A stretch of 64,000 nucleotides of DNA. Source: a bacterium. Lineage in GTDB: Bacteria; UBA10199; 2-02-FULL-44-16; JAAZCA01. A program made the translations under genes and the position numbers. The notes under the pieces were generated by a model. That model was given only the letters and a program-made list of their open reading frames with translations. It was not told the origin of the DNA and ran no database searches. The stretch is from the NCBI GenBank assembly GCA_021810905.1, contig JAJZQH010000014.1, positions 12,369 to 76,368 on the forward strand. The letters are read 5' to 3'. Shown here in pieces: positions 1 through 64,000 of the stretch; positions within the stretch are counted from its first letter, which is position 1; each line of letters begins with the position of its first letter.

Positions 1-248
1 GCCGTGATGATGATGATCTTGATGTTCGGGCGGCTCGCGCGAACTCGCCGCAGGACCTCCATGCCGTCCATGCCGGGCATCTTCAAGTCCAGCAGGATGA
101 GCTCGAACTGTTTTTCTCCGAGTTTCGCGAGCGCCTCTTCGCCGTCGGCCGCTGTTGCTATCTCAAACTCGAGCGGTTCCAGCGCCTGCGCGAGCGTCAA
201 TCGGACGTTCTTCTCGTCATCCACGATCAATATCGGTCTGGCTTTCAT
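1..248 (-). CDS. response regulator receiver (REC) domain protein, N-terminal part; gene continues past window start
   Basis: Minus-strand translation from ATG at 246-248 reads MKARPILIVDDEKNVRLTLAQALE...LKMPGMDGMEVLRRVR, a canonical REC domain. GGAGG ribosome-binding site sits a few nt upstream. Paired with the adjacent sensor kinase. Confidence 0.8.
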   Translation of the reverse strand, partial: MKARPILIVDDEKNVRLTLAQALEPLEFEIATAADGEEALAKLGEKQFELILLDLKMPGMDGMEVLRRVRASRPNIKIIIIT

Positions 249-2091
249 CTTCATCCTCCCTGTTTTGCCGCGCCTTCGGCAGAGTCAACGTGAACGTGCT
301 GCCCTTGCCGGGCATAGAGTCTACCCAGATCGTTCCCTTGTGAGCGCGGACGATCTCCCTGCAGATCGCGAGTCCCAGCCCGGTCCCGCCCACGCTCTTC
401 TCGCTCTTGAGCTGCACGAATTTCTCGAAGATGCGGCTCTGATACTCGGGCGGAATTCCTTCGCCATCGTCGGTGACCGACAGGTGCACCCACTGGCCTG
501 CAAGGCGGGCAGACACGGTGATGCTGCTGTCGGCGTAGCGAATCGCGTTGGTGATGAGGTTGGTCAGCACCCATGTGATCTTGTTGACGTCGGCGCGCAC
601 GTCGGGAATGCCGTCTGGCACGTTTGTCACAAGAGCGATCTTTTTTTCTTCTGCCCGGGCTTTGCAGATGTCGACCGCCTTGTCGGCAAGCATATTCGGC
701 GACACCTGATCGAAATCCATCTCCACTTTGCCCGATTCGATTCTGGACAGATCCAGCAGGTCGCCCACCAGGCTTCTGAGCCGCAGCACTTCCTCGTGCG
801 CGACTGCAAGGAGTTCTTTCTGCTTATCGTCCAATTTTTCGGCAGCGCCTTCCCGGAGAAGGTCGATGCTCATGCCCAGGCTGTGGAGCGGCGTCTTGAG
901 TTCGTGAGAAGCCGTCATCACGAACTCGCTCTTCATCCGGTCGAGTTCCTTGAGCCTCGTGACGTCGCGGAGCAACAGGACCACGCCCATCATTTCTCCG
1001 CCTTTGGAGACTACCGGAGTGATGCCGAACAGATAATGGCGGGCCGACTCGCCTTCGCCTATGGAGAGGATGCTGCTTCCCTCGTCGATCTTCGGCGGAC
1101 GGCCGGATTCGGCGGTCTGCTTGATCAGCTCGAAAAGCCGCTCGTCCTTGACGACTTCCAGGAAGTGTTTCCCCAGGGCTGCCTCGGAATCCACGCCCAG
1201 AATATGCCCGGCCTGGGGGTTGATGTTCGCGACGCGAAATCCGGCGTCGACGACCACCACGCCGTCATCTATGCTGCGCAGCACGGCGTCGCTCTTGTGC
1301 TTCTCGGCCACGATCTGCTCGACGTCGAGGCGGTGGTAGATGCCGAGCTTGCGGGCCATCGTGTTGAAACTTTCGGCCAGGCGGCCGAGTTCATCCGATC
1401 CGACGTCAGGCACCTGCACTTCGTAGTCGCCCTCTGCCAGCGCCCTTGTGCTCTCCATCATCCGGCGGATCGGCCGCACGAGGCGTTTGCTGAGCAACAG
1501 GCTGAAGAGCAGCCCGAGCCCAATGGCAGCTGCGCTCACGGCCGCGGTCGACCAGATGGCGGTACGGGCGACCGTCCGCGCGCGGCTGCTGGCGGCGAAC
1601 ATAGTGTCCTGATTGATCTCGCGGAGTCGCACCGCATTGTCGCGGACGTTTTTGAAGGAGGGAAATATCGTATCGTGGTAGAAATTGCCGGCCTGCTGCG
1701 AAGAAGAAACTCCCATTTCATGGAGTCTGGAGAAATTGAGCAGATAGGCCGAATAGTTCGTTTCGATGGAGTGGACGATTTTTTCTTCGCCGGGGATCGT
1801 GATATTGTCTTTGGCCCGGTTGAGCCACTGGAGGAAGAGGCTCTCGTTCTCGTGAAACTGGACGGCGCCTTTTTCGTCGTAGCCCAGCAACACAAGCAGA
1901 GTGGCGCTGTCCTGACGCTCTATCGCGTCGATCATGGATTCGGCGGCCAGGATGCTCTTGTAATTTTCACGCAGGATGGCGTCGCTGGCCTGGCCCAGGT
2001 GGACGAGGTTCAGCATTGCCCACGAAAGCACGATCAGCATCAGCGCCAGGGCGATTCCGTAGCCGATCAGGATTTTTTTGCGAAGCAACAT
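217..2091 (-). CDS. sensor histidine kinase: periplasmic sensor, HAMP, PAS-like, HisKA and HATPase_c domains
   Basis: 624-aa ORF. Two hydrophobic segments near the N-terminus flank a periplasmic region. H-box reads MTASHELKTPLHSL. C-terminal ATPase motifs read GGTGLGLAICREIVRAHKGTIWVDS. The 3-prime end overlaps the REC gene start by about 32 nt. Confidence 0.85.
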   Translation of the reverse strand: MLLRKKILIGYGIALALMLIVLSWAMLNLVHLGQASDAILRENYKSILAAESMIDAIERQDSATLLVLLGYDEKGAVQFHENESLFLQWLNRAKDNITIPGEEKIVHSIETNYSAYLLNFSRLHEMGVSSSQQAGNFYHDTIFPSFKNVRDNAVRLREINQDTMFAASSRARTVARTAIWSTAAVSAAAIGLGLLFSLLLSKRLVRPIRRMMESTRALAEGDYEVQVPDVGSDELGRLAESFNTMARKLGIYHRLDVEQIVAEKHKSDAVLRSIDDGVVVVDAGFRVANINPQAGHILGVDSEAALGKHFLEVVKDERLFELIKQTAESGRPPKIDEGSSILSIGEGESARHYLFGITPVVSKGGEMMGVVLLLRDVTRLKELDRMKSEFVMTASHELKTPLHSLGMSIDLLREGAAEKLDDKQKELLAVAHEEVLRLRSLVGDLLDLSRIESGKVEMDFDQVSPNMLADKAVDICKARAEEKKIALVTNVPDGIPDVRADVNKITWVLTNLITNAIRYADSSITVSARLAGQWVHLSVTDDGEGIPPEYQSRIFEKFVQLKSEKSVGGTGLGLAICREIVRAHKGTIWVDSMPGKGSTFTLTLPKARQNREDEDESQTDIDRG

Positions 2092-2121
2092 TGAGCATCC
2101 CGAAAGTTATCGAGCAGAATC

Positions 2122-3531
2122 TCACACCTTCAGCACCTTCATCATATTGGTTGCGCCAGCGGCGGTTGCGGTGCCGCATACGATCACGATGTGGTCGCCG
2201 GGCCTTGCAAGTTTTTCTTTCTTCATGGCCGCAACTCCCGCCTCGATCATCGTCTCGATGGAGCGCCATGGGCGTATCTTGAGCGGCGTGACGCCCCAGT
2301 AGAACGCGGTGCGCCTCGCGGCGTCGTCGCTGGCCGTGATCGCCACGATATCGACAGACGGCCGCTGCGAGCTCACCATGCGCGCGGAACTGCCGGTCAT
2401 CGTGAAGACGAGGATCGCCTTTGCCCGCGCCTCCTCGGCTGCAAAGCACGCGGCGCGCGCGGTGGCCATGGCGACCGTGTCGTCGTTTTCATCTGGAAGA
2501 TAGGCGCGCCGGGGGATGTAGATGCTCGACTCCGAGGCCTCAGCGATGCGCGCCATGGTCGCTACCACGTTCGTCGGGTCGCAGCCGACCGAAGTCTCCT
2601 CGGAGAGCATCACGGCATCTGTGCCCTCGAAGACCGCGTTCGATACGTCAGTGACTTCGGCGCGCGTGGGCCTCGATTCCTGCACCATGCTCTCCAGCAT
2701 CTGCGTGGCCACGATCACCGGTTTGCGCCAGGCCGCGCACGTGTCGATGATCCTGCGCTGCAGGATCGGCACCTGTTCGATCGGCGTCTCCACCCCGAGG
2801 TCACCGCGCGCCACCATCACGCCGTCCGCCACGGCCACAATCTCGCTCAAGCGCGCGACTGCGACGCCGCGTTCGATCTTCGCCACAATTGGGACGGTTC
2901 GCCCGGCGCTCTTCATTATTGAACGCACGCGGAGGATATCGGAAGGCGATTGCACAAAGGAGACGCCGATGGAATCCACGCCGTGTTCGAGTGCAAAGCG
3001 CAGGTCGCTCTCGTCTTTTTTTGTGATCGCGCTCGTGGAGAGCGCCACGTCCGGCAGATTGATCCCCTTGTGATCGTGCAGCGCGCCGCCGTCGGTCACC
3101 CTGGCCGTGATTTTCCCGCGCGATACGGACTTCACTTGCACGGAGATCTTGCCGTCGTCGATGAGGATGCGTTGCCCCGCTTTCACGTCGTCCGCGAGTT
3201 TCGGGTACGTGACGGGTATTTCATCCCTTTGTGCAGAACCATCCGGCGCGAACGTGACGAGATCGCCACGCTTTAAGTCCATAGGGGCGCCGCCGGGCAT
3301 CGCGCCCGTGCGGATCTTGGGGCCGCCCAGATCGGCGTGAATAGCTATCGGCCTGCCGGCCTTCTTCTCAGCCTCTCGGATATTGGCGATCGTCGCAGTA
3401 TGCTCGTCATATGAACCGTGCGAGAAATTGAGCCGCGCCGCGTCCATCCCAACGCGCATCATCTTTTCGAGCGTCTTGACGCCTGCTGAAGCCGGCCCGA
3501 TAGTCGCGAGGATTTTCGTATGTTTTTTCAT
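2122..3531 (-). CDS. pyk: pyruvate kinase
   Basis: MKKHTKILATIGPASAGVKTLEKMMRVGMDAARLNFSHGSYDEH... carries the pyruvate kinase barrel signature. Start set at MKKHTKIL rather than the upstream in-frame MIVD. Confidence 0.9.
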   Translation of the reverse strand: MKKHTKILATIGPASAGVKTLEKMMRVGMDAARLNFSHGSYDEHTATIANIREAEKKAGRPIAIHADLGGPKIRTGAMPGGAPMDLKRGDLVTFAPDGSAQRDEIPVTYPKLADDVKAGQRILIDDGKISVQVKSVSRGKITARVTDGGALHDHKGINLPDVALSTSAITKKDESDLRFALEHGVDSIGVSFVQSPSDILRVRSIMKSAGRTVPIVAKIERGVAVARLSEIVAVADGVMVARGDLGVETPIEQVPILQRRIIDTCAAWRKPVIVATQMLESMVQESRPTRAEVTDVSNAVFEGTDAVMLSEETSVGCDPTNVVATMARIAEASESSIYIPRRAYLPDENDDTVAMATARAACFAAEEARAKAILVFTMTGSSARMVSSQRPSVDIVAITASDDAARRTAFYWGVTPLKIRPWRSIETMIEAGVAAMKKEKLARPGDHIVIVCGTATAAGATNMMKVLKV

Positions 3532-3649
3532 GTGGGGAAAATATCGCATATCTACGATCATTGCATCGAAAAATTAGGAAGTCGCATAGGATAATTTGAT
3601 GCCATCAGTTCGCCGATCGTGTATATACGAGGCAACAAAGGGGGCCATT

Positions 3650-3874
3650 ATGATGAAAAACGTCGGCAATACGGATAAGTTGTTGCGCGTGATTCTCGGA
3701 CTTGCGATCTTCTATCTGGGCTACACATACAAGAGCTGGTGGGGTCTCGTGGGCTTCGCTCCGATCCTCACCGCTGTTTTCAGTTTCTGCCCAGCCTATG
3801 CGCTCTTCAAGATAAACACCTGCTGCAAGAAGGGCGAAGGCCAAGGAAAGGGCGGATGCTGCTGCGGAGGCTGA
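3650..3874 (+). CDS. DUF2892 (YgaP-like) small inner-membrane protein with Cys/Gly-rich C-terminal tail
   Basis: MMKNVGNTDKLLRVILGLAIFYLGYTY..WWGLVGFAPILTAVFSFCPAYALFKINTC matches the DUF2892 pattern. AAAGGGGG ribosome-binding site precedes ATG 3650. The tail reads CCKKGEGQGKGGCCCGG. Confidence 0.7.
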   Translation: MMKNVGNTDKLLRVILGLAIFYLGYTYKSWWGLVGFAPILTAVFSFCPAYALFKINTCCKKGEGQGKGGCCCGG

Positions 3875-3875
3875 T

Positions 3876-4772
3876 GTGGGTTTCAAGGCAGGGTACGTCG
3901 CGATAATCGGCAGGCCGAACGTGGGCAAGTCCACGCTGCTCAACGCCATCCTCGGCGAGCGGCTAGCCATAGTTACGCCCAAGCCGCAGACTACGCGTCA
4001 CCGCATCGTGGGGATTCTCAACGAGCCGGACGTGCAGGTCGTCTTTCTGGACACGCCCGGCTATCATCGTTCCGACAAACCGCTCAATCAGGCGATGAAC
4101 GAGATCGTAGATATGGTCATCCACGACGCGGACGTGGTCTGCCTCATGCTCGACGCATCGTCCAGCGACCTGCGCATCGAGCGCGGGCTCTTCGATCGCA
4201 TAGGCAGGGATCGCTGCATCCTCGTCGCCAACAAATCCGACCTCGTCGATCGCAAGAAGTTCGACGAGATCGCGCACCGCTTCCGCGACGATTGGAACGC
4301 GAACGAGATGGTCTTTCTCTCGGCGCTAAGGAACGAGGGCGTTCGCACGCTCATCGACGCGATCACCGCGCGCATGCCCGAGGGCGAGGCTTTTTTCCCT
4401 GACGACATCTACACGAGCCATCCCGTGCGCTTCATAGCGGCCGAACTCATCCGCGAGCAGCTCTTTTTGCAGATGCACCAGGAGATTCCTTATTCCACTG
4501 CGGTGGAGATAGAGGAATTCAAGGACGCCACCGAGAACGATCCGATAACGCGCATCAAAGCGTCGATCGTCGTTGAGAAGGAGTCGCAGAAGGCGATGGT
4601 GATAGGAAAGGGCGGCACGCGCATCCGCGAGATCGGCACCCGCGCGCGCAAGGCGATCGAGGAGCTGGTGGGCGGCAAGGTCTTCCTCGACCTCAACGTG
4701 AGGGTGGAGAAGGACTGGACCAAAGACCCCGACGCCATCCGCCGCCTGGGTTACTCATCACAGATGGAGTGA
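3876..4772 (+). CDS. era: GTPase Era
   Basis: G1 motif IIGRPNVGKSTLLN, G3 motif DTPG, G4 motif NKSD, and a C-terminal KH domain. Start codon abuts the previous stop. Confidence 0.92.
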   Translation: MGFKAGYVAIIGRPNVGKSTLLNAILGERLAIVTPKPQTTRHRIVGILNEPDVQVVFLDTPGYHRSDKPLNQAMNEIVDMVIHDADVVCLMLDASSSDLRIERGLFDRIGRDRCILVANKSDLVDRKKFDEIAHRFRDDWNANEMVFLSALRNEGVRTLIDAITARMPEGEAFFPDDIYTSHPVRFIAAELIREQLFLQMHQEIPYSTAVEIEEFKDATENDPITRIKASIVVEKESQKAMVIGKGGTRIREIGTRARKAIEELVGGKVFLDLNVRVEKDWTKDPDAIRRLGYSSQME

Positions 4773-4800
4773 CCCCGTATGATCGATGTCGCAGAGCGCC

Positions 4801-5883
4801 TCAAGGTTTTTCCCGCGGCTCCAAAATCGTAACGCCCGCGCGGATATTTTCCTGCGATTTGAGGTAGGGGAGCAGGGGTTCTTCGATCACCGCGTTTGCG
4901 CGCGATGAGGCGTGCCGAAGCATCGGCTCGCCGCGCGAGCCGTCCTTTTGTACTGGTACGAGCAGCAGGCCCATGTGCGCCACCATCACGCCGAACTTCT
5001 TTGCAGCCTCTTCTTTCCGGAGAAAGACCGCAATCGAGACCTCCGGCAACATGTCGATGAGCGAGGAGTTGAGTTCGTCGGCTTCGGGACAGTCCCCGAA
5101 GAAGGCGGACAGCGGGAGGAAATCGAGCACGACCTGCTGCGGGCCGCCAAGCCCCAGTTCCGCGAGTTCCATTCGCGCCGTGCTCTTTTCGCACTGAGAG
5201 AGATTTTCTTTATTGTCGATCCAACCGGCCCTGTCTATCGGCATGTCCATGGTGCCTGCCAGCTCGCCCCCGATTCCAACCGTGATATCGCGCAGAAAAC
5301 CGTTCCCCGAGTTTTCATCTATCCAGTCGGCCTCCACAAAGTGGTTGCGAAGCCCGTAGGTGCCGACTCCGCCGTGGTAGCGGATGCTCTGGAGCGTGCC
5401 CAGGAACGTGTCGAATGAGGTGGCATGCGACATGGCGAGCACCTCCTCCACGTACGTCATGCAGTCGAGCGCGTCGAAGCGGAACATGGGGTCCTGGTCC
5501 ACAAGCCCCGCGTTTCCTTCTCCCAGCGGATCGAGCTTATAAGGTGTGCCGAGGAAGCGGCGGCTGACGCATTCGAGCCTTTGCGCGAGCGGCATACTGC
5601 GCAACTGCGAGAGGATCGCCTGAAAAGTATTGTCCTCAGGGACAAAGGCGTTCTGGCCGGGCATCGGTGCGCACGGGTCGGGCGGCAGGGCCGCAAAGGA
5701 AGTCGCATTTTGAGGAGGCAGCGGTTGCTCGCATACTGGAAGGGGCTCAATCGGCACATATATAATAGATGAAGGATCGGCCACACAGACCGGCTCTTCC
5801 TCGGGTGTCATGCAAGCAGCGGGGGACGGCGAAGAGACGCAATAATTCCTGACTTCAGCGCTTAATTGTTCGCGGTGCGACAT
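4801..5883 (-). CDS. hypothetical protein with Pro/Cys-rich N-terminus
   Basis: 360-aa ORF with coding-like composition. Contains RFLGTPYKLDPLGEG, reminiscent of DUF1460 amidase-like proteins. Function not established. Confidence 0.55.
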   Translation of the reverse strand: MSHREQLSAEVRNYCVSSPSPAACMTPEEEPVCVADPSSIIYVPIEPLPVCEQPLPPQNATSFAALPPDPCAPMPGQNAFVPEDNTFQAILSQLRSMPLAQRLECVSRRFLGTPYKLDPLGEGNAGLVDQDPMFRFDALDCMTYVEEVLAMSHATSFDTFLGTLQSIRYHGGVGTYGLRNHFVEADWIDENSGNGFLRDITVGIGGELAGTMDMPIDRAGWIDNKENLSQCEKSTARMELAELGLGGPQQVVLDFLPLSAFFGDCPEADELNSSLIDMLPEVSIAVFLRKEEAAKKFGVMVAHMGLLLVPVQKDGSRGEPMLRHASSRANAVIEEPLLPYLKSQENIRAGVTILEPREKP

Positions 5884-6038
5884 GAAATGACCTCTATTAG
5901 TTATCGGCAGTCAGCGGAAAAAGTTGCAATGAAAATTTTTTATCATGAAAACCGTTGAATTATCAGGCAGATGATCCTGTCGCATTCGTGAGATCGTCGA
6001 TTGCAGAATCCATTGGCAGATGCTATCTGCGGTGCCCT

Positions 6039-7205
6039 ATGAAGAATACGCGAAATCGATTTGTCTTCAGCGCGGCATGGACCGTCGCTGGGATCATGGT
6101 TCTGGCCCTGTCTTTTACCGCCGCTTCCGCCTCTGCGCGTGACAAAGGTGGTTCCGGCGACGTGATAAATTATTCTTGGGCTTCCAGCAGGATCGAAGGC
6201 GAGCTCTGGGGGCTGGCACAGGGAAACCTGGATAACGACGGCTCCGCTGATACTGTGCTGCTCGAGCGCAAGCGCGTTCGCATCGGGAAAATCGGGGAGA
6301 AGGGCTTTGAGGAGCGATTCTCGTGCGGATGGAAAGAGGACGCGGCCGCGGCGCGCGCGTATCTGATCGATGTCGATGGTGATGGAAAAGACGAGATCGC
6401 AATATCCGCGGTAGAGGAGGGGATGCCCTCGTCGCTCGTGCTTGCGGTCGACGCGGACGCAAAGAAATGCAGCGAGCTCGTCTCGCGCGCGAGATGGTCG
6501 ATTCGCGCTGTGGCGCTGCCTGCTGAAGGCGCGGACACGGGGCCTGCCAGGCGCGTACTCGCCGGCCAGGCGTGGAGTTCGCAGAAATATTTCAGCGGCC
6601 CTATCGTGGAACTCGCGCTTAAGAAGGACAAGCTGGTCAGGCAGCGTGATATCGAGCTGCCGCACTTTACCGATCTTTATCAGTTCACGATCCTGCCGCC
6701 GGAGAACGGCGCTGAGCGGGTGCTCAGGCTCGCCGGCTATTCGGCAATGGAGCTTAGGGAGCACAAGGGCGGCGGCAAGTGGCGCAAGATCTGGCGCTCC
6801 GGCGACAAGCTCGGCGGGGCCGCGAATCTCCTTCCAGCCGTGCAGCGGCCCGCGCTCGATGAGGTGTCGAGCGACTACGCATATTTTGACCTGCCGCCGC
6901 TGACCCTCAAACAGGCCGATGGAGTGCACGCTCTGGCGGTCAAATACGACCTGCCGCTGCGCAACGTGATCGGAAGGACGCCGTACGCCAGGGGTGCAGA
7001 GACGGTGATGTTCAAACCAGATCCAGCGCTCACGTACATAGAAGAGAAGCGGACCCAGGACCTGCCAGGCCCGATCATGGATTACTTCATCGCAGCGCCG
7101 GCCGACTCCGCAGGCAAGGTCAGGCTTTATGTACTGGTACAGCAGGACGCAGGAGCCTTCATCAACTCCACCGAGGCATCGATACTCGCGTTCGATCTGA
7201 ACTAG
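6039..7205 (+). CDS. secreted hypothetical protein with FG-GAP/VCBS-like Asp-rich repeats
   Basis: Start set at MKNTRNRFVFSAAWTVAGIMVLALSFTAASASA, a signal peptide. Motifs DNDGSADTV and DVDGDGKDEIA. Stop TAG at 7203-7205. Confidence 0.65.
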   Translation: MKNTRNRFVFSAAWTVAGIMVLALSFTAASASARDKGGSGDVINYSWASSRIEGELWGLAQGNLDNDGSADTVLLERKRVRIGKIGEKGFEERFSCGWKEDAAAARAYLIDVDGDGKDEIAISAVEEGMPSSLVLAVDADAKKCSELVSRARWSIRAVALPAEGADTGPARRVLAGQAWSSQKYFSGPIVELALKKDKLVRQRDIELPHFTDLYQFTILPPENGAERVLRLAGYSAMELREHKGGGKWRKIWRSGDKLGGAANLLPAVQRPALDEVSSDYAYFDLPPLTLKQADGVHALAVKYDLPLRNVIGRTPYARGAETVMFKPDPALTYIEEKRTQDLPGPIMDYFIAAPADSAGKVRLYVLVQQDAGAFINSTEASILAFDLN

Positions 7206-7434
7206 GCACAACACATGAGGATCATGGTTTCGGGTCCTGTCGCCGGCCACCCCCATTTGTGACCTTCCGATAGGATTGTTGTACAATGCTGAAATGCCGC
7301 AGCGTGGGTTCCGCGCTGCGGCCGGCATCGCCGCATCTATCACAACTTTATGCGGGCATCGAAGGCGGCTGCTGGCGTCAAATGGGGGTCCCCCGTCCAG
7401 CGCCACCCAAAACCATGATCCTCATGTGTTGTGA
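7206..7434. repeat. 229-nt long-hairpin element with 24-25 nt terminal inverted repeats (MITE-like or structured RNA)
   Basis: GCACAACACATGAGGATCATGGTTT at 7206-7230 is the reverse complement of 7410-7434 (24 of 25 match). Interior is further self-complementary (CCACCCCCATTTG with CAAATGGGGG). Starts on the first base after the stop of the upstream gene. Confidence 0.6.
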
Positions 7435-7505
7435 CAGTTGCACTGATGAATTCCCTAGGTTGCCGAAACGTTATGAACGGAGTCAACCTTACGTTTGGCA
7501 CTTGA

Positions 7506-7774
7506 GCGGTGCAGCTATTCGGCCTGGAGTTTATTGGCGGGCATCGCGTAGAGAGCCGTCTTTGTCGGCGAGCGGTTGCCGGTCGTGCCAGAGTAGAAGC
7601 CCGGGTTGCACGACGCCGAGGCTGTTCGAGCCTGCGAAAGCGGTTTTTTTTAGAGGTAAAGACTTCTTTTGCTTTCGCAGGCGAGTTCCGAGGCGAGGCA
7701 ACCCGAGTCCGTTACAAAGACGTGCGAACGGAGCGCCGCCCGACGATAAACTCCAGGCCGAATAGCTGCACCGC
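7506..7774. repeat. 269-nt element closed by 24-nt perfect inverted repeats, with internal 12-bp hairpin
   Basis: GCGGTGCAGCTATTCGGCCTGGAG at 7506-7529 is the reverse complement of 7751-7774. Internal hairpin GCCTGCGAAAGC with a 29-nt U-rich loop and GCTTTCGCAGGC at 7630-7682. Lies in the convergent gap about 50 nt from the gltB stop. Confidence 0.6.
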
Positions 7775-7822
7775 CTTGGTGCCAATCTGCGTGTTGACTT
7801 CGTTCATAACGTCTCGCCGCGC

Positions 7823-10800
7823 TTACCGCGGAGTCACTAGGATGAAACGGGTGGAGGTTTCCTGCCAGGTGTCCAGCAGGCTGCGGGCTTGCGGGCTCTT
7901 TGTATCATTATAATAGTCAGTCAGGATCTCCCTGAGCGCATCTGTCTTGCCCGGTTCGTCCGCGAGAGATATTGCCGTCACGTCGGAATGCAGGCGCTCG
8001 CGCGCGCTGCCGTCCGGATCAAAGAGATATATCTCTCCGCCGGTCATGCCTGAGCCGACGCAGGGTCCGCATCTGCCGAGCACCACGCCAGTGCCGCCTG
8101 TCATGTATTCGAACGCGTATTTGCCGACCCCCTCGCAGATCAGCAGCGCGCCAGAGTTGCGCACTCCAAAGCGCTGGCCAGCCCTGCCGGCGATATAGAG
8201 ACGACCGCCTGTTGCACCGTATGCAGCGGAATTGCCGACGAGGTGTGGAGCGCAATCGCCTCCAACCCCGGCAGGCGGCGCAATCACGACGCTCGCATTG
8301 CCGCTCATCGCCTCTGCGACGCCGTCGTTTGCAAAGCCGTCGAGCCTTAGGGTCATGCCGTCCGTCGCGGCAAAGCCGAATCCATGTCCGGAATAGCCCT
8401 TGGCGTGGATCTCAATTCGTTCCGCGGTTTCTGCCACCCTCTCCCTTGATGGGAGAGGGAAGGGTGAGGGTGCATCCGATCTCAGCCTGGCTATTTCTCC
8501 TGCAAGCGTTGCGCCCACGGCGTGGTCGCCGTTGCAAAGCGATATGCGTATCGGCGCATTCCCGGCGCGTCCGTCGAACACGGCGCGGGCGGAAGAGAGG
8601 ATCTCGGCGTTCCTTGCGGATACGGCACGAAATTCCGTTTGAACACATCGTGCAGTGCGCGCCTCGCCATGGAAGTACATGAGCATATCCGTGAAATCGA
8701 GACGATCCCAGCGCGCCATACCTGATACGCGAGGTTTCAAGAGATCCACGCGGCCCACGAGTTCGCGCGGGTGTGTGAGGCCCAACGTAGCGAGTATGTT
8801 CCTTAAGTCGTCGCCCATGCATTCGAGATAGCGGATCACGCCGCTTTTTGCTTCATTATATCGATCCATCGCTGCTGCTTCATCGGGATGCACTCCCTTG
8901 AGATAGCCGCGCATGAAGCGTTTGTTCTGTTTTTCCTCGTCCTGCGTCGCGATGCCCACCGGGCAGTTGCCCTTGTTGCACCCACGGCAGAATATGCAGC
9001 ACTCGGCCACGAGGAGCGGCGTGCCTATGGAGACTTCATCGGCGCCGAGCGCGATGATCTTTGCCGCATCCATGCCGCACTTGATGCCGCCGTCCGCGCG
9101 CACGCGCACGCGCGAGCGGATTCCGTTTACGACAAGATATTGATGCAGCTCGGAGACGCCGCGTTCGATCGGCAGTCCCGCGTGCGAGATGCTGCCGGAG
9201 CTCGCGGCGCCGGTGCCGCCCTCAAAGCCGCTCACCACGATCACGTCGGCGCCTGCCTTTGCAACTCCAACGCCGATCGTCCCGAGATTTGTGACCGATG
9301 GAACCTTGACCGACACGATTGCTTCAGGATGCAGCTCGCGGAGATTGGTGATCAGCTGTGCAAGATCCTCGATGCTGTAGATGTCATGATGCGGGGGAGG
9401 GCTGATGAGATCCACGCCAGGCTTCGTCTTTCTGATGCGCGCGATTTCCTCGGTGACTTTTCTGCCGGGCAGGTGGCCGCCCTCGCCGGGCTTGGCGCCC
9501 TGGCCGATCTTTATCTCGATCTCGTCCGCGTGTACGAGATACGTGGCGTCCACGCCGAACCTGCCGGACGCGATCTGGCGGATCCTGCTGCGATCGGAGG
9601 CCCACTCGCCGTCCTGGTTTCGACGCTCGTCTTCTCCGCCCTCGCCGGAGCATGAGGCTGCATCGAAGTGGTTGAAGGCCGACGCTATGGCGCGATGTGC
9701 CGTCGAGTTGAGCGCACCGTGCGACATGGCTGCCCCGCGTATCGTACTCCTTACGATCTCTCTTGTGTCCGCGACTTTTTCGAGATGCGGCGGCATGTCG
9801 CTTTTTTTGAATTCGAGCATGTCGCGCAGATATACGGGAGGTGTATCTTCAAGCAGTTTCACGAACCGGTCGTAGTCGCCGTTTGAATTTCCGTTGCGCG
9901 CAACGAGCTGGAGCGCGTCTGTCACTTCCTTGCGATAGACCGTCATGTTTTTGTTTCGCGCTATGGCATTCGAACCGACGGCCGAGCGTGCGACTGTGTC
10001 CTCGTAGATGTCGTCCATGGTGATGCCGCCGAGCCGCGAGACCGTATCCGGGATGTAGTATTCGACGACATCCGAAGAGATGCCGATCGCCTCGAAGAGC
10101 GCCGAGCCGCGATAACCGGTGAGAGTCGTGATGCCCATCTTCGACATGATGCGCCTCAGCGTGTGCACAACCGACTTCACAACGTTGGCGTACGCTTCGT
10201 CAGGTGGGATATCGGAAAAAGTCGTGGCCAGGTGCAGCATGGCGTACGGGTTCACGGCCGTGGCGCCGTAGGAGAGCAGGATCGCACAATCGTGGCCTTC
10301 GTGCGTGCTGCCCGTCTCGGCAATGATGCTGGCAAAGCGCCGGAGGCCCCTAGCGGCGAGCGCCTGATGGATGGAGCTCACAACGAGCAGCATGGGAACC
10401 GGCGGCCTTTCGCCGCGCGTGGCGGCGTAATCCGTAACAACGAGTATCGACGCCTCCTTGGAGCGTATCACGCGCACGGCTTCGTCGGTGAGGTCGTGTA
10501 TCCTTCTCACGATTTCGCGCGGGCTGCCTTTGTCGACGAAAGTCGCGTCGATCTCGTGCGCCTTTAGTTCAGAGATATCTGATGAGAGGATCGCCTGCAT
10601 CTGATCGTTCGTCAGTATCGGGTGATCCAACTTATACTGCGGCCACGACATGTAATCGCTGCGCCTGCTGATGCGCGGCGAGCGGCCCAGGTACACCGTA
10701 GTATCTATGGCGCCGCCCTCGCGCAGCGGATCGATGGGCGGATTTGTGACGACAGCAACGATCTGGTGAAGGAAGCTGTAGAGCCTGGAATGGTTTTCGC

Positions 10801-12259
10801 TGAAGATCGCGAGCGGGCTGTCGTTGCCCATGCCGAGAATCGGCTCCTTGCCGCCCTTGATCATCTCGTGCAGTTGCTCGATGCGCTCCTTTGTCCAGCC
10901 GAACGCGTTGAGCGCGCGGATATCGAGCGGCTCGCTCTGCCTGCCTCTGCCGATGGGGAGCAGATCCACCGTGGCCAGGTTTTCGAAGTTGAGCCCGGTG
11001 CGATCTACGATCCATGCGGTCGCAGACTCAGGAGATATGAACTCGCCGTTCTCCACGTCGGCGATAAGCATTGCACCCGGCTCGAGCTGGCCATCGCACT
11101 CGATCTCCGAGGCTTCGAGCGGAACCGCACCGGCCTCGCTCGATACGATCACGCGATCGGATTTAGTCCTCACGTATCGTAGCGGCCGCAGTCCCATGCG
11201 GTCCATCGCCGCCGCGAGTATTTTTCCATCCGTGCCGAGGATCGCTATCGGTCCCTCCCACGCGCCCATGGTTCCGAGCGCGCGGCGATTCGCCTCGAAA
11301 AATCTGCGTTCGCGCTCGCCGAGCAGGTCTTCGTCCCAGGCGGGGGAGATCATCCTGCGCAGCGCCTCGTGGATGCCGGTGACGCCGTTGGCCACCATCA
11401 TCTCGGCCACGCGGTCGAGCTGCGCGGAATCGCTTCCGTGGTTCATGAGCGTGTTGCCGATGGCGAGCGCGCTGTCCGCGTCCTTGATGGCGCGGCAGTT
11501 TGCGGTGATCGTGTTGATCTCGCCGTTGTGCGCGATGTGCCGAAACGGCTGCACCAGATTCCAGTTGGAGAACGTGTTGGTAGAGAAGCGCCTGTGCGCC
11601 ACTATAACCCTCGTCTTGAACTCCGGATCGCGGAAGTCCTCATAGAATGACGCGAGTTGATCGGACTTAGCGAGCGCCTTGTAAACGGTTGTATGCGGAG
11701 CGAGCGAGACCACGTTGACTATGCCGGCGAGCTCGCGCTCTATGAGGACCTTCGCGTGGTGGAGCGCTTCAAAGAGCTGCGCCTCCCGCCTGTGGCCCTT
11801 GGCTGCGAGGAGCTGGAATATGATGGGTGCGTCTTCCCGCGCACGAGCGCCCAGTGCAGACGGATCAACCGGAGTCTTGCGCCAACCGAGCGGGGCGAGA
11901 CCCTCCCTGCGTATGATGAGGTCCATTTCGCGCGTGAGCTGCGGGATATTGCGCTCGCCGTGGAGGAAAAAGACCGTGCCCACGATGAGAGGTTCCTTTG
12001 CGCTCTGGAGGGAGCGTCCGTGCGCGATGAATCGCTCGAAGAAGGACCTCTCCGGCCGGAGGATCAGCCCCGCGCCGTCGCCCGTGTCTCCGAGCGAGCC
12101 GCCCCGGTGCTCCATGCGGATGAGCCCGTCCAGGGCCTGCCTGAGCAGTTCGTGGGAGGCCGGCGCAGCCAGATCGGCGATAGCGAGGATCGCGCATCCC
12201 CCGCGGCCGGGGTCGCCCTTGATTTCCTCGATGCGTTTTTTGTATTTTTTCGTATTCAT
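7823..12259 (-). CDS. gltB: glutamate synthase large subunit (single chain, about 1478 aa)
   Basis: N-terminal Ntn amidotransferase region (GDPGRGGCAILAIAD), central FMN/Fe-S domain, C-terminal GXGXG domain. Start set at MNTKKYKK (ATG 12257-12259) with an AAGGA ribosome-binding site. Confidence 0.9.
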   Translation of the reverse strand: MNTKKYKKRIEEIKGDPGRGGCAILAIADLAAPASHELLRQALDGLIRMEHRGGSLGDTGDGAGLILRPERSFFERFIAHGRSLQSAKEPLIVGTVFFLHGERNIPQLTREMDLIIRREGLAPLGWRKTPVDPSALGARAREDAPIIFQLLAAKGHRREAQLFEALHHAKVLIERELAGIVNVVSLAPHTTVYKALAKSDQLASFYEDFRDPEFKTRVIVAHRRFSTNTFSNWNLVQPFRHIAHNGEINTITANCRAIKDADSALAIGNTLMNHGSDSAQLDRVAEMMVANGVTGIHEALRRMISPAWDEDLLGERERRFFEANRRALGTMGAWEGPIAILGTDGKILAAAMDRMGLRPLRYVRTKSDRVIVSSEAGAVPLEASEIECDGQLEPGAMLIADVENGEFISPESATAWIVDRTGLNFENLATVDLLPIGRGRQSEPLDIRALNAFGWTKERIEQLHEMIKGGKEPILGMGNDSPLAIFSENHSRLYSFLHQIVAVVTNPPIDPLREGGAIDTTVYLGRSPRISRRSDYMSWPQYKLDHPILTNDQMQAILSSDISELKAHEIDATFVDKGSPREIVRRIHDLTDEAVRVIRSKEASILVVTDYAATRGERPPVPMLLVVSSIHQALAARGLRRFASIIAETGSTHEGHDCAILLSYGATAVNPYAMLHLATTFSDIPPDEAYANVVKSVVHTLRRIMSKMGITTLTGYRGSALFEAIGISSDVVEYYIPDTVSRLGGITMDDIYEDTVARSAVGSNAIARNKNMTVYRKEVTDALQLVARNGNSNGDYDRFVKLLEDTPPVYLRDMLEFKKSDMPPHLEKVADTREIVRSTIRGAAMSHGALNSTAHRAIASAFNHFDAASCSGEGGEDERRNQDGEWASDRSRIRQIASGRFGVDATYLVHADEIEIKIGQGAKPGEGGHLPGRKVTEEIARIRKTKPGVDLISPPPHHDIYSIEDLAQLITNLRELHPEAIVSVKVPSVTNLGTIGVGVAKAGADVIVVSGFEGGTGAASSGSISHAGLPIERGVSELHQYLVVNGIRSRVRVRADGGIKCGMDAAKIIALGADEVSIGTPLLVAECCIFCRGCNKGNCPVGIATQDEEKQNKRFMRGYLKGVHPDEAAAMDRYNEAKSGVIRYLECMGDDLRNILATLGLTHPRELVGRVDLLKPRVSGMARWDRLDFTDMLMYFHGEARTARCVQTEFRAVSARNAEILSSARAVFDGRAGNAPIRISLCNGDHAVGATLAGEIARLRSDAPSPFPLPSRERVAETAERIEIHAKGYSGHGFGFAATDGMTLRLDGFANDGVAEAMSGNASVVIAPPAGVGGDCAPHLVGNSAAYGATGGRLYIAGRAGQRFGVRNSGALLICEGVGKYAFEYMTGGTGVVLGRCGPCVGSGMTGGEIYLFDPDGSARERLHSDVTAISLADEPGKTDALREILTDYYNDTKSPQARSLLDTWQETSTRFILVTPR
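8435..8482 (-). repeat. palindromic repeat copy embedded in-frame in gltB, encoding SDAPSPFPLPSRERVAE
   Basis: Reverse complement reads GATCGGATGCACCCTCACCCTTCCCTCTCCCATCAAGGGAGAGGGTGGCAGAAACC. It is near-identical to the intergenic copy at 43171-43229. Contains the hairpin CCCTCTCCC..GGGAGAGGG. Confidence 0.7.
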
Positions 12260-12573
12260 GGTTCCTTGCGCAGTAGAAGCAGCTTTTCTCAGTGACGGGA
12301 GGATTGATGTCAAGACGAAATGCTTGCGAAGCAATCTTCTTTATGTCATATGCGCCAGACGTTTTGCCCAGTGACAACTTGATTGCGGGCTGTTCAAAAT
12401 GACCAGATGCAAGGCTCCCGATGGAGCCTGACTGAGATTCACTTGAAAGAGGGTTTCAGAAATAGTGCGAGACGAGGCAGGCTGAGGAGGCCGGCCGAGT
12501 CGTACTGTAAGTACGTCGCAGGCCGTGCCGACGAAGACAACGAAGTATCGCGCTATTTATGAAACCCGACATT

Positions 12574-12647
12574 GGCGGGATAGCTCAGATGGTGAGAGCG
12601 AGGGATTCATAACCCCTAGGTCGACGGTTCGATCCCGTCTCCCGCCA
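12574..12647 (+). tRNA. tRNA with CAU anticodon (elongator tRNA-Met or lysidine tRNA-Ile2)
   Basis: Cloverleaf read by hand. Acceptor stem GGCGGGA pairs with TCCCGCC. D-arm GCTC..GAGC. Anticodon loop TTCATAA. T-arm GACGG TTCGATC CCGTC. A G1-C72 pair argues against initiator tRNA. Confidence 0.8.
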
Positions 12648-12688
12648 CAAAATATTAAGGCGCCGTCAAGGCGCCTTAATATTTTGCG
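12648..12688 (+). terminator. rho-independent terminator
   Basis: Perfect 16-bp stem AAAATATTAAGGCGCC, loop GTCA, then GGCGCCTTAATATTTT followed by TTTTG. Immediately after the tRNA. Confidence 0.75.
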
Positions 12689-12732
12689 AGCCCGCCGTCG
12701 CTTCAGTGGCGTGCCACCCATCGGAGTTCAGC

Positions 12733-13155
12733 ATGCACAGCATCCAGACGAAAATCCAGAAGATCATCATCGCGCGCTGCGAGCCTGGCGACGACCTATA
12801 TGTTTCACTTGACCAGCTCGTGCAGGAGAACGATGTGCGCTCCGGGTTTTTTCAGGTGATCGGCGCTGTGAGCCGCGCCAGGCTCGGCGTGTTCGAGCAC
12901 GGGAAATACGAGTGGATGGAACACGAAGGCTCGCTTGAAATTTCCTCCTGTACTGGTAATATCTCTATAAAGGATGGCAGGTCGTTAGTGCACGGTCATG
13001 CGGTGCTGACGGATCATAAGGGTACCGTACTCGGCGGCCACGTGGTCGAGGGGTGCATCGTCGACCCCACGGCTGAGATCCACCTCCACGTCCTTGAAGG
13101 CAGCGTGGAGCGCAGGCTCGATAAGAAGACTGGGCTATGGTTGTTGGATATCTGA
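12733..13155 (+). CDS. PPC/DUF296 domain protein
   Basis: Length and motifs fit the PPC (DUF296) fold: GDDLYVSLDQLV and HGHAVLTDHKGTVLGGHVVEGCIVDP. The alternative GTG start at 12706 cannot be excluded. Confidence 0.6.
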   Translation: MHSIQTKIQKIIIARCEPGDDLYVSLDQLVQENDVRSGFFQVIGAVSRARLGVFEHGKYEWMEHEGSLEISSCTGNISIKDGRSLVHGHAVLTDHKGTVLGGHVVEGCIVDPTAEIHLHVLEGSVERRLDKKTGLWLLDI

Positions 13156-13179
13156 GAGCGCTGACAAGGGGGATGAGAG

Positions 13180-13779
13180 ATGAGTGCAAATACGACGGAT
13201 CGCGGAAATAAAGATCTTGCGTCGGCAGACACCGCGACGAGCAAAAAAATACGGCAATCCGAAAGCGACGAAGTCCAACAGCGTCTGAATGATCTTTATG
13301 ATGGCCTGGCCGACGGAGTCATTATTCTGGATAAGAATTTCTGCATTATGTGGGCTAATAAGAAGTTTTTGATTGACGCCGGATTATCGCAGCAAGAGAT
13401 AATAGGCAGACATTGTTACGAGGTAACGCACGGAAGAGCAGAACAATGCTCCTCCCCTCTACACGAATGTCCGGTACTCTCGCTTATGCAATCCAATAAA
13501 TTGACGGAAACGGTCCACACGCATTACGACAGTGAAGGACGTGCACATTTCGTGGAAGTGACCGTCAATCCCGTCAGGGATTCCAACGGCGATATCGTCC
13601 GGTTTGTGCATATGACGAGGGATGTGACAGAGGTGGTCAAAACCAGGGAGACCCTTAAGCGCATGGAGGATCTCAACAAATTCATGTTTGAGAGGGAGGA
13701 GATGATCATCGCAATAAAAAAAGAGGTGAACGAGCTGTTGCAAAAACTGGGCAAACCGAGAAAATACGATATTACGTAA
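13180..13779 (+). CDS. PAS domain protein (standalone sensor, 199 aa)
   Basis: PAS-like core LADGVIILDKNFCIMWANKKFLIDAGLSQQEIIGRHCYEV with a C-terminal coiled segment. Good AAGGGGG ribosome-binding site. Markedly lower GC than flanks. Confidence 0.7.
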   Translation: MSANTTDRGNKDLASADTATSKKIRQSESDEVQQRLNDLYDGLADGVIILDKNFCIMWANKKFLIDAGLSQQEIIGRHCYEVTHGRAEQCSSPLHECPVLSLMQSNKLTETVHTHYDSEGRAHFVEVTVNPVRDSNGDIVRFVHMTRDVTEVVKTRETLKRMEDLNKFMFEREEMIIAIKKEVNELLQKLGKPRKYDIT

Positions 13780-13952
13780 CGTGGGAATGTGGAGAGGCAC
13801 AGGGTGTGAACAGGACGAACGCGCACTTTTCCTCCGTTATTTCCGGAAAATCCGCAATTTGCGCTCGATATCTGAATTTCCAAAAAAAACACGCAACTAT
13901 TTCTTGAAATTGTCGACAATGCGAGTGGATAGTGACGTCTGCGTGGAGAACC

Positions 13953-15806
13953 ATGATATTCGATAGAAACAGTGATTATGATGAAGTGCAGAGCCTCTTC
14001 CGCATTGCGGAGTGGTACGGTTTCCTCTATCGCGTTGAGGCGCGCGGGCTTGCTGAACTCAAGAAAGCGGCCATGCGCGTAGAGCCGCTCGATAAATACG
14101 ATCGTAATTTGCTTGAAAATGCATACAGAGCGCTCGTCAATCATCCTGAAGCTGAAATGGCACGTGCGCGCTGGAAGATTAAACGCGGCGGCCAGGCTGA
14201 AGCAGGAAACGGATTAACTCTCTGGCCCGTTGAAAGCAGCAGGGATACAGTGCCCGCATCCGGAGAAGTCTCCTCCTCCGAAGCCACGACGCAACCGCCG
14301 CCGCCTCCCGCCCCAGAAGCTGATACGCTGCCGCCTCCCGCTGCTGACGAAGCTGTTGAGTTTCCGCCGGCGACTCCCGTTCCCGCCGAGACCAGAGATT
14401 TGACTTCGAGAAAAGAAATGGAGGCGCAGTTGAGAGTGCTGGGGCCCGCCTTCTCGAAGACGGCGCGCATGGCGATATCTTTGTCAAAGGATTCGATATA
14501 TATTGAGTTCATACATCTTCACTTCGACGGGTTGTTCGCAAGGCTCTCCGCCCTGATCAATGCGTTGACGGATGATAAGACATCATCGTCTGTATCATTG
14601 GCTGACAGATTCATCACGCGCGCCAGCCAGGACATGAATACCGCCGGATTGCTAACCGAGTGCGATACAGGGGTCCTGCACTTCTTTGCAGCAGGCCTTT
14701 TGGCCGATATATCCATGGCGCTGGCAGAGTTTGAGGGAGAGGATGGTGAGCGGCTTTCTGCATTATCGCAGCTCGTGATATCCGCAAAACAGTCGGATGA
14801 ATTGTTGTCGGCGGCGCGTGCGCAGATACTTGAAGCGCATCTCCGCGCGCAACTGATATTGAACCCGTATCCAGATCCTGCAACGTTCAATACGGCTGAG
14901 CAAAACAACAGCCGTCCAAGAGACGGTACTCCGACCGTCGTGGCGCCTGCTGAGGTCAGTGCAGCTCCGGTCAGAAACGTTAGAGCCGACAGCCGTCGAG
15001 TCGAGGCCTATGACGTCGATGAAACAAGGGAGCGCTGTCTGGAACTGGTCAACAAGTTAGGCGTCGGCAGCACTGGCGCGCATATAATGCAGCGACACAA
15101 TCAGCTTCAACGGATACTGGGCGGCGCGTTTGATGTCGAACCTCTTTCCACGGTCTTCAGGCAGATAGTCCGCGATCTCGATATGATTGCGCGCATAGAC
15201 GATGCTCAGAGATTGCGTCCAGAGATATACGAAAGCGGCGAGAGCGCCGAGAATGGAATGAAGGCGTTTGATGGACTGGTGCAGAATGTCTGCAAGGAGA
15301 TAAAAGTTGCAGCCTTGATGATAAAAAAAGAGAGCGAAAATACAGCTGAAGACTTCGAAACCCTGGCGAAAGAAATATCAGATGACCTACAGGAGCTGTG
15401 GAAGGGGCGTTCAATAGTTGCGACTTTACGAATAAGAGAGATGGAGGAAGAGGTCAGAAGTCATCTTCTTGCAGAGTTCCAGAACGAAGGCCGTACAAAG
15501 TTCGATGAACTGCGCGCAAAGCTCATGGACGGGCATATCCGCGCTGCCTGCATCATCACTCCGGTCGATGTGCCGTCGGCAGGCGGGTCGGGCACGCCGG
15601 GCGGAGGCAATGCGGGTCCGGCTACATCGGCAGACGGCGATCCGGAGATAAGAGTTACTTATTCATCTGTTGAGCAGGGTGAAGACTCTTCCGCGGTTTC
15701 CGATGGCGATACGTTTGGGACCTCTTCCCTCGAATACCTCGACGCCGCCGGCGTACCGGCGGCGCAATTGGCTTCCTCTCAAGTTATCCTGTCCCCGGTT
15801 CTTTAA
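13953..15806 (+). CDS. hypothetical protein with Pro-rich linker
   Basis: Long ORF with coding-like composition. Start ambiguous: GTG 13932 or ATG 13953. Internal PPPPPAPEADTLPPPAADE linker. No recognisable domain. Confidence 0.5.
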   Translation: MIFDRNSDYDEVQSLFRIAEWYGFLYRVEARGLAELKKAAMRVEPLDKYDRNLLENAYRALVNHPEAEMARARWKIKRGGQAEAGNGLTLWPVESSRDTVPASGEVSSSEATTQPPPPPAPEADTLPPPAADEAVEFPPATPVPAETRDLTSRKEMEAQLRVLGPAFSKTARMAISLSKDSIYIEFIHLHFDGLFARLSALINALTDDKTSSSVSLADRFITRASQDMNTAGLLTECDTGVLHFFAAGLLADISMALAEFEGEDGERLSALSQLVISAKQSDELLSAARAQILEAHLRAQLILNPYPDPATFNTAEQNNSRPRDGTPTVVAPAEVSAAPVRNVRADSRRVEAYDVDETRERCLELVNKLGVGSTGAHIMQRHNQLQRILGGAFDVEPLSTVFRQIVRDLDMIARIDDAQRLRPEIYESGESAENGMKAFDGLVQNVCKEIKVAALMIKKESENTAEDFETLAKEISDDLQELWKGRSIVATLRIREMEEEVRSHLLAEFQNEGRTKFDELRAKLMDGHIRAACIITPVDVPSAGGSGTPGGGNAGPATSADGDPEIRVTYSSVEQGEDSSAVSDGDTFGTSSLEYLDAAGVPAAQLASSQVILSPVL

Positions 15807-17335
15807 CTGCAGGGTCCGGCAGCGCAATTTAAATCCATGTCGGAGATGATCGCTCGATAGGACGCATGACTGTCCAGATCCACCGTATTGAAGACCCTGC
15901 CGCTGGCGCCGTCCGCGACGATGGAGACGCCGGCATTCCTGGTCAAAGGCGCGGCCTGCGAGACATAGCTTGCCTGCGAACTCAGCGTTGAATCGTATTT
16001 GACCGTATACGCCTCGTAAGAAGTAGCTTCCGCGACAGTCGATCTGGAGCCGGTTGCATAGATGTCGCTGCCTGATATCGCTACCGAATTGAATACGTTG
16101 ACGTAGCCTGCCTCAGGCGGATGCTTGTACGTTGCATTGCCCACCGCAGACTGACTGATGGCCAGCGTCGAAATATCGATTTTCGCGATCAGGAGGTCTT
16201 GTTCGGTTCCGGCGGCGTTGAAGCTCGTCCCGGCGACTACGATCTCGTTGTTCTTCACGTCGATCCCCTGCAGGATGATGCCATCCGCCGTGTCTGCATA
16301 CGATTGCACAACGAGGGAGTCGTTGTATTTCGCCACGGTGCTCTTCGTTTCATGAACGGCCAGCGAGTTATAACCCACGACATAAATGTCGTCGTTGCTG
16401 TCGAGGCTGCACGATCGAAAACCCAGGTTCCTGCCGAGCTCGCCCAGGCCCGAGGTATGGACCTCGCATCCGGCGGCGGAACATTTTGCCAGCGCACCCT
16501 CCGCGCCGCCGTCGGTCGATCTAAATCCGCAGACGATCGCGTTGCCGCTGCTGTCCGCCCGGATGTCGCGCATCACCAGTTTCGACGTGTCGATCTTGAT
16601 ATAGGCCTTCTCCGAGAGATCGGTCGCATCGTACTCGATGACGTAGTACTCATTTACGCCCAGGGGAAAAGCGGCTGCTATCAGCTCGTATAAAACGTTG
16701 TCCCTGAAGACGGCCTTCACGACTTCAAGGGAGACGTAGGCCGCGTCGTCCTTCGTGGCCTCCCTGATGAGATTCCCGCTGTCGTCGTAGATTGCAGTCC
16801 TGGCAATTTTCCTGCCATCTGCGCTGATCTTGAACCCGGCGACGATCGCCTGGTCGCTGCCGTAAGGAAGGACATTGTTGAATCCCGCCGTCGCGGCCGC
16901 GCTTTCGAAATTTCCAAGGTCAGGGGTCCAGAAACTGGACTCGTACTTGTTCTCCATGGTCTCGCCGTTCGAACCCTGGACGCCCGAGATTGACACAGTG
17001 TACATCGTGTTTGCAGCGAAGTTTGCCTGAGGTGTGAGGAGCACGGTGTCGGCGTCGCTCAGAGAGGCGGCCAATGCCACGCCGTTTCCGCTTGCGTCGG
17101 AGATCGTGATCGAGGAGATCGACGAAGGGTTGACGGGCTTATCGAAATCAATGGTTACCTGCGAATCGAGTGCGACGATTGAGCCGTCCGACGGTCCAAC
17201 GTTCATGACGTTAATGGCCCCGGGCGTCGGCGGTGGTACGGGCGGTGTTGGCGATTCACCTGGATTAATGCCTGCGACACAGCTCGTGAGCAGGCTGAGT
17301 GAAAATATTAATGCCAGCAGCCTCGCGAATTTCAT
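15803..17335 (-). CDS. lipoprotein with Ig-like (Big) and beta-propeller-like repeats
   Basis: Start set at MKFARLLALIFSLSLLTSC, a lipobox signal. GGAGAAGGAG ribosome-binding site. Pro-rich linker follows, then repetitive Ser/Thr/Asp-rich beta-repeat sequence. Confidence 0.7.
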   Translation of the reverse strand: MKFARLLALIFSLSLLTSCVAGINPGESPTPPVPPPTPGAINVMNVGPSDGSIVALDSQVTIDFDKPVNPSSISSITISDASGNGVALAASLSDADTVLLTPQANFAANTMYTVSISGVQGSNGETMENKYESSFWTPDLGNFESAAATAGFNNVLPYGSDQAIVAGFKISADGRKIARTAIYDDSGNLIREATKDDAAYVSLEVVKAVFRDNVLYELIAAAFPLGVNEYYVIEYDATDLSEKAYIKIDTSKLVMRDIRADSSGNAIVCGFRSTDGGAEGALAKCSAAGCEVHTSGLGELGRNLGFRSCSLDSNDDIYVVGYNSLAVHETKSTVAKYNDSLVVQSYADTADGIILQGIDVKNNEIVVAGTSFNAAGTEQDLLIAKIDISTLAISQSAVGNATYKHPPEAGYVNVFNSVAISGSDIYATGSRSTVAEATSYEAYTVKYDSTLSSQASYVSQAAPLTRNAGVSIVADGASGRVFNTVDLDSHASYRAIISDMDLNCAAGPCS

Positions 17336-17602
17336 CTCCTTCTCCTTTTCCAAATTGACCAGCACCACTATAAATAAGCATTTTTCGTGCCAGTTCTGCT
17401 TCTAAAAAAGAATCGGAATTTTAGACGGTTATAATTTCAGAAGAGGGCTGGTGGGGTAATTTCGTCTGCAATCGTCAAGAAATTGCCATCGAACATGATA
17501 AATTTGGGTTTCCAGACACGGGTATCGGCTATTTACTTGTATTTCTGAGAGAATATGCTAGGCAGCCGCACCAGGAAAAATTCCTGAATATCAAGGGGTT
17601 TC

Positions 17603-18904
17603 ATGAAGCCATTAGTTGCAATAGTAGGGCGGCCCAACGTGGGCAAATCCAGGCTCTTCAACAGGCTTGTGGGCCAGCGCCGCGCCATTGTTGCGGACGT
17701 GCCGGGCGTCACGCGCGACAGGCACTATGCACCTGCGGATTGGGCCGGTCGCGAGTACATAGTCATCGATACGGGCGGTCTGGACTTGGAACCGGCGGCG
17801 GACCTCGAGCACAAGATCAGCAAACAGAGCATGCGCGCCGTTGAAGAAGCGGATGCGGTCATATGCCTCTTCGACGGGCAGTGCGATCCGACTTCTTCCG
17901 ATAGAGAAGTAGTCGCGGCGCTCAGGGGCGTGAGCAAGCCGGTAATATTTGTGGTCAACAAGGTAGACGAGGCGACTCACGAGGCGCGGCTGCACGAATT
18001 CTACGAACTCGGTATCAAGGATCTCTTCGCTGTCTCTGCCGAGCACGGCCGCGGCGTGGACGATATGCTGGACGAACTGTGGCGCAGACTTCCCCAGGCG
18101 CCGGAACCGTCGGAGGAGGCCGAGAGGGGAACGATGGTGGCGGTGGTGGGCAGGCCCAACGTTGGCAAGTCAACGCTCATAAACCGGCTTGCCGGGGAAG
18201 AGCGCGTGGTCGTGCATGAGAAGGCCGGCACTACCAGAGACGCGATAGACGTGGAGATAGATTTCGAGGGCCATGCGTACACGTTCATAGATACGGCAGG
18301 AGTCAAGCGCGGCTGGGGCGTTGCCGACCGCCTTGAAAAATTTACCGCAATGCGCAGCCTCCGCACCATCGACCGCGCGGCAATAGTCCTTCAGCTGATC
18401 GACGGCTCGGAGGGGATGACAAAGCAGGATCTGCATCTGTCGGAGTTCGTGCGCGAGCAGGGCAAGGGGCTCATCATCCTGGTTAACAAGTGGGACCTCG
18501 TTGATGAGGAATGGGAGCTCCGCCGTCAGAAAATTCTGGACGCGCTGGGCGAAATGGCAGACGTGCCGCTGCTCGCGATCTCCGCGGCGAAAGGGCAGAA
18601 TTGCCTCAAGATCTTTTCTCTCATAGATCGCATGGAGGCGGGACTCGCGCAGAAGATTTCTACGTCGAAGCTCAATCGCATTATCGAACGCGCGCTGGCC
18701 GAACATCACCTGCCGGTCTACAAGGGAAGAGAAGTGCGCATCTACTACGCAACGCAGGTCAGCACCTATCCCCCGACCTTTGCGCTGTTTGCAAATTACC
18801 CGGCGGCCGTGCCATATCAGTACCGAAGGTATCTCATCCGGCGGATTCAGGAAGAACTGGGAGGAGGGGGCGTGCCGGTGAGGATAGTCTGCAGGAGGAA
18901 GTGA
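17603..18904 (+). CDS. der: ribosome-associated GTPase Der (EngA)
   Basis: Two tandem GTPase domains (VAIVGRPNVGKSRLFN and VAVVGRPNVGKSTLINRL) plus a C-terminal KH-like domain. Confidence 0.92.
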   Translation: MKPLVAIVGRPNVGKSRLFNRLVGQRRAIVADVPGVTRDRHYAPADWAGREYIVIDTGGLDLEPAADLEHKISKQSMRAVEEADAVICLFDGQCDPTSSDREVVAALRGVSKPVIFVVNKVDEATHEARLHEFYELGIKDLFAVSAEHGRGVDDMLDELWRRLPQAPEPSEEAERGTMVAVVGRPNVGKSTLINRLAGEERVVVHEKAGTTRDAIDVEIDFEGHAYTFIDTAGVKRGWGVADRLEKFTAMRSLRTIDRAAIVLQLIDGSEGMTKQDLHLSEFVREQGKGLIILVNKWDLVDEEWELRRQKILDALGEMADVPLLAISAAKGQNCLKIFSLIDRMEAGLAQKISTSKLNRIIERALAEHHLPVYKGREVRIYYATQVSTYPPTFALFANYPAAVPYQYRRYLIRRIQEELGGGGVPVRIVCRRK

Positions 18905-18910
18905 TACCGT

Positions 18911-19762
18911 ATGAAGTTCATAAAATTCATCGGCCGAGTCATCCGTTCCTTCTTTGTGGACGACTGTCTGAACTATGCTGCAAACATGTCGTTCTGCGCG
19001 CTGCTCGCCATCATTCCCATCGCCATGCTCATGGTCTCCATCGCAGGTTTTTTCCTCGGGTCGTCGCAGGATGCGCTGCAGAGGATCGTGCAGCTCGCAA
19101 CGGACGTGCTGCCGGTCGGCCGCGATACGTTCACGATGAATCTCCAGTCGGTGCTCGACCAGCGCACGTCGCTGGGAATCGTCGGCATTTTTTTTCTCAT
19201 CTTCATCGCCACGATACTGATGGCCTCGATAGAGCGCGCGCTAGATGCGATATTCCGTACGCCTTCGAGGCGTAATTTTTTCCATTCCAAGCTGATAGGC
19301 ATAGGGCTGATAGTCGGCGCCACCGTGCTTTTCTCGCTGCCAACAATGGCGCAGATTCTGGAAGGGCTGTTGCAGCGCTACGGCTTCGGTTTTCCTCTCT
19401 CATATTTGATGGGCGGCAAGGCGTATTTCTTCCTCGTCGGATTCATGACTTATATGATGACTATAGTGGTCATACCGAACCGCAGGGTGTACATCCGCTA
19501 TGCGGCGGTGGGAGGCATTTTCTTCTCCGTCGGCGTGGGCGTGGCGAAGTTCCTCTTCCGCTCGTATATGATTTTCGCGTTGCAGCGCTACAACGTGATC
19601 TACGGTTCTCTCACCGCGGCGGTGCTGCTCGTCGTATGGATCTATTATTTCTCAGCAATCTTTCTGCTCTCGGCGGAACTGGTCGCAGCCATGCAGGAAG
19701 GGCGCTTCTTCCACAAGAAGCGTCTGGAGGAGACGGAGGACTGGGACGGGATCACAGTTTGA
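18911..19762 (+). CDS. YihY/BrkB family membrane protein
   Basis: Six predicted transmembrane segments. N-terminal motif DDCLNYAANMSFCALLAIIPIAMLM is typical of YihY/BrkB. Confidence 0.8.
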   Translation: MKFIKFIGRVIRSFFVDDCLNYAANMSFCALLAIIPIAMLMVSIAGFFLGSSQDALQRIVQLATDVLPVGRDTFTMNLQSVLDQRTSLGIVGIFFLIFIATILMASIERALDAIFRTPSRRNFFHSKLIGIGLIVGATVLFSLPTMAQILEGLLQRYGFGFPLSYLMGGKAYFFLVGFMTYMMTIVVIPNRRVYIRYAAVGGIFFSVGVGVAKFLFRSYMIFALQRYNVIYGSLTAAVLLVVWIYYFSAIFLLSAELVAAMQEGRFFHKKRLEETEDWDGITV

Positions 19763-20522
19763 AAGTTGCCACGCTCCGATTGATTCCGATCTCAAGCTCA
19801 CGCCTTATCAGAGAATAAACGCCTTCGTCGATCACGAGTTCCTCGTGGCTGTAATCGCCGGCATCGACGTTTACGATGTTGCCAGCGCCCGGAGGGATTT
19901 CGATCTCAGCATATGGCCGAGGGCAGTATGTATCCACGGGTGAATAGATGGACGCAACGTAGGTCTCCGCTGGAATTTGCATCTGCTTCATGCGCGTTAT
20001 CAACGGAGAATCGGGGGCTATGTCCCGGAGTCCCTGCGACAGGCGGCGGAGTAAGAAGAGTCTTTTCTTCAATGCGAAAGGGCTGCCGCGATGCGGGCTC
20101 CCCAGCGTGACGATGGTGTGGACGAACGCCGCACCGCCCATGGCCGACACGAACCATCTTGCGATAACCCCTCCAAGCGAGTGACCTACGATCGCGATGC
20201 GACCTGACGGGCTCTTTGCAGCCAGGTTTTTCACCTGTAGAGCGAGCAGAGACGCGCTCGCTTCCACACCGTTTGTGTTGAAGGTTTTAGCGAGACCGCC
20301 GAGCCTCGCGCAGGAAGGGGCAAATCCGTCGACACCGAGTCTCCTTGCAAGCACGCTCATTGTGCCGGGCGTGCTGCCCCAGCTGTGAACGAGCATCACG
20401 GCTGGCAATGCGGATGCCGGCTGCTCCTTCCAGGGCATGAAATTGTGCCAATAGAAATTAAGCGTGTTTTCCGCCCATCGTACGAATGGCGCGGGCTTGC
20501 GATTTTCTGACATGCTTCTCAT
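19752..20522 (-). CDS. alpha/beta hydrolase (lipase/esterase-like)
   Basis: Nucleophile elbow GHSLGG, HSWG oxyanion-like region. Start uncertain: MRSMSEN or MSENRK. Confidence 0.65.
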   Translation of the reverse strand: MRSMSENRKPAPFVRWAENTLNFYWHNFMPWKEQPASALPAVMLVHSWGSTPGTMSVLARRLGVDGFAPSCARLGGLAKTFNTNGVEASASLLALQVKNLAAKSPSGRIAIVGHSLGGVIARWFVSAMGGAAFVHTIVTLGSPHRGSPFALKKRLFLLRRLSQGLRDIAPDSPLITRMKQMQIPAETYVASIYSPVDTYCPRPYAEIEIPPGAGNIVNVDAGDYSHEELVIDEGVYSLIRRELEIGINRSVATFKL

Positions 20523-20600
20523 GTTATTGAAAATTGACTGTAAAGTCAAAGAGTTGCAGGTTGACAAGGGATGGGCGCTCTGTTACACGCCCGACAACAT

Positions 20601-20681
20601 AAAACGTCGTTCGTCGTTAGTCGTTCGTGAATCGTAAAGACCTCAGTCACTTGGGCGGTTTTACGATCGACGAACGACGAA
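20601..20681. repeat. TAGT-arm hairpin element, copy A (5-prime leader of yfgM-like gene)
   Basis: AAAACGTCGTTCGTCGTTAGTCGTTCGTGAATCGTAAAGACCTCAGTCACTTGGGCGGTTTTACGATCGACGAACGACGA. Arms and core are self-complementary. Homologous copies at 36618-36728 and 39975-40050. Confidence 0.65.
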
Positions 20682-20758
20682 GGAGGTGTCCAATTCCTAC
20701 CTATAAACAGCTGCCGCGCGGGAAGCAAAAAGCGCACGACGATTTCAAAGACTGGAGC

Positions 20759-21382
20759 ATGCACGCTATACAGTGGATCGTAGCCCACTGGGTTGGCGTT
20801 ATAGAGCTCGTGGCCGTGGGCGCAGTTGCGGTCGCCGTCATCATGGGAGCCTCTGCATACGGAAGGTATCGCGCCGATGCCGCGGCTCTTAAGTTCTATG
20901 CGGCCGATAAACTTGAGAATAAATCCGACGCGCGCTTGGAAGCGCTCAAAAAAGTTGCAAAAGATTACTCGCGCACGTCGGCGGGTCGTCAGGCTACGAT
21001 GCAACTGGGAGACATGCTTGCCGAACGCGGCGATCGCGATGGCGCGATCGAACAATTCAGATTGCTTGCGGAAGGTTCGCGCAATCAGCCGCTCTTCCGC
21101 GTGGCCGCGCTGCATCGCATAGCCGATCTCCAGCTTGCCGCCGGCAATTCGGCCGAGGCGGCGGAGACTTTCCGCAAGGCGGCTGCGGATCCCAAAAATC
21201 TTACCGCCCTTACGAGCGAGCTGCTCGCTGCCTCATGCCTCGAACGAGCCGGCGATTACGCGGGCGCCGCTCTTCTCTACAAGAGGATCATTAAGGACGC
21301 AGGCGAGGGCGACCGAGCCGTGCGCGAACAGAGCGAGGAGCGACTCATATGGCTTTCGGCAAACGGCTTGATCGCCGGCTGA
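20759..21382 (+). CDS. YfgM-like TPR membrane protein
   Basis: N-terminal transmembrane segment WVGVIELVAVGAVAVAVIMGA followed by TPR-like helices, matching E. coli YfgM architecture. Genomic neighbourhood holds bamB-like and der. Upstream in-frame extension to 20627 overlaps the repeat and was not taken as coding. Confidence 0.6.
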   Translation: MHAIQWIVAHWVGVIELVAVGAVAVAVIMGASAYGRYRADAAALKFYAADKLENKSDARLEALKKVAKDYSRTSAGRQATMQLGDMLAERGDRDGAIEQFRLLAEGSRNQPLFRVAALHRIADLQLAAGNSAEAAETFRKAAADPKNLTALTSELLAASCLERAGDYAGAALLYKRIIKDAGEGDRAVREQSEERLIWLSANGLIAG

Positions 21383-22623
21383 GCTTGGTTTTTGTCGCGC
21401 CGCTTGTTTTCGCGCTTTCTTTCGCGGCGCTTTCGGACGATGCGTTCGCGGCAAAGCAGCGAGCCAGTCATCATTTCACGAGCCAGGAATCTCATCAGCG
21501 GCCGGAGAAGTATCGCAGCGGCTCGTTCAAATCTACGTCGGCGCGTAAATTCAAGGTTAAGACCAGGCGCATCGCCTCTCTCAAAAAATCCTCATTCTGG
21601 AATACGCGGCCTTACCAGTTCGCTACACCGCTCGTGGCTGGAGACCGTATCTTTGTCGGCGTCGATGCCGGTCGTTTCTACGCGTTCGATCTGGAGAAGG
21701 GCAAGCAGCTCTGGGAGTTTCAGACCGATGGGCCGGTCCACAGCAAAGCCGCGTACGCGGATGGCGCCGTCTATGTGCCGGACGTGGAAGGCAGAGTCTA
21801 CGCGCTGGACGCGGGAAGCGGCGAGAAGCGCTGGACCGCAACGCTCGACACCGACATCCTAGCAACTCCTTACGTGGAGGGAAATCGGCTCTATGTAGCG
21901 ACCATGTCCGGACGCTTATATGCACTGGACATCTCGACCGGAGTTGAACTCTGGCACACGGACACCGATGAGAAGGAATTCGGCTTCTCCGTAAGGCGTT
22001 CGTCCGCGCCCGTTGCGGCGGGCGGAGTGGTGCTCTACGGAACGTCCTCGGGCCTTCTACGAGCTGTGCGCGGGAGCGACGGCTCCCAGGTATGGAGCCG
22101 CCAGCTCTCCGAAAAGAAGGGACAGGTATATGACGTGGACAGCGAGCCGCTGCTCTATAACGGAAAGGTCTACGAGAGCACTGCCGAAGGCACGCTTTCA
22201 AGCATCGATCTTGCCAGTGGCCGCATAATCTGGACTGTCGACGCTGGAGGCGTGAACGATCCGATAGCGAAGGACGGGCGGATCTACTGCACGGGCGGAG
22301 GGAGCCTCTACGCGCTCGATCCTGACAGCGGCGATATCTACTGGCAGCAGGATCTGGAAGTGCCGGAGATCTCGTCGCCTGTATCGAACGACAACTATAT
22401 CGCGGTCACCTCCACTCGCGAAAAGATCTATCTGATAGACAGGGATTCCGGCGACATCGCGTATGAGCGCTACATAGGCAAAGGGAGCTACGGCGATCCG
22501 ATAGTCTCCGGGGACAAAGTCTATCTGCTTGGCAACACCGGCAAGCTCTTTTCCTTCCTCATAAAGGAAGCAGAGCCCAAGGAAGAGGCAAAGGTGAAGA
22601 AAGGGAAAAAGAAGGCGGAGTGA
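21349..22623 (+). CDS. BamB-like PQQ beta-propeller lipoprotein
   Basis: Signal peptide, then repeated PQQ-like blades (RFYAFDLEKGKQLWEF, RVYALDAGSGEKRWTA, RLYALDISTGVELWHT). GAGGAG ribosome-binding site. Confidence 0.75.
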   Translation: MAFGKRLDRRLSLVFVAPLVFALSFAALSDDAFAAKQRASHHFTSQESHQRPEKYRSGSFKSTSARKFKVKTRRIASLKKSSFWNTRPYQFATPLVAGDRIFVGVDAGRFYAFDLEKGKQLWEFQTDGPVHSKAAYADGAVYVPDVEGRVYALDAGSGEKRWTATLDTDILATPYVEGNRLYVATMSGRLYALDISTGVELWHTDTDEKEFGFSVRRSSAPVAAGGVVLYGTSSGLLRAVRGSDGSQVWSRQLSEKKGQVYDVDSEPLLYNGKVYESTAEGTLSSIDLASGRIIWTVDAGGVNDPIAKDGRIYCTGGGSLYALDPDSGDIYWQQDLEVPEISSPVSNDNYIAVTSTREKIYLIDRDSGDIAYERYIGKGSYGDPIVSGDKVYLLGNTGKLFSFLIKEAEPKEEAKVKKGKKKAE

Positions 22624-22698
22624 AATTGATTGCCACCCAAAGCCGCCTCTGATAATTTTTCATTCGATGGGCGTCTCTTCGGAACCTACGGGGGATTC

Positions 22699-24687
22699 AT
22701 GAGAGATATGCAGAAGCGCCTGTGGGCACTCGTTGCCGCGGCAGTGGTCTCCGCAATACCTGCTGCGGCGGGCGCGGACAGTCCGACGTTCAACGCTATA
22801 TTCTTTCATCCCGCCACCGGCCGGAATACTTACCTCATGCTCCAGGGAACCGAGACCCTGCATCAGATGCAGTTCGACGTGGGCGAATATTTTTCGTACG
22901 GATGGCATCCGCTCGACATACGCACGACCGCAGGATCTCGAGTGCAGGGCGTGATCAGCCAGTTGGTCGTAAGCGATTTCACCGCCGCGATCGGCGCAAC
23001 TGATTGGCTGCAGTTCGGACTCGACGTGCCGGTGGTCCTCATCAACAGCTTCCGCGAGCCTGACGCCGTGCAAGGTGCTCCGACCGCAAATCACTTCAAC
23101 CTGAGCGACATACGTTTTGAGGCAAAGGGCAGATTCCTTGATGCATGCAAGACGCGCATCGGGCTCGCGCTCGTGCCGTTCGTCACCTTCCCCACTGGCA
23201 GTGACGCGCATTACGTGGGCGACCCGGGCTTCACCGGAGGCGCCACGATCGCACTTGACGGCAAAGTTTCGAGAAAGATCGGACTCACGCTCAACGTGGG
23301 CTATCAGGGCGGTCGAAAGGTCAAGATCTCGAACGTCGAGTTCCAGCACAGGCTGCTCCTCGGCGGCGGTATCCAGGGCAACATATTCCGCGGGCTCGAC
23401 GTATTCGGTGAGATCAACGCGATAGCGGCGTTCAACAAACTCCTGCACGACCGCGATATGAATCCGACGGAATTCATGGCCGGCGCAAGATGGGACGTGG
23501 GGAAGACGGGCCTTACGGTTCAAGGCGGGGCCGGCACTTGCCTGGTCTGCGGCGTGAAGGGCGCACGTATCAGGGCCGTGGCCGGTCTCAAGTACAGGCT
23601 CAGCACTCCCAAGTATCGCCAGCTCGAAGATCAGCGTGCGGGCGTCTGCACGCTGCGGGGGTATTTCAGCAAGTCACGGCTCTATGAGCTCAAACAGAAT
23701 TGTCCGCAGAAACCTGAGGACTATGTCCAGGGAGTGCACGACGACGCGTGTCCCAAATATTATGAGCTGCAGGAGCTGGCGGGGTTAATCCTCAAGTGTC
23801 CCGTGAGGCCGGAGGATTTCAATCCGAGCATGCATGATCCCGCATGCCAGAAGGTATATGACATGCCGGATGAATTTTCGCCTGCGGATGTACGCAACAT
23901 CGTGTCAATGGCGGTGGCGGAGATGAGCCTCATCTGTCCCGCTGATCCCACGAATTTCAACGCGCAGATCCACGATGCGGCCTGCCCCAAATATTACGAT
24001 CTCAAGGAGACCGAGGCGCTTGCCAGCCGCTGTCCATCCAACGCGGACGACTATAAGGAAGGCGTGGACGATCCGTCTTGTCCCAAGTACTACACCCTGC
24101 GAGAGGCCTACGGCGATATCGACTGGAACGAGGTTAACAAACTTCGCAGCATCGATCTGGATCGTTACGGCTCCGCCATCCTCGGCGGCGAGATCCAGAC
24201 GTTGCGGCCCGTGTATTTTGACTTTGCGAAGTCGAACCTCCTGCCGACAATGCTTCCTGTGCTCGATCAGGTTATTCGCGTCATAAACGAAACTCCGTGG
24301 GTGAGCGTGGTGAGGATCGGCGGGCACGCGGACGCGCGAGGCACCGTGGATGCGAATGAGAAGATCTCCATGAAGCGCTCACAGACCGTGATCGATTACA
24401 TGAAATCGCATGGGGTGCGCAGCGACGTGCAGCTCATACCGGTAGCTTACGGTTCGTACAGGCCCGCAGCCTCCAACGAAACCGAAGAGGGACGCGCCCT
24501 CAACCGCCGCGTCATATTCACGGTCTCGAGCTACAAGATCCCGAAATATACGCCATCCGCGATAAAAAAGGCGTCAGCAGCGCCGGCGCCATCCGCGCCG
24601 ATGGGGGAGACTCCCTCGTTAGAAACGGGCGCCGAGCCAGTCAAAGAGGGAGAGCCGCAGCTTCCCCCGTCGCGATGGTCGGAGTAA
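22699..24687 (+). CDS. OmpA-family outer membrane protein with four or five tandem two-cysteine repeats
   Basis: Signal peptide MRDMQKRLWALVAAAVVSAIPAAAGA and an N-terminal beta-barrel-like region. Middle holds repeats CPxxPEDYxxGVHDDACPKYYxL. C-terminal OmpA domain reads VRIGGHADARGTVDANEKISMKRSQTV..LNRRV. Confidence 0.75.
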   Translation: MRDMQKRLWALVAAAVVSAIPAAAGADSPTFNAIFFHPATGRNTYLMLQGTETLHQMQFDVGEYFSYGWHPLDIRTTAGSRVQGVISQLVVSDFTAAIGATDWLQFGLDVPVVLINSFREPDAVQGAPTANHFNLSDIRFEAKGRFLDACKTRIGLALVPFVTFPTGSDAHYVGDPGFTGGATIALDGKVSRKIGLTLNVGYQGGRKVKISNVEFQHRLLLGGGIQGNIFRGLDVFGEINAIAAFNKLLHDRDMNPTEFMAGARWDVGKTGLTVQGGAGTCLVCGVKGARIRAVAGLKYRLSTPKYRQLEDQRAGVCTLRGYFSKSRLYELKQNCPQKPEDYVQGVHDDACPKYYELQELAGLILKCPVRPEDFNPSMHDPACQKVYDMPDEFSPADVRNIVSMAVAEMSLICPADPTNFNAQIHDAACPKYYDLKETEALASRCPSNADDYKEGVDDPSCPKYYTLREAYGDIDWNEVNKLRSIDLDRYGSAILGGEIQTLRPVYFDFAKSNLLPTMLPVLDQVIRVINETPWVSVVRIGGHADARGTVDANEKISMKRSQTVIDYMKSHGVRSDVQLIPVAYGSYRPAASNETEEGRALNRRVIFTVSSYKIPKYTPSAIKKASAAPAPSAPMGETPSLETGAEPVKEGEPQLPPSRWSE

Positions 24688-24704
24688 AATCTTGTGACAA
24701 TCAA

Positions 24705-24794
24705 CCCCTCCCCTTTGTAAGGGGAGGATGGGAGAGGTAGACCGTGGATACAACCACGATCTACCTCCCCTCGCCCCTCCTTACAAAGGAGGGG
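24705..24794. repeat. REP-like palindromic element: two inverted units of CCCCTCC-TTTGTAA-GGAGGGG..GGGAGGTAGAYC
   Basis: Unit at 24705-24743, palindromic spacer GTGGATACAACCAC, inverted unit at 24758-24794. The same unit recurs at 57518-57555. Confidence 0.7.
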
Positions 24795-24817
24795 AATAAA
24801 TCGTCACTTATCACTGC

Positions 24818-24845
24818 TTGACATCGTTCGGATATCATATATAGC
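24818..24845 (+). promoter_or_regulatory. candidate sigma70 promoter for guaB
   Basis: TTGACA at 24818-24823, a 16-nt spacer, then TATAGC at 24840-24845. The very short distance to ATG 24854 suggests either a leaderless transcript or a true start at ATG 24869. Confidence 0.35.
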
Positions 24846-24853
24846 GTCCCGCC

Positions 24854-26320
24854 ATGTTAGGCGAACGCATGCAGGAAGGGCTCACTTTTGACGATGTCCT
24901 GCTAATACCTGGGCACTCGAAACTCCTGCCAAAAGACGTAGATATCGCTACAAAGCTAACCTCCGAAATTACGCTCAACATCCCGCTCGTCTCCGCTGCA
25001 ATGGATACGGTCACCGAGGCCGCGACGGCAATCGCCCTGGCGCAAGAGGGCGGAATCGGCATCATCCACAAGAACTGGACCGCTGATCGGCAGGCTGCAG
25101 AGGTCATGCGTGTGAAGAAATACGAAAGCGGCGTGGTGACGGAGCCGATCACGGTATCACCATCGATGACGCTCTCGGAACTGCGGGAGTTATCGCGAGA
25201 GCATAATATCTCGGGTTTTCCGGTCACCGACGGCATGAGGCTCGTCGGCATCATCACGAATCGCGACATCACTTTTGAAGACGACCTATCGCGCAAGGTC
25301 ATCGAACTCATGACCCCGAGAGACAGGCTCGTCACCGCGGCACAGGGCATAACGCTCGATGAGGCGCGCACGATCTTCCGCGAGCGACGCATCGAGAAAC
25401 TCCCTCTCATCGACAAGGACGGGAATCTCGCCGGGCTCATGACGGTGCGCGATCTCAAGACCGCAACGCGATACCCGAACGCGGCAAAGGATTCGCGCGG
25501 CAGTCTCAGGGTGGGAGCTGCAGTGGGCGTGGGCGAGGCTGAATTCGCGCGCGCCGAGGCCTTGCTCGCGGCCGGCGTGGACGCCGTCGTTGTAGATACC
25601 GCGCACGGGCATTCCGCCGGCGTCATAGGCATGGTGAAAAAGTTGCGAGACGCATTCAAGGACGCCCAGATAATCGGCGGCAATATCGCAACAGCGGATG
25701 CGGCAAAGGCGCTCATCGATGCGGGGGCGTCCGGCGTGAAGGTCGGCGTCGGCCCCGGCTCTATCTGCACGACCCGCGTGGTAGGCGGCTGCGGCGTCCC
25801 GCAGATCACCGCAGTGGCGGACGTAGCGCACTACGCGCGTAAGCACGGCGTTCCTGTGATCGCTGACGGCGGGATAAAATTCAGCGGAGATATCGTAAAG
25901 GCGCTCGCTGCCGGCGCATCGAGCGTGATGATAGGCTCCATGTTCGGCGGTACGGACGAATCTCCGGGAGAGGTCGTCCTCTACCAGGGCCGCAGTTACA
26001 AAGTCTACCGCGGCATGGGCTCCATTGCCGCCATGCAGAAGGGGAGCAAGGATCGTTACTTCCAGGGCGACGTAACCGAGGCCGGCAAGCTCGTGCCCGA
26101 GGGCATCGAGGGCAGGGTGCCGTATCGAGGCAAGCTGCGCGACGTGCTCTATCAGATGATCGGCGGGCTGCGCTCGGGCATGGGATATACAGGCGTCGCC
26201 TCGATCGAGGAACTCTCCACAAAGACGAAGTTCATCCGAATCACCGCGGCCGGCCTGCGCGAGTCGCACGTGCACGACGTGATCATCACCAAGGAAGCAC
26301 CGAATTACTGGCAGGAATAA
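24854..26320 (+). CDS. guaB: IMP dehydrogenase
   Basis: [11 protein letters not shown], tandem CBS domains, catalytic loop [20 protein letters not shown]. The start may instead be 24869. Confidence 0.92.
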
Positions 26321-26340
26321 ACTTAGTGATAGTATGGTGG

Positions 26341-26470
26341 TACGTTAGTACGTTAGTACGTTAGTACTTTCGTACGTTCGTTAAGCGTGTGAGCTGTCAG
26401 GTTTAGAACACCATGTTCGATCACGATCCTTTAACTAACGTACCAACGTACTAACGTACCAACGTACGAA
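26341..26470. repeat. inverted-repeat element with TACGTTAG tandem arms (divergent member of the TAGT-arm family)
   Basis: Left arm is TACGTTAG repeated about 3.5 times. Right arm is the reverse-complement pattern CTAACGTACCAACGTACTAACGTACCAACGTACG. About 70-nt core. Lies directly upstream of guaA. Confidence 0.55.
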
Positions 26471-26479
26471 GTTGATACC

Positions 26480-28021
<1,542 letters not shown>

Positions 28022-28173
28022 ACGGCGGCGGGAAAAGCCAGCAAGGCAAGCAACGCCAGCGACGGAAATCCCGAGAGGGAGCGCCTGGATTCAGCCCATT
28101 CAGATAGATAGCAACTTCTTTGCGAAAACGACGATAAATAATAGGTATCCTGGACACGATCGAGGGAGGGCGC

Positions 28174-28560
28174 GTGAACGTTCTTCAGAGAGTTCTGCAT
28201 ACGGACGGAAAGCGCTTGGCCGATGCTGACGGTGAATGCAGGGATCTCAATGCGAACCCCTATATCGATACGCCCGTGAGTAGGCCGGCGACAACGCCCG
28301 AAAGCCTGCAGACTGACTCTTTTATCGCGGAAAGAGAATCTGCATCGAGAGATCTCTACGCCAACCCCTACACGTCTCCGGGCATACAGAAGAAATCGAT
28401 CAAGGGCGCGCATCCCTTCCTCTGTTCAAAGTTTGACGCAACGATCGACTGCGAACTCCGGAACCCATATGTCGAAGACGACGGAGCTGCCATACGCGCG
28501 GACGCGGAAGATCGTCCGGTTGTTGAAGTGGAAGAGCTGATCGTCAATCCCTATAGATGA
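28174..28560 (+). CDS. small hypothetical protein with four NPY repeats
   Basis: GTG start 5 nt after GAGGGAGGG. Repeats LNANPYIDTP, LYANPYTSPG, LRNPYVEDD, LIVNPYR. No known domain. Confidence 0.45.
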   Translation: MNVLQRVLHTDGKRLADADGECRDLNANPYIDTPVSRPATTPESLQTDSFIAERESASRDLYANPYTSPGIQKKSIKGAHPFLCSKFDATIDCELRNPYVEDDGAAIRADAEDRPVVEVEELIVNPYR

Positions 28561-28834
28561 TATTGCGTGTTGGCCGATTGCCTTCGCGCGACCGTTCATC
28601 GCGGTTTTCGCCCACGAGCTGTTTTCTTTCCTCGTATTCAACCTGATGCCATGTCGGTAATGGAAGCCGGTAAAGATCGCCAAAATATTGACAACCGCGC
28701 GTGTTTTTCCTGATTTGAGAAATCACAATGTTGCGCCGTGCATTACAACCCCATCAATAGAAAGAGTTTTTTCTGAAATACAGATAGCCCGTTCGCGGCA
28801 CGATATTTGCTGTATAATAGGTGAGGAGGTTCTT

Positions 28835-30001
28835 ATGAAAAACAGAACAATAATCGTCTTTGTCATTGGTGTGTTTATGCTTGCAGCCGGTTCCGCCCTT
28901 GCAGCGCCTGTCTCTCAGACTTCCGAAATACGCGTGCAACAGGTAATGCCGGTTCAGCCGGGCGCCGTCAAAACCGCTCCGGCAACACCGCAATACCAGA
29001 TCCAAAAGCAAGTAATGCCTGTAATGAAGTCAGCCATAAATATTGAGGGAGGCATCGCGATTCCGAAGCGTATCGTCTACACTGAATATAAAACATCTCC
29101 CTCCAATTATGGCGAAGTGGCGGATACGCGTTCATACACCCTTAATTTTGAAAGCGGGGTGCTTTCAAACATACAGGAAACTTATTTCGGTGGTTCGTAT
29201 GAATATGATTTTACATACTTAAATAATAAGGCGACCAAGATCGTTAAAAAGAGCATTCCCTCCAATAATGTGGAAGGCATTGTTGTATACAGCTATGACG
29301 GTCCTTCTGGAAAGCTCTCTACGGAAAAGGATTATGATGGTCCAATGTCGGATGTCGATCCAACCGTGAATCTAATCGGATGGTACGATTACGGTTATAA
29401 TCAAGGAATCAGATATGGTTCCAAGACGAGTAAAAGTTCTAGCGGGACATATCAAAAAAATGCAGATTGGAACGAAGTATCTACCTTCAATACGGACGGT
29501 TTGCCCAATTACCTCACTGTTAATGATCGTCCCAATACGATACCACTTTCCGACAGGGTTGCTATCGCGTACGGCAATGACGGTTCTGTAGAGAGTATCG
29601 ACGAAAATCAGGATGCTGTTCTGAGCGTGGCAGGCCAGACCCAGGATCACGCAACTCCGATTAACAGATTCTCTCAGATCACATATGAAAACGGTATGCC
29701 CAAGAAGATGTCAATTTTCGAGGACAATAAATTGGCGTACGTTGTTCAAGCTGAAGATGTGGATGCCGTGGGGCGAGTACTCAAAGAAGCAACGTATGTT
29801 TGCAAGGATAAACCGCAATGTTTAAAATGGCGTGAGACGACTTTCGAATACGAATATTTTGCGCTGAAACCTTTGTCGCCTCCGCTCTTCACGGTGATAT
29901 CTAATCTGGCAAAGTATGAAAGCCTTCTTTTCCTGGGTCAGCCGACCTTGCTCTTCGGTAGTGACGGTGTCGGCTTGTATCAGTGGATGAAAGGTTTTTG
30001 A
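28835..30001 (+). CDS. secreted hypothetical protein (AT-rich, probably acquired)
   Basis: GAGGAGG ribosome-binding site, signal peptide MKNRTIIVFVIGVFMLAAGSALAAPVSQ. Y/D/G-rich beta-repeat-like sequence. GC far below window average. Confidence 0.65.
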   Translation: MKNRTIIVFVIGVFMLAAGSALAAPVSQTSEIRVQQVMPVQPGAVKTAPATPQYQIQKQVMPVMKSAINIEGGIAIPKRIVYTEYKTSPSNYGEVADTRSYTLNFESGVLSNIQETYFGGSYEYDFTYLNNKATKIVKKSIPSNNVEGIVVYSYDGPSGKLSTEKDYDGPMSDVDPTVNLIGWYDYGYNQGIRYGSKTSKSSSGTYQKNADWNEVSTFNTDGLPNYLTVNDRPNTIPLSDRVAIAYGNDGSVESIDENQDAVLSVAGQTQDHATPINRFSQITYENGMPKKMSIFEDNKLAYVVQAEDVDAVGRVLKEATYVCKDKPQCLKWRETTFEYEYFALKPLSPPLFTVISNLAKYESLLFLGQPTLLFGSDGVGLYQWMKGF

Positions 30002-30002
30002 A

Positions 30003-30470
30003 CTATAGGTAATGGCGCCCGAATACCATCGCAGAAAACTGGAGCGGATCCAGGGACGCGGTGCTCATGCACGACGGGTTTCCTAAGAACCTTTCCGGAC
30101 CTGATTCCGGGGGATCCGGCTCCTCAGGCAGGAATGGACGATAGAGTTCGAGCAACTCCTGGAACTCCTCACACTTCGACGGGACCTGGCCTTTGGCTAT
30201 TACCGCCCGAATAGCTTCTTGCCACCAGGGCAGAGAATCGAAGCACTGGCAGGGGACATGATCTATTATTCGAGCGATTGCATCTACGTTTGAGGCGCAG
30301 GCAGTTCCGTTCGCATCGACGTAGATATCGCCAGGGGTCAGACCCAGCGTATTCGAGATACACGCAACCTCTTCGGAGCTGAGGACCAGGTTTTTGTCCG
30401 AGATTTCAAAAACGAATGCATTTTCAGCGGGTTGTGACGCAGAGATAAGTGCCGATACAAAGTCTGCCAT
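30003..30470 (-). CDS. hypothetical protein (155 aa)
   Basis: ORF with plausible coding composition, convergent with and 2 nt from the preceding gene. No recognisable domain. Confidence 0.4.
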   Translation of the reverse strand: MADFVSALISASQPAENAFVFEISDKNLVLSSEEVACISNTLGLTPGDIYVDANGTACASNVDAIARIIDHVPCQCFDSLPWWQEAIRAVIAKGQVPSKCEEFQELLELYRPFLPEEPDPPESGPERFLGNPSCMSTASLDPLQFSAMVFGRHYL

Positions 30471-30651
30471 AGGGCCGTCCTTAAGCCCCCTCCATACTTA
30501 TTATCGGCTGAAAATCGCCGAAGTTGCGTGAAAATCGTGTTACAGTGGAAATCCTGTTGCGGGAATTCAACAGACCGACGAGCGACAAGCGAGACGAGCG
30601 GTGCCTGGCACCGGAGTCCTCACTTTCTGCAATGCCCTGGGCAGACGAAGA

Positions 30652-32982
30652 TCACCGGAAAACCGTGCCCAAGTGCATGGAGATAGGCGACAGTGTGGCG
30701 GCGGAATCGATGTTGAGTGTTGCTCCTTCATCGATCGCATCCCCGTTCCATTCGACGATCGAGTCCATTTCAGCGAAATAGTCTGATGCATTCTCTCCCG
30801 CGGCCGAAACCTTCTGGCTCTTGGAGCCTTCGATCATCTCCTTCACTGCGAGCACCGCATCCGTACGCGCCTTCGCAGGCTCGCGTGAAGCAGATTCCCT
30901 CGCGCGAAGGAGTCTTGCGCGGATTTCTTCGGGCATCTCATGTTCGGGCGCCGTGGAGAGCGCCATGTCCACGATTTCCGCAGCGTGCAGGATGCTGCGC
31001 AGGCGCGGCGCCGGCTCCGTCATCATCCAGGCGCCCATGATCAGCACGCTCCTCACGTAATTGCCGCTGATCGATTTTGACGGATCGTTCAGCGCGACGA
31101 AGAGACGAAGATCCACGCCCTTGAGGGTGTGGAGGGTATGTCCTTGCGCGATGAGTTCACGGAGGTGCGGCTCGATCGTTTCCCTGCGTCGGAGAAAATA
31201 TTCGGCCGGACCTGCGATTTCCTTATGGAGTTTTGCGGCCCGTTTATCATCAAGAAGACCGCCAGCCCTGAGCGCACCGACGAGGGTACCCAGCGCATAA
31301 TGCCGCTCGGCCTCGGGGAAATGATATGCATCTGCGGGGATGTCGCCCCGTGCCTTGAGATTTTCAACTGCGATGCGGTCTCTTCGCGCGACCAGAAAAC
31401 GGGTGAGCTGCAGATCGTCGGCAAGGAGCGCAGGATGTATTCCCTTCAGGGTTGCCGAACGGTCGAAGATCGTGCGCGCGCTGGTCACGCGTGACTGGTC
31501 CTTGATCGCCTGATCGGCCTTGAGCGCGCCGCTGTACTGCAGTGCACACATCAGCGTGGAAACGGAATAGGCCGTTGGAATGCAGCGAGAGCTCTGGCGA
31601 CGTAATTTTTTCTGTTCCCTGGATACCCGTGGAGCCGCCTTTCTGAGTTCATCGTAGAGGAGGTCGAAGGTGGGGATATCTTTTGAGGCGATCGACTGCA
31701 GGATCCTGGAATGATGGTAGAGTTCGATGGCATCCGCGACGCGAAGCAGGCCCTGAAGTTTCGATTTTCCTTTTGCACCCGAGAGCATGCCATGTCCCGC
31801 AAGGCAGGCCAGGTACATCGTGGCGATGCTCAGGCGGGAGCGGGATTCAGCCCCAATGACCTGGGCACGAATGGATCTGAGTTTCGCGACCATTGTCGGC
31901 GCATCCATTAGATCCTCGGGCGCTATGGAACGCAGGGGAGCGGATCGTTCAAAGAGCTCCATTGCGCTCGCCCACCGTCCGAACATCTCGGCCCTGCCTT
32001 CGGGTATGACGCCGGCTGCGGCCAGCATTCTGAATATTGTGGAATAGCTATACTCCGCGCGAATGTCTCGAACCTCGCTCTTTTCATCTATGAGCTGTTT
32101 TCGGATTCGAGGCAATGCTGCAATGAATGCCTCAGGGCACGCCGTGAGCGAGGAATCCATCCGTTGCAAAGCCGGGGACCGTTCGTAAAAGTCGCGGTAT
32201 TGAGCCGTAGTCTCAAATTCCCGCGAGGCCCTCTCGGAGATTCGCCCTGCCGCAATCAGGGCGCGCGTCAGAGTCAGAAAGGAATAGGGAGCGGTTTGTA
32301 CGTGAACCCCATCAGATCGTCTTGTCTGTCTCTTCGTCTTGAGGATATGCGGCCGAAGTTCAGCCAGCTTTTTCATGAGCCGCTGCGGAGAGGAGAGATC
32401 CTGTTTGCTCACTGACCGGAGGATGCTGCTTCGCTCATAGATCTCTGCGGCGCTGGCCAGCCATACGGCCGTCTGCCAGTCCGTCCTCGGGGCCAGGCTG
32501 TTTGTCTCAACCAGGGCGGCGACGAGGGCCGAGAGTTTGCATCCGATGCGCCATGGGTCAGCTTCCGTGAATTCTGCGAGTTTCTTCTCGATCGCGCATC
32601 TTTGCCGGACGAGCGCCTTCACGAGCGAGATGGGGGTCTCTGAGGATTCATCCGCAATCTTTCTGAGCGTCGAGGAGCCGACTATCAATTCCTCGAACTT
32701 TTTATGGAGGGCTGGGCTGGACTTCCTTCGGGACTTGCCGCCCTTGGATGCAGCGCTGTCGCGCCCGTCTGTCAGCCTCTTGAGCGCGTCTCCAGAGAGG
32801 ACGTGCGACAGGGCGTCGATCACCTCATAGCGATCGTCGACCGAAGCTACACCTCTATGAGTGATCCGGAGGGAGTCCCGGATCAGGCGCGCGTCTTTTG
32901 CGGCGAGCGAATCCTCGTGAGACGTATCGATGAATCGAACGATTACCCTTGTAGTTGATGCATTCAGCAGTATCCGGGCCAC
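30652..32982 (-). CDS. large hypothetical protein with internal repeats of about 80-90 aa (776 aa)
   Basis: GTG start preceded by GGAGGAG. At least five repeats share (I/L)(Y/F)(E/D)RSxxL(R/Q)S(I/V)...DL...KL, for example AAEIYERSSILRSVSKQDL, AMELFERSAPLRSIAPEDL, AIELYHHSRILQSIASKDI. Confidence 0.55.
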   Translation of the reverse strand: MARILLNASTTRVIVRFIDTSHEDSLAAKDARLIRDSLRITHRGVASVDDRYEVIDALSHVLSGDALKRLTDGRDSAASKGGKSRRKSSPALHKKFEELIVGSSTLRKIADESSETPISLVKALVRQRCAIEKKLAEFTEADPWRIGCKLSALVAALVETNSLAPRTDWQTAVWLASAAEIYERSSILRSVSKQDLSSPQRLMKKLAELRPHILKTKRQTRRSDGVHVQTAPYSFLTLTRALIAAGRISERASREFETTAQYRDFYERSPALQRMDSSLTACPEAFIAALPRIRKQLIDEKSEVRDIRAEYSYSTIFRMLAAAGVIPEGRAEMFGRWASAMELFERSAPLRSIAPEDLMDAPTMVAKLRSIRAQVIGAESRSRLSIATMYLACLAGHGMLSGAKGKSKLQGLLRVADAIELYHHSRILQSIASKDIPTFDLLYDELRKAAPRVSREQKKLRRQSSRCIPTAYSVSTLMCALQYSGALKADQAIKDQSRVTSARTIFDRSATLKGIHPALLADDLQLTRFLVARRDRIAVENLKARGDIPADAYHFPEAERHYALGTLVGALRAGGLLDDKRAAKLHKEIAGPAEYFLRRRETIEPHLRELIAQGHTLHTLKGVDLRLFVALNDPSKSISGNYVRSVLIMGAWMMTEPAPRLRSILHAAEIVDMALSTAPEHEMPEEIRARLLRARESASREPAKARTDAVLAVKEMIEGSKSQKVSAAGENASDYFAEMDSIVEWNGDAIDEGATLNIDSAATLSPISMHLGTVFR

Positions 32983-33150
32983 ATCTCCTCCAACCGCCGC
33001 ATCTCGGCGATGACCCTGTTATCGGAACTTTCGCCCAGAAGTTGTGTCCTATTTCCGATCGATGATTGAGAGGAACAGGTTCCACGGGTCGCGGATATCC
33101 GCTTATCGCGATTGATTCTTTCCGCGGGCTATGCTTAATCTCGCAAACCC

Positions 33151-36100
33151 ATGCAGCACGCCAATTTCGTACATCTGCACGTGCATTCATACTACAGCCT
33201 GCTGGACGGCGCCGCGCCCATCGAGGTCCTGGCCGAGAGGGCCAAGGAGTTCCGGATGCCGGCCCTGGCGCTCACCGACCACGGCAACCTATTTGGCGCC
33301 ATCGAATTTTATCAGACGCTCTCCAAGGCAGGGGTCAAGCCGTGTATCGGTTGCGAGTGCTACCTGCTCACCAAGGGGAGCCGTCACACGCGCGACCTCA
33401 AGCAGGAGGGCACGCTCTCACACATCACTTTGCTCGCAAAAAACCGCGAAGGCTTTCGCAGCCTCTGCCGCCTGATTAGTTCAAGTTATTTGGAGGGTTT
33501 TTATTATAAGCCTCGAATAGACAAAGAAATATTGAGAGAAAATAATGCCGGGCTCATAGCCCTCTCGGGTTGCTTGAAGGGTGAGGTGCCATTTGCCTTA
33601 TCTGAAGGGAGATTTGAAGACGCAAAGGCTGCGGCTTTGGAACTCGCTTCTATTTTCACAAATAACCGCCTCTTTCTTGAGGTGCAAGACCACGGGTTGC
33701 CGGAACAAGCCAGGATAAAAGAGGGAATCAAGGAATTGGGCCAGGAGCTGGGCATAGGGCTCGCGGCCACTAACGACGTTCATTATATCCATCGCGAGGA
33801 CGCCCCGGTCCACGATGCACTCCTGTGCATCCAGACCGCCAAGACAATCGACGAGCCCAACCGCATGCGCCTTGGCTCGGACGAATTTTACCTCAAATCG
33901 CCCGAGGAGATGTCCCAACTCTTTGCCGACTGCCCTGAGGCGATCTCCAACACCGTGGCCATCGCCGAGCGGTTGAACCTGGATTTTGACTTCAAGACCT
34001 ATCATTTCCCCAAGTTCGTGCCGCCGGAAGGCAGGGACCTGGCCGCGTATCTGGACGAGCGCGCAAGGGAGGCGCTGGCCGGAAAGCTCGAGACGGTGCT
34101 CGCCCGCCACACTGAGGATAAGGATAAGACGAGGAAGGATTACGAAGAGCGCCTGGAGGTGGAGCTCAAGGTCATCATTTCTATGGGTTTTGCCGGTTAC
34201 TTCCTCATAGTGGCCGATTTCATAGCGCACGCGCGCTCGATCGACCTGCCGGTAGGGCCGGGCCGCGGCTCTGCAGCCGGCTCCCTTGTCGCGTATTGCC
34301 TGGGCATCACCAACATAGACCCGATCGAGCACGGCCTGCTCTTCGAGCGATTCTTGAACCCCGAGCGCATCAGCATGCCGGACGTGGACATAGACTTCTG
34401 CATGCGCCGCCGTGAAGAGGTGATCGAGTATGTGGCGAAGAAGTACGGCAACGTGAGCCAGATCATCACGTTCGGAAAGATGAAGGCGCGCGCGGTGGTG
34501 CGCGACGTGGGCAGAGTAATGGGGCTGCCTTACGGGGACGTGGACCGGATCGCCAAGTTGATACCGGCGACGCTGGGCATGACGCTCGACGAGGCCGTGA
34601 AGATTGAACCAAAGCTCAAGGAGACGGCGGCAAAGGACAAGCAGGTGGCGCGGCTCCTGGAGATCGCGCGAGCGCTCGAGGGTTATCCGCGCCATGCGTC
34701 CACGCATGCGGCGGGCGTTGTGATCTCCGACCAGCCGCTAACGGAGTTCGTACCGCTTTATCGCGGCCAGAACGACGAAGTCGTGACGCAGTTCGACATG
34801 AAGTGCGTGGAAAAGGTGGGGCTGATCAAGTTCGATTTCCTGGGGCTCAAGACCCTCACGGTGATAGACGACGCGCTCAAGCTGATACGTGCGCGTACCG
34901 GAGAGCGCATCGATATAGACTCGATCCCGCTCGACGATCCGCTCGTCTACGAGAACCTCTCAAAGGGCGACACCGCCGGCGTATTCCAGCTCGAAAGCTC
35001 CGGCATGACCGATCTGGTGATGAAGCTCAAGCCCAGCGCGTTCCCGGATATCGTTGCTCTAGTCGCGCTCTTCCGCCCCGGTCCTCTGGGCTCGGGCATG
35101 GTGGACGACTTCATCGACCGCAAGCACGGCCGCAAGGCTATCAAGTACGAACTGCCGCAACTAGAGGGGATTTTGCGCGAGACGTACGGCGTGATCGTCT
35201 ATCAGGAGCAGGTGATGCAGATAGCGAATCTGCTCGCGAACTACAGCCTGGGCGAAGCCGATCTCCTCCGCCGCGCCATGGGCAAGAAAAAACCCGAGGA
35301 GATGGCCAAGCAGCGCGAGCGGTTCGTAACCGGCGCCGTGGCGAATAAAATTTCCAAACAAAAGGCTGAATTCATCTTCGACCTGATGGCCAAGTTCGCC
35401 GAATACGGCTTCAACAAGTCGCACAGCGCTGCGTACGCGATGGTCTCCTATCAGACCGCGTGGCTGAAATTCCACTATCCCACGGAGTTCATGGCAGCGC
35501 TGCTCACGTCGGAAAAGGACGTCACGGACAAGATACTGCGCTACATGAACGACTGCCGCAGCCATGGGCTCAAGGTGCTGCCTCCGGACGTGGGCGAGAG
35601 CCAGCGCGATTTTTCGGTAGTGGAGCAGGGGACGATACGCTTCGGTCTGGCTGCGGTGAAGAACGTGGGAGAGGCCGCCATCGACAGCATCATCGCGGTG
35701 CGCAACGAGGGCGGGCCTTTCGCGTCGCTCTTTGATTTCTGCGAGCGGGTCGATTCCCGCAGGGTGAACCGTCGCGTGATAGAGAGCCTCATCAAGTGCG
35801 GCGCCTTCGACTCCACAAAGGCGGCGCGCGCGGCGCTTTTGACGGCGCTGGATCGGGCGATGGAGATGGCCGCCTCCAGGCAGCGCGACCGGCAGAGCGG
35901 ACAGTCCAGGCTATTCGATCTCATGTCGGGTGCGGGGCATGCGCTTCCGGAACCGGAGCTGCCGGACGTTTCCGAATGGGGCGAGCGGCAGCTGCTCGCT
36001 TACGAGAAGGAGTCCCTCGGGTTCTACATCACCGGCCATCCTCTTGCGCAATACGAGGAGCTGCTCACGCAATATGCGAACACGGATACGGCCGCGCTTC

Positions 36101-36618
36101 CTGAGATCTCAGATAATCAGGAGGTGCGGCTCGGCGGAGTCGTGGCGAAGCTCCGTGAGATCACGACAAAGCGCGGCGACCGGATGGGATTTGTTACGCT
36201 TGAGGATCTCAAGGGCACGGCGGAGGTCGTGGTCTTTTCCGAGCCCTTCGCGGAGTCCATGTCGCTCATCAAGGGCGATCGTCCGCTGTTCGTGGTGGGG
36301 ACGGCCGATGCGGACGGTGAAAGCGTCAAGATCATTGCAAAGTCGATCTGGCCGATCGAAGACGTTCCGCAGAGGCTCACCAAGAGCGTGCACTTCTTCC
36401 TGCATCAGCCGGAGGTTACGCCCAACCACCTGGCGCAGCTGAAGAACATACTATCGCGCTATCCCGGTGAGTGCCCGGCGTTCGTGCATCTCATCGTGCC
36501 TGAAAAAACTGAGACTGTGCTCTCGCTGCCGGAGGAGATGAAACTCTCGCCTTCTCCGCAGCTTGTTGCTACAGTCGATAAACTATTCGGGCACAGCGTT
36601 ACGAGGTTTGTATCTTGA
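33151..36618 (+). CDS. dnaE: DNA polymerase III alpha subunit
   Basis: PHP domain (VHLHVHSYYSLLDGA), polymerase core, OB fold. 1155 aa. Confidence 0.95.
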   Translation: MQHANFVHLHVHSYYSLLDGAAPIEVLAERAKEFRMPALALTDHGNLFGAIEFYQTLSKAGVKPCIGCECYLLTKGSRHTRDLKQEGTLSHITLLAKNREGFRSLCRLISSSYLEGFYYKPRIDKEILRENNAGLIALSGCLKGEVPFALSEGRFEDAKAAALELASIFTNNRLFLEVQDHGLPEQARIKEGIKELGQELGIGLAATNDVHYIHREDAPVHDALLCIQTAKTIDEPNRMRLGSDEFYLKSPEEMSQLFADCPEAISNTVAIAERLNLDFDFKTYHFPKFVPPEGRDLAAYLDERAREALAGKLETVLARHTEDKDKTRKDYEERLEVELKVIISMGFAGYFLIVADFIAHARSIDLPVGPGRGSAAGSLVAYCLGITNIDPIEHGLLFERFLNPERISMPDVDIDFCMRRREEVIEYVAKKYGNVSQIITFGKMKARAVVRDVGRVMGLPYGDVDRIAKLIPATLGMTLDEAVKIEPKLKETAAKDKQVARLLEIARALEGYPRHASTHAAGVVISDQPLTEFVPLYRGQNDEVVTQFDMKCVEKVGLIKFDFLGLKTLTVIDDALKLIRARTGERIDIDSIPLDDPLVYENLSKGDTAGVFQLESSGMTDLVMKLKPSAFPDIVALVALFRPGPLGSGMVDDFIDRKHGRKAIKYELPQLEGILRETYGVIVYQEQVMQIANLLANYSLGEADLLRRAMGKKKPEEMAKQRERFVTGAVANKISKQKAEFIFDLMAKFAEYGFNKSHSAAYAMVSYQTAWLKFHYPTEFMAALLTSEKDVTDKILRYMNDCRSHGLKVLPPDVGESQRDFSVVEQGTIRFGLAAVKNVGEAAIDSIIAVRNEGGPFASLFDFCERVDSRRVNRRVIESLIKCGAFDSTKAARAALLTALDRAMEMAASRQRDRQSGQSRLFDLMSGAGHALPEPELPDVSEWGERQLLAYEKESLGFYITGHPLAQYEELLTQYANTDTAALPEISDNQEVRLGGVVAKLREITTKRGDRMGFVTLEDLKGTAEVVVFSEPFAESMSLIKGDRPLFVVGTADADGESVKIIAKSIWPIEDVPQRLTKSVHFFLHQPEVTPNHLAQLKNILSRYPGECPAFVHLIVPEKTETVLSLPEEMKLSPSPQLVATVDKLFGHSVTRFVS

Positions 36619-36728
36619 AAACCGTCGTTCGTCGTTAGTCGTTCGTCGATCGTGACGGCCTCAAGAACATGGACGTTTTTACGATCAACGCACCACGAAT
36701 TACGAACGACTAACGACTAACGACGAAA
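36618..36728. repeat. TAGT-arm hairpin element, copy B (fills the gap from the dnaE stop to the ribosome-binding site of the next gene)
   Basis: AAAACCGTCGTTCGTCGTTAGTCGTTCGTCGATCGTGACGGCCTCAAGAAC..GTTTTTACGATCAACG..CGAACGACTAACGACTAACGACGAAAC. Arms are reverse complements. Aligns with copy A. Confidence 0.65.
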
Positions 36729-36740
36729 CAAGGAGGCAAC

Positions 36741-37430
36741 ATGCATTCGAAGAAAGCAGTGGCAATGGCAGTGGCAGTGGCGTTCACGTTCGCGGCAGGC
36801 GCGGCGTTTGGCGCCAGCAAGAGGCCGCCTCAGTCGGGCGATATTGCCGCGGCAAACGAGCCCTCCCAGGCTCCGGCGCAGATGAGCAACCTACGCGTGT
36901 CGATCTACCCCGTGAAGACCGACGGTTTCACGCTGAATAAGAGCGAGGTCACGGAAATCCACCGCATCGCCATGCAGGCATGCTTTGACGCAGGTCTGCG
37001 CTGTTCGGGCAGGGGCGAGACGGTGGGCAACGTCCAGAAGGAGCAGTCGTACGAAGGACGCGGGCGCATCGCGCAGGCGCAGTACGTGGCCGAATTTACG
37101 CTCGTCGGCAAGACGCAGGACAAGGTCAAGCTCGGCCTCCCGGGCGGATTCCACGTCGGCGGCGGATATGGAACCAACTTCGGCGGCGGGGTCGTTGGCG
37201 GCGGCGTGTACACAGACCTCTCCGGTCTTGGAATCAAGATGGACGGCATGGAGCTGGTGGGGCAGATCTCCGATACCTCCGACGGGGCCCTTGTTTACTC
37301 CGATACGCAGAGCAAGCTTGCGCTGAGGGGGAGCTTCATAGTGGGAGAGGCGGGCGGATCAAACGCCAAAAAGCTGCTCAAGACGTTCCGACAGATGTTT
37401 GACGACTTCAGGGCGAGGATCGGTCGCTGA
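36741..37430 (+). CDS. secreted hypothetical protein (229 aa, Gly-rich)
   Basis: AAGGAGG ribosome-binding site. Signal peptide MHSKKAVAMAVAVAFTFAAGAAFGAS. Gly-rich stretch GGGYGTNFGGGVVGGGVY. Confidence 0.6.
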   Translation: MHSKKAVAMAVAVAFTFAAGAAFGASKRPPQSGDIAAANEPSQAPAQMSNLRVSIYPVKTDGFTLNKSEVTEIHRIAMQACFDAGLRCSGRGETVGNVQKEQSYEGRGRIAQAQYVAEFTLVGKTQDKVKLGLPGGFHVGGGYGTNFGGGVVGGGVYTDLSGLGIKMDGMELVGQISDTSDGALVYSDTQSKLALRGSFIVGEAGGSNAKKLLKTFRQMFDDFRARIGR

Positions 37431-37489
37431 CTGGCTCCAAGTCAACGCAGTCCATTGCAGGGCGTTTCGGGCCTCAGCGCGCGCTCATC

Positions 37490-38701
37490 GTGGGAGTGCG
37501 CCATGGGCGGATGTCGCGGCGTGCGATGGAGCGATCGCTTTCCGAGCTCGAACGGCTGATCGATACCGCTGGCGGCGTTGTCGTTGGCAAGAGCTCGCAG
37601 GAGGTGCGGCGCATAGATCCCGCCACGTTCATCGGTCGAGGCAAGGCGGAGGAGTTTGCTGCAAAGGTAGTCGAACTCGCCGCTGAACTAGTTGTGCTCG
37701 ACTGCGAACTCTCCCCGGTCCAGAATAGAAATCTGGAGGATAAACTCGGCGTCCTCGTGCTCGACAGGACGGCGGTGATCCTCGACATCTTCGCGCAGCG
37801 CGCGCGCTCCAACGAGGGTAAACTCCAGGTGGAGCTGGCCCAGTTGGAGTATCTCGGGCCCAGGCTCGTGGGCCGCGGCAAGATGCTCTCTCAACAGACC
37901 GGCCGCATAGGCACTAGGGGGCCTGGCGAGACGGCGCTGGAGTACGATAGACGCCGCATGCGCGACAGAATTACAAGGCTGCGCCGCGGGCTCGAGCACG
38001 TGCGCGCGCACCGCGGTCTTCACCGCCGCAAGCGCGCCTCCATTCCCATTCCGCTCGTATCGCTCGTTGGCTACACCAACTCCGGCAAGTCCACGCTCAT
38101 GAACGCACTGACAGGCGCCGGCGTCTTTGTCGAAGACAAACTCTTCGCAACGCTCGACCCTACCGTGCGCAGGCTCAGGCTTCCATCAGGCAGGGAGGTG
38201 CTTCTCGCGGATACAGTGGGCTTTATCAGCAGGCTTCCCCACGAACTCGTGGAGTCGTTCAAGTCCACTTTTGAGGAAGTGGAAGCAGCGAGCGTGCTTC
38301 TGCACGTAATCGACGGCGGCGATGAAGAGGCGGCCATGCACGTGAAGATCGTGGAGGGCGTGCTCGCCGAGCTGGGCCTGGGCAAAAAACCCGTGCTCGA
38401 CGTCGTCAACAAATGCGACCTGCCGGCCGTGTTTTATCGCGGAGATCGCGATGCCGTTCGCGTCTCCGCGATCACTGGGCAGGGGATAGGCGAGATCACG
38501 GAGAGATTGGACAAGATGCTTACGGTCGAATTCAGAAGCGTTACCCTGAGCCTTCCTCAAGATCGCGGCGACGTGCTCTCCGAACTCTATCGCCTTGGAC
38601 ACGTCACTTTGGTCGAGTACTGCGAGGATCGTATAAGGGTCGAATGCGAGCTGCATGCGAAGCAGTTCGGCAAATACCGCCGATACGTCGAAGGGAGCTA
38701 G
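37490..38701 (+). CDS. hflX: GTPase HflX
   Basis: HflX N-terminal domain (DRTAVILDIFAQRARSNEGKLQVELAQLEY), G domain GYTNSGKSTLMNAL, DTVGF, NKCD. Start could be a few codons downstream. Confidence 0.9.
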   Translation: MGVRHGRMSRRAMERSLSELERLIDTAGGVVVGKSSQEVRRIDPATFIGRGKAEEFAAKVVELAAELVVLDCELSPVQNRNLEDKLGVLVLDRTAVILDIFAQRARSNEGKLQVELAQLEYLGPRLVGRGKMLSQQTGRIGTRGPGETALEYDRRRMRDRITRLRRGLEHVRAHRGLHRRKRASIPIPLVSLVGYTNSGKSTLMNALTGAGVFVEDKLFATLDPTVRRLRLPSGREVLLADTVGFISRLPHELVESFKSTFEEVEAASVLLHVIDGGDEEAAMHVKIVEGVLAELGLGKKPVLDVVNKCDLPAVFYRGDRDAVRVSAITGQGIGEITERLDKMLTVEFRSVTLSLPQDRGDVLSELYRLGHVTLVEYCEDRIRVECELHAKQFGKYRRYVEGS

Positions 38702-38785
38702 CGAACGGGCGGCAGCCAACTGTTTATTTTGACTGGAACTTTTTCTTTTGATTGTGTATTTCAACGATCCTGGAGGGATTTTTGA

Positions 38786-39394
38786 ATGGCGCGAAAGGCG
38801 CGTGCATTTTCGATCATCATATTGCTCGTCAGCACTGCGGCTTTTGCGCGTACGGCTGATGAACCGCGCCGTGAGCTGGTTACATTCTTTGCCTCCGAAC
38901 GGATACTTGGAAGCTGGATCAAGTCATATTTCAACTCGATACCGGGCGGCGAGGCGAATTTCAACGAATGCGAGGCCTCGATAGGCGAGGCCCTTGCTTC
39001 GCGCGGGTACGCCGCTGCGGCAGTTTCGTTTTCCGAAGATCAGAGGGCGTCGGCAAGGCGCTACGGAACGGTGTTCAAGCGCTATAACGACGTGAGCATG
39101 ATGCCCAACGAAACTCTGGTGCGCGCATCATCCGTAGTCGACAACAGCGCATCTGTCGTGCTCGCGTGCAGGGCGGTCGTGGAGAAACCAGGCTGGAGAT
39201 CCGGCGGAGCCGGCGATGCGTGCGCGTCCGCGCGGTGCAAGGCGGTCGATACCGCTTCCCGGAGGCGCATAGCAACGGCATCCGGAGTCCGGTGTTCTCA
39301 ACCCGGCGAGGGCGAAGGCGGCCGAATCCGTGCCATCAGGCAGGCTTGCATCGACATGGTGACGCAGATCCAGGGAAGGCTTGCTGAAAGATGA
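38786..39394 (+). CDS. secreted hypothetical protein (202 aa)
   Basis: Signal peptide MARKARAFSIIILLVSTAAFA. Several Cys residues. No known domain. Confidence 0.5.
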   Translation: MARKARAFSIIILLVSTAAFARTADEPRRELVTFFASERILGSWIKSYFNSIPGGEANFNECEASIGEALASRGYAAAAVSFSEDQRASARRYGTVFKRYNDVSMMPNETLVRASSVVDNSASVVLACRAVVEKPGWRSGGAGDACASARCKAVDTASRRRIATASGVRCSQPGEGEGGRIRAIRQACIDMVTQIQGRLAER

Positions 39395-39407
39395 GAGGTC
39401 TCTTGAT

Positions 39408-39986
39408 ATGGAATTGACCGCGGCAAATATCCTAACCCTCTCGCGTCTGGTGCTGGCGCCGGTCTTTGTAGTCTTATTCGTGATCGGTCAATACGGCTGG
39501 GCGCTGGCGGTATTTATTTTCGCAGGCTTCACCGATCTCATAGACGGTACTGTTGCGCGCATGCTGAGGCAGCGCTCGCAGGGCGGCGCGCTGCTCGATC
39601 CAATCGCCGACAAGCTGCTGGTTCAGAGCTGCTTCATATCGCTTGCCTGGATCGGCGCGCTGCCCTGGTGGTTCGCCGCTCTCGCCCTTGCCCGCGACGT
39701 CATGATTGTAGGCGGGATATTCTACCTTGAACACGTGCGAGCGCCGCTCCCGTACAGGCCTGCGGTGATTTCGAAGTTCGCGACACTCTTCCAGATTGGT
39801 ACCGCCGTGCTGGGACTTGTGACGATCTGGAAGCCGGAGCTCATGATCTCGGGAGTGAGGGCAGATGAATTGCTCGTCTGGACGATCTACGCGACCGCGG
39901 CCCTGATAGTCGCCAGCGGCGCAAGATACGTATCCATGGGATTGCAGATACTCAGGCAGCATCGCCTTGGAAGCCGTAAATCGTAA
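39408..39986 (+). CDS. pgsA: CDP-diacylglycerol--glycerol-3-phosphate 3-phosphatidyltransferase
   Basis: CDP-alcohol phosphatidyltransferase motif DLIDGTVAR...GALLDPIADK with NILTLSRLVLAP at the start. An alternative start 27 nt upstream would overlap the previous gene. Confidence 0.85.
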   Translation: MELTAANILTLSRLVLAPVFVVLFVIGQYGWALAVFIFAGFTDLIDGTVARMLRQRSQGGALLDPIADKLLVQSCFISLAWIGALPWWFAALALARDVMIVGGIFYLEHVRAPLPYRPAVISKFATLFQIGTAVLGLVTIWKPELMISGVRADELLVWTIYATAALIVASGARYVSMGLQILRQHRLGSRKS

Positions 39987-40050
39987 ATCGTTAAAGACCT
40001 CCAGTTCCTGGGCGGTGTTACGAACCACGATCCACGAAACACGAACCGCG
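39975..40050. repeat. TAGT-arm hairpin element, copy C (degenerate; 5-prime leader of the metallophosphoesterase gene)
   Basis: CGTAAATCGTAAATCGTTAAAGACCTCCAGTTCCTGGGCGGTGTTACGAACCACGATCCACGAAACACGAACC. Shares the core ATCGT(T)AAAGACCTC..CTGGGCGGT(G/T)TTACGA with copies A and B. Confidence 0.5.
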
Positions 40051-40062
40051 TAGGGATATTTC

Positions 40063-41151
40063 ATGTCCAAAGAAAAAATAACGCTGGTGGTGAGCGATTT
40101 TCATATTGGCGGCGGGCCTGAGTTGTCCGACGGCACTGCCAACTATCTCGAGGATTTTTTTCAGGATGCGAAGTTCGTGGAGTTCCTGAATTATTATTCA
40201 TCCGGAGAAAACGCCAGGCGGGAAGTCGAACTCGTGATCAACGGCGATTTCTTCAACCACCTGCAGCTCTTTCCAGACGAAGAGCGACCCCAATTCATCA
40301 CTGAGGCCGTAGCCCTTCGGCGCACTGGCTTGATATTCTCCGGTCACGCCGATGTCTTCGACGGGCTCGCGCAATTCGCCGCTGCGCCTCATCATTCCAT
40401 AGTATTCATGATCGGCAACCACGACGTGGGCCTGTTATGGCAATCGGTTCGCCAGATGGTAGTTAACAGGCTGGGTCCCTCCGTGCGCGTGCATGAAACG
40501 CCGGCTTACATATCGGACGGCGTCTGGATCGAACACGGGAATCAGCAGGTGGCCGAGAACCGCATGGACTTCGCGCGGCCAATCATTGAGAACGACAGGG
40601 GCGAGTCCGTCTTGAACCTGCCGTGGGGCGACATCTTCGTGATCCGCTTCCTCAACCGCGTGAAGCGCGGCAGGCGATATATCGACAAGGTTTTTCCGTT
40701 CAGGATCTATCTCAGGTGGGCGCTGATTCACGATACGTGTTTTGCCATCAGGACCGCGTTTGCGGGGCTTTTCTATTTTCTGCAGGTGTTGCTGGGTATC
40801 GGCGGCAACGGCGACCTCGGCAGACGCGAGTTCCTCAAAATCGCAAAGGAATTTTCCTTCCCGGTAAAGATGGATCGCAGCGCAAAGCGCATCCTTGCGC
40901 TTCATCCGAATGTGCGCATCGTCGTCTTCGGCCACGGACACCGCGCGGCGGCGAGGGTCTTCGCGGGGGGCAAACAGTATTTCAACACTGGAATCTGGAA
41001 TGAGATGATAAGCCTGGACATCGGCACCATGGGAAGGACGCTCAAACTCACGTTCACGGAGATACTGCACGGCAGGGACCGGATCCCGCACGGCAGGCTT
41101 CGCGAGTGGAAGGGCGCATATAGGGAAGTGGAGGAAATAGGTCTGACATAA
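40063..41151 (+). CDS. calcineurin-like metallophosphoesterase
   Basis: VSDFHIG, GDFFNH, GNHD, GHGH metal-ligand motifs in order. Confidence 0.75.
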   Translation: MSKEKITLVVSDFHIGGGPELSDGTANYLEDFFQDAKFVEFLNYYSSGENARREVELVINGDFFNHLQLFPDEERPQFITEAVALRRTGLIFSGHADVFDGLAQFAAAPHHSIVFMIGNHDVGLLWQSVRQMVVNRLGPSVRVHETPAYISDGVWIEHGNQQVAENRMDFARPIIENDRGESVLNLPWGDIFVIRFLNRVKRGRRYIDKVFPFRIYLRWALIHDTCFAIRTAFAGLFYFLQVLLGIGGNGDLGRREFLKIAKEFSFPVKMDRSAKRILALHPNVRIVVFGHGHRAAARVFAGGKQYFNTGIWNEMISLDIGTMGRTLKLTFTEILHGRDRIPHGRLREWKGAYREVEEIGLT

Positions 41152-41162
41152 AGATTCCGACG

Positions 41163-41861
41163 ATGAAACAAATCCCAATGACCAAATCCCAATATCAAAA
41201 TGCGGTGATGGAATGGCAGGATCTCGGGCGCATGCCTTATCGCGAGGCGTGGTCGTTGCAGGAGAAGTTGCGCGCTGAGCGGAGTGAAGCGGTTATAACA
41301 GACAGGATGCTCATCGTGGAACATCCTCCGGTCATCACCATGGGCCGCAAGGAATGCATCGCGGACGTCGTCTCGACTGAGTCCACACTCTCAGCCGAGG
41401 GAATAGAACTCATCAAGTCGAACAGGGGCGGCCGCGCGACGTACCACGGCCCGGGACAGCTCGTCTCTTATTTTATCTGCGAACTCTCTTCATTCGGAAT
41501 GGGTGTAGCGGATTTTGTGTTTGCGCTGGAGGAGATGTGTATCCGCACGCTCGCGGATTTCGATATCTGCGCAACGCGAGATCCGGTGAACCCGGGACTC
41601 TGGGTTGGAACAGACAAAATCGTGGCCATAGGTCTGAACGTATCTCATGGCGTCACTCAGCACGGACTCGCGCTTAACGTGGACTGCGACCTCGCTGCAT
41701 ACCGACATATCATCGCATGCGGGATACATGGCAGGGGGATTACCTCGATCGAGCGGCTCACGGGCCAAAGACCGCAGCAGAGCGCAGTAGGACAGCGGCT
41801 GATCGCTCATGCCGGAGAGATATTGTCGAGGGAGATGAAGAGTGTGACGCCACTAGCCTGA
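41163..41861 (+). CDS. lipB: octanoyltransferase LipB
   Basis: QDLGRMPYREAWSLQ, PVITMGRK, RGGRATYHGPGQLV and catalytic C in HIIACGIHG match LipB. Start could be MEWQDLG at 41211. Confidence 0.85.
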   Translation: MKQIPMTKSQYQNAVMEWQDLGRMPYREAWSLQEKLRAERSEAVITDRMLIVEHPPVITMGRKECIADVVSTESTLSAEGIELIKSNRGGRATYHGPGQLVSYFICELSSFGMGVADFVFALEEMCIRTLADFDICATRDPVNPGLWVGTDKIVAIGLNVSHGVTQHGLALNVDCDLAAYRHIIACGIHGRGITSIERLTGQRPQQSAVGQRLIAHAGEILSREMKSVTPLA

Positions 41862-42074
41862 CGTGAACGTGAGCTGATCCGCGGTAGGAGTCGGAGGATC
41901 CTGAACAGACTCGTCTTTGAATTCCATGTACTCGCCTTTTGCCTCGTCGTCGGGCAACTTCTTGAGAAAGGCCTCATATTCCGCGGTATCAAGCCTGCCG
42001 AGGCGGAGATTCCGCTCGAGCAGCCTTGTGTCGTACATCAGTCCTTCGCCTGGCTTTTGTGCCTTCGTAGTCAT
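41853..42074 (-). CDS. small hypothetical protein (73 aa) downstream of the DAC gene
   Basis: Charged, helical-looking sequence MTTKAQKPGEGLMYDTRLLERNLRLGRLDTAEYEAFLKK. Co-directional with and 22 nt after the DAC gene. Confidence 0.4.
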   Translation of the reverse strand: MTTKAQKPGEGLMYDTRLLERNLRLGRLDTAEYEAFLKKLPDDEAKGEYMEFKDESVQDPPTPTADQLTFTSG

Positions 42075-42096
42075 AGGTTCTCTGTCCTCTCGTGTG

Positions 42097-43023
42097 TCAT
42101 TTTTTTGCCGGGGCCTTCTCGATATGCATTATTATCCGGCCGTCCTTGAAGATACGTACGTCGCCGGAGGACTGCGATATAACAAAGGCCACAGCCCGGG
42201 TCAAGCTTGTGATGCCCGCCGCAGCAATATGCCGGCTCCCTAGACCGCGCGGAAGCTGCGATTCATCGATAGCAGCGCCCAGGTAGCGTCCGGCAGCGAG
42301 CACGGTCCCGTCGTCGGCTATCACGAAGGCGCCGTCCATAGCGGCAAACTCGCGGATGGTCTCCTTGAGCGAGGTGGTGAGTATGTTTCGTTCATCCTCG
42401 TCGTAGCCCTTGAAGGGGTTCATGATCATCTGCTTGGAGAGCTGCATCACGTGTTCATGATCGCCCACGACGAAGATAGTACCTATAGACTTGCCCTCGC
42501 GGCCTGTATCCGCCAGCTCCACGGCCAGGTTCAGCACTGCCTGGAAGAGTTCCGGCTGAACCGCTTCAGATATCTTCGCAAGCCCCTTGTGCGCCACGAT
42601 CTCGGATTCCTTTGACGTGTCTACGATCTGTATCAGATCGAGCGATCCCGATTCGGTGGGGCCGACGGCGAAGACGATCTTTGCTCCAGGCTCTACGATC
42701 TCCTGCGAGAGTGCGAGGGTGGTTCCGATCTTTATCAACGAGATGCGCGTGAGCGCTATGCGAGGAATCTGGATTACGGCAGTTGCGCTCATTGCAAGCG
42801 AGTTCTTCTCCTCTTCACTGCCGTCCACGTGTTTTTTCTTCGTGAGCAGTATTATCTTTATGCCCTTTGGAATGCGTTCCTCGCATACGAGATCGTCCAG
42901 GGGATCCACATGCACAACAACGGCATCTGCGTCCGTCTTGGAGGCGATCGTAAAGGCTGTCTTGAGGAATAGTGCGTTTTCGCTGTTCATCCGTATTTCA
43001 AAATACCGGAAGGGCTTCGCCAC
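42097..43023 (-). CDS. DAC (diadenylate cyclase, DisA_N) domain protein with uncharacterised N-terminal domain
   Basis: C-terminal half matches the DAC pattern: GTIFVVGDHE, DGAFVIADDGTVLAAGRYL, LGSRHIAAAGITSLTRAVAFVISQSSGDVRIFKDG (compare RHRAA and VVSEETG in DisA/CdaA). The N-terminal 150 aa has no predicted transmembrane segment and no DisA HhH domain. Confidence 0.65.
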   Translation of the reverse strand: MAKPFRYFEIRMNSENALFLKTAFTIASKTDADAVVVHVDPLDDLVCEERIPKGIKIILLTKKKHVDGSEEEKNSLAMSATAVIQIPRIALTRISLIKIGTTLALSQEIVEPGAKIVFAVGPTESGSLDLIQIVDTSKESEIVAHKGLAKISEAVQPELFQAVLNLAVELADTGREGKSIGTIFVVGDHEHVMQLSKQMIMNPFKGYDEDERNILTTSLKETIREFAAMDGAFVIADDGTVLAAGRYLGAAIDESQLPRGLGSRHIAAAGITSLTRAVAFVISQSSGDVRIFKDGRIIMHIEKAPAKK

Positions 43024-43137
43024 TTCAAGGGGAATGATTGACCTTGCGGTATTGGTGCTGTAAAAAAGCGATCCGTGTTGAACAGCCGCCGCAATAACGC
43101 AGAGAGTGGGCTATGCGAAAGACGATAATATTGAAAG

Positions 43138-43262
43138 CTCCCCGCGGCAAGCCGCGGGGAATCATCGGCAACATTTCCGATCACCCTCACCCTTCCCTCT
43201 CCCCTCAAGGGAGAGGGTGGCGGAAACCCCGCAGCAAGCTGCGGGGTTTCATCGGATTGGCA
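43138..43262. repeat. cluster of three REP-like hairpins
   Basis: Hairpin a: CCCCGCGG-CAAG-CCGCGGGG at 43140-43159. Hairpin b: 43171-43229, the near-identical copy of the gltB insert, with CCCTCTCCC-CTCAA-GGGAGAGGG. Hairpin c: AAACCCCGCAGC-AA-GCTGCGGGGTTT at 43224-43249. Hairpins a and c are followed by the related tails AATCATCGGCAA and TCATCGGATTGGCAA. Confidence 0.7.
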
Positions 43263-43271
43263 ATCATCTTT

Positions 43272-44939
43272 ATGCTGTCCTCCATCGGCGGGACGGCGCG
43301 GGCTGCGCTCAATCCGTCTTCGCCGTTCCAGGTCTTCTGGGACGACGCGCCGATGACGATTTCCGCTGGAACCCCATTCCATCTCAACGTCACGATCAGG
43401 GCGCCCGAGGGGTATTATCTGTATGCGGATGAGACTGACCTCGATTTTGTGAGCCTGGAAGGCCTGTTTGTAAAAGATATTCGATATCCGCGCCCCATTC
43501 AGTACACCGACCCTTATTTAGGCAAGACAGTTGGTATTTTCAAAGGCGATACGGTCATATCGATAGAAGGCATGGCGCCCGCGGGTCTCGAACCTGGCAG
43601 AAAGGAACTCACCGCTTTATTGCATTTCAGAGGGTGTTCTCCTTCGCTCTGTTACAGGCCGGAAGAGGATGAAATCGCCTTCATACTGGTCGTGGAGCCA
43701 GCGCCGCAGGTGGAGCGAGTCGAACCAAAGAATCCGGACGTGCATGCGCAGGAGGAGTCAACGCCAATGCCCAGGAGCCTGCCGGAGCAGCTGGGGCTCA
43801 AGCACCTGCTGCAGGTTCAGGATTTCTCGACTCTGCTGGGGCGCGGAACTCTCTTTGCGCTGCTCGTCGTCTTCCTTGCGGGAGTGCTGACTTCGCTCAC
43901 GCCGTGCGTCTGGCCCGTGATACCCGTGGTCCTCCTCTATGTAGGTGTGCACCCGCACAAGCGCTTTCTGGAAAACTTCCTCCTCTCGGCCGTGATGGTC
44001 CTGGGGATAGTGGTCACCTATGCCGCACTGGGCATCGGCGTTGCGGCCTTTGGAAAAAACCTGGGTTTCCTCTATCAGCAGCGGTGGTTTTTGGCGCTGG
44101 TCGTGCTCTTCTTCATTGCGATGAGCCTCTCGATGTTCGGGGCCTTTGACATCCGCATGCCGCGCCGCCTTCATGCGCGGCTCCATGCGCTCGGGGGCGA
44201 GGGATACTGGGGCGCCTTCCTGGCTGGCATGGGGCTGGGGCTCGTCGCCTCGCCTTGTTCGGGCCCGGTGCTCGCGGCGCTTTTGGGTTACGTGGCCCTG
44301 CAGGGTAGCTACCTCGTAGGTTTCGGCCTGCTCATAGTCTACGGCCTCGGGATGGGCCTGCTCATGATGCTGCTCGGCGCATGTTACGGAGAGCTTGCCG
44401 GCAAACTCAAAGGGGGCGCGTGGATGCTCTGGATAAGGCGCGCCCTTGGAATCGTATTGCTGTTCCCGGCGGCGTACTACATGGGCGTGCTCTTCAACTG
44501 GAACCCGCAGCACAAGGCCCCTGCGAACGCCGCGCGAATAGAGTGGGTGACCAGTGAAACCGACGCCCTGCGCGCTGCAGCCCAGACGGGTAAATCCGTC
44601 ATGATCGATTTTACGGCCGCGTGGTGTCCGCCGTGCGGAGCGCTCGAACGCAATTTCTTTTCGAGAAACGACGTCATCGGGTTGGGCTTCGAGCTCATCC
44701 CGCTCAGGGTGGACGCAACGTCCGAGACAAAGGACGTGCGGCAGCTCATCGCCAGATACCGCGTCGCAGGATGGCCGACCGTTCTCTTCGTGGGGCCGGA
44801 CGGAACCGTGTACGAGGACCTGAGGGTGAGCGATTACGACCCTCCGGCAATCGAGCGCAACATGCGCGAAGCGATAAAGAGGGCCCATGCTTCTGACATG
44901 CCCGGAATACGCTCCGAACGAGCGACGGAGAAGCGATGA
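43272..44939 (+). CDS. dsbD: thiol:disulfide interchange protein DsbD-like (CcdA-type membrane core plus C-terminal thioredoxin)
   Basis: Transmembrane Cys pair LTPCVWPVIPV and SPCSGPVLAALL. C-terminal thioredoxin FTAAWCPPCGALE. Start uncertain (ATG 43272 or upstream TTG); the long upstream in-frame extension covers the repeat cluster. Confidence 0.75.
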   Translation: MLSSIGGTARAALNPSSPFQVFWDDAPMTISAGTPFHLNVTIRAPEGYYLYADETDLDFVSLEGLFVKDIRYPRPIQYTDPYLGKTVGIFKGDTVISIEGMAPAGLEPGRKELTALLHFRGCSPSLCYRPEEDEIAFILVVEPAPQVERVEPKNPDVHAQEESTPMPRSLPEQLGLKHLLQVQDFSTLLGRGTLFALLVVFLAGVLTSLTPCVWPVIPVVLLYVGVHPHKRFLENFLLSAVMVLGIVVTYAALGIGVAAFGKNLGFLYQQRWFLALVVLFFIAMSLSMFGAFDIRMPRRLHARLHALGGEGYWGAFLAGMGLGLVASPCSGPVLAALLGYVALQGSYLVGFGLLIVYGLGMGLLMMLLGACYGELAGKLKGGAWMLWIRRALGIVLLFPAAYYMGVLFNWNPQHKAPANAARIEWVTSETDALRAAAQTGKSVMIDFTAAWCPPCGALERNFFSRNDVIGLGFELIPLRVDATSETKDVRQLIARYRVAGWPTVLFVGPDGTVYEDLRVSDYDPPAIERNMREAIKRAHASDMPGIRSERATEKR

Positions 44940-46858
44940 GAAAACGCCTAAGCAGGTACGAACGCAGGATCGCCGCGTCATTCTCCGCGTCGCTCCTGTC
45001 TTTGCCGGACGACAGTCCGGAGCTCGCTCCCCTGATGGATCGCATCGAAGACCTTCTGAAGCATTTTACAAAGGACATGCGCCTCGCGTGGAGCCTCTGT
45101 CTGTGGGCGCTGGAATTTCTAGCGATCTTCTACTACGCCTCATTCAAACCGATGTCGCGGATGTCTCCCGAGCTCCGCCTCCGTTATGTAAGCGCCTGGC
45201 ATAACACATGGTGGTCGGTGAAGCGCACGATCAAGCGCTTCCTCGAGGCCGTGGTCTTCATGAACTATTATTCTCTGCCGGAAGTGGAGCGCCGCGTTGG
45301 ATATACGCCGCGTTACTCGCCCGCTCGCGGCGGCCGGGATTTCCCGACGTCCAATCTCGTGAGGGATATTCCCGCGGGAGACGTAAACTTCGATGCGGAC
45401 GTCTGCGTCGTTGGCTCCGGCGCCGGCGGCGCGTTTATCGCCATGGAACTGGCGAAGGCCGGCAGGAAGGTCGTTATAATCGAGGAGGGCGGTTTCTTCG
45501 ACGTGAACGATTTCGGCTACGACGCGGTGACGATGACGAAGAAGCTCTACCGCGCCGGAGGGCTCACCAACACCTTTGGGTGGCCGCCTATACTCGTGCC
45601 TCTGGGACGCTGCGCCGGAGGCACAACCGTAATCAATTCCGGCACGTGTTTTCGGGCGTCGCCCAAGATTTTCGAGTGGTGGGCGGACCGTTTCGGACTT
45701 ACGGGCTGGTCTAACGACGTCATGCTGTCTTTCTACGAACGCGCGGAACGGATACTCGAGGTGGAGCCTGCTAGAAACGAAGTTCAGGGCCGTTCCGCAG
45801 AAATTTTTGCGCGCGGCGCCTCGAAGCTTGGCATTGAAGTGAAGCCTCTGTTGCGCAACGCCCCGGGCTGCTGCGGCAGCGGCGTTTGCTGCTGGGGCTG
45901 TCCAACCAACGCAAAGAAATCCATGCAGCTCAATGCCCTACCGCTGGCGCTACAGTCAGGGGCCGTGCTCTATACGAAGTGCCGGGCCGAACGAATTGTC
46001 TTTGAAGGCAGCAAGGTGTCTGAAGTTCATGCGCGTTTTATCGACCCGGTCGCGCGCAGGAGAGGCGGGAAGTTGACGGTGAAGGCGAAGGTGGTTGTGG
46101 CGGCGTGCGGATCGCTGCATACTCCGGTGTTGCTGGACCGATCCGGGATTCCGGATTCGTCGAGGCAGTGCGGCAGAAACCTCACGCTGCATCCCGCATC
46201 AAAGGTGACGGCGCTATTCGATGAAAATATCCGCGGCTGGTATGGCATTCCTCAGGGCTGTTACGCGGACGCGCTTGTCGAGGAAGGAATAAAGCTGGAG
46301 GGGATATTCCTGCCGCCTGCCTACACGGCTCCTACGATACTTCTCATGGGCGAAGAACATCGAGAGGCCATGATGCGCTACAATAACATGGCCACGTTCG
46401 GGCTCATGGTCTCGGACACGACCCGCGGCAGGGTCGTGCGCGGGATCAATGGACATTCGATCTCACTTTACACGATCAACCGCGAGGATCTGCCGAAGTA
46501 TCAACGCGGAATCACGCTGCTCACAGAGGCTTTTTTTGAGGCGGGCGCACAAAAGGTCTTCCCGGGCATCTGTACGCTGCCTGTCGTGACGAAAGAGCAG
46601 GGCGCCGCTGCAATCGCAAAACTCAGGCTCAGGAACAAGGATCTGGACCTTCAGGCCTTCCATCCCCTGGGCACATGCCGCATGGGCGCAGATCCGCGCG
46701 AGGCGGTGGTCGACCCAAACGGCCGAGTCTACGGGATCGATAATCTCTTCGTTGCGGACGGCTCCATATTCCCCACTGCGCTCGGCGTGAATCCGCAGAT
46801 GACGATCATGGCGGCGGCCCTCAAGATAGCAGAGGGAATCCATCGAGATGTCCTGTAG
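44936..46858 (+). CDS. GMC-family FAD oxidoreductase with about 150-aa N-terminal extension
   Basis: FAD-binding VCVVGSGAGGAFIAMELAKAGRKVVIIEEGG. C-terminal GMC_oxred_C-like region HPLGTCRMGADPREAVVDPNGRVYGIDNLFVADGSIFPT. Confidence 0.8.
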   Translation: MRKRLSRYERRIAASFSASLLSLPDDSPELAPLMDRIEDLLKHFTKDMRLAWSLCLWALEFLAIFYYASFKPMSRMSPELRLRYVSAWHNTWWSVKRTIKRFLEAVVFMNYYSLPEVERRVGYTPRYSPARGGRDFPTSNLVRDIPAGDVNFDADVCVVGSGAGGAFIAMELAKAGRKVVIIEEGGFFDVNDFGYDAVTMTKKLYRAGGLTNTFGWPPILVPLGRCAGGTTVINSGTCFRASPKIFEWWADRFGLTGWSNDVMLSFYERAERILEVEPARNEVQGRSAEIFARGASKLGIEVKPLLRNAPGCCGSGVCCWGCPTNAKKSMQLNALPLALQSGAVLYTKCRAERIVFEGSKVSEVHARFIDPVARRRGGKLTVKAKVVVAACGSLHTPVLLDRSGIPDSSRQCGRNLTLHPASKVTALFDENIRGWYGIPQGCYADALVEEGIKLEGIFLPPAYTAPTILLMGEEHREAMMRYNNMATFGLMVSDTTRGRVVRGINGHSISLYTINREDLPKYQRGITLLTEAFFEAGAQKVFPGICTLPVVTKEQGAAAIAKLRLRNKDLDLQAFHPLGTCRMGADPREAVVDPNGRVYGIDNLFVADGSIFPTALGVNPQMTIMAAALKIAEGIHRDVL

Positions 46859-46922
46859 CACGCCTGCAGAATCAATTTTCGTTACAGCGCTTGACGGGTA
46901 CGCGGAGAGCGTGTATCGGGTT

Positions 46923-46942
46923 ATATCGTCATATGACGATAT
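46923..46942. promoter_or_regulatory. 20-bp perfect palindrome, candidate ArsR operator
   Basis: ATATCGTCAT then ATGACGATAT, 30 nt upstream of the arsR ATG. A TTGACG hexamer lies at 46891-46896. Confidence 0.5.
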
Positions 46943-46971
46943 AACGATAAATGATTTTGGCGTGAGGACGT

Positions 46972-47349
46972 ATGGACGAACTCCAGCGTATGTTCAGGGC
47001 GCTTGCCGATTCGACAAGACTGCGGATAGTCAGGATGCTCGTGATTAAGCCTCTTTGCGTCTGCGAGGTTATGTCCGTGCTTCGCATGGCGCAATCCACT
47101 ACGTCGAAGCACCTGCGTATTCTTCATGATTCGGGGCTCGTCGAAGAGACGCCCGGCGGCACCTGGACAATCTATCGTCTCGTGAAACCGGAGCTCGGAT
47201 CGGCGGCGGAGTATCTTCTTGATCTCATCAAGAAGGCAGAGGTGACGGAGCAATCGAAACGGGACGAGGAACAGGCGAGAGGGGCGGACCGCGAACGAAT
47301 CTGCCGGTTGCGCGCAAAGAAGACAATCAAACGGCAACGGCGGAGGTGA
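46972..47349 (+). CDS. arsR: ArsR/SmtB family metalloregulator
   Basis: ALADSTRLRIVRMLV..PLCVCEVMSVL carries the CVC As(III)-binding motif in helix 3. HTH region TTSKHLRILHDSGLV. Confidence 0.9.
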   Translation: MDELQRMFRALADSTRLRIVRMLVIKPLCVCEVMSVLRMAQSTTSKHLRILHDSGLVEETPGGTWTIYRLVKPELGSAAEYLLDLIKKAEVTEQSKRDEEQARGADRERICRLRAKKTIKRQRRR

Positions 47350-47352
47350 GCT

Positions 47353-48423
47353 ATGGCCGAGAGCGGCGTCAAAAAACGTCTCAATGTATTCGAACGTTAC
47401 CTCACGCTTTGGGTGGCGGCTTGCATGGTGATTGGTGTGGCGATCGGCCGATATTTGCCGGTGGCTACCGATGCGCTGCGGAGATTCGAATTCGGGACGC
47501 AGAGTCACATCAACGTCGTTATCGCTGTCCTCATCTGGCTCATGATTTATCCCATGATGCTCAAGGTCGACTTCGGGTCGATCCTGAACGTCGGGCGTCA
47601 GCCGAGGGGGCTTGCCATCACGCTCTTCGTCAACTGGCTCGTCAAACCCTTCAGCATGGCCTTCTTCGGCTGGCTCTTCTTCCGACATGTCTTCACGCCG
47701 TGGATCGGCCCCGAGATGGCCGACCAGTATATAGCCGGCGTCATCATTCTCGCTGCGGCGCCTTGCACCGCCATGGTATTTGTCTGGAGCTATCTCACCG
47801 ACGGCGACCCGGCTTACACGCTCGTGCAGGTGACGATCAACGATCTTATCATGCTCGTCCTTTTCGCTCCGATCGTGAAGTTCCTCGTCACCGGCGCTTC
47901 GACGCTCGAGGTCCCGTTTGTCGTGCTTGTCTGGGCCGTGGTCTTGTTCATCGTAATTCCACTGACGGCGGGAACCGTCACGCGCGCAATCCTCCTCAAA
48001 GCGAAGAACGCAATTTGGTTCGAGGAGAAGTTCCTCCCGGTCCTCCATCCTGTTTCGATCCTGGCCTTGCTTCTTACGCTCGTCATCATCTTCGCCTTCC
48101 AGTCGGACAACATCACGCAGCGATTCTTTCACGTCATCCTGATCGCGGTCCCGATCCTCATCCAAGTCTACTTCAACTCAACCCTTGTCTATACGCTCAT
48201 GCAGAAGTTCCGTGTCCGATTCTCCATTGCGGCGCCGGGCGCGCTCATCGGGGCATCGAACTTCTTTGAGCTGGCGGTAGCCACAGCCATCGCGCTCTAT
48301 GGCCCGGGTTCTGGTGCTGCGCTGGCTACGGTGGTCGGCGTGCTCGTTGAAGTGCCGGTGATGCTCTCAGTCGTCGGGATCTGCAACCGTACGCGCGGCT
48401 GGTTCGCAAACGCCACACGCTAG
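47353..48423 (+). CDS. acr3: arsenite efflux transporter, ACR3 family
   Basis: MAESGVKKRLNVFERYLTLWV..IYPMMLKV. About ten predicted transmembrane segments. ACR3 family length and pattern. Confidence 0.88.
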   Translation: MAESGVKKRLNVFERYLTLWVAACMVIGVAIGRYLPVATDALRRFEFGTQSHINVVIAVLIWLMIYPMMLKVDFGSILNVGRQPRGLAITLFVNWLVKPFSMAFFGWLFFRHVFTPWIGPEMADQYIAGVIILAAAPCTAMVFVWSYLTDGDPAYTLVQVTINDLIMLVLFAPIVKFLVTGASTLEVPFVVLVWAVVLFIVIPLTAGTVTRAILLKAKNAIWFEEKFLPVLHPVSILALLLTLVIIFAFQSDNITQRFFHVILIAVPILIQVYFNSTLVYTLMQKFRVRFSIAAPGALIGASNFFELAVATAIALYGPGSGAALATVVGVLVEVPVMLSVVGICNRTRGWFANATR

Positions 48424-48437
48424 AAAAGGAGGAATTC

Positions 48438-49319
48438 ATGTTTCGAACGATCCTGATTGCGACCGATCTCTCCGCGGCATCGGAGGAGCTGTGCAAGTGC
48501 GTCGTGTCCCTCAAGAAGATCGGCCCGCGCGAGGTCTGGCTTGCACATGTCTGCAATGTTCGACAGGTAGGAGGGCTGGCGACCTCACTCAAGGAGGAGC
48601 ACCTCGGGGAGCTTGAACGTCAGGTGGGTATCCTCAAACGACATGGTCTCAACGCCAGGGGCGTGATCCGCCAGGGGATTCCTTTCATCGAGATCAATCG
48701 CGAGGCGACGCGGAGGAAGGCGCGCCTTATCGTCGTAGGAAGCCACGGCGAAGGACTTCTCAAGGAGATGCTGATCGGTTCTACTGCCTTCGAAATCATT
48801 CGACAGGGGACGCACCCGGTGCTCGTCTTCCGTCACGAAGTCATCGAACGCGAAGGAAATCGGCGCTGCCTGATGCGTTGCCACGATCCATTCAGGCACA
48901 TCCTCTTCGCTACGGACTTCTCGAAGAACGCGGCGCACGCCCAACTCTTTGTCGACCACATCTGCCGCGAGGCGAGGCCTCGCGTGACACTCGTTCACGT
49001 TCAGGAGAAATCACGGATCGAGCATCACCTAAAGGAACGCCTTGCAGAATTCAATCGCATCGATACCGCGCGTCTCGAGACGATCGCGAATGGCCTTCGG
49101 AAACGGGGGGCGCGGAAGGTCGACATCGCCATTCCCTACGGCCATGCCGTGAAAGAGCTCTTGAAGCTGGAACGGAAGGCGAAACCCACGCTGATTGTGC
49201 TTGGTTCGCAAGGTCGCAGCTGGACAAACGAGCTTTTCCTAGGGAGCGTCGCCCACAACGTCGTCCGGCACGCCAAAACGCCGGTTCTCGTTGTGCCATG
49301 GCGTCCCGCGTTTGCATAA
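48438..49319 (+). CDS. tandem universal stress protein (two UspA domains)
   Basis: Two repeats of the Usp pattern (ILIATDLS ... VVGSHGEG and ILFATDFS ... VLGSQGRS). Confidence 0.8.
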   Translation: MFRTILIATDLSAASEELCKCVVSLKKIGPREVWLAHVCNVRQVGGLATSLKEEHLGELERQVGILKRHGLNARGVIRQGIPFIEINREATRRKARLIVVGSHGEGLLKEMLIGSTAFEIIRQGTHPVLVFRHEVIEREGNRRCLMRCHDPFRHILFATDFSKNAAHAQLFVDHICREARPRVTLVHVQEKSRIEHHLKERLAEFNRIDTARLETIANGLRKRGARKVDIAIPYGHAVKELLKLERKAKPTLIVLGSQGRSWTNELFLGSVAHNVVRHAKTPVLVVPWRPAFA

Positions 49320-49356
49320 CCTTTTCCCGGAAAAAAAGCCTTTGGAGAGGCTGATC

Positions 49357-49695
49357 ATGAATATCGAAATATATGATCCGGCAATGTGTTGTTCGACGGG
49401 GCTCTGCGGGCCGGCGATCGATCCGGTGCTCGTCAGAATGAACGATGCCTTGCTGGCATTGAAAAAACAGGGAGTCGAAATCGAACGGTTCAATCTTGCC
49501 CAGCAGACACAAGCGTTCATGATGAACAAAACGGTCGCCGGCCTACTCCATAAGAACGGAAAAAAGATACTGCCTGTCATTTTTGTCAATGGAGAGGTGT
49601 TCATGACGGGTCGATATCCGTCCTATGAGGAGTTGTGCGAGGTGCTGGGCATTGAACCATTAAAGCAACAACCAATAACGCTGACAGCTCGCTGA
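49357..49695 (+). CDS. arsD: arsenical resistance metallochaperone and repressor ArsD
   Basis: MNIEIYDPAMCCSTGLCGP carries the Cys12-Cys13-Cys18 As(III) site. GGAGAGG ribosome-binding site. Confidence 0.88.
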   Translation: MNIEIYDPAMCCSTGLCGPAIDPVLVRMNDALLALKKQGVEIERFNLAQQTQAFMMNKTVAGLLHKNGKKILPVIFVNGEVFMTGRYPSYEELCEVLGIEPLKQQPITLTAR

Positions 49696-49712
49696 TAACA
49701 TGAGGAGGATGA

Positions 49713-50006
49713 ATGCTTACGGTGACTGATAATGCGGTAGAGCGATTCAAAAAAATGCTTCAGGAAAATAGCGGTGAAAATTGCGGGATAAGGATATTCG
49801 CAGCCGGCGGCGGTTGTTGTGGCCCCTCCATGGCGATGGATATGGCGGAAAAAGCCGAAAGTGGAGATGAAACCATTGATGTAAGTGGGCTTAAGATCTT
49901 CCTTGATATAGAGGCGGGCAAATTACTCGGCGGCGCGACAATAGATTACTCTGATCAGCAGGGTTTCATCATAACGGGAATGCCGCGCGCGTCATGCTGC
50001 GGTTGA
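49713..50006 (+). CDS. HesB/IscA-like protein with C-terminal CC motif
   Basis: MLTVTDNAVERFKKMLQEN..IRIFAAGGGCCGPS..IDYSDQQGFII matches the IscA/HesB fold pattern. C-terminal SCCG. Located between arsD and arsA. Confidence 0.6.
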   Translation: MLTVTDNAVERFKKMLQENSGENCGIRIFAAGGGCCGPSMAMDMAEKAESGDETIDVSGLKIFLDIEAGKLLGGATIDYSDQQGFIITGMPRASCCG

Positions 50007-50015
50007 AATTCGGAG

Positions 50016-51818
50016 ATGACGCAGATGACGAAATATCTTTTTTTCTCGGGCAAGGGAGGCGTCGGCAAGACCACGATGGCGTCCTCAACCGCCATTCATC
50101 ATGCGGAGGCAGGAAAACGGACCCTGATCGTGACGACCGACCCTGCCTCCAACCTGGCCGATGTCTTCGAGCAGGAGATAGGGCACGCAATAACGCCCAT
50201 CCGGGACGTGAAGGGTCTCTTTGCCATGGAGATCGACCCCGATGAAGCGACGAGGGAATACAAGGAACGGATCATCGGTCCGTTCAGGGAGGTTATGCCG
50301 GAAGACGTCATCGCGTCCCTCGAGGAAAACTTAAGCGGCCCGTGCACTACGGAGATGGCCTCCTTTGACCGCTTCATCGACTTCATGGAGGACGATGCCT
50401 ACGACGTCATCGTGTTTGATACCGCCCCAACGGGCCACACGATAAGGCTCCTTGAGCTGCCGGTTGACTGGTCCAGGCATATTGAGGAATCCGCAAAGGG
50501 GAGCGGGCAGACATGCCTCGGCCCGGTTCAGTCCATCCAGGAATCGAAGGCAAAATACGACAGGGCGACTGCCCTCCTCACCGCTCCCGACAAAACGAGC
50601 TTTGTCTTTGTCATGAGGCCTGAGGAGCTGTCGCTCTACGAAACCCTCAGGGCATCCCGCGAGCTCGAGACCATCGGTGTAAAATCGGGAGAACTCATCA
50701 TCAACGGCATTCTGCCGGAAGAGGTCTGCGAGATCGCCTTCTTCAGAAAAAAATACGAGGCGCAGCAGCGGGTCATCAAAGAGGCGGAGTCGGCAATACC
50801 AAAACCAACGCGCTTCATGCTCCTTCGGGACAATGAGGTCAAAGGCATAGAGGCGTTACGTGCTATGGCAGAGGAGCTCTACAATGGCACGAGATCTGCC
50901 CCCAGCGTCGAGGGCATGACGTTCCAGGCCGATATCGCCGTGGAGAAGCCGGACGTCGATCGCCTCCTCCTTCCTGCCGGCGAGACGAAGGCGATATTCT
51001 TCACTGGGAAGGGCGGCGTGGGCAAAACGACTGTGTCCTGTATCGCGGCTGTTCATATCGCGCAGAGGGGTTTTAAGACGCTCCTCGTTACGACGGACCC
51101 GGCGGCGCACATCGGGGAGGTGCTCGGCGTGAAGGTCCAGAGCACGCCGACTCTGGTTACGTATAATCTGTACGCCGTCATGGTCGACCAGGAAGAGGCT
51201 TTCAATATCTATAGGGACAGGGTCTTGAGCGAATCCAGAGGCAAATATTCCGAGGACATGATTGCCGCCATGGAGGAAGAGCTGAATTCGCCGTGTACTC
51301 AGGAGATGGCGGCCTTTGACACCTTCATCCAGTTCATCGAAAGCAAGGAGTACGACGCCATCGTCTTTGACACGGCGCCGACGGGTCACACCTTGAGATT
51401 GCTCTCCCTGCCGTTTGATTATGCAAAGCAGATGGAGATGATGGTATCGACGGAAGAGGCTTCGCACGCCGGCAATGTGACGGGCAACAGGTTTCGTGAT
51501 ATCATCGACGTACTGAAAAACAAGAACAAGGCATGTTTCGCTTTCGTCCTTTATCCCGAGTCCACGCCGATTCTCGAATCTTACAGGGCGATGCTGGACC
51601 TCAGGGATGCCGGAATCGAGACGCAGGTTGTTGTCTCCAATATGATGTTGCCGAAAGAGGTCTGTACCAACCATTTCTTTGAGAACAGAAGAAGGATGCA
51701 ACTGAAATATCTGTTGGAAATCGAGGAGAAATTCAATCTGCCGGTCCTGCAGCTACCGCTCTTCCAGGATGAAGTAAAGGGCCTCGGACCGCTGAAAATG
51801 GCGGCGGGAAATTTGTAA
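50016..51818 (+). CDS. arsA: arsenite-stimulated ATPase ArsA
   Basis: Two homologous halves, each with a P-loop GKGGVGKTT, DTAPTGHT signal-transduction motif and metalloid-site Cys (GPCTTEMA and SPCTQEMA). Confidence 0.92.
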   Translation: MTQMTKYLFFSGKGGVGKTTMASSTAIHHAEAGKRTLIVTTDPASNLADVFEQEIGHAITPIRDVKGLFAMEIDPDEATREYKERIIGPFREVMPEDVIASLEENLSGPCTTEMASFDRFIDFMEDDAYDVIVFDTAPTGHTIRLLELPVDWSRHIEESAKGSGQTCLGPVQSIQESKAKYDRATALLTAPDKTSFVFVMRPEELSLYETLRASRELETIGVKSGELIINGILPEEVCEIAFFRKKYEAQQRVIKEAESAIPKPTRFMLLRDNEVKGIEALRAMAEELYNGTRSAPSVEGMTFQADIAVEKPDVDRLLLPAGETKAIFFTGKGGVGKTTVSCIAAVHIAQRGFKTLLVTTDPAAHIGEVLGVKVQSTPTLVTYNLYAVMVDQEEAFNIYRDRVLSESRGKYSEDMIAAMEEELNSPCTQEMAAFDTFIQFIESKEYDAIVFDTAPTGHTLRLLSLPFDYAKQMEMMVSTEEASHAGNVTGNRFRDIIDVLKNKNKACFAFVLYPESTPILESYRAMLDLRDAGIETQVVVSNMMLPKEVCTNHFFENRRRMQLKYLLEIEEKFNLPVLQLPLFQDEVKGLGPLKMAAGNL

Positions 51819-51828
51819 ACGGGTAACT

Positions 51829-52377
51829 ATGCACATTCTCGAAACTGCTAATATGTCGCTGGAGATGGAGGAACGGGTGATTTTAAACGACCTCAGCTTG
51901 TCGGTCGAGGCCGGAACGATCCACTCCATTCTCGGGCCGAACGCCGCGGGGAAGTCAAGCCTGGCCTACGCTCTCATAGGTTGTTGCGACTATTTTCCGC
52001 AAAAAGGTTCCATTCAATTTCTTGGTGAAGATGTTACCGATGCCCCCGTGAGCAAGAGGGCGCGAATGGGCATGACGCTCGCATGGCAGGAGCCCGCCCG
52101 TTTCGAGGGGCTCACGGTAGAAGATTATATTGCCGTCGGTATGCGAGAGAAGAACGACGATGCCATTAACGAAGCACTTCGCCACGTTCTATTGAATCCG
52201 GATGACTATCGACACAGAGCGGTCGATAAAACCTTGAGTGGCGGGGAGAGAAAACGAATTGAGCTCGCCGCCATCTTCCGTACCAGAATGCCGGTGGGGT
52301 ACCCGCGGTTTTTAAACGCTCCGATATCGCCCATCTCATCGTCCATAGGAACAAGGTCATCGGCAGCACGACGGTGA
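51829..52377 (+). CDS. SufC-like ABC ATPase, apparently truncated or frameshifted after the LSGGE signature (possible pseudogene)
   Basis: Walker A GPNAAGKSS, Q-loop and signature LSGGERKR are present. No Walker B, D-loop or H-loop. An H-loop-like piece (DIAHLIVHRNKV) sits in the reading frame of the next gene upstream of its GTG. Confidence 0.55.
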   Translation: MHILETANMSLEMEERVILNDLSLSVEAGTIHSILGPNAAGKSSLAYALIGCCDYFPQKGSIQFLGEDVTDAPVSKRARMGMTLAWQEPARFEGLTVEDYIAVGMREKNDDAINEALRHVLLNPDDYRHRAVDKTLSGGERKRIELAAIFRTRMPVGYPRFLNAPISPISSSIGTRSSAARR

Positions 52378-53186
52378 AGGGATTGATACTCGAGCCGAAA
52401 GAATCCGCTGCGGGGGTTGATATACGACTGACAGTACAGCGAGGGGTAAAAATTGAAAATCTTGTGCATCTCTGTTTTGGCGTCCTTCCAAAGGAAGGCG
52501 TTCAGGAAATTAACATCAATGCGCTGATTGAGGATGACGCCGGAGTTAAGCTTCTTGCCCATTGCGTCTTTCCCAATGCCGTTAAGGTGGTCCATAAAAT
52601 GTTGGCCGATATTACGATCGGCAACAACGCTTATTATGAATATAATGAGGTGCATCATCACGGCGAAGGCGGCGGCATCGAAGTTGTTCCAAAGGCGAAA
52701 ATCAGGGTTGGTAATAACAGCAGTCTGACGACGACATTTTCCCTACTCAAGGGCAGGGTGGGTGTATTCAATCTGGACTACGAAACGGAGGTCTTGGACC
52801 ATTCTTCACTTGATATGACGGCAAAGATCTACGGTTACGGTGACGACCAGATACTAATCAGAGAGGCTGGGCGCGTTATCGGCGAATCCTCTCGAGGCCT
52901 CCTCAAAAGCCGCGTTGCCCTGAAAGAGAATGCTATGTGCGAGATTGTCAACGAACTTACCGCCTCCGCCAGCGGCGCCAGGGGCCACGTTGACTGCGTG
53001 GAGATCATCCAGGGCAGCGCTACGGCAAAGGCCGTTCCTATCGTCCATGTGACGAACGAATTCGCGCAAGTCACCCACGAGGCAGCCATAGGCAGGGTGG
53101 ACAAAAAACAGGTTGAAACCCTGATGGCGCGGGGACTTGATGAAGAAAAGGCCATTGACGTCGTGGTTGGCGGATTTCTCAAGTAA
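52374..53186 (+). CDS. SufB/SufD-family beta-helix protein
   Basis: C-terminal SufBD signature GHVDCVEIIQG...HEAAIGRVDKKQVETLMARGLDEEKA..VVGGF. GTG start overlaps the SufC-like end. Confidence 0.7.
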   Translation: MKGLILEPKESAAGVDIRLTVQRGVKIENLVHLCFGVLPKEGVQEININALIEDDAGVKLLAHCVFPNAVKVVHKMLADITIGNNAYYEYNEVHHHGEGGGIEVVPKAKIRVGNNSSLTTTFSLLKGRVGVFNLDYETEVLDHSSLDMTAKIYGYGDDQILIREAGRVIGESSRGLLKSRVALKENAMCEIVNELTASASGARGHVDCVEIIQGSATAKAVPIVHVTNEFAQVTHEAAIGRVDKKQVETLMARGLDEEKAIDVVVGGFLK

Positions 53187-53206
53187 TTTCAAAACAGGGG
53201 GATAAT

Positions 53207-53575
53207 ATGAAAATAGCAATTCTCATGTGCGCATGCAGCGGGGTGTGTCCCAGTATGGCGAAGATCAATTTCTTCGATCTCATGGAAAGGTTGAGGCTCG
53301 AAGTGCCGCACGATTTCATGGTTTTGCACCCGCGCCTGTGCGAGGAAAACGGCGAGGCCCTTATGCGGGACCTGCTCAAGCCTGATACGGTCTACGTCAC
53401 GCCAGCCTGTAACGAAAAACATCAGATGAAGCTCCTTGCGGCCGGCTTTTCGAAGGCCGGCGTGCCCATGGATGATAAGCACTGGATTCCGGTGACGCTC
53501 GCGCAGAAGGACACCGACCAGGCGTTTGCGGATATCAAGGCCGCCGTTGAAAAGGCGAAGGGGATCGCGTCATGA
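53207..53575 (+). CDS. Cys-rich protein, tentatively MvhD/FlpD-like
   Basis: KIAILMCACSGVC ... FMVLHPRLCEENGEALMRDLLKPDTVYVTPAC follows the spacing of the FlpD pattern KIavFlCnwC ... VriirvpCsG...GADgVlv.gC. Weak, motif-level call only. Confidence 0.4.
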   Translation: MKIAILMCACSGVCPSMAKINFFDLMERLRLEVPHDFMVLHPRLCEENGEALMRDLLKPDTVYVTPACNEKHQMKLLAAGFSKAGVPMDDKHWIPVTLAQKDTDQAFADIKAAVEKAKGIAS

Positions 53576-53850
53576 AGAAGACCTACCTAGGCGTCCCGCG
53601 CGAAGAGATTCCGTGGTATCCCCATATCAACGCCGATCTGTGCACGTTGTGCGGTGCGTGCAAGGAGTTCTGCCCGAACGATGTGTTCGAGGCTGGCGTC
53701 GAGTGCATGCTCGTCAAGAATCCGATGAACTGCGTCGTCGCTTGCGACAAGTGCGCGGCTGAGTGCCCGATTGCGGCGATCTCATTCCCCGACAAGGCCC
53801 AGCTGCTCAAGTGGGTCGAGGAAGCCAAGAGCAAGAAAGGAACGACATGA
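53572..53850 (+). CDS. 2x[4Fe-4S] ferredoxin
   Basis: Two cluster motifs: CTLCGACKEFCP and CVVACDKCAAECP. Confidence 0.8.
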   Translation: MKKTYLGVPREEIPWYPHINADLCTLCGACKEFCPNDVFEAGVECMLVKNPMNCVVACDKCAAECPIAAISFPDKAQLLKWVEEAKSKKGTT

Positions 53851-54335
53851 AAGCGCGCAAAGCCATCAGAAACGCTTTGCGCATCGTCCTTTTGCTCATC
53901 GTCGCGGGGAGCGTCGGATATCTCTTCGCGAAGGATTACGTGTGGAACGGCGGCGAAATGCCTGCCCCTGTAGCCGCTCCTTCGGCCACGCCCGACCACG
54001 TCGTCGCTTACTATTTCCACAGCAATTTCCGCTGCGTGTCCTGCCGAGAGATCGAGGAATATTCCCGCGCGGCGATCGAGGAGGGCTTCCAGCTGGAGTT
54101 GAAAGACGGCCGCCTCTCGTTCGAGGTCGTCAATGTTGAGGAGCCGCAGAATCGCCATTTCATCCGTGACTACTCCCTTGTCACGAAGTCGTTGGTGCTA
54201 GTGCTCAAGGACGGCGACCGACAGGTGCGCTTCAAGAACCTCGATTTCGTCTGGCAGCTCCTTGGTTCTCCCGACCAATTCAAAATATATGTCCAGAATG
54301 AGGTCCGCGGATTTCTCGGTGAGGTGCGACGATGA
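53847..54335 (+). CDS. membrane-anchored thioredoxin-like CxxC protein (possible ArsF-like nitro-arsenical reductase subunit)
   Basis: Start set at MKARKAIRNALRIVLLLIVAGSVGYLF, an N-terminal transmembrane anchor. Thioredoxin-like YYFHSNFRCVSCREIE. Confidence 0.55.
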   Translation: MKARKAIRNALRIVLLLIVAGSVGYLFAKDYVWNGGEMPAPVAAPSATPDHVVAYYFHSNFRCVSCREIEEYSRAAIEEGFQLELKDGRLSFEVVNVEEPQNRHFIRDYSLVTKSLVLVLKDGDRQVRFKNLDFVWQLLGSPDQFKIYVQNEVRGFLGEVRR

Positions 54336-55015
54336 CGTTCCTCGGACTCCTCTCGGCCCTGTGGCTGGGACTCTTGACCTCCGTTTCTCCGTGTCCTCTT
54401 GCGACGAATGTCGCCGCTGTTTCCTTCGTCTCGCGACGTTTTTCAAATCATACAGCCGTGCTTTCGGCGGGGGTGCTCTACACGCTGGGGCGCGTTTTTA
54501 CCTACACGTTGCTCGGCGCATTCCTCGTCACAGGTCTCATCAATGCATCCCGCATCTCCTTCTTCCTGCAATTCTCTATTGGGAAATTCCTTGGCCCTGC
54601 GATGATCCTCGTAGGCATGGTTGTCTTGGATCTCATTAGAATTCCCCTCCCGAAGGGGAGGTGGCTCTCTCGCATGGAGGAACGCGCCGGACGATGGGGA
54701 CAACCCGGTTCGGTTGTCCTGGGCATCCTCTTCGCGATTATGTTTTGTCCCGTCTCGGCTGCGCTTTTCTTCGGTGGGTTGATTCCGCTTGCGGTAGAAC
54801 AGAAGTCGTCATTTCTCCTGCCAACGCTGTACGGGATCGGGACCGGTCTTCCGGTGGCACTCTTTGCCGTTTTCTTTGCAGTCGGTTTGAAGCGGGTGGG
54901 CAGGATCGTCCATCGCATGGCGAGCGTGGAAATATGGGCGCGTCGCGCGACAGGCGTCATCTTCATTCTTATCGGGCTGTACGAAACATATCTCGCTTTG
55001 CGAGGCGCTGCATGA
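54332..55015 (+). CDS. ccdA: CcdA/DsbD-family transmembrane thiol-disulfide electron transporter
   Basis: Conserved transmembrane Cys in LTSVSPCPLATN and a second in FCPVSAALFFGG. Six predicted transmembrane segments. Confidence 0.7.
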   Translation: MTFLGLLSALWLGLLTSVSPCPLATNVAAVSFVSRRFSNHTAVLSAGVLYTLGRVFTYTLLGAFLVTGLINASRISFFLQFSIGKFLGPAMILVGMVVLDLIRIPLPKGRWLSRMEERAGRWGQPGSVVLGILFAIMFCPVSAALFFGGLIPLAVEQKSSFLLPTLYGIGTGLPVALFAVFFAVGLKRVGRIVHRMASVEIWARRATGVIFILIGLYETYLALRGAA

Positions 55016-55032
55016 TCTGAAAGGAGCTGTTC

Positions 55033-55326
55033 ATGGAAATCAAAGTTCTCGGACCCGGATGCTCCAATTGTCAAACGCTGATCGAGCGCGTCGGAAAGGC
55101 CGTTCAAAAGGCGGGCGTCGAGGCGACGATCACCAAGGTGACGGATTACGACGAGATGCTCTCTTACGGCATCATGAGCACGCCTGGGCTCGTCATCGAT
55201 GGGAAGCTCATAATGAGCGGCAGGGTGCCGTCCGTTGACGAAATTACAAAATTGATCGCAGACACAAATGTGGCGGTGGCATCGGTGAGCGCTGGAGGCA
55301 AATGCAGCTGCGGCAGTTGCTGCTGA
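55033..55326 (+). CDS. small thioredoxin-family protein (redox-active disulfide protein 2 type) with Cys-rich tail
   Basis: MEIKVLGPGCSNCQTL matches the TM0983/MTH895-like CxxC thioredoxin pattern. C-terminal GGKCSCGSCC. Confidence 0.7.
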   Translation: MEIKVLGPGCSNCQTLIERVGKAVQKAGVEATITKVTDYDEMLSYGIMSTPGLVIDGKLIMSGRVPSVDEITKLIADTNVAVASVSAGGKCSCGSCC

Positions 55327-55337
55327 GAGGAGGAAAT

Positions 55338-55565
55338 ATGTCAGGAAGTTTACCGGATAATACTCGCGAACTGGTTGCAATGGCGGCTTCGGTTGCCTGC
55401 GGCTGTGAGCCCTGCCTCAAATACCATTACGACGCTGCTAAAAAAGCCGGTTGCAGCGTGAAAGAAATGACCGATGCGGTCGGTATCGCCATGATGGTCA
55501 AACAGGCACCGCTCAAAGCCATGGAAGAGCTCACACAACGATTAGGTATACGGAAGGGGGCATGA
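55338..55565 (+). CDS. AhpD-like (carboxymuconolactone decarboxylase family) protein
   Basis: VACGCEPCLKYH matches the AhpD-core CxxC motif. Strong GGAGGAAAT ribosome-binding site before ATG 55338. Confidence 0.65.
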   Translation: MSGSLPDNTRELVAMAASVACGCEPCLKYHYDAAKKAGCSVKEMTDAVGIAMMVKQAPLKAMEELTQRLGIRKGA

Positions 55566-55630
55566 GCCCCGGGTCATTTTGACGTCTTCTTGGCTGCTGA
55601 TGGACGCTCGTTCGTTCGGAAAGGTCTTTC

Positions 55631-56089
55631 ATGACGCGACTCAAGATATTGTTTCTCTGCACCGGCAACTCCTGCCGCAGCCAGATGGCGGAGGGATGGG
55701 CGAAGCATCTCCTTGGGGATGATGTCGAGGTATACTCCGCTGGCGTCGAGGCGCACGGACTCAATCCACGCGCGGTCAAGGTCATGGCCGAGGCGGGCGT
55801 GAACATATCCGGACAGAAATCGAAAACAATCGAGGAACTGGGCGATTCCACGTTCGATGTGGTCATAACGGTCTGCGACCGGGCGCGCGAGTCTTGCCCG
55901 ATCTTTCCCGGGAATGCTGAGAAGATCCATCGTTCTTTCGACGATCCGCCGAGCTTGGCCGAGGAAGCGAAAACCGAAGAGGAAGCCCTGGAGCACTACC
56001 GCCGCGTGCGCGATGAAATCCGCGCGTTCGTTGAAACATTGCTGGACATCTTGAACAACACGGGGAAAAAATCGGAAGAGCAGGCGTGA
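55631..56089 (+). CDS. arsC: arsenate reductase, LMW-PTP (thioredoxin-coupled) type
   Basis: P-loop [16 protein letters not shown], with downstream Cys in CDRARESCP. Confidence 0.88.
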
Positions 56090-56131
56090 ACAGACATCTC
56101 ACGCTGTAAATTTCGGGAAGATCCAGGAACG

Positions 56132-56560
56132 ATGAAAGATCAATACATCAAGAGCATTCTCTTTCTGTGTACGGGCAACGCCTGTCGCTCGCAGATGGCT
56201 GAAGGGTTTGCGCGTGAAATGCTGCCTCCGGGATGGCGGGTGTACAGCGCGGGAATTAAGGCGTCGGGCCTGAATCAGCGGGCGGCGGCGGTGATGAGCG
56301 AGGTCGGATTCGACATCTCAAGCCAGCGTTCAAAGACGCTGGACGAAATTCCCGTGGACGATATCGATTACGTGATCACGCTGTGCGGCCATGCGAGGGA
56401 CATGTGCCCAGTATTTCTACGTGCGGTGTTCACAGAGCACTGGCCGATAGACGACCCGATTCGATCCGAAGGAACGCCCATGGAGCAGCGGGTCTTTCGC
56501 AGTACGAGGGATGATATCCGGCGCCGCGTGCAGGACCTTGCGAGGCGTCTGAAGGGGTAG
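56132..56560 (+). CDS. arsC: second LMW-PTP-type arsenate reductase paralogue
   Basis: [16 protein letters not shown] and CGHARDMCP. Confidence 0.85.
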   Translation: MKDQYIKSILFLCTGNACRSQMAEGFAREMLPPGWRVYSAGIKASGLNQRAAAVMSEVGFDISSQRSKTLDEIPVDDIDYVITLCGHARDMCPVFLRAVFTEHWPIDDPIRSEGTPMEQRVFRSTRDDIRRRVQDLARRLKG

Positions 56561-56563
56561 TGA

Positions 56564-57511
56564 ATGTTCGATCTTATCGCCAGCAGGATCGTATACCGCC
56601 TGCTCTCATTCGAGCAAGGGACGTATGCAGGCGACGCCGTGCATTTTTTCGTCATGGACGTGATGAAGATCTTCGTGCTGCTCGCGGTCGTCATCACGCT
56701 CGTCAGCTATCTCCGCTCGTATTTTCCGGCGACGCGCTCGCGCATGTTGCTGGCCGGACGCAAGCGTTTCGGCTATCCCCTGGCCGGCGGCCTTGGAGTC
56801 CTGACTCCGTTCTGCTCGTGTTCGGCGGTGCCGATGTTCATAGGCTTCATCGAGGCCGGCATCCCGCTCGGCGTAACGATGACCTTTCTGATAGCGAGTC
56901 CCACCGTAAACGAGATAGCGATAGCGCTGCTCTTCGGGCTCTTCGGCTGGAAGGTGACGACTATCTATATAGCGAGCGGGCTCGCGATTGCGATCGTCGG
57001 CGGCATCATAATCGATGCGCTGAAGATGGAGAGGCACGTTGAGGACTACGTGTGGAATCTGCGCTTCGACAACGTGTCCGATGCGGTGATCCCTTCGCAG
57101 CGGGAGAGAATAGTACAGGCCGTCGCGCACATGCGTTCGATCATCTCGAAAATCTGGATATTCGTCTTCGTCGGCATCGGTATCGGCGCTACGATCCACG
57201 GTTTTGTCCCTGCATCGTGGATCGTGGAGCACTTGGGCGCCAGGCAGTGGTGGTCGGTGCCAGCGGCGGTGCTGATAGGCGTGCCGCTCTACGGCAACGC
57301 TGGCAGCACTCTCCCCGCGATTGGAGAGCTCATCGCCAAGGGCGTGCCGCTGGGCACGGCGCTGGCGCTCATGATGTCGATCACCGCGATCTCGCTGCCG
57401 GAACTCATCCTGTTGCGACGAGTGCTCAAACCCCGGCTGCTTGCGGTATTCGTAGGAATCGTTGCCGCGGCGATCGTCTGCGTGGGCTATCTCTTCAACG
57501 CGATCCTGTAA
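56564..57511 (+). CDS. arsP: ArsP-type permease (DUF318) with TPFCSCS motif
   Basis: Eight predicted transmembrane segments. Conserved VLTPFCSCSAVPMF, the motif reported for organoarsenical efflux permease ArsP (recalled from the literature, not searched). Confidence 0.75.
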   Translation: MFDLIASRIVYRLLSFEQGTYAGDAVHFFVMDVMKIFVLLAVVITLVSYLRSYFPATRSRMLLAGRKRFGYPLAGGLGVLTPFCSCSAVPMFIGFIEAGIPLGVTMTFLIASPTVNEIAIALLFGLFGWKVTTIYIASGLAIAIVGGIIIDALKMERHVEDYVWNLRFDNVSDAVIPSQRERIVQAVAHMRSIISKIWIFVFVGIGIGATIHGFVPASWIVEHLGARQWWSVPAAVLIGVPLYGNAGSTLPAIGELIAKGVPLGTALALMMSITAISLPELILLRRVLKPRLLAVFVGIVAAAIVCVGYLFNAIL

Positions 57512-57517
57512 ATATTA

Positions 57518-57555
57518 CCCCTCCTTTGTAAGGAGGGGTAGGGGAGGTAGATCCT
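57518..57555. repeat. REP-like unit CCCCTCC-TTTGTAA-GGAGGGG-TAGGGGAGGTAGATCC (same family as 24705-24794)
   Basis: Begins 7 nt after the arsP stop. Hairpin stem of 7 bp with a TTTGTAA loop. Near-identical to the inverted unit at 24758-24794. Confidence 0.7.
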
Positions 57556-57588
57556 TTCACTTCAAGTGGGGCAAGTTGACACGTCCAC

Positions 57589-58152
57589 GTGGATAAGGCT
57601 AAAACGCGCGGCATGGAAAACCTGATCAGGGAAATGCTCTCAAAGCTCGGCGAAGATCCTTCGCGCGAGGGGCTCCGCAAGACGCCAGCTCGCGTGAAGG
57701 AATCGCTCGGATTCCTGACCGAAGGTTATCGCCAGGACCCTCGCGCGCTCATCGAAAATTCTGTATATTCGGACAAGCACGAGGAGATGGTGCTCGTGCG
57801 GGATATTCCCATCTACAGCCTCTGCGAGCATCACCTGCTGCCGTTCTTCGGCACTGCGCACGTGGGTTACATTCCCAACGAAAAGATCGTGGGGATCTCC
57901 AAGATCGCGCGCATGGTCGATCTCTTCGCGCGCAGGCTCCAGGTGCAGGAGCGGCTCACCAATCAGATTGCTGAGACGCTCATGGAAGTACTCAAACCCA
58001 AGGGAGTGGCGGTAGTGATCGACGCGGAGCACCTCTGCATGCAGATGAGGGGAGTGCAGAAGCGCGGCACCTCGGTCGTCACATCCTCAATGCTCGGCGC
58101 GTTCCGCCGTAAGCCCGAGACGCGCGCGGAGTTCATGAATCTGATCAAGTAA
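57589..58152 (+). CDS. folE: GTP cyclohydrolase I
   Basis: CEHHLLPF and [16 protein letters not shown] are signature motifs. Start could be MENLIRE at 57613. Confidence 0.9.
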
Positions 58153-58191
58153 ATCCCAAATTTCAACAACCCAGTTCTAAACAATTTTCAA

Positions 58192-58234
58192 CCTCCAAAA
58201 AATCAAACAATATCCTGGTGTTTGATTTTTGGAG
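58192..58234. terminator. bidirectional rho-independent terminator between convergent folE and the HEAT-repeat gene
   Basis: CTCCAAAAAATCAAACA then loop then TGTTTGATTTTTGGAG. A-rich and T-rich on both sides, in an AT-rich 115-nt gap. Confidence 0.6.
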
Positions 58235-58267
58235 CTTTGAAATTTTGGTGCTTGAAATTTGATATCT

Positions 58268-59650
58268 TCAACGCCTTTTGATGAGTCCCCTTCGGGTAGC
58301 TCTGTCGAGCGCTTTGAGGCCGGTTTCAGCGTGCTGACTCATCCAGGGAAAGGTTGCCGTGACCGAGCGGATGGCCGAGGCGGCTGCTTCGCGAGCCTCT
58401 GCATTTTGGGGATTGTTCAGGGCGTTGATGAGCGGAGGAACCAAGGTTTCAGAGGCTGCGGAACATGTGGACAAAAACCTTTGCGATGACCAGGTATGGA
58501 TATGCTCAAGGGCCAGCGCTGATTCTTTGCGCACGTCCGGACTTGGATCCTTGAGTCCTGCGGTGAGTGAGGAGAAGACGGCTTTTGCACCACAGATTGG
58601 AGAAGTATTACCGAACCATCTGAGTTCGCCGAGGGCCCAGGCTGCGGCGGCGCGAACCGGCGCGCTTTGGTTATTTTGATTCTGGGTGAGGGCTGCCATC
58701 AGGGCCGGCCCGGCCGCATCGGCCTTCATCCGGCCGAGGGCCCACGCTGCTGCTGCACGAACGTTTGCCGTTTCGTGATCATCGTTCAGGACGTCGATCA
58801 GGGCAGGAATGGCCGCCGGAGCGTCAATCATGCCGAGGGAGCGAGCCGACGCCTCGCGAACTTTCGCGTCTGGATCGTTCTTCAAGGCTGCAATCAGGGT
58901 GACAGCGCGGGCAGGTTCGATCGAAGCGCCATCAGGGACACGCCCCATGCCCTGAGCCGCATTTTCGCGAACGGTTGCATCCTGATCATTCTTCAGGGCC
59001 GCCATCAGGGCTGTAATCCGGGCAGGCTCGGCCTGGCTGTCATTAAAGGTCTGGGCGAGGATCCGAACGGTCACCCTTCGAACGTTCACATCTGGATCCT
59101 GCAGTTTTGGGACGAGGGCGGGCACGGCGTCGGTTCCCAGCGGGCCGGTCAGCATGAGAGCCGCTTCTTGGCGAATGCCGCGGTTGGGATGCTTCAGCGC
59201 CGCCTCGACGAGGGCGGGGACAGCAACCGGACCCATCCTCATGATGACGCCGAGGGCTTTCGCAGCGTCCCTATCTTTCACGCTCCCTGAACGGCTCATA
59301 CACGTGAGGAGAGGGAGGACCGCCGCAGGACCGATGGCGACAAGGTCGAGGATTGCGCGCTCGACGCTGGCATCATCGGAACTCTTCAAGTCCTGAATGT
59401 ACCGTGTAATCTGGCGCTGCTGGACTTGTGGCCCTGTCCCGACCTGTGCCACCACGTTGCCGCTCCAGAAAGAAGGAACGAACTTGGCGCCAGGGAAGAA
59501 CTTGGCGTTGATCGATCCGGCCGTATGGAATTCACCGCTCGCCATGTTGTCGTCGGAAGCGCCTTTGAGCGCCGGCGCCGAAGGCGGCGGTGATGGAGGC
59601 ACGCCTCCAACCAGCGCATTCCTGACCGCTTCAAGATTCTGTGTCTTCAT
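58268..59650 (-). CDS. HEAT/PBS-lyase repeat protein
   Basis: Multiple repeats ending in VR..A..AL (VRENAAQGMGRV, VREASARSLGMI, VRAAAAWALGRM, VRRVTVRILAQ). N-terminal Pro-rich region. Confidence 0.65.
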   Translation of the reverse strand: MKTQNLEAVRNALVGGVPPSPPPSAPALKGASDDNMASGEFHTAGSINAKFFPGAKFVPSFWSGNVVAQVGTGPQVQQRQITRYIQDLKSSDDASVERAILDLVAIGPAAVLPLLTCMSRSGSVKDRDAAKALGVIMRMGPVAVPALVEAALKHPNRGIRQEAALMLTGPLGTDAVPALVPKLQDPDVNVRRVTVRILAQTFNDSQAEPARITALMAALKNDQDATVRENAAQGMGRVPDGASIEPARAVTLIAALKNDPDAKVREASARSLGMIDAPAAIPALIDVLNDDHETANVRAAAAWALGRMKADAAGPALMAALTQNQNNQSAPVRAAAAWALGELRWFGNTSPICGAKAVFSSLTAGLKDPSPDVRKESALALEHIHTWSSQRFLSTCSAASETLVPPLINALNNPQNAEAREAAASAIRSVTATFPWMSQHAETGLKALDRATRRGLIKRR

Positions 59651-60019
59651 CTTTTCCTCCCTGCTTTTCTCAAGCTATCTGAGAACTCAAGATGGAGCAA
59701 GTGTTGCACGTGTACTTCATGGAATAACGGCACTACGATCTTTCGCTTTGGCTGATGATTTCTCGCCCCTTGTTTTCGTCGATCGTGGCGAAATGTTGCT
59801 ATCAAATTGAGCTCTCCAGAAATAAGGTGATCAGAAAGCTCCGAACAGTTGGACATCCTGTGTCGGGAGGAACGGATTTTGTTGTTGAGATCGCTCTGAT
59901 ATTTCGAAATGTGAGGACTCTCGGAGATCCTCATCTTTTCCGAGCAACTTTTTCTGCGCCTGAGCGATAAGAGAGAGGATCCTCTTGCTTCCGGAATCGG
60001 AACGAGGGGAGGGTCGACC

Positions 60020-61642
60020 ATGGATATGATGAATACGACATCAAGCGGGTTTTGGATGTACTCCCTGGCTGTGGCTGCGGGTACGGAGGCAGAGTTGCCC
60101 GATTTTCCGCAAGAATCCGGCCAACCGGAATTCGCGGTGGCGGCAGATGACGGCGCGTCCTCGTCGTCGCTTGAAGCCCTGCCGCGCGATGTCACGGCAG
60201 GAAGGCCCTTCGGGCGCTCGGCCGCGCGCTTCGCCGCGGATGCATCAGCGCTTGAGGAGCTGGCGGGCCCGATCCTGACGCGTGAAGGAAAGGACAGCGC
60301 CGAATGCAACCGCCAGTTGACGGCATCTGGAAGTTCCCCCCTCGGGAACGTCGGGCGAAGGGATGGATCGGACGAACACGGCCTGCAATGTGCATCAAAG
60401 GGAGATCGCTCCAATGTCGTTCGCGAGGCGATCCAGGTTCTGCGCACGGATTTGCGCGCGACTGAGGCGGCTGGGAAGGAAGAGGAAGTGGCCTATCTGC
60501 GCTCGCGCGATGCGATCGCTGCTTTACTCAGGGTTCTGCGGGTTGGAGAGCGCGAATATGACGATGCTGCAGCGGAGAGGGCTTTTGTCCTGCGGGAACT
60601 GCTTCCGATCGCCCATCGCGTCTACGAAGAAATTGCGGCTCTCAAGAATCCAGCGAGGTTTTTTTTGCGCGGCTGGTTTGGGATCCAGGAGCTTCTCCCA
60701 CGGTATCAGGTCTCTGAGCTCTTTCCCCTTCTCACGGAATTCCCTCCGCCATTCCAGCGAGACGTGCTGAGCATGGTCCTGCGTGGGCCTGTTACATCCC
60801 ATGCGCCCAGAGAACTGGAGGCGTTTCTCGGGCGGCCTGAGGTCTTTGAGCATCTGCTTTTTCAGATACCTGCGTTCATGACCGAAGACAGACCAATTGT
60901 TTCATGTATTGATGGTGAAACGCTTCCTTCGGTCCTTCTCAAGAGGATCGTGAAGACGGATTTTGCCCTCAGGTTCCCTGCATTGTGGAAGGCGTTGGGG
61001 GCCGCATCGCTCGCTTCGTCCAGGATGGCGCTTGCCGTGATCGAGGCCTATTTGATGAGCGACCATAACAACGCACAGCCCTTTGTGAGGGGGATGGCGT
61101 CAGCGATCAGAAGCGGCGCGATCTCTTTGCCGGCTGCCCTGGCGACGCTGGACCGCATTCGCAAAGGGATGTCGGTTGAAGCCATCGCACCGCTCTCCTT
61201 TGACGGCGATCCGCTCGTCTCATCGCTGGCTGCCAGAGCTCTCGTGGTATGCGGCAACACGAAGAAGCTCGCGGATGTCGTGAAGGGGTGGATTCGGCGC
61301 GGTGCGTGGGAGAGGGCCTTTGAGACGATCAATGCGGCAACGGTATTTTCTCAGGGCGAAGAAGGAACGGTGTCGAGGCTGAAACCCCGGGAGATCGTGC
61401 TCTTCGTCTCCGTCGTCGAGCGGATGCTCGCGTCGGACAAACCTCGCCTGCGTTCGAGCGCCCTGACGCTCCTTCTGAGGATCGCGCCGGAGAGAGCGGA
61501 AGAAGCGCTTGTGGCAGCAGCCCGCGATTCGGATGCCGCCGTACGAAGGCGTGCGGAGGCATTGTCTGCCGCTCTTCCGCCATCACGGGATCAAGCCGCG
61601 GAAGATGAAGAGCGCGACGATGGCGATCCACTTCCCGAATAA
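60020..61642 (+). CDS. hypothetical protein with C-terminal HEAT-like repeats (540 aa)
   Basis: GGGGAGGG ribosome-binding site before ATG 60020. Ends in HEAT-like SSALTLLLRIAPERAEEALVAAARDSDAAVRRRAEAL. Divergent from the HEAT gene. Confidence 0.5.
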   Translation: MDMMNTTSSGFWMYSLAVAAGTEAELPDFPQESGQPEFAVAADDGASSSSLEALPRDVTAGRPFGRSAARFAADASALEELAGPILTREGKDSAECNRQLTASGSSPLGNVGRRDGSDEHGLQCASKGDRSNVVREAIQVLRTDLRATEAAGKEEEVAYLRSRDAIAALLRVLRVGEREYDDAAAERAFVLRELLPIAHRVYEEIAALKNPARFFLRGWFGIQELLPRYQVSELFPLLTEFPPPFQRDVLSMVLRGPVTSHAPRELEAFLGRPEVFEHLLFQIPAFMTEDRPIVSCIDGETLPSVLLKRIVKTDFALRFPALWKALGAASLASSRMALAVIEAYLMSDHNNAQPFVRGMASAIRSGAISLPAALATLDRIRKGMSVEAIAPLSFDGDPLVSSLAARALVVCGNTKKLADVVKGWIRRGAWERAFETINAATVFSQGEEGTVSRLKPREIVLFVSVVERMLASDKPRLRSSALTLLLRIAPERAEEALVAAARDSDAAVRRRAEALSAALPPSRDQAAEDEERDDGDPLPE

Positions 61643-61986
61643 TGTTGTCATCTCATCCCAAAACTCCCGTAACAGCGGATTCAAATCGCTCTGAAGACAA
61701 GACCGGGATTGAGTTTGACGCGGTCGCCGTGCCCCACGAGTTCCCGCCCATTGCGATTGGCCTGAAGAGAGAGGTCGTGCGCCGAGTCGTCCTCACAGTC
61801 CCCTCAGACGGAGCGAAATGGAGAAAACGCACGATAAATGCAGCCAGCATCGCTGCCTGCTCCTGCTCCGTCGCACGGAAACCCCACTGTCCTGCTCCGT
61901 CTGCACTCTTCGTCTGCAATTCACTCTTGAAGCCCGGAGGCTGCGATGATACTGCGGTGTCGGTCTTCAACCTCCAGGAGTTTCCC

Positions 61987-62367
61987 ATGGCGGTCTTCAC
62001 CTACATCTGGGAGTTCATCGTTCGACCGGAACACATGGCGGCGTTTGTGGCTGCTTATGGGCCCGGGGGAGATTGGGTGAGGTTCTTCAGTCGCGATCCC
62101 CTCTACCTCGGGACCGAGCTGCTGCGCGACCGCGAGCGTCCGGAGCGCTTCATCACCAGGGACAGCTGGGCGACGCGCGATGCGCGTTTCTCGTTTCGCG
62201 AGCGTTTCCGCGCCGAATACGACGCGATCGACGCGAGGTGCGAGGCCTTCACGCACGAAGAACGCCGCCTCGGGGATTTCGAGGTCGTCGCCGGCCATCT
62301 CTCCTCTTCGGATCAGGCAGAGGGCTACCGGTTTCCGATCGGCCGTATGGGAAGTTCGTCGAGATGA
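61987..62367 (+). CDS. antibiotic biosynthesis monooxygenase (ABM)-like small protein
   Basis: MAVFTYIWEFIVRPEHMAAFVAAYGPGGDWVRFF fits the ABM/ferredoxin-like fold pattern. The upstream in-frame extension was judged non-coding. Confidence 0.55.
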   Translation: MAVFTYIWEFIVRPEHMAAFVAAYGPGGDWVRFFSRDPLYLGTELLRDRERPERFITRDSWATRDARFSFRERFRAEYDAIDARCEAFTHEERRLGDFEVVAGHLSSSDQAEGYRFPIGRMGSSSR

Positions 62368-62439
62368 TCTTGATTCGCAACGCGGCGCTCGATGACCTTC
62401 TCGTGCCCCGGCATGATGCTGTCGCAGGCGATCAAGTGA

Positions 62440-63855
62440 TCAGATTGCCCTGAACACGATTCCCGGCGTCAGTTTGACGCGATCGCCATGCGCGACGAGT
62501 TCCAGCTCATTGCGATTTCCCTGCAGATAGCGATCATGTGCAGGGTCGTCGTCGAAAATGACCGTTACGTCACCCCTCAGCGCCCTGACATCGCTTTTAT
62601 CCGTGCCTCTTGGACGGGTGATCAGCGCGTGAGCACGGGAGAGCTGGCTCCTGGGATCATGCAGGGGGACGTAGTAAAGTTTCCCGGCTGGATGATTCCT
62701 GAAAAAGTACTCGATCGCCTCGTTAATCCTTTGTCGTGTGGCGTTGTCCCAATTTTCTCCACCGCCTCTGCCGATGATGTAACCGACCTCTTCATCTGGC
62801 AAAGTGAATGCATACATGCTTCGCGCCGCATCCCATGCAAAGGGAGTGGGGAGCATGATGTTCGGATTATCCCATCGGCCCGTGGTCGGATCAAAGGCGT
62901 AGGCGAGCTGCACCGGAGACCAGGTGAGCTGCTGGAATGGGATCTCTCCTTTTTCATAAGGGGTTCGCTGGACCATCGCTCCAGCCATATTGCCTACCGT
63001 TGCAGCGCCGGGTACGGCTGACGCGCCATTCTGCTGGGGCGCCGGTGCGACACCTCCGACTGTCTGATACACGGACCGGCGTGCGCCTGTCGCGGGCGCT
63101 GCAGCGCCGTTGGGGACAACGGTGAATCCTGTCCTGGAGGCGCCAACGAAAGTCTCATGGCTGAATCCTCCCATATGCGTGACCGTCCTTGAAGCATTTG
63201 AAAAATCATCCACGCCGCGACGGATATCTTCGTTGGTTCGCGGCAAGACCTTGATCCATTGTTCGGGTATGCCCATGCTGCTGAAGACGCTGAAAAAATC
63301 GGTGTGTCCGTCTTCCACGCCAAGGCCGGCGAAAATATGTCGTCCGGTGGCAAGCATCGATTCCACCCGGCTCCGAATCGCGTTGACATCGCCGCCATCG
63401 GTATCAGCGCCGTCCGTCATGAGCCATGTCATCGTATAAACCGAGCGCCCCCGCTCAAATCCTCTTACGGCTGCTTCGATCTCGTCGAGGGCCACCGGAA
63501 TCTGTCGATACAGGGGGGTCGAAAGGCTGGGACGATAATTTTCCCGATTCATCCGCGGCGCGGATTTCGGCGGCTGGTACTTATCAGACAATCCGCCACC
63601 ATTTAAGAATCGCGTCCTGATCAGCACTTCCTGTTCGGCACCCTGATACCTGGTCAGCAGGTCATTATGCGCATCCCTGATGGCGCCGTCATTACGATAA
63701 CTCGCGATAGAGCTGGAGTCGTCAACGATGCCGGTGACCAATATCAATGGAGGTTGTTCGACAATCTCTATTTCTGATTCTGCTTCTGCTTCAGCTGCGG
63801 CAGGAAGCAACAATGCTAATTCCGGTATGGAGCCTGCTCCTGGAATGTTTGCCAT
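62440..63855 (-). CDS. vWA domain protein with uncharacterised C-terminal domain (471 aa)
   Basis: N-terminal vWA: LILVTGIVDDSSSIASY (MIDAS-like DxSxS) ... TWLMTDGADTD. C-terminal 250 aa unknown. The operon continues outside the window. Confidence 0.6.
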   Translation of the reverse strand: MANIPGAGSIPELALLLPAAAEAEAESEIEIVEQPPLILVTGIVDDSSSIASYRNDGAIRDAHNDLLTRYQGAEQEVLIRTRFLNGGGLSDKYQPPKSAPRMNRENYRPSLSTPLYRQIPVALDEIEAAVRGFERGRSVYTMTWLMTDGADTDGGDVNAIRSRVESMLATGRHIFAGLGVEDGHTDFFSVFSSMGIPEQWIKVLPRTNEDIRRGVDDFSNASRTVTHMGGFSHETFVGASRTGFTVVPNGAAAPATGARRSVYQTVGGVAPAPQQNGASAVPGAATVGNMAGAMVQRTPYEKGEIPFQQLTWSPVQLAYAFDPTTGRWDNPNIMLPTPFAWDAARSMYAFTLPDEEVGYIIGRGGGENWDNATRQRINEAIEYFFRNHPAGKLYYVPLHDPRSQLSRAHALITRPRGTDKSDVRALRGDVTVIFDDDPAHDRYLQGNRNELELVAHGDRVKLTPGIVFRAI

Positions 63856-64000
63856 GGCGATTTCCTTTGCTGTTCATGCGTTTCATCGTCTTTATCGGCG
63901 GTTTACATGGATAGTTGCGTAATAAATGCAGGAGTCAAAAAAAAGGTCGGCCAGGATCGGAAAAGGCGTTTCTCCTGATTCCTACACCATGTAATATTGG

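Follow-up and report, generated by a model that had tools for sequence, protein, structure and literature searches.

The window, by which we mean the whole stretch of 64,000 nucleotides that was analyzed, carries housekeeping genes (era, der, bamB, guaB, guaA, dnaE, hflX, suf and others) of a bacterial lineage that is very sparsely sampled, deeply branching and uncultured. The best homologue of its glutamate synthase among 5.8 billion proteins was 67% identical over the full length, or 74% over a partial sequence. At the locus of interest two convergent genes face each other. On the plus strand P0001 (6096..7205, TAG at 7203-7205) encodes a secreted hypothetical protein of 369 aa with weak FG-GAP similarity, and on the minus strand gltB (7823..12259, stop codon 7823-7825) encodes the large subunit of glutamate synthase. 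The 617-nt intergenic region between them (7206-7822) holds a 229-nt element, here termed A, and a larger hairpin, termed B, and is the most structured spacer of the window, at -0.545 kcal/mol per nt compared with -0.11 to -0.43 for the others. In the related locus L003 the order is Era, the P0001 homologue, a different block of genes and Der, so that A and B fall on a synteny breakpoint. When P0001 was aligned with four homologues, its stop codon proved to lie at the normal C-terminus of the family, the protein ending in FDLN and its homologues in FDLP, FDL, FDLH and FDLNVAN. C-terminal truncation of P0001 by an insertion was therefore ruled out, and A did not truncate the gene.

Element A (7206..7434) is a non-coding imperfect palindrome. 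A preliminary description of this DNA had placed its start on the base following the TAG of the upstream gene and had assigned it 25-nt terminal inverted repeats matching at 24 of 25 positions. Both observations were confirmed; the 25-mer GCACAACACATGAGGATCATGGTTT was located at 7206-7230 on the plus strand and, with one mismatch, at 7410-7434 on the minus strand, and no dinucleotide shuffle of the window, out of 100, contained two such matches. When an inverted-repeat search was used the arms grew to 29 nt (7207..7235 pairing with 7405..7433, 97% complementary). The self-pairing interior of the same description was also recovered, as the sub-terminal repeats ACCCCCATTTG (7249..7259) and CAAATGGGGGT (7379..7389), which are 100% complementary. 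An internal stem was present as described, although with a length of 12 bp rather than 8 bp: by repeat search and folding it forms an off-centre, GC-rich hairpin with a 3-nt loop (7296..7322), the arms of which (7296-7307 and 7311-7322) are 92% complementary. As had been proposed, the whole unit folds as a single long imperfect hairpin, and it does so on either strand, with minimum free energies of -123.6 (+) and -124.5 (-) kcal/mol and z-scores of -8.9 (+) and -9.2 (-); none of 200 shuffles was equally stable. The palindromic part is restricted to the outer ~55 nt on each side, with the central ~119 nt being branched and non-palindromic, and the predicted minimum free energy and centroid structures both have a multi-branched interior of two or three hairpins. 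The GC content of A (58.5%, compared with 57.5% for the window) is not AT-rich. The element is flanked by ...AACTAG(G) and (A)CAGTTG...; one 30-mer of A is CACATGAGGATCATGGTTTCGGGTCCTGTC, and an end sequence is CACAACACATGAGGATCATGG. The earlier statement that A holds no coding ORF was upheld, as its reading frames are only 44-53 aa long, apart from an annotated ORF of 159 aa (7286-7765) which extends from A into B and which, as described below, is not a gene.

Element B (7456..7822), which is not mentioned in the preliminary description, is a hairpin of ~367 nt which lies 22 nt downstream of A and reaches the gltB stop codon. Its left arm (7464..7547), 84 nt of largely locus-specific sequence, is 81% complementary to the right arm (7733..7816), and the conserved core of 195 nt (7544..7738) is 88% identical to positions 5133-5327 of L010, a contig of 174 kb from the assembly to which the window belongs. 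Given this common assembly and a tetranucleotide correlation with the window of 0.969 (the two halves of the window correlate with each other at 0.973), L010 probably belongs to the same genome. The minimum free energy of B was -213 (+) and -200 (-) kcal/mol, with z-scores of -12 and -15 respectively, and the plus strand of both B and the L010 copy was 14-20 kcal/mol more stable than the minus strand. RNAalifold analysis of these two DNA copies identified 18 pairs that were altered on both sides with pairing kept. Two of these are compensatory double changes in the apex stem (7630-7641 and 7671-7682), the variants of which are GCCTGC.../...GCAGGC and GCTCGC.../...GCGAGC. At both loci the hairpin ends at the stop codon of a gene on the minus strand; in the window this gene is gltB, and in L010 it encodes an HD-domain protein (stop 5398-5400). 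The B core had no matches in viral contigs.

The 159-aa ORF was used as a probe for ORFs called on other copies of the element. It matched P0127 and P0128, the latter on L010, only through residues 87-155, which correspond to the B core. Amino acid identity was 74-75% compared with 88% at the nucleotide level, and a further match, P0129, came from a frame on the opposite strand which was shifted relative to that of the window. On both grounds the ORF was ruled out as a real gene, and these reading frames are ghost ORFs rather than genes. P0127 and P0129 look, from sequence comparison, like spurious ORFs called across further copies of B. There was thus evidence for a B family of at least four copies, two of them available as DNA and two (P0127 and P0129) inferred from their peptides.

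The copies in L010, P0127 and P0129 have in common the core and 33-nt inner arms of the form TTGAC(T/A)CATGGTCTGC(G/A)GGAGTTCTTGCTGGGC. A unit of ~266 nt is shared between loci and is nested inside complementary arms which are specific to each locus. Similarity between L010 and P0127 appears to stop sharply at TTGAC.../...GTCAA. The outer arms differ among loci, yet are self-complementary. Those of L010 (5061-5089 and 5371-5399) are 97% complementary, and the peptides flanking the P0127 copy (TESSDSTPSS and NDGVESDDSG) would allow reverse-complementary DNA over 27 nt; in shuffled controls this length was 18.9 +/- 2.4 nt, with a maximum again of 27 nt. The arms of B in the window have weak similarity to the shared inner arms and are still paired. 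The simplest reading is that B is a non-coding palindromic unit seated at the apex of a hairpin which is specific to its locus and follows a stop codon; complementarity of its arms could also be maintained by arm-to-arm gene conversion or by selection for pairing.

A second hairpin accompanies the B copy in L010. This element, A' (L010:4707-4965), is 259 nt long with perfect 32-nt terminal inverted repeats, is separated from the B copy by 95 nt and, seen from the B core, lies on the side that A occupies in the window. The terminal repeat of A' recurs in L008, the relative with 74% gltB identity, at the ends of a 334-nt hairpin (4323-4656). The sequence common to the two, GGCRTTNCGGGATYRTCTGTTTCGGAAC, is ~90% identical over 31-54 nt and the interiors differ. 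To judge from these ends and interiors, the A' family is a classic MITE pattern of conserved terminal repeats and variable interiors. The L008 hairpin adjoins another long hairpin, X (3970-4218), and both are downstream of the gltB region. The B core gave no nhmmer match to X and was rejected as its homologue. Homology of A to A' was also rejected, as the local alignment score was no better than that of shuffles, and a resemblance of the ends (GGAT..T.GTTTCGG) did not place A in the terminal-repeat family of A' and the L008 hairpin, since an nhmmer search of the window with a profile of the four arms of these two hairpins did not recover the A arms at E<=100. Positions 7226-7241 of A matched the left end of X at 15 of 16 positions, which is marginal (E 0.007), and whole-element nhmmer did not confirm the match. 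With respect to strand, G-U counts together with the energy differences pointed to the plus strand for B and its L010 copy (B'), to the minus strand for A' and to neither for A; these preferences were not significant and partly reflect shared ancestry.

Further long hairpins were located in the window at 12452-12568, 20601-20687, 24694-24807, 26330-26481, 36619-36727, 57513-57553 and 58160-58262. Those at 24694, 26330, 36619, 57513 and 58160 begin 0-11 nt after stop codons, the hairpin at 36619 resembles that at 20601 at 81%, and 24694-24807 holds the unit 57513-57553 twice, as an inverted doublet like that of a REPIN. A three-hairpin repeat of 125-134 nt is present at 43129-43262 and at L011:14468-14601, and its middle hairpin recurs, inverted and 94% identical over 50 nt, within gltB itself (8423-8472). 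As this 50-nt copy forms an in-frame insert of ~16 codons which is missing in 8 gltB homologues, sequence comparison indicates that palindromic repeats are demonstrably mobile in the source genome. No transposase, integrase or RT domain was found among the ORFs scanned in the 64-kb window and no RAYT gene was seen there; a Y1_Tnp gene flanked by REPIN-like pairs was observed in the relative L003 only.

The preliminary description had proposed a BLASTN search with the terminal repeat and the whole of A, and a comparison of the orthologous region in relatives. No further copy of A was detected by blastn-short in the window, L010, L011 or L013 (~90 kb of the genome), nor did its arms occur elsewhere in these sequences. 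The 19-mer CAACACATGAGGATCATGG from the terminal repeat was then used as a probe for genome, metagenome and viral collections, and gave no matches in GTDB representative genomes or IMG/VR and one chance match in JGI metagenomes, which fell within a coding sequence and lacked the second arm; the source genome is itself absent from these three collections. Distant-mode blastn of A against plasmid and phage collections also found no similarity. In the fetched loci of relatives, none of them close, A was missing throughout and the downstream genes differ. P0001 had no relatives in GTDB representative genomes and only four homologues elsewhere (45-55% identity), each with different downstream genes and none with an A-like hairpin downstream; the following spacer was about 26 nt in two of these loci and had no long inverted repeat in the others. 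At the closest gltB loci (74% partial and 66% full length) the downstream spacers were 5 nt and 100 nt.

A lead as to copy number came from Logan contigs of run SRR13189623, which are 100% identical to the window and for which k=31 was assumed. One contig takes in the first 36 nt of A and stops at 7241; at its other end, L011:14497, it extends exactly 29 nt into the proven 125-nt repeat, the start of which is 14468. A further contig begins at 57526, with 29 nt to go to the end of the REP-like unit, and a fourth contig end falls within a gene. By the same arithmetic, a repeat in A would begin at 7212 (CACATGAGG...). We treat the break as a lead, rather than as a result, for repetition of A; it could equally be explained by polymorphism or by a drop in coverage at the hairpin.

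Taken together, these data lead us to consider A, an orphan in the sequences searched, as probably a non-coding MITE/REP-like palindromic (foldback) element, a reading to which we give a probability of about 0.55. As part of this reading, A would belong to a large and varied set of long imperfect intergenic palindromes that usually start no more than about 10 nt from a stop codon. Prokaryotic MITEs have been reviewed as elements of <500 bp with terminal inverted repeats of 4-30 bp and stable stem-loop transcripts, the flanking repeats of which decay with age, and which cluster and insert into each other (PMC10969869). A is shorter than 500 bp, has no coding capacity and carries terminal inverted repeats; no direct repeat that could represent a target-site duplication was found at the boundaries 7206/7434, 7207/7433 or 7212/7428. 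Nor is it a unit of 20-40 nt in many copies, as are REPs and REPINs, a description that 24694-24807 and 57513-57553 do fit. Because A has no target-site duplication and a copy number so far of one, its assignment to the MITE/REP-like elements is given as probable and unconfirmed. Its GC content, the negative plasmid and phage searches and the missing transposase domains among the window ORFs scanned also count against this reading. The earlier suggestion of a non-autonomous transposable element is the best supported of those in the preliminary description, with support drawn from the context (the B and A' families and the gltB insert) rather than from A itself, of which one copy was found in the ~90 kb sampled and which has no such duplication. 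With respect to origin, a palindromic mobile element may have inserted, or been locally expanded, beside or within existing hairpin DNA. The evidence for this is direct for B, with its shared ~266-nt unit, apparently sharp ends and nesting in locus-specific arms; for A, we infer both its mobility and its effects at the RNA level.

The main rival to the MITE/REP-like reading is that A evolved in place, for example by local inverted duplication, and was never mobile, serving as a 3'-end stabilizer, a terminator lacking a U-tract or an insulator. This is possible, although we consider it doubtful. It would account for a hairpin that begins exactly after a native stop codon and lies between convergent genes, with B abutting the other stop codon, in a window where many other genes have a long hairpin 0-11 nt past the stop, and it is in keeping with the single copy of A in everything searched and with the missing target-site duplication. 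Against it, the sequences that follow A, CAGTTGCAC on the plus strand and CTAGTTCAG on the minus strand, do not provide a U-tract terminator-like site at either end on either strand, and the P0001 homologues of relatives have no such hairpin. Near-perfect ends of 29 bp around a non-palindromic interior of 119 nt resemble terminal inverted repeats plus cargo, similar elements nearby belong to repeated families, and the contig break within A is at an offset typical of repeats.

A more far-reaching proposal concerns the long hairpins of this lineage as a whole, A included. They could be the work of an undescribed class of mobile elements, palindromic and non-coding, whose target is the apex of hairpins already present just past stop codons; or else the two-hairpin modules could represent a novel kind of structured RNA in two parts, placed at the 3' ends of genes. 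We advance either version very tentatively, as an unlikely one. Repeated integration at the apex would generate nested, onion-like palindromes and two-hairpin modules such as B with A in the window, B' with A' in L010 and X with the 334-nt hairpin, A'', in L008.

That A is an independent structured ncRNA gene with its own promoter, either 6S-like or another sRNA, is improbable. The preliminary description had mentioned 6S-like RNAs, which A resembles in being long, mostly double-stranded and about 200 nt in length, and an RNA gene would be consistent with the very stable fold (z about -9), with a weak sigma-70-like match within A (7259..7287, plus strand; GTGACC, 17-nt spacer, TACAAT; 9/12 positions, a consensus match only) and with the greater plus-strand stability of B and its L010 copy, for which selection at the RNA level is conceivable. 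However, cmscan of 6500-8500 returned no Rfam family at E<=1, 6S models included, and L010 likewise contained none. A also differs from 6S RNA in its predicted interior, which is branched where such an RNA has a single large central bubble, resembling an open promoter, between a closing and a terminal stem, and in its conservation, as no homologue was present at the locus in any relative. Both strands of A fold equally well and thus give no strand signal, and no flanking pair of promoter and terminator was found around it. The 6S-like interpretation was therefore not sustained.

Still less probable is a DNA-level recombination or protein-binding site, whether attC-like, a cruciform binding site or a retron msr/msd. 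The attC sites of integrons are about 57-141 nt long; extrahelical bases bulge from their stem, and the R and L boxes are separated by a central spacer that is unpaired. A directly follows an ORF, and its ends, GCACAAC ... GTTGTGA, agree with the inverse core and core of attC (RYYYAAC / GTTRRRY) at 6/7 and 5/7 positions; at 229 nt, however, it far exceeds the attC length, and the first 24 bp of its stem are paired continuously, with neither the bulged bases nor the unpaired spacer. No integrase, cassette array or RT is nearby, the neighbours being a secreted hypothetical protein and gltB, and hairpin B follows the housekeeping gene gltB in the opposite orientation. A retron would have an RT gene immediately downstream, a place that is taken here by hairpin B and, beyond it, by the 3' end of gltB, with no RT domain among the window ORFs scanned. 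An assembly artefact, that is a chimeric fold-back from a metagenome-assembled source in which one short-k contig ends within A, is hardly credible given that A is identical in independently built assemblies, namely an NCBI MAG contig (DAHVYM010000003.1, GCA_027327785.1) and an ENA MEGAHIT k141 contig (ERZ27237050), that a Logan contig from SRR13189623 covers its first 36 nt, that it lies mid-contig between intact genes and that, whereas chimeric fold-backs are perfect, its palindrome has bulges and encloses a core that is not palindromic.

If A is indeed a MITE/REP-like element, its position suggests several possible consequences for the adjacent genes. As A starts on the base after the TAG, any read-through transcript of P0001 would carry it as a 3' UTR, and the structured 3' UTR of the preliminary description is thus compatible with its position. 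There its fold (about -124 kcal/mol, 29 bp at the base) would be expected to block 3'-to-5' exonucleases, and the stem is long enough that it could serve as a substrate for RNase III. Termination at the TAG would require the ribosome to open the first ~12 bp of the stem, and A and B together could insulate the convergent genes from each other's transcription. By analogy with the REP, ERIC and Correia repeats, mRNA 3'-end protection, an RNase III site and effects on translation termination and convergent transcription are thus possible roles.

Considered by itself, A is an ordinary palindromic intergenic element of the repeat type and raises no new question. The context is of modest value, in that several unrelated families of very long hairpins are present at stop codons in a deeply branching uncultured bacterium, one family having conserved cores with co-varying arms and one palindromic repeat being in frame within an essential enzyme. 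If nesting at the apex is targeted, it would offer a useful natural example of structure-directed DNA insertion. For annotation there is a warning, as these elements yield spurious hypothetical proteins (P0126-P0129).

Among known systems, the Correia elements of Neisseria (CREE/NEMIS) are small and non-coding, have terminal inverted repeats of ~26 bp and are co-transcribed with adjacent genes as long hairpins that can be cleaved by RNase III; some contain promoter-like hexamers. A resembles them in its 29-bp terminal repeats and duplex, its position abutting a stop codon and its weak internal promoter-like match. Correia elements are, however, 100-155 bp in length and occur as hundreds of near-identical copies with a duplicated TA target and an IHF site, whereas A is 229 nt, has no target-site duplication and was seen once. 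The ERIC/IRU and REP/BIME/REPIN elements of Proteobacteria are imperfect palindromes in transcribed intergenic DNA, often located after stop codons, and stabilize the upstream mRNA. Where a REP lies no more than ~15 nt from a stop codon, it can reportedly interfere with translation termination, a finding attributed to Liang, Rudd and Deutscher in 2015. The window is similar in having REPIN-like doublets (24694-24807 versus 57513-57553) and many post-stop hairpins. REPs are nevertheless units of 20-40 nt which are present in hundreds of copies and mobilized by RAYT transposases, while A greatly exceeds them in length, its core is not palindromic and it stands as an orphan in the sequences searched.

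We know of no description of a palindrome nested within a palindrome for the small repeats of Streptococcus pneumoniae, which is the arrangement observed here, in another organism and with unrelated sequences. The pneumococcal families BOX, RUP and SPRITE do bunch in intergenic regions and nest in one another (PMC10969869). In this respect they are similar to the present locus, where A and B are adjacent, pairs of the same type are seen in L010 and in L008, and the B unit is nested. A final comparison is with insertion sequences that target palindromes. IS1397 and ISKpn1 target REP loops, and members of the IS110/IS1111 family target REPs or palindromic MITEs; insertion into the apex of a palindrome leaves an element flanked by complementary, locus-specific arms. 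Those elements are autonomous and protein-coding, whereas A and B are non-coding and the nesting pattern was seen for the B family. It is this family that has the complementary locus-specific flanking arms which such an insertion leaves behind.

Immediately beside element A, the 229-nt hairpin at 7206-7434, lies a second hairpin of approximately 367 nt (element B, 7456-7822), which touches the stop codon of gltB. Its 195-nt core shares 88% identity with a second locus on another contig of the same assembly (L010:5061-5399), and while the outer arms of the B copies vary by locus, they nevertheless stay self-complementary, giving a nested palindrome. Open reading frames spanning these hairpins, at 7286-7765 (+) and 7531-7785 (-), are called hypothetical proteins in public databases (P0126-P0129) and are non-coding artefacts of the palindromic repeats. 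Beyond the two loci, the B core is represented by two of these spurious database ORFs (P0127 and P0129).

Short-k (Logan) contigs from run SRR13189623 have ends which fall 29 nt inside known repeats (contig L012 at L011:14497, on a further sampled locus, and the start of contig L014 at 57526). The other end of L012 corresponds to window position 7241, 36 nt inside element A, which suggests that a repeat begins at 7212, or else that the site has a polymorphism or a gap in coverage.

The hairpin at L010:4707-4965 (259 nt) and a 334-nt element in a relative (L008:4323-4656) form a MITE-like family common to two distantly related genomes. Their terminal inverted repeat (GGCRTTNCGGGATYRTCTGTTTCGGAAC) is approximately 90% conserved, the interiors are different, and each copy adjoins another long hairpin. 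Another relative, GCA_016927275.1, carries its own set of REPIN-like inverted pairs (AAGGGGTCAAGTCTTGACATTGGACAGCTTT; L003:1219-1388, 3737-3896 and 5785-5956), which surround a Y1_Tnp (RAYT-like) gene (3925-4911) adjoining era.

Within the window, a 114-nt hairpin (24694-24807) begins 6 nt past a stop codon and is an inverted doublet of a unit of approximately 41 nt (CCCCTCCTTTGTAAGGAGGGG + TAGGGGAGGTAGATC), which also occurs singly at 57513-57553, 2 nt past another stop codon; we regard this element as REPIN-like. Hairpins with arms of tandem 7-8-mers (GTACGTTA; GTCGTTC/GTCGTTA) were found at 26330-26481, 36619-36727 and 20601-20687, the latter two being 81% identical copies. One of the three sits between guaB and guaA, and one begins on the base right after the dnaE stop codon, with its other end just short of the next gene's ribosome-binding site. 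The tRNA-Met(CAT) gene (12574-12648) lies within the stretch 12452-12686, with a 117-nt hairpin (from 12452) ending 5 nt upstream of it and a perfect 17-bp palindrome (12648-12686) directly after it. In relative L005, both the tRNA and a portion of the sequence preceding it are conserved beside the homologue of the gene upstream of element A.

A CRISPR array (GTTTCAATCCACGCGCCCGCGAGGGGCGCGAC, 14 copies, period 64-68 nt) was located at the contig end (L011:19278-20169), which lies some 6-7 kb outside the window on the side of its start. The array adjoins a pair of HEPN and nucleotidyltransferase genes, and the stretch of L011 examined contains no cas genes.

With respect to gltB itself, the glutamate synthase gene carries a 50-nt palindromic repeat (8423-8472, - strand) inserted in frame, adding approximately 16 residues (…SDAPSPFPLPSRERVAE…) which are absent from eight homologues. 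Its copies at 43182-43231 and L011:14520-14569 are each the central one of three hairpins that together make up a repeat of 125-134 nt (43129-43262; L011:14468-14601). This in-frame palindromic insert resembles the Rickettsia palindromic elements.

Follow-up and report, generated by a model that had tools for sequence, protein, structure and literature searches.

A rare palindromic element with a conserved centre and locus-specific arms at the edge of a relocated gltB block in an uncultured bacterial lineage

The stretch of bacterial DNA that we analysed (64,000 nucleotides of contig JAJZQH010000014.1, hereafter the window) contains, next to the 3'-end of gltB, a non-coding palindrome of composite build, which we call element B (7464-7816, 353 nt). 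Its innermost 195 nt (the core, 7544-7738) recur at other loci, whereas its arms are specific to the locus. Our best reading is that element B is a rare, lineage-specific palindrome of the MITE/REPIN-like kind, with a conserved centre and locally generated arms, and we see about an even chance that this composite structure, lying at a gene-relocation junction, is selfish palindromic DNA. As far as we have searched, the family of the core is very small, dispersed and limited in the collections covered to this uncultured lineage.

Element B lies in a convergent gap of 617 bp (7206-7822), the largest intergenic gap of the window, between an ORF with FG-GAP repeats (plus strand, stop at 7205) and gltB (minus strand, stop at 7823). 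The first-pass annotation of this DNA, made from the letters alone, had placed two unrelated palindromes in a convergent gap of this length; the gap and its two palindromes are there, and at the sequence level the two are indeed unrelated. The other one, element A, occupies 235 nt (7203-7437) and has 29-nt arms (7207-7235 and 7405-7433) that end 30 nt upstream of element B.

Regarding the arms of element B, a perfectly paired 24-mer, GCGGTGCAGCTATTCGGCCTGGAG, had been noticed at 7506-7529 (plus) and 7751-7774 (minus). This pairing is real, with 0 mismatches and no other site in the window, and 24-mer arm matches appeared in 0 of 100 dinucleotide shuffles. However, the full length of the arms had been missed: the 24-mers are part of a 29-nt perfect run (7506-7534 and 7746-7774), and the whole arm pair is 84 nt long with 81% complementarity (7464-7547 and 7733-7816). 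From the outside in, an outer stem is followed by an internal loop (7x7), a stem of 7 bp, a second loop (4x4), the long inner arm and the core. The outer stem (7464-7487 with 7793-7816) has 24 bp with two transition mismatches, and its right half ends 6 nt short of the gltB stop codon (7823-7825, minus strand). The inner arm, with the 24-mers and the perfect run, extends over 7495-7547 on the left and 7733-7785 on the right. The halves of the 7x7 loop, CTTACGT (7488-7494) and TCTGCGT (7786-7792), are identical in four of their seven bases when read as direct repeats, with transitions at the other three, a resemblance that could be either a decayed target duplication or chance.

The region 7460-7820 is predicted to fold into a single rod, with RNA minimum free energies of -209.7 kcal/mol for the plus strand and -198.6 kcal/mol for the minus strand (z -14.0 and -16.6), and with values of -123.2 and -115.5 under DNA parameters (z about -14). 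The consensus fold of the core is also a rod, composed of a helix CGUCUUUGU / ACAAAGACG, a helix GGUUGCC / GGCAACC, a side hairpin and a central hairpin of 12-14 bp. The side hairpin (GUCGUGC...GCACGAC, 7582-7614, plus strand) carries in its loop, at about 7589-7607, the most variable block between copies. The central hairpin (7627-7685, plus strand) had also been described correctly before, as a perfect 12-bp stem (7630-7641 and 7671-7682) closing a 29-nt U-rich loop, GGTTTTTTTTAGAGGTAAAGACTTCTTTT.

The core is the only part of element B that is shared with L006, a 174-kb contig of the same ENA metagenome. There it occupies 10133-10327, with 88% identity over 195 nt and no gaps. L006 has a GC content of 0.574, compared with 0.575 in the window, the tetranucleotide correlation between them is 0.983, and two further lineage-specific repeat families are common to both. 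Therefore, on the shared metagenome, GC content, tetranucleotides and repeat families, we consider L006 to be a second locus of the same genome. The neighbours of the core are different there, namely an unannotated 226-aa gene and an HD-domain gene on the minus strand, whose stop codon marks the end of the right arm. The L006 copy folds into one rod as well (-216.6 kcal/mol, z -16) and has outer (10061-10089 / 10371-10399) and inner (10097-10129 / 10330-10362) inverted repeats. Nevertheless, the arms of the two loci are not alignable (p = 0.24 and 0.49), so homology between them was rejected, although long inverted repeats exist at both. Upstream of the L006 copy there is another, unrelated long palindrome with perfect 32-nt arms.

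A third copy came from a protein search. The query, P0014, is a spurious 159-aa ORF that crosses the element (7286-7765), and it returned P0016, which is the spurious ORF of the L006 copy, and P0015, carried by a 231-kb contig, through which the third copy is visible at the peptide level only. P0015 and L006 have in common the core and the 33-nt inner arms (peptides LTHGLxEFLLGD and SKNSCxPCV), and their homology stops exactly at the ends of the inner arms, at L006 10097 and 10362. P0015 appears to have an outer inverted repeat of its own, since the codon-compatibility run of its flanks is 8, longer than in 40 of 40 shuffles; the power of this measure is limited, because in the positive control L006 the run was 11 and one of 40 shuffles also reached 11. 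This run-based version was used because a nucleotide-set version had no discriminating power and a codon version over the whole overlap was too diluted. Across the copies, therefore, the core is found in all three, the inner arms in two (L006 and P0015) and the outer arms in none in common. The first-pass annotation had put the emphasis on the arms and on the U-rich loop; it is the centre that is conserved, with the U-rich loop as one of its most variable parts. In these three places gene callers had annotated ORFs of 159-183 aa over the palindromes (window 7286-7765, L006 10001-10552, and P0015 elsewhere), which are spurious proteins in public databases, yet they serve as handles for locating copies of the element.

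Outside these copies the element is rare. Against 1.84 billion representative proteins, a full profile search with HMMER gave no copy beyond P0015 and P0016, and a concatenated query of the other frames added none. At the nucleotide level, the exact 24-mer arm is absent from the GTDB species genomes and from IMG/VR, the L006 arm is absent from IMG/VR, the core blocks are absent from IMG/VR and the JGI metagenomes, and the back-translated core peptides had no match in the JGI metagenomes. One weak GTDB match to those peptides, L009, was discarded as chance because nhmmer finds nothing in it. Neither blastn against plasmids and phages nor nhmmer with the core against all the sequence examined, in search of diverged copies, yielded a match. 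A BLASTN search for further copies of the arms had been proposed as a check; in the collections scanned there is no exact copy of the 24-mer arm, and what recurs, at L006, is the core. In total, 1.84 billion representative proteins and three DNA collections gave three copies, one of them as a translated ORF only, two being loci of the same metagenome/MAG and the third lying elsewhere. The copy number is probably underestimated, since detection through ORFs sees one frame and palindromes break assemblies. As for a source of mobility, no transposase was found by Pfam in the 40 kb of window ORFs covered (1-12334 and 12706-39986) or among the precomputed Pfam labels of the L006 genes.

Between the two DNA copies of the core, all 57 pairs are held (57/57): three have changes in both partners and no pair has a change in a single partner, and the other 17 differences are in unpaired positions, mostly in two loops. 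The divergence is about 21% in unpaired and about 5% in paired positions, the latter all compensated, as counted on two sequences. The stems are conserved, and this contrast is clear even though a shuffle control of stem conservation, which is weak with only two sequences, gave 67/500. In the central hairpin, two adjacent pairs are compensated between the window and L006 (CT/AG to TC/GA), and its loop differs at 9 of 29 positions; the U8 run of this loop reads GGTTTTCAAG in L006. Furthermore, in both places the predicted fold of the plus strand is 11-22 kcal/mol better than that of the minus strand and has more G-U pairs (9 against 6, and 9 against 3), an asymmetry in the modelled folds which hints at an RNA or at a strand-specific single-stranded form.

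There is no coding signal in the core. The 23 nucleotide changes yield 12-15 amino acid changes per 64-65 codons in all six frames, so a coding core was rejected. A small ORF with a TTG start in the loop has no conservation between the window and L006, and the ORFs crossing element B belong to no Pfam family. A guide-like relation between loop and arms is disfavoured too, since core and flanks share no complementary stretch of at least 9 nt, and 7-mer matches are at chance level.

The pattern of conserved stems and variable loops, together with the strand asymmetry, keeps a structured RNA as a live rival, even if we consider it unlikely. The core would then be a small family made up of structured non-coding RNA genes, with at least two paralogues per genome, transcribed from the plus strand in antisense to the 3'-ends of gltB and the HD-domain gene. 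Its closing helix would be needed only as a helix, for instance as an RNase III substrate or as a stabiliser, and its sequence would be free to drift or to be replaced. The non-coding nature of the core and its orientation relative to the adjacent gene, which is the same at both loci, agree with this. However, the searches for RNA signatures point the other way. At the gathering threshold, only a tRNA (12574-12647) passes Rfam in the whole window, and by E-value (E < 10) the region 7100-7900 gives nothing credible, only chance-level matches to eukaryotic snoRNAs and lncRNAs. The L006 copy matches only a long-hairpin look-alike, MIR918, with 53.6 bits against a threshold of 268. Element B matches none of the known Rfam families (6S, tmRNA, RNase P, SRP, ribozymes, riboswitches), which agrees with the earlier by-eye failure to see RNase P, tmRNA or SRP motifs; the housekeeping RNA that the first pass had considered as an outcome of an Rfam search did not appear. 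In 7100-7900 there are no terminator-like sites, and the single, weak promoter-like site lies inside element A, with none upstream of element B. Nor does element B resemble an intrinsic terminator, which would have a short G+C-rich stem and a U-tract kept from copy to copy: the U-run that follows the GAAA mini-hairpin in the window has no conserved counterpart in L006. The earlier suggestion of a pair of structured non-coding RNAs therefore has on its side the conserved or compensated core stems, and against it the absence of an Rfam family and of a promoter or terminator signature. Moreover, the abrupt loss of homology at the inverted-repeat ends between P0015 and L006 is the signature of a DNA breakpoint and not of drift, and a single template switch can compensate changes in a palindrome without any selection on RNA (PMC8794818).

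Immediately 3' of the window's tRNA we observed, at 12648-12686, a perfect 17-bp hairpin followed by TTTTG, and in the relative L004 the same place has a canonical terminator with a GC stem and a T-run, so this lineage uses ordinary intrinsic terminators.

The history of the gap could be reconstructed with four relatives (L004, L005, L010 and L011), as had been recommended for the region 3' of gltB. In all four, the FG-GAP-repeat gene is followed directly by the sequence that in the window lies beyond gltB, with no gltB between. A tRNA comes next in L004, L005 and L011; in L010 there is only the spacer motif, the contig ending 77 nt past the stop. The junction of the relatives reads ...gatctc(gaaccc)TTGCACTGA...CTTTGTGTCATA, whereas that of the window reads ...gatctgaac, the 235 nt of element A, TTGCACTGAtga, element B with the gltB block, and CTTCTTTATGTCATA. 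In the alignment, the row of L010 is tttgatctcTTGCACTGAaaataaCTTTGTGTCATA, that of L004 is tttgatctcgaacccTTGCACTGAtgaggCTTTTGTGTCATA, and that of the window is ttcgatctgaac followed by 7203-7437, TTGCACTGAtga, 7450-12334 and CTTCTTTATGTCATA.

This alignment shows that element A was truly inserted, within the final codons of the FG-GAP-repeat gene, in agreement with the synteny of L004 and L010. Just after it, at 7438-7449 (plus strand), we found the relic of the ancestral end of this gene, TTGCACTGATGA, which encodes Leu-His-stop-stop and matches L004 (6584-6595) over all 12 nt and L010 (5767-5775) over 9 nt, the 9-mer TTGCACTGA being present in both relatives. The C-termini of the homologues, FDLLH and FDLEPLH, fit the displaced Leu-His-stop-stop as well. 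Element A now supplies the TAG stop of the gene and has pushed the old end downstream. Its insertion site had no earlier hairpin, and neither of its arms is native to this site; therefore arms can travel with an element. We also compared the elements A of the window and L006 loci, and homology between them was rejected because the local alignment scores were within the shuffle range.

From 7450 on, the gap arrived with gltB. The block 7450-12334 (4.9 kb) consists of 14 nt, element B, 6 nt, gltB (minus strand, called gene 7823-12259) and 75 nt upstream of it, and none of the four relatives has it at this position, from which we conclude that it was relocated, with element B at its extreme end. 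Between the left junction of the block and element B there are thus 14 nt, and between element B and the gltB stop 6 nt. The earlier notion of a hotspot for element insertion is supported by this comparison, since element A is a demonstrable insertion and the core of element B is a dispersed repeat.

Two other observations concern the block and its surroundings. Between the TTGACAACTTGA box and the tRNA gene, a stretch of about 200 nt (12372-12573, equivalent to L004 6628-6829) is about 78% conserved with L004 and has no Rfam hit. L011, in which about 45 nt separate the box and the tRNA, lacks this stretch, which may represent a leader RNA or a further inserted element. Inside gltB (minus strand), 8423-8472 matches 43182-43231 in inverted orientation over 50 nt with 94% identity, the latter within a 608-aa ORF (43113-44939, plus strand), and this match is probably a protein motif shared by paralogous domains.

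The proximity of element B to the junction raises the question of whether its arms are simply a scar of the gltB relocation, that is, a repair by-product without function or mobility of its own. A hairpin-prone core at a double-strand break would have folded back and primed synthesis, or the replication machinery would have switched template, and the flank proximal to gltB would have been copied in inverted orientation. The distances of 14 nt to the block junction and 6 nt to the gltB stop agree with this, as does the right arm at L006, which also ends at a stop codon. In addition, there are documented cases of inverted repeats that were expanded and homogenised by template switching (PMC13100816, PMC8794818), and a 29-nt perfect run inside arms of 81% complementarity suggests a recent homogenisation. 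We nevertheless regard the scar as rather improbable: the core must still have reached at least three loci, arms can travel, as those of element A did, and arms of 84 nt are far longer than typical template-switch tracts. Furthermore, the 49 nt downstream of gltB in L004 are unlike the right arm of element B, although that flank may simply have diverged.

We therefore return to mobile, selfish palindromic DNA as the preferred reading, to which we are led by the abrupt, inverted-repeat-bounded ends of homology, the unrelated loci, the insertion of element A next door and the position at a rearrangement junction. That element B itself is mobile, how its arms are made and which strand or enzyme is involved are points that we infer. 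The innermost 195 bp (7544-7738) would be a hairpin-shaped repeat unit that is copied to unrelated intergenic sites, either alone or with arm layers acquired previously, and at each site it would become wrapped in site-specific inverted-repeat arms. These arms most probably originate in one of two ways: by nesting, in which the unit lands in the loop of a hairpin already present, or by a local extension and homogenisation of the palindrome through replication template switching. Both would result in a layered structure with a conserved centre and unconserved shells. The target of the constraint would be the folded single strand of the core, as a substrate for a trans-acting copying enzyme. In the window, the unit would have come to lie at the extreme end of the relocated gltB block, beside the independent insertion A that truncates the FG-GAP-repeat gene.

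The internal loops between layers fit nesting, and it is known that insertion sequences target REP palindromes (PMC1525189). However, nesting into hairpins cannot be the whole story, since the site of element A had no pre-existing hairpin. A local extension limited by selection on the neighbouring genes fits the near-perfect 29-nt run and the arms that end at stop codons, and template switching is reported to create, homogenise and expand inverted repeats and to give compensatory changes in one step (PMC8794818, PMC13100816). Against a mobile element it can be said that three copies are known, one of them by its ORF only, that the sequences compared show no empty site of element B itself, that there is no clear target-site duplication, and that the divergence pattern of loops and stems is also expected of a functional RNA under long-term selection.

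The Correia elements of Neisseria and the palindromic elements of Rickettsia are examples of bacterial MITEs. Like the MITEs in general (reviewed in PMC3184786), element B is small (below about 600 bp), non-coding and folds as a long hairpin; likewise, MITEs have dispersed copies in or beside gene ends, are mobilised in trans, and can enter the 3'-end of an ORF and provide a new stop, as element A did here. Nevertheless, MITEs keep their terminal inverted repeats and vary inside, whereas the family of element B keeps the centre and has locus-specific termini: there are no conserved terminal inverted repeats between the window and L006, and L006 and P0015 share only the 33-nt inner arms. We found no direct repeat at the outer ends of elements A or B, and the loop halves of L006 match poorly. 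Only three copies are detectable, and no parent insertion sequence is known for element B. Because of the failed test for conserved termini and the lack of an evident target duplication, we have not filed it in a known family.

The REP, BIME and REPIN sequences are similar in that they are extragenic palindromes placed right after stop codons, often between convergent genes (PMC1525189, PMC2817692, PMC3333891), in that palindromes serve as landing sites (IS1397, ISPpu9/10), which gives nested palindromes within palindromes, and in that the substrate recognised is a single-strand hairpin. However, REPs are 20-40 nt long and present in hundreds of copies, whereas here the core is 195 nt, the whole unit 195-353 nt, and there are three copies. 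Moreover, no RAYT or IS200/605-type gene was found in the sequence examined, and the outer hairpins of element B are unique and not members of a REP family. The quasipalindromes created by template switching share with element B the locus-specific, near-perfect arms, the adjacent compensated changes made in one step, and the outward growth of a palindrome from a hairpin nucleus (PMC8794818, PMC13100816, PMC7202029); however, the documented tracts are of a few to tens of bases, unlike the layered 84-nt arms, and the process does not explain how the core reached several loci. Finally, 6S RNA and the msr-msd (a1/a2) of retrons are also rods of about 200 nt closed by inverted repeats of variable sequence. 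In contrast to 6S RNA, element B has no match to that Rfam family and no central open bubble. As for retrons, no reverse transcriptase gene adjoins element B, whose neighbours are the FG-GAP-repeat gene and gltB, and the L006 copy lies between the unannotated 226-aa gene and the HD-domain gene.

Two bolder ideas, which we take together as quite improbable, are that element B is a self-extending hairpin transposon that adds an arm layer derived from the locus at every move, or that the core represents a new class of rod-shaped RNA. In the first, a structure-specific mechanism would move whole DNA hairpins, for example with fold-back or template-switch synthesis upon insertion, and the shells of the palindrome would then record its past locations.

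The 617-bp gap is 100% identical in DAHVYM010000003.1 of MAG GCA_027327785.1 (L002), a contig that contains the window, in the ENA assembly (L001/L007) and in L008, a contig of 1.3 kb obtained from another sample. We consider it extremely improbable that a short-read metagenome assembler made a chimeric or fold-back join at a repeat here. It is true that the DNA belongs to a metagenome-assembled genome, that L004 stops 49 nt beyond gltB and that palindromes do disturb assemblies, as the Logan contig L003 demonstrates by breaking inside the left arm of element A. However, the gap is the same in three assemblies including the separate sample, the imperfect arms contain transitions and internal loops and so differ from fold-back artefacts, and the junctions match the relatives base for base on both sides.

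Long hairpins that abut stop codons and are unique or of low copy number are common in this lineage, which appears to be unusually rich in long intergenic palindromes. Others of 140-270 nt and unique sequence are at 9707-9965, 11616-11755 and 15745-15986 of L006 and at 8067-8333 and 16915-17108 of L005, some of them with nested arm pairs, and in both the window and L005 the spacer between the OmpA-like gene and the IMPDH gene contains long hairpins, whose sequences differ. A REP-like family, CCCCTCCCCTTTGTAAGGGGAGG..., is found 2-19 nt past the stop codons of the OmpA-like gene, yajC and the RF-1 gene (window 24694-24807 and 57513-57553, L006 2983-3020, L005 7632-7669), and is thus present even in the distant relative L005. 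At the 5' side of genes, two hairpins of the window (20605-20679 and 36623-36727) have the arm motif CGTCGTTCGTCGTTAGTCGTTCGT, with 81% identity over 81 nt and heptamer-like units CGTTAGT/CGTTCGT. A ribosome-binding site (AAGGAGG) and a start codon come directly after each of them, which makes them look like a family of 5'-UTR hairpins; there is a third partial match at 39981-40038, and none of them has an Rfam hit. A palindrome of GTACGTTA octamer repeats (26330-26481) ends at the ATG of guaA (26480), and a copy of this repeat on L006 (2056-2160) is 90-95% identical.

In practical terms, such hairpins break short-read assemblies and yield spurious ORF calls like P0014-P0016. As a rule, it is the conserved ends that identify intergenic palindromic repeats; element B is the opposite case, with a constrained centre in locus-specific arms. 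If this is confirmed on complete genomes, it would mean that long palindromes of bacteria can arise layer by layer around a mobile hairpin nucleus, whether through nesting or through growth by template switching. It would also mean that such elements mark, and perhaps promote, the relocation of genes and the remodelling of their 3'-ends, as in this gap, with a gltB block that was relocated and an FG-GAP-repeat gene whose final codons are gone.

Follow-up and report, generated by a model that had tools for sequence, protein, structure and literature searches.

A short triplex-motif repeat translated in frame within the glutamate synthase gene gltB of an uncultured bacterium

How a palindromic repeat came to be translated within gltB, and whether it does anything for the enzyme, is the question raised by this locus, which lies in a 64,000-nt stretch of DNA analysed here as a whole (the window).

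Copies and architecture of the repeat

The preliminary description had paired a 55-nt sequence within gltB (8428-8482) with a near-identical twin at 43171-43229. The pair exists, yet its limits are slightly different: a within-window repeat search aligned 8423-8472 on the gltB sense strand (-) with 43182-43231 at 94% identity over 50 nt. Past the repeat edge, positions 8473-8482 lack similarity to the twin except for 'GAT', and on the opposite side the similarity reaches 8423, 5 nt beyond the limit given earlier. The 40-nt pattern CACCCTCACCCTTCCCTCTCCCNTCAAGGGAGAGGGTGGC matches the window exactly twice, at 8433-8472 (-) and 43182-43221 (+), and had no matches in 100 dinucleotide shuffles. A third copy of the gltB-type repeat is found in the same genome just outside the window, in the mscL-secA spacer, which gives three copies per ~66 kb of host genome; the 55-mer does have further genomic copies, a point on which the idea of a repeat had been made to depend. 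Neither the gltB copy nor the twin matched Rfam at the gathering threshold, the sole match in the window being a tRNA, and a metagenome scan recovered the gltB-type subfamily on three contigs only, one of which is identical to L056.

The core had been described as a strong hairpin, and a 9-bp hairpin is indeed present. Yet the hairpin is not the whole element, as a third block follows it, so that the repeat is composed of three 9-nt blocks, CCCTCTCCC-TTGAT-GGGAGAGGG-AA-GGGTGAGGG (Table 1). Triplex motifs were located with a purpose-written finder scoring duplex and triad mismatches. In the gltB copy, 9/9 base pairs and 9/9 triads are perfect, and both this copy and the twin display 0 duplex and 0 triad mismatches, where TM_ECO motifs are allowed up to one mismatch; no such motif was returned from 10 shuffles. 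On the G-rich strand, the third block is predicted to be able to form nine G*G-C / A*A-T / T*A-T triads. A pyrimidine-motif triplex on the C-rich mRNA strand is possible in principle and was set aside as the main reading; triplexes of that type need acidic pH (Holder et al. 2015, PMC4666352). Motifs of the same class as the gltB-type repeat form a triplex in vitro as single-stranded DNA, with none detected in vivo (Holder et al., PMC4666352). The RNA of the 68-nt context folds at -27 kcal/mol (z = -2.5). All 27 block positions of the gltB copy are perfectly conserved, which could mean either that the event is very recent or that the structure is under selection. In addition, the window contains a second family of three motifs with a different sequence and the same architecture; two of these are perfect and one has a single triad mismatch, with none found in 10 shuffles.

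Table 1 Features of the window that bear on the gltB repeat
Feature	Position	Strand	Basis or remark
gltB, glutamate synthase large subunit, 1478 aa, intact	7823..12259	-	Pfam and PDB alignment
Minimal inserted repeat, 50-nt block common to twin	8423..8472	-	94% identity
Codons for SDAPSPFPLPSRERVAET, GltB loop residues from repeat and its edges	8426..8479	-	net excess 12-14 residues
Class II (purine-motif) intrastrand triplex motif in gltB	8437..8470	+ (G-rich strand = gltB template strand)	triplex-motif finder
Block Y, CCCTCTCCC	8437-8445		followed by loop TTGAT between Y and R
Block R, GGGAGAGGG	8451-8459		followed by loop AA between R and R'
Block R', GGGTGAGGG	8462-8470
Composite mosaic element, ~120 nt	43137..43259	+	repeat comparison
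Composite, first part: hairpin B	43140-43159		followed by a 22-nt spacer, then the triplex motif
Twin triplex motif, CCCTCTCCC-TTGAG-GGGAGAGGG-AA-GGGTGAGGG, perfect	43184..43217	-	triplex-motif finder
Composite, after the triplex motif: hairpin B'	43227-43246		preceded by GGCGGAAA, followed by TTTCATCGGATTG
DsbD-like ORF, 608 aa as annotated	43113..44939	+	Pfam
Second-family inverted pair	24707..24794	both	intergenic; triplex-motif finder
Second-family motif 1, CCTCCCCTT-TGT-AAGGGGAGG-ATG-GGAGAGGTA	24707-24739	+	intergenic
Second-family motif 2, CCCCTCCTT-TGT-AAGGAGGGG-CGA-GGGGAGGTA	24762-24794	-	intergenic
Second-family motif 3, CCCCTCCTT-TGT-AAGGAGGGG-TA-GGGGAGGTA	57518..57549	+	intergenic, 7 nt past stop codon

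The twin had been placed in an intergenic cluster of hairpins. Its hairpin neighbours are real, as two copies of another hairpin (B and B') flank it, and together they form a composite of ~120 nt that is found again in the mscL-secA spacer, a short way beyond the window. Its intergenic location is not unambiguous, as the annotated 5' end of the DsbD-like ORF encloses it, and the first ~49 codons of this ORF run through the composite. The signal-peptide h-region of this ORF spans residues ~46-65 and the DsbD_N domain begins at about residue 69-80. The twin, which lies within the annotated N-terminal extension, is probably, though not certainly, non-coding. A similar caveat is relevant here, as N-terminal 'intragenic' copies of REPs are often annotation artefacts (Di Nocera et al., BMC Genomics 2013, PMC3733652).

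The enlarged loop of GltB

The gltB copy was confirmed to lie in frame within an intact ORF, the product of which matches all four Pfam domains (GATase_2, Glu_syn_central, Glu_synthase, and GXGXG) and can be aligned over its full length with PDB chains 7MFM, 6S6S, 1EA0, and 1LLW. The repeat is translated as ...RLR-SDAPSPFPLPSRERVAET-AERIEI. An extra length of about 12 residues, previously noted relative to E. coli GltB, holds against both solved structures and homologues: the GltB proteins of B. subtilis (7MFM) and A. brasilense (1EA0/2VDC) show a 12-residue gap relative to the window protein, and the excess over the nearest homologues is 14 residues. The loop comprises 24 aa. In 20 of 22 homologues it is 8-12 aa long; these 20 and all solved GltB structures lack the extra residues. 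Relatives sharing the same extra residues, which would have spoken against an inserted repeat, were not seen among the homologues, the nearest of which is 61% identical over the domain; the window protein formed a singleton cluster in the protein search.

An AlphaFold2 model of the GltB C-terminal domain has a mean pLDDT of 92.9, with values <50 only at domain residues 59-68, inside the insert, and resembles solved GltB C-terminal domains with TM-scores of 0.81-0.85. In this model, the insert falls in a loop predicted to be disordered, while the remaining domain is predicted to fold confidently.

Known elements and distribution

Judged by its sequence, the gltB repeat is assigned to the published BoxC / PIT / TM_ECO 'intrastrand triplex motif' family (Bachellier 1990s; Hoyne et al. 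2000; Holder et al., Nucleic Acids Res 2015, PMC4666352). The TM_ECO pattern consists of three consecutive 9-nt blocks, 5'-CCCTCNCCC ... GGGNGAGGG ... GGGNGAGGG-3', with <=1 mismatch (Holder et al., PMC4666352). The literature consulted places these elements between genes, as is the case for all 23 copies in E. coli K-12, and no transposase is known for the family. Shared with these elements are the blocks CCCTCTCCC, GGGAGAGGG, and GGGTGAGGG, their order, the first loop of 5 nt (TTGAT in gltB and TTGAG in the twin, within the 3-6 nt of TM_ECO), a multi-copy nature (three gltB-type copies in ~66 kb and three second-family motifs), the occurrence of inverted pairs in both the window and E. coli, and the lack of an associated transposase. 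However, the second loop, AA, is 2 nt long, whereas strict TM_ECO demands exactly 3 nt. The gltB-type repeat is thus classed from its letters as a triplex-motif variant rather than a strict TM_ECO, because the general ITxF definition admits loops of 1-6 nt and so covers a 2-nt loop. The host also differs, being an uncultured lineage and not an enterobacterium, and the gltB copy is translated inside an essential-type enzyme, in contrast to the uniformly intergenic K-12 copies. A further difference from E. coli TM_ECO is that the gltB-type motif also occurs here within a mosaic of ~120 nt that includes hairpins of a second family.

The repeat had been likened to Rickettsia palindromic elements (RPEs), which were about 150 bp as first described and are restricted to Rickettsia (Ogata et al. 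2000, 2002). The parallel holds for behaviour, as both are palindromic repeats tolerated in frame in housekeeping genes at positions compatible with fold and function, the fold-compatible position in gltB being that of the predicted structure. It does not extend to membership: compared by description, size, and host, the gltB repeat is a block of ~50 nt (vs ~150 bp) with a triplex architecture, found in many phyla and in a host other than Rickettsia, is probably unrelated to RPEs in sequence, and is an analogue only. Intragenic GTAG/CGTC REPs are stem-loops of 20-40 bp in known genes, including uvrA and uvrB, and are regarded as neutral (PMC3733652). Like them, the gltB repeat is a short stem-loop repeat within a protein gene; it differs in carrying neither a GTAG nor a CGTC tag (none at either end in five aligned copies of the repeat), in having a third block, and in showing no known RAYT link. 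The twin and the third copy resemble BIMEs in being mosaics of short palindromic modules in a fixed order, although the modules differ. MITEs possess terminal inverted repeats and a target-site duplication and are 70-300 bp long; the gltB repeat is too short for this class, and its sole flanking direct repeat, TGAGATC, has copies 70 nt apart. With RPEs and intragenic REPs as precedents, the in-frame palindromic repeat in gltB is a real, if fairly ordinary, instance of an essential gene tolerating a short repeat.

Among the matches listed, a 25-nt core was found in >100 genome stretches from many bacterial phyla, and of 102 core occurrences, 80 make up full 9-triad motifs; in other phyla, a second loop of 3 nt is present in many copies. 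The core was found in only three stretches of viral contigs, with no sign of phage carriage. In a distant GltB (L104), the same loop holds a different composite, comprising a triplex motif in the opposite orientation and hairpin B, and a second such insert is found elsewhere in the protein. The L104 GltB and the window protein are not sisters, because pairwise identities among the GltB C-terminal domains all lie at about 50-61%. In-frame full triplex motifs are also found in at least seven other conserved, Pfam-verified genes from other phyla, encoding UvrA, a DNA methylase, LeuRS, RecG, a NuoF-like protein, a NiFe hydrogenase, and an E2 acyltransferase. A literature search for in-frame or intragenic triplex motifs and their encoded peptides found no report, which is absence of evidence only. 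At the E. coli tauD-hemB motif locus, motif-free genomes carry an unrelated 39-nt hairpin spacer replacing the whole spacer, and a third allele is longer by 51 nt. A filled/empty comparison at this one locus found no clean insertion site, and the replacement of the whole spacer therefore lends no support to simple transposition.

Origin of the insert and its wider reading

The most satisfactory explanation, which we consider likely, is that a normally intergenic triplex-motif repeat was copied into gltB and kept in frame as a passenger. The source would be a short multi-copy repeat of the BoxC / PIT / TM_ECO type, presumably mobile, and the donor probably one of the ~120-nt composite elements of the genome. 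The copy would have landed in the loop that leads from the final helix preceding the C-terminal beta-helix (GXGXG) domain into the first strand of that domain, adding about 42-54 nt with fuzzy edges, and the gltB frame would have stayed open because the added DNA is a multiple of three without an in-frame stop codon. GltB would thereby have been lengthened by a segment of about 14 residues, rich in Pro/Ser and predicted to be disordered, with the rest of the domain predicted to retain the fold of solved GltB. A composite donor may have been copied by recombination or template switching, a better match to the ragged boundaries than cut-and-paste at defined ends. As the best homologue is 61% identical and a close relative with an empty site was not seen, we infer the direction of the event (insertion), its exact boundaries, any target duplication, and its polarity (gain vs multiple losses). 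Most likely, the insert does not adapt GltB but is carried as a passenger, neutral or slightly costly, and most likely it changes nothing important in the enzyme itself.

Could the insert instead serve GltB, by offering a new surface for interaction or regulation, or through an mRNA hairpin pacing translation before the beta-helix folds? Loops enlarged at exactly the same position in three divergent GltB proteins (window, P0004/L104, and P0068) and the undecayed triplex blocks of the gltB copy would fit such a role, which nevertheless seems unlikely, as length (24, 54, and 27 aa, respectively), sequence, and orientation vary among the three inserts, the segment is predicted to be disordered, and 20 of 22 homologues do without it; moreover, the same motif in many unrelated proteins argues for tolerance over specific function. 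Transposition of the REP/RAYT or MITE type, with defined ends and a target-site duplication, is improbable. The 7-nt direct repeat TGAGATC does flank the insert (8484-8478 and 8414-8408), and a weak similarity to hairpin B (12/19 positions) continues past the shared block, yet the 70-nt distance between the TGAGATC copies is not a multiple of three and far exceeds the 42-nt excess. TGAGATC was rejected as a target-site duplication, since this spacing agrees with neither the frame nor the 14-residue excess. In addition, neither a GTAG/CGTC tag nor terminal inverted repeats are present, the family is without a known transposase, and the core is rare in viral contigs (three stretches).

A repeat-induced chimeric join inside gltB during assembly or binning deserves attention, as the source is a metagenome-assembled genome and short repeats can mislead assemblers. 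The exact GltB protein is present on two assemblies, with the same sequence in contigs of 35.8 kb (ENA) and 173 kb (NCBI) that are identical over 24.4 kb, although these assemblies may share reads and are not independent. Both flanks are contiguous gltB in one frame, collinear with solved GltB on either side, a clean in-frame addition is not expected from a chimera, and comparable in-frame motifs occur in complete-chromosome MAGs (e.g. L061), making such an artefact very improbable. Finally, the direction might be reversed, the loop being an old lineage-specific feature of GltB and the non-coding copies deriving from a gene fragment. While an empty site in a close relative was not seen (best homologue 61%), this reading is very unlikely: a motif of 25-40 nt occurs outside gltB in >100 genome stretches of many phyla among the matches listed, it is a published intergenic repeat in E. 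coli, and the two other copies in the host genome sit in a larger composite without gltB flanks.

On a broader scale, it could be speculated, with considerable doubt, that BoxC/TM-type motifs are pan-bacterial, self-propagating or repair-templated DNA that repeatedly writes short loops into essential proteins. Recombination or structure-induced template switching would then spread them, with no dedicated transposase involved. The loops would be Pro/Ser- and Gly/Glu-rich, of the types …SPSPxPSPxKGEG… / …PSPFPLPSRERV…, in many phyla. If so, certain loops, such as that of GltB, would be recurrent landing sites, and BoxC/TM motifs would be more than enterobacterial intergenic curiosities. The function of BoxC/PIT/TM elements and their means of spread are questions that have stood since the 1990s. 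Translated copies offer natural experiments, as the reading frame limits what can be inserted and homologues provide the pre-insertion state, and recurrent hits in the same loop distinguish tolerance from targeting. For annotation, triplex motifs can add low-complexity segments of 12-50 residues to conserved enzymes and can create spurious N-terminal extensions.

A palindromic repeat within the C-terminal loop of GltB

The repeat in the glutamate synthase large-subunit gene (gltB) reads GATCGGATGCACCCTCACCCTTCCCTCTCCCATCAAGGGAGAGGGTGGCAGAAACCGCG on the minus strand (8423-8482), and a near-copy, the twin, is found on the plus strand at 43171-43231. A 40-nt pattern that covers the core occurs exactly twice in the window and never in 100 dinucleotide-preserving shuffles. 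The repeat block outlined in the preliminary description is thus real, yet its position was shifted: a repeat search delimits a shared block of 50 nt (94%), while 8473-8482 has only GAT in common with the twin and the similarity extends 5 nt beyond the outlined block on the opposite side. The encoded GltB comprises 1478 aa from a Met at 12259, contains all four glutamate-synthase Pfam domains and aligns over its whole length with solved GltB chains. As had been proposed, the repeat is translated in frame, here as SDAPSPFPLPSRERVAET; it is open in five of the six possible frames. The strong hairpin suggested for its core was likewise recovered: in the structure predicted for the 68-nt context (-27 kcal/mol, z = -2.5), the main feature is a 9-bp stem (CCCTCTCCC/GGGAGAGGG). 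Two assemblies contain this DNA, on contigs of 35.8 kb and of 173 kb that do not differ across 24.4 kb, though the reads may be common to both. Directly downstream of the gltB stop, two large inverted repeats, one with 29-nt arms (97% complementarity, 169 nt apart) and the other with 84-nt arms (81%, 185 nt apart), overlap an ORF of 159 aa that has no Pfam match.

Coordinates of the gltB repeat, its relatives and neighboring elements (window positions unless stated)
Feature	Position	Context
Inverted repeat	7207-7433	downstream of gltB stop
Inverted repeat	7464-7816	downstream of gltB stop
gltB ORF	7823-12334 (minus)	contains gltB copy
gltB copy, shared block	8423-8472 (minus)	within gltB
Two other repeat families	20601-20681, 36619-36727, 26332-26481	
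Second-family triplex motif	24707-24739	intergenic, inverted-pair member
Second-family triplex motif	24762-24794	intergenic, inverted-pair member
DsbD-like ORF	43113-44939	spans composite
Hairpin B family	43140-43159, 43227-43246	flanking the twin's triplex motif
Twin, shared block	43182-43231	5' end of DsbD-like ORF
Second-family triplex motif	57518-57549	intergenic
Third first-family copy	23205-23325 of L002 (same genome)	mscL-secA spacer, same contig, ~1 kb beyond window start

In an alignment of this GltB with 23 homologues, 22 of them informative, the loop carrying the repeat was measured from the helix ending ...GATLAGEIA to the strand that opens the beta-helix (IEIxxxGxxG). It spans 24 residues in the window GltB versus 8-12 in 20 of the 22, while the homologues P0068 and P0004 have loops of 27 and 54 residues. 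The excess of about 12 residues anticipated relative to Escherichia coli GltB agrees with HMMER gaps totaling 12 residues exactly at this loop against the solved Bacillus subtilis and A. brasilense enzymes. AlphaFold2 modeled the C-terminal 269 residues with a mean pLDDT of 92.9, and the only run below 50 (model residues 59-68) lies inside the insert, which is preceded by a helix (41-52) and followed by a strand (72-81); the predicted domain superimposes on solved GltB C-terminal domains with TM-scores of 0.81-0.85. The searched collections contained no close relative: the best match reaches 61% identity over the domain, and the protein forms a singleton cluster. We therefore infer an insertion from the distribution rather than from an empty allele.

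Three-block triplex architecture and its family

The G-rich strand of the gltB element consists of three blocks rather than two, CCCTCTCCC-TTGAT-GGGAGAGGG-AA-GGGTGAGGG, and folding the third block back on the purine arm gives nine permitted triads (G*G-C, A*A-T or T*A-T). A literature search with the stem sequence led to the BoxC repeat of Escherichia coli, later rediscovered as the PIT element and renamed TM_ECO, with the consensus CCCTCNCCC-N3-6-GGGNGAGGG-N3-GGGNGAGGG (Holder et al. 2015, PMC4666352). The copies in the window conform to it apart from a second loop of 2 nt instead of 3, and the gltB element is a 2-nt-loop variant of the known BoxC/PIT/TM family. In E. coli K-12, all 23 TM_ECO copies are intergenic; no triplex was detected in vivo, the elements have neither promoter nor terminator activity and were not found to be associated with transposons, phages or plasmids, and loci carrying them vary unusually strongly between strains (PMC4666352).

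A purpose-written finder, set to 9-nt blocks and allowing up to one mismatch for each interaction, identified five triplex motifs in the window; ten shuffles yielded none. Two are the gltB copy and the twin, and the other three form a second family of different sequence with the same Y-R-R' order, CCCCTCCTT-TGT-AAGGAGGGG-N2-3-GGGGAGGTA. Since two unrelated sequences follow the same three-block logic, the motif sequences suggest that this architecture, and not merely a hairpin, is the conserved feature. Inverted pairs like that of the second family (24707-24794) also occur among TM_ECO elements in E. coli. In two of the three second-family motifs, GATC lies directly next to the third block.

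Searching for the 25-nt core, with one genome per species, retrieved at least 101 genome stretches. Among the matches listed, the phyla include Pseudomonadota, Chloroflexota, Nitrospirota, Nitrospinota, Cyanobacteria, Planctomycetota, Elusimicrobia, Acetothermia and others, the flanks contain a conserved TCACCCTCACCCC leader, and 80 of 102 core occurrences form full nine-triad motifs. Only three stretches in a viral contig collection contained the core, and only three contigs in JGI metagenomes carried the window's exact subfamily.

Recurrence in GltB and other genes

The C-terminal loop of P0004, a distantly related GltB (contig L104, GCA_964505575.1), contains a perfect triplex motif, CCCTCTCCC-CTTGC-GGGAGAGGG-TG-GGGAGAGGG, whose G-rich strand is the sense strand, opposite to the orientation of the window copy. 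After the motif come another hairpin and a module resembling hairpin B. In addition, a composite insert of ~55 residues separates the amidotransferase and central domains of P0004, a position at which the window GltB carries no insert. The C-terminal domains of the window GltB, P0004 and eight insert-free homologues are pairwise ~50-61% identical, so P0004 is not a sister lineage, and it is simpler to assume that the inserts were gained independently; the loop looks like a permissive site. Each of the two in-frame composite inserts on L104 contains a full triplex motif (1680-1713 and 4343-4376), and N-masked runs in the contig split the gene call into fragments.

Screening ~100 loci from other genomes for motifs deep in long open frames, with the frames checked against Pfam, revealed at least seven genuine genes in which a full triplex motif is flanked on either side by Pfam domains. 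These encode UvrA (L030), an N6/N4 DNA methylase (L061, three motifs), LeuRS (L005, several motifs), RecG (L088), a NuoF-like subunit (L092), a NiFe-hydrogenase large subunit (L064) and a 2-oxoacid dehydrogenase E2 acyltransferase (L096, in a linker). Their host genomes represent several phyla, and several of the genes contain more than one motif. In most, the sense strand is G-rich, giving ...SPSPLKGEGRGEG...-type peptides, while the gltB copy has the other orientation. In-frame triplex motifs thus recur in nature.

The gltB case is a repeat of a known family standing in frame in a loop where homologues lack it. This matches the behavior of Rickettsia palindromic elements, as the preliminary description held, and of intragenic REPs, so the kind of event is already known. 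New relative to the literature searched are the triplex motif inside a gene, for which a search on in-frame or intragenic triplex motifs found no reporting paper, the fact that one GltB loop is used repeatedly, and the spread of in-frame copies across phyla.

The twin, the composite element and the origin of the insert

The twin, taken at first to be intergenic, is not cleanly so, as it lies inside an ORF annotated in both assemblies as a 608-aa protein. This ORF spans a whole composite element, in a different frame (...SDHPHPSLSPQGRGWRKPRSKLRGF...). Its DsbD_N Pfam match begins at residue 80 (profile position 12), and a signal-peptide-like stretch covers residues ~46-65, so that the first ~45 residues, within 43113-43259, are an extension consisting entirely of repeat sequence. 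Because the same composite is clearly non-coding upstream of secA, and N-terminal 'intragenic' repeats are often misannotations (Di Nocera et al., PMC3733652), a TTG at 43257 is the more likely start and the annotated one is probably mis-called.

The third copy and the twin lie within the same composite of ~120 nt, which begins with hairpin B (CCCCGCGGCAAGCCGCGGGG) and, after 22 nt, continues with the triplex motif, GGCGGAAA, hairpin B' (CCCCGCAGCAAGCTGCGGGG) and WWTCATC..ATTG. Hairpin B is a second short palindromic family (CCCCGCRGCAAGCYGCGGGG then WWTCATC) that flanks the triplex motif in this fixed mosaic; it is also found in other uncultured genomes (L056, L105) and within the L104 GltB inserts. 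A larger conserved element centered on the motif (…CTCGTAATAAC…[motif]…TTTTTACGAG…) occurs in several deltaproteobacterial and Syntrophales MAGs (L025, L051, L067, L086, L087, L090, L006, L017 and L065), which suggests that the motif is reused as a module across different mosaic repeats. The window has two other palindromic repeat families: a ~81-nt element with CGTCGTTCGTCGTTAGTCGTTCGT arms, present at two loci, and a GTACGTTA-like 8-mer arranged in inverted arrays.

The gltB copy retains the triplex motif and the GGCAGAAACC linker and lacks an intact hairpin B; given this linker, it was probably copied in from a composite donor, and it presumably persists because it is harmless. No defined ends, GTAG or CGTC tag, or credible target duplication were found at the insert. 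A flanking 7-nt direct repeat, TGAGATC (minus strand, 8484-8478 and 8414-8408), was considered as a target-site duplication, yet its copies are 70 nt apart, at odds with the frame and the 42-nt excess, and it may be due to chance. It could be hypothesized, as the preferred mechanism, that recombination, repair or template switching acts on structure-prone sequences. When the E. coli tauD-hemB spacer (L111-L114) was compared across 5,424 genomes with a match, the TM_ECO motif was missing in about a third, the entire spacer being swapped for an unrelated 39-nt hairpin spacer, and a third allele has the motif plus 51 extra bases; at this single locus, a segment seems to have been replaced, which does not resemble a clean transposition.

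Follow-up and report, generated by a model that had tools for sequence, protein, structure and literature searches.

Among the long simple repeats of bacterial intergenic DNA, those with heptanucleotide units have for decades been known to be the most over-represented. Other short sequences are dispersed as discrete elements. Bacterial MITEs (Correia, ERIC, RUP) are short and dispersed, carry terminal inverted repeats and are often co-transcribed, and Correia elements are able to form RNase III substrates. In eukaryotes, the much larger Foldback elements have inverted arms made of tandem sub-repeats. The arms of REP sequences, for their part, carry a conserved GTAG head.

The over-representation of heptanucleotide repeats between bacterial genes is established, as is the hypothesis that attributes it to slippage (PMC4679880, PMC4692102). 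These two papers describe the LSSR (Mrazek 2007) and the cyanobacterial STRR (Mazel 1990) as long heptanucleotide repeats; in Xanthomonas, some of the GGGAATC repeats occur as inverted pairs able to form stem-loops (PMC4692102). TAACTGA repeats are present in marine Beggiatoaceae, Cyanobacteria and Bacteroidetes (MacGregor 2015, PMC4679880). In the Beggiatoaceae these arrays share a single orientation and closely precede start codons, the binding of a post-transcriptional regulator has been proposed for them, and 169 direct sets were counted for one indirect set (PMC4679880). In Haemophilus influenzae, the transcribed heptamer tract of hmw1A is one arm of a long 5'-UTR hairpin, the processing of which by RNase III raises expression (PMC12721329). 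Finally, REPINs are REP doublets that form hairpins and are mobilised by RAYT transposases (PMC3116915).

The window, that is to say the whole stretch of 64,000 nucleotides analysed here, had been read in an earlier note which reported four hairpins in the leaders of four genes. Sequence inspection confirmed the four hairpins (Table 1). On the sense strand, each of them immediately precedes a ribosome-binding site or start codon, and the observation that copy B fills the spacer from the dnaE stop codon to the next ribosome-binding site was also correct. The identities proposed for the neighbouring genes were borne out by Pfam and by syntenic relatives.

Table 1. Positions of the four elements, their parts and the adjoining expression signals in the window (unit copy numbers from Tandem Repeats Finder; L118, L123 and L256 are loci of relatives)
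Feature	Position	Strand	Remarks
Promoter-like block	20561-20589	+	TTGACA-N17-TACACG; upstream of copy A; conserved in L118, L256 and L123
Copy A	20605-20681	+	leader of the yfgM-like gene
Copy A, left arm	20605-20628	+	CGTCGTT x3.4
Copy A, core	about 20628-20668	+	
Copy A, right arm	20663-20681	+	ACGAACG x2.7
Native ribosome-binding site and probable start, yfgM-like gene	20681-20695	+	AAGGAGGTG; probable ATT start at 20693-20695; conserved in element-less relatives
Hairpin D	26334-26481	.	occupies the guaB-guaA spacer
Hairpin D, octamer arm 1	26340-26378		GTACGTTA x4.9
Hairpin D, octamer arm 2	about 26434-26467		AACGTACC x3.9 (tandem array at 26437-26467)
Copy B	36623-36727	+	occupies the spacer from the dnaE stop to the next ribosome-binding site
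Copy B, left arm	36623-36653	+	CGTCGTT x4.4
Copy B, core	about 36646-36686	+	
Copy B, proximal right arm	36682-36699	+	
Copy B, distal right arm	about 36700-36727	+	AACGACT x2.9 (tandem array at 36705-36724)
AAGGAGG and ATG, gene of the 229-aa secreted protein	36730-36743	+	downstream of copy B
Copy C	39975-40050	+	junction of the CDP-alcohol phosphatidyltransferase and metallophosphoesterase genes
Copy C, left arm	39975-39991	+	CGTAAAT x2.4; contains the stop codon of the upstream gene
Copy C, core	about 39984-40025	+	
Copy C, right arm	40020-40047	+	ACGAACC x4

One and the same foldback repeat, about 77-105 nt long and specific to the strain's lineage (NCBI GCA_027327785.1; source contig DAHVYM010000003.1), is represented by A, B and C. 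They have in common a 41-nt non-repetitive core (TGAATCGTAAAGACCTC..TGGGCGGTTTTACGATC) placed between inverted arms. When a profile of this core was searched with nhmmer, only A, B and C were retrieved in the window (E 8e-11 to 7e-10). The shared core claimed earlier thus holds for these three copies but not for hairpin D, which is devoid of it, and the core string quoted at that time is a composite of A and C. As to the arms, they are indeed short tandem arrays, but the units have a period of 7 in A-C and 8 in D, and are not the CGTTAG and TAGT first proposed. Tandem Repeats Finder gave period 7 for all the arms of A-C, with 2.4-4.4 copies of the unit, the heptamers being CGTCGTT/AGTCGTT, and CGTAAAT versus CCACGAW. 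An arm pattern (GTTMGTCGTTAGTCGTTCGT, with at most 3 mismatches) gave 7 matches against 0.02 expected, and a pattern joining the core and the right arm gave 3 against 0.06. The elements fall into an already described class, that of intergenic heptanucleotide simple-sequence repeats, which here are organised as palindromes.

The arms of copy B are 32 nt long and 88% complementary; those of A and C are shorter and imperfect, most of the right terminal repeat being absent from A. The left arm of copy C encodes the final three codons and the stop codon (39984-39986) of the upstream CDP-alcohol phosphatidyltransferase gene. Since the 41-nt core is present at three unlinked junctions, the sequence must have moved between sites rather than originated independently at each of them. 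Furthermore, A and B are identical at 24 of 24 positions in the left arm and at 29 of 40 in the core (Fisher p 0.0046), and from one copy to another the arms differ in length by a whole number of units. Identical arms around a diverged core, together with whole-unit differences, suggest that slippage and homogenisation of the arms took place on top of the copying. Copy B was identical in the window and in an independent Logan contig, and positions 52440-64000 of the window, which hold none of the four elements, were 100% identical in two further independent contigs; among these very few samples, no variation in repeat number was seen.

Hairpin D had been regarded as a divergent copy of the same family. 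This assignment could not be maintained, as D contains no A-C core, has no relative in any sequence compared and is single-copy in all of them. Hairpin D is a foldback independent of A-C, the arms of which are tandem octanucleotides. Its stem ends on the first two bases, A and T, of the guaA ATG (26480-26482). Being single-copy, this hairpin may have grown in place.

The elements lie in a cluster, der-brkB-yfgM-bamB-ompA-guaB-guaA-dnaE-hflX, which is syntenic in relatives and ancestrally compact. Among the loci of relatives compared are L118, L119, L122, L123, L256 and L257. By its DnaE homologues the window falls in an uncultured lineage whose MAGs are labelled Pseudomonadota or Deltaproteobacteria, and the nearest relatives are 77-82% identical. 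In these relatives, the equivalent junctions measure 0-8 nt or contain unrelated heptamer repeats or hairpins. In L118, guaB and guaA overlap and the dnaE-hflX gap is 5 nt; in L123 the gaps are 8, 1 and 5 nt and there is no period-7 array in 23 kb; the guaB-guaA gap is 0 nt in L257, and L122 has unrelated sequence 3' of dnaE. Such compact junctions indicate that B, C and D have been added in this lineage specifically. From the sequences compared, the elements can be taken to have arisen after the split from the sampled relatives, at sites that are otherwise 0-8-nt junctions or short leaders, and their absence from several orthologous junctions fits mobile or recently generated DNA. Because the ancestral junctions are so short, any tolerated insertion must fall between a stop codon and a ribosome-binding site. 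This gives an apparent preference for leaders, and is a simpler explanation than the genuine insertion preference first suggested.

Copy A has the yfgM-like (TPR_21) gene on one side and a divergent alpha/beta-hydrolase gene on the other. At this site, L118, L123 and L256 have kept the promoter-like block (TTGACA-N17-TA...), the GGAGGTG motif and the coding sequence, and lack element A. The conservation of GGAGGTG in element-less relatives means that the ribosome-binding site at A is native and not element-borne, and the earlier proposal that the element itself carries AAGGAGG was abandoned on this ground. The promoter-like block was missed by a consensus scan; it would put copy A at the 5' end of a transcript, and its conservation suggests that copy A is transcribed. 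The yfgM-like gene apparently has a non-AUG start. Amino-acid conservation begins at ATT in the window, at ATA in L118 and at ATC in L123, each 6 nt after GGAGGTG, and GTG is found at the same position in L256 (window, 20681-20695; L118, 2414-2427; L123, 2730-2743; L256, about 2566-2580). Downstream of copy B, the 229-aa secreted protein (36741-37430) has no Pfam match. Its gene and copy B are present between dnaE and hflX in this genome only; the gene is absent from this position in L118, L123 and L256, and relatives have a gap of 5-42 nt.

Some junctions of the relatives contain foldbacks or repeats of their own. In L118, a (GAAATTA)3 array is present in the yfgM leader (site A), and site C is occupied by a hairpin with AAATTCC/GGAATTT arms (z -4.6) which begins after a conserved H(R/K)L codon, at the same point as copy C. 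A hairpin upstream of guaA in L119 is about 79% like this L118 hairpin and represents a parallel family. In L256, a 64-nt hairpin containing GTACG is found at the guaB-guaA junction, i.e. at site D (z -4.4), and the guaA-dnaE junction contains a foldback with the CGT-anchored heptamers CGTATCT CGTATTT CGTGAAG CGTACCT before dnaE. It follows that the clade carries several lineage-specific families of the same architecture. As in LSSR and STRR, the number and the sequence of the units vary, both between A, B and C and between lineages (L118, L119, L256). Beyond the right end of the window, the same strain has further CGT-anchored heptamer arrays at 3854-3880 and 7254-7284 of locus L120 (CGTGAAT, ACGAATC). 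In L120, the region 7245-7290 (GGTTTTACGAATCACGAAT...) resembles a degenerate right half of the A-C element standing alone; it runs opposite to the genes on either side.

Repeats of other kinds were also seen. A second, unrelated G/C-rich palindromic family (CCCCTCCTTTGTAAGGAGGGG..GGGAGGTAGATC, CCCTCTCCC..GGGAGAGGG) is present in the window at 24694-24807, 57513-57553, 8423-8472 and 43182-43231; in one copy, located in the spacer that separates the ompA-like gene from guaB, the palindrome reaches 114 nt. Two large inverted repeats occur at 7207-7433 and 7464-7816 of the window, with 29-nt arms that are 97% complementary and 84-nt arms that are 81% complementary. Two assemblies of this strain (L253 and L254) disagree in their gene calls over 7207-7816, which suggests a polymorphism or an assembly problem at the repeats. 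In L118, a palindrome of about 250 nt lies between guaA and dnaE (9672-10001). Repeats of the type 'tcattgcgagg...cgaagcaatc' are common to L119 (7690-7800, 13490-13624) and to Omnitrophota loci (L002, L081).

The growth in place considered for hairpin D could be extended to all four elements. Local sequence would then have been amplified by slippage and duplicated in inverted orientation by template switching, nothing having moved between sites. Such an origin is in agreement with arms that differ by whole units, with the absence of target-site duplications (see below), with a single-copy hairpin D whose outer stem holds the local guaA start region, and with the smaller GTACG-containing hairpin of L256 at the same guaB-guaA junction. 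It would also agree with the loops of the (NGTCGTT)n hairpins of other genomes, which are unique to each site. However, it cannot account for the 41-nt non-repetitive core common to A, B and C at unlinked junctions. In addition, amplification of local sequence should yield units unrelated to one another, but those found in a given genome are related: they are CGT-anchored here and in L256, and of AAATT type in L118 and L119. We therefore hold an origin in situ of the whole set to be rather improbable.

The opposite proposal, a MITE family, had been put forward in the earlier note, and part of it stands: A-C constitute a dispersed palindrome whose orthologous sites are empty or different in L118, L123, L257 and L122. 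As in MITEs, terminal inverted repeats (24-32 nt) are present, the copies have a common interior, and presence or absence differs with respect to relatives. Moreover, in the wider class of heptamer-armed hairpins described below the polarity of the arms is fixed, as inverted terminal repeats would give. However, the target-site duplications that were to be looked for are not consistent: no common direct repeat flanks A, B and C, AAAC being found on both sides at B only, and none was detected at 24 hairpins of the wider class. Classical transposition is thus unsupported. Furthermore, copy A is truncated in its right terminal repeat, no transposase with matching ends is encoded within the approximately 79 kb of strain sequence, and the loops are not conserved in other genomes. 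To our knowledge, there is no autonomous element related to those described here. We consider it very unlikely that the copies are a classical MITE mobilised in trans by an insertion-sequence transposase recognising their terminal inverted repeats.

A covariance model (R1; 21 pairs) was built from A, B and C. With this model and the core profile, the search suggested in the earlier note added nothing to A, B and C, whether in the window, in some 15 kb of additional sequence from the same strain (L120 and L254, for a total strain coverage of about 79 kb), in six relatives or in 113 loci of other phyla. In the JGI metagenomes, the core pattern gave three matches, all due to chance and within coding regions, and BLAST of copy B against plasmids gave two trivial matches of 28-31 nt. 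The fate of paired positions was followed with RNAalifold on the three sequences A-C: 1 of the 21 pairs was compensatory and the covariation term was +0.56. In short, of the three observations named beforehand as adverse to the hairpin family, two were made, namely the lack of flanking direct repeats and the lack of covariation; yet the similarity cannot be reduced to low-complexity sequence.

Folding of the + strand was compared with that of shuffled sequence. The predicted free energies were -38.9 kcal/mol for A (z -3.9), -50.5 kcal/mol for B (z -5.7) and -55.4 kcal/mol for D (z -4.4). Copy C reached merely -23.9 kcal/mol (z +0.05), no better than shuffled sequence, and B, C and D fold slightly better as antisense than as sense; both observations leave an effect at the RNA level putative. 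Strand asymmetry (G-U versus A-C), taken as a sign of the functional strand, was mixed across the elements of the window. In the predicted folds, a heptamer tract is the arm of a hairpin in the putative leader, as in hmw1A. No ribosome-binding site pairs with an element in the predicted minimum-energy folds; where such a site is paired, its partner is downstream sequence. By consensus scan, no sigma-70 promoter or intrinsic terminator was detected inside any element, the overall counts being at background, and the GC-rich stem with a U tract that characterises intrinsic terminators is absent from all four. At the gathering threshold, Rfam models matched only a tRNA in the whole window. Around copy A, with E values up to 10, nothing credible was obtained beyond chance microRNA-like matches, and the heptamer hairpins of 17 loci of other phyla matched no family.

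These data bear on the cis-acting leader RNA which the earlier note had offered as an alternative to a MITE. A selected leader of the four genes, acting as a riboregulator or as a protein-binding structure, would account for the fact that, in the sense direction, all four elements are followed at once by a ribosome-binding site or start codon, for the folding of A, B and D far beyond that of shuffled sequence and for the location of A downstream of a conserved promoter-like block. However, such a leader is not conserved upstream of the orthologues in L118, L123, L257 and L122, the four genes are functionally unrelated, and the lack of an Rfam match, the single compensatory pair, the unfolded sense strand of C and the ribosome-binding sites that do not pair with the element all argue against it. 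A regulatory leader of this type appears quite unlikely.

The 20-mer common to the arms of A and B was found at no fewer than 113 loci in at least 10 phyla (one genome per species), for a few matches expected by chance on our own estimate. Among the 80 matches listed, about 46 come from Acidobacteriota (mainly Terriglobales) and 12 from Omnitrophota; the other matches listed belong to Gammaproteobacteria, Cyanobacteria, Bacteroidota, Planctomycetota, Chloroflexota, Firmicutes, Chlamydiota, Atribacterota and a Streptomyces. In the 113 loci, 7 is the dominant period of tandem repeats (303 of about 750 arrays), and 154 of these 303 arrays are other than AACGACN, with 120 different units among them. 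The loci contain 177 (NGTCGTT)n arrays of at least 3 units, 60 of which form the arms of 30 pairs. All 30 pairs read 5'-(NGTCGTT)n..(AACGACN)n-3', although they are not fully independent since some loci are orthologous. For solo arrays, a crude ORF test showed a long ORF starting at most 15 nt downstream in 29 cases with AACGACN in the sense orientation versus 8 with the other sense (p 0.0008). In L080, L094 and L102 (Terriglobales), (AACGACT)n ends directly at the nuoL ATG, with no Shine-Dalgarno sequence. Arrays were kept at orthologous sites in the pairs L098/L109, L011/L019 (adjoining a Moco riboswitch) and L038/L086. In our searches of the literature on heptamer repeats and their unit sequences, we found no description of GTCGTT/AACGAC arrays, no report of heptamer repeats in Acidobacteria and no foldback combining heptamer arms with a copied core.

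The orientation of the solo arrays, and the fact that they often abut an ATG with no room for a Shine-Dalgarno sequence, could be explained if the arrays were binding sites for a protein that reads about 7 nt per subunit, for instance a cold-shock-domain or S1-like protein on RNA, with the hairpin hiding or exposing the array close to the start codon. This has already been suggested for TAACTGA repeats (PMC4679880), and the units within the present genome share an anchor, TCGT/ACGA. However, there is no candidate protein, the units at one site are wholly different between close relatives, and the sense strand is the better-folding one in just 11 of 20 hairpins of other genomes (11 vs 9). In viral contigs, (AACGACT)3 gave 9 matches, no more than the permuted units (8 and 4), and (TAACTGA)3 gave at least 107. 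We thus regard arrays of binding sites as unlikely. The counts also led us to reject AACGACT as a special heptamer in viral contigs.

A broader interpretation is that heptamer-armed foldbacks are a type of genetic element or RNA signal which spans phyla and has so far gone unrecognised. It is suggested by arrays at no fewer than 113 loci in at least 10 phyla, by the polarity of 30 pairs out of 30, by the tendency of solo AACGACN arrays to be set against start codons, by the unrelated units found at a given junction in different lineages of this clade and by arms that look homogenised within a genome, and we put it forward as a doubtful possibility. The pattern would fit a mechanism dedicated to writing or copying heptamer arrays in one fixed polarity, and would equally fit an RNA-binding protein with a 7-nt register acting in translation initiation.

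The interpretation that we favour, with moderate confidence, is that A-C and D are recently acquired foldbacks of the heptanucleotide class, with a core that was copied in A-C, arms that slip, and co-transcription as long mRNA hairpins. According to this scheme, the arms would expand, contract and homogenise by replication slippage or gene conversion, and the copies would persist only where they fall downstream of a stop codon (or promoter) and ahead of the ribosome-binding site that follows. Once co-transcribed, A, B and D would fold as RNA hairpins of 20-35 bp just 5' of an unchanged native ribosome-binding site. By analogy with other systems, the likely effects would be a loss of the ancestral translational coupling (guaB-guaA, dnaE and the next gene), and either an entry site for the double-strand-specific RNase III or a 5'/3' stabiliser, for which the hmw1A leader of Haemophilus offers a precedent. 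A purely neutral version of this scheme leaves unexplained the fixed polarity of the arms, the placement at start codons in other phyla and the presence of unrelated foldbacks at one junction. Hairpins recurring at the same junctions across lineages and the strict arm polarity seen elsewhere hint at selection or at a directed mechanism.

In this genome, heptanucleotide repeats take the form of foldbacks with a copied core, newly inserted in the tight junctions of an essential cluster (guaB-guaA, dnaE, yfgM-bamB). If they are processed like the hmw1A leader, they would exemplify a general way for repeat DNA to rewire operon expression; if they are not, they would be a clear case of selfish repeats in the sole permissive sites of a compact genome.

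When the elements are compared with the described systems, they are short and dispersed with terminal inverted repeats like Correia, ERIC and RUP, and their arms are made of tandem sub-repeats like those of Foldback elements, but no consistent target-site duplication was found. With REPINs, they have in common an extragenic inverted doublet of about 100 nt, which is lineage-specific and non-autonomous and can form a hairpin in single-stranded DNA or mRNA; however, the arms of REP doublets are short imperfect palindromes, whereas Tandem Repeats Finder resolved the arms studied here into direct heptamer arrays. TAACTGA repeats resemble the present arrays in being heptamers in one orientation, a few nucleotides before the start codons of unrelated genes, and in their patchy distribution across phyla. 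They differ in their unit sequence and in being almost all direct, with no hairpins, and in the window a normal Shine-Dalgarno sequence follows A and B.

The closest likeness in composition is with LSSR and STRR, which also consist of intergenic 7-nt tandem units with a lineage-specific sequence and a variable number. In the present elements the arrays are short, with 2.4-4.4 units, and invariably come in pairs as the arms of a foldback; in A-C, these arms surround a conserved 41-nt core copied between sites. As regards the predicted RNA, in hmw1A the second arm is a G-rich non-repeat region and the locus is a single phase-variable one, not a dispersed family; in both cases, however, a heptamer tract forms the arm of a long hairpin adjoining a coding region, and by analogy the hmw1A mechanism could apply to the elements described here.
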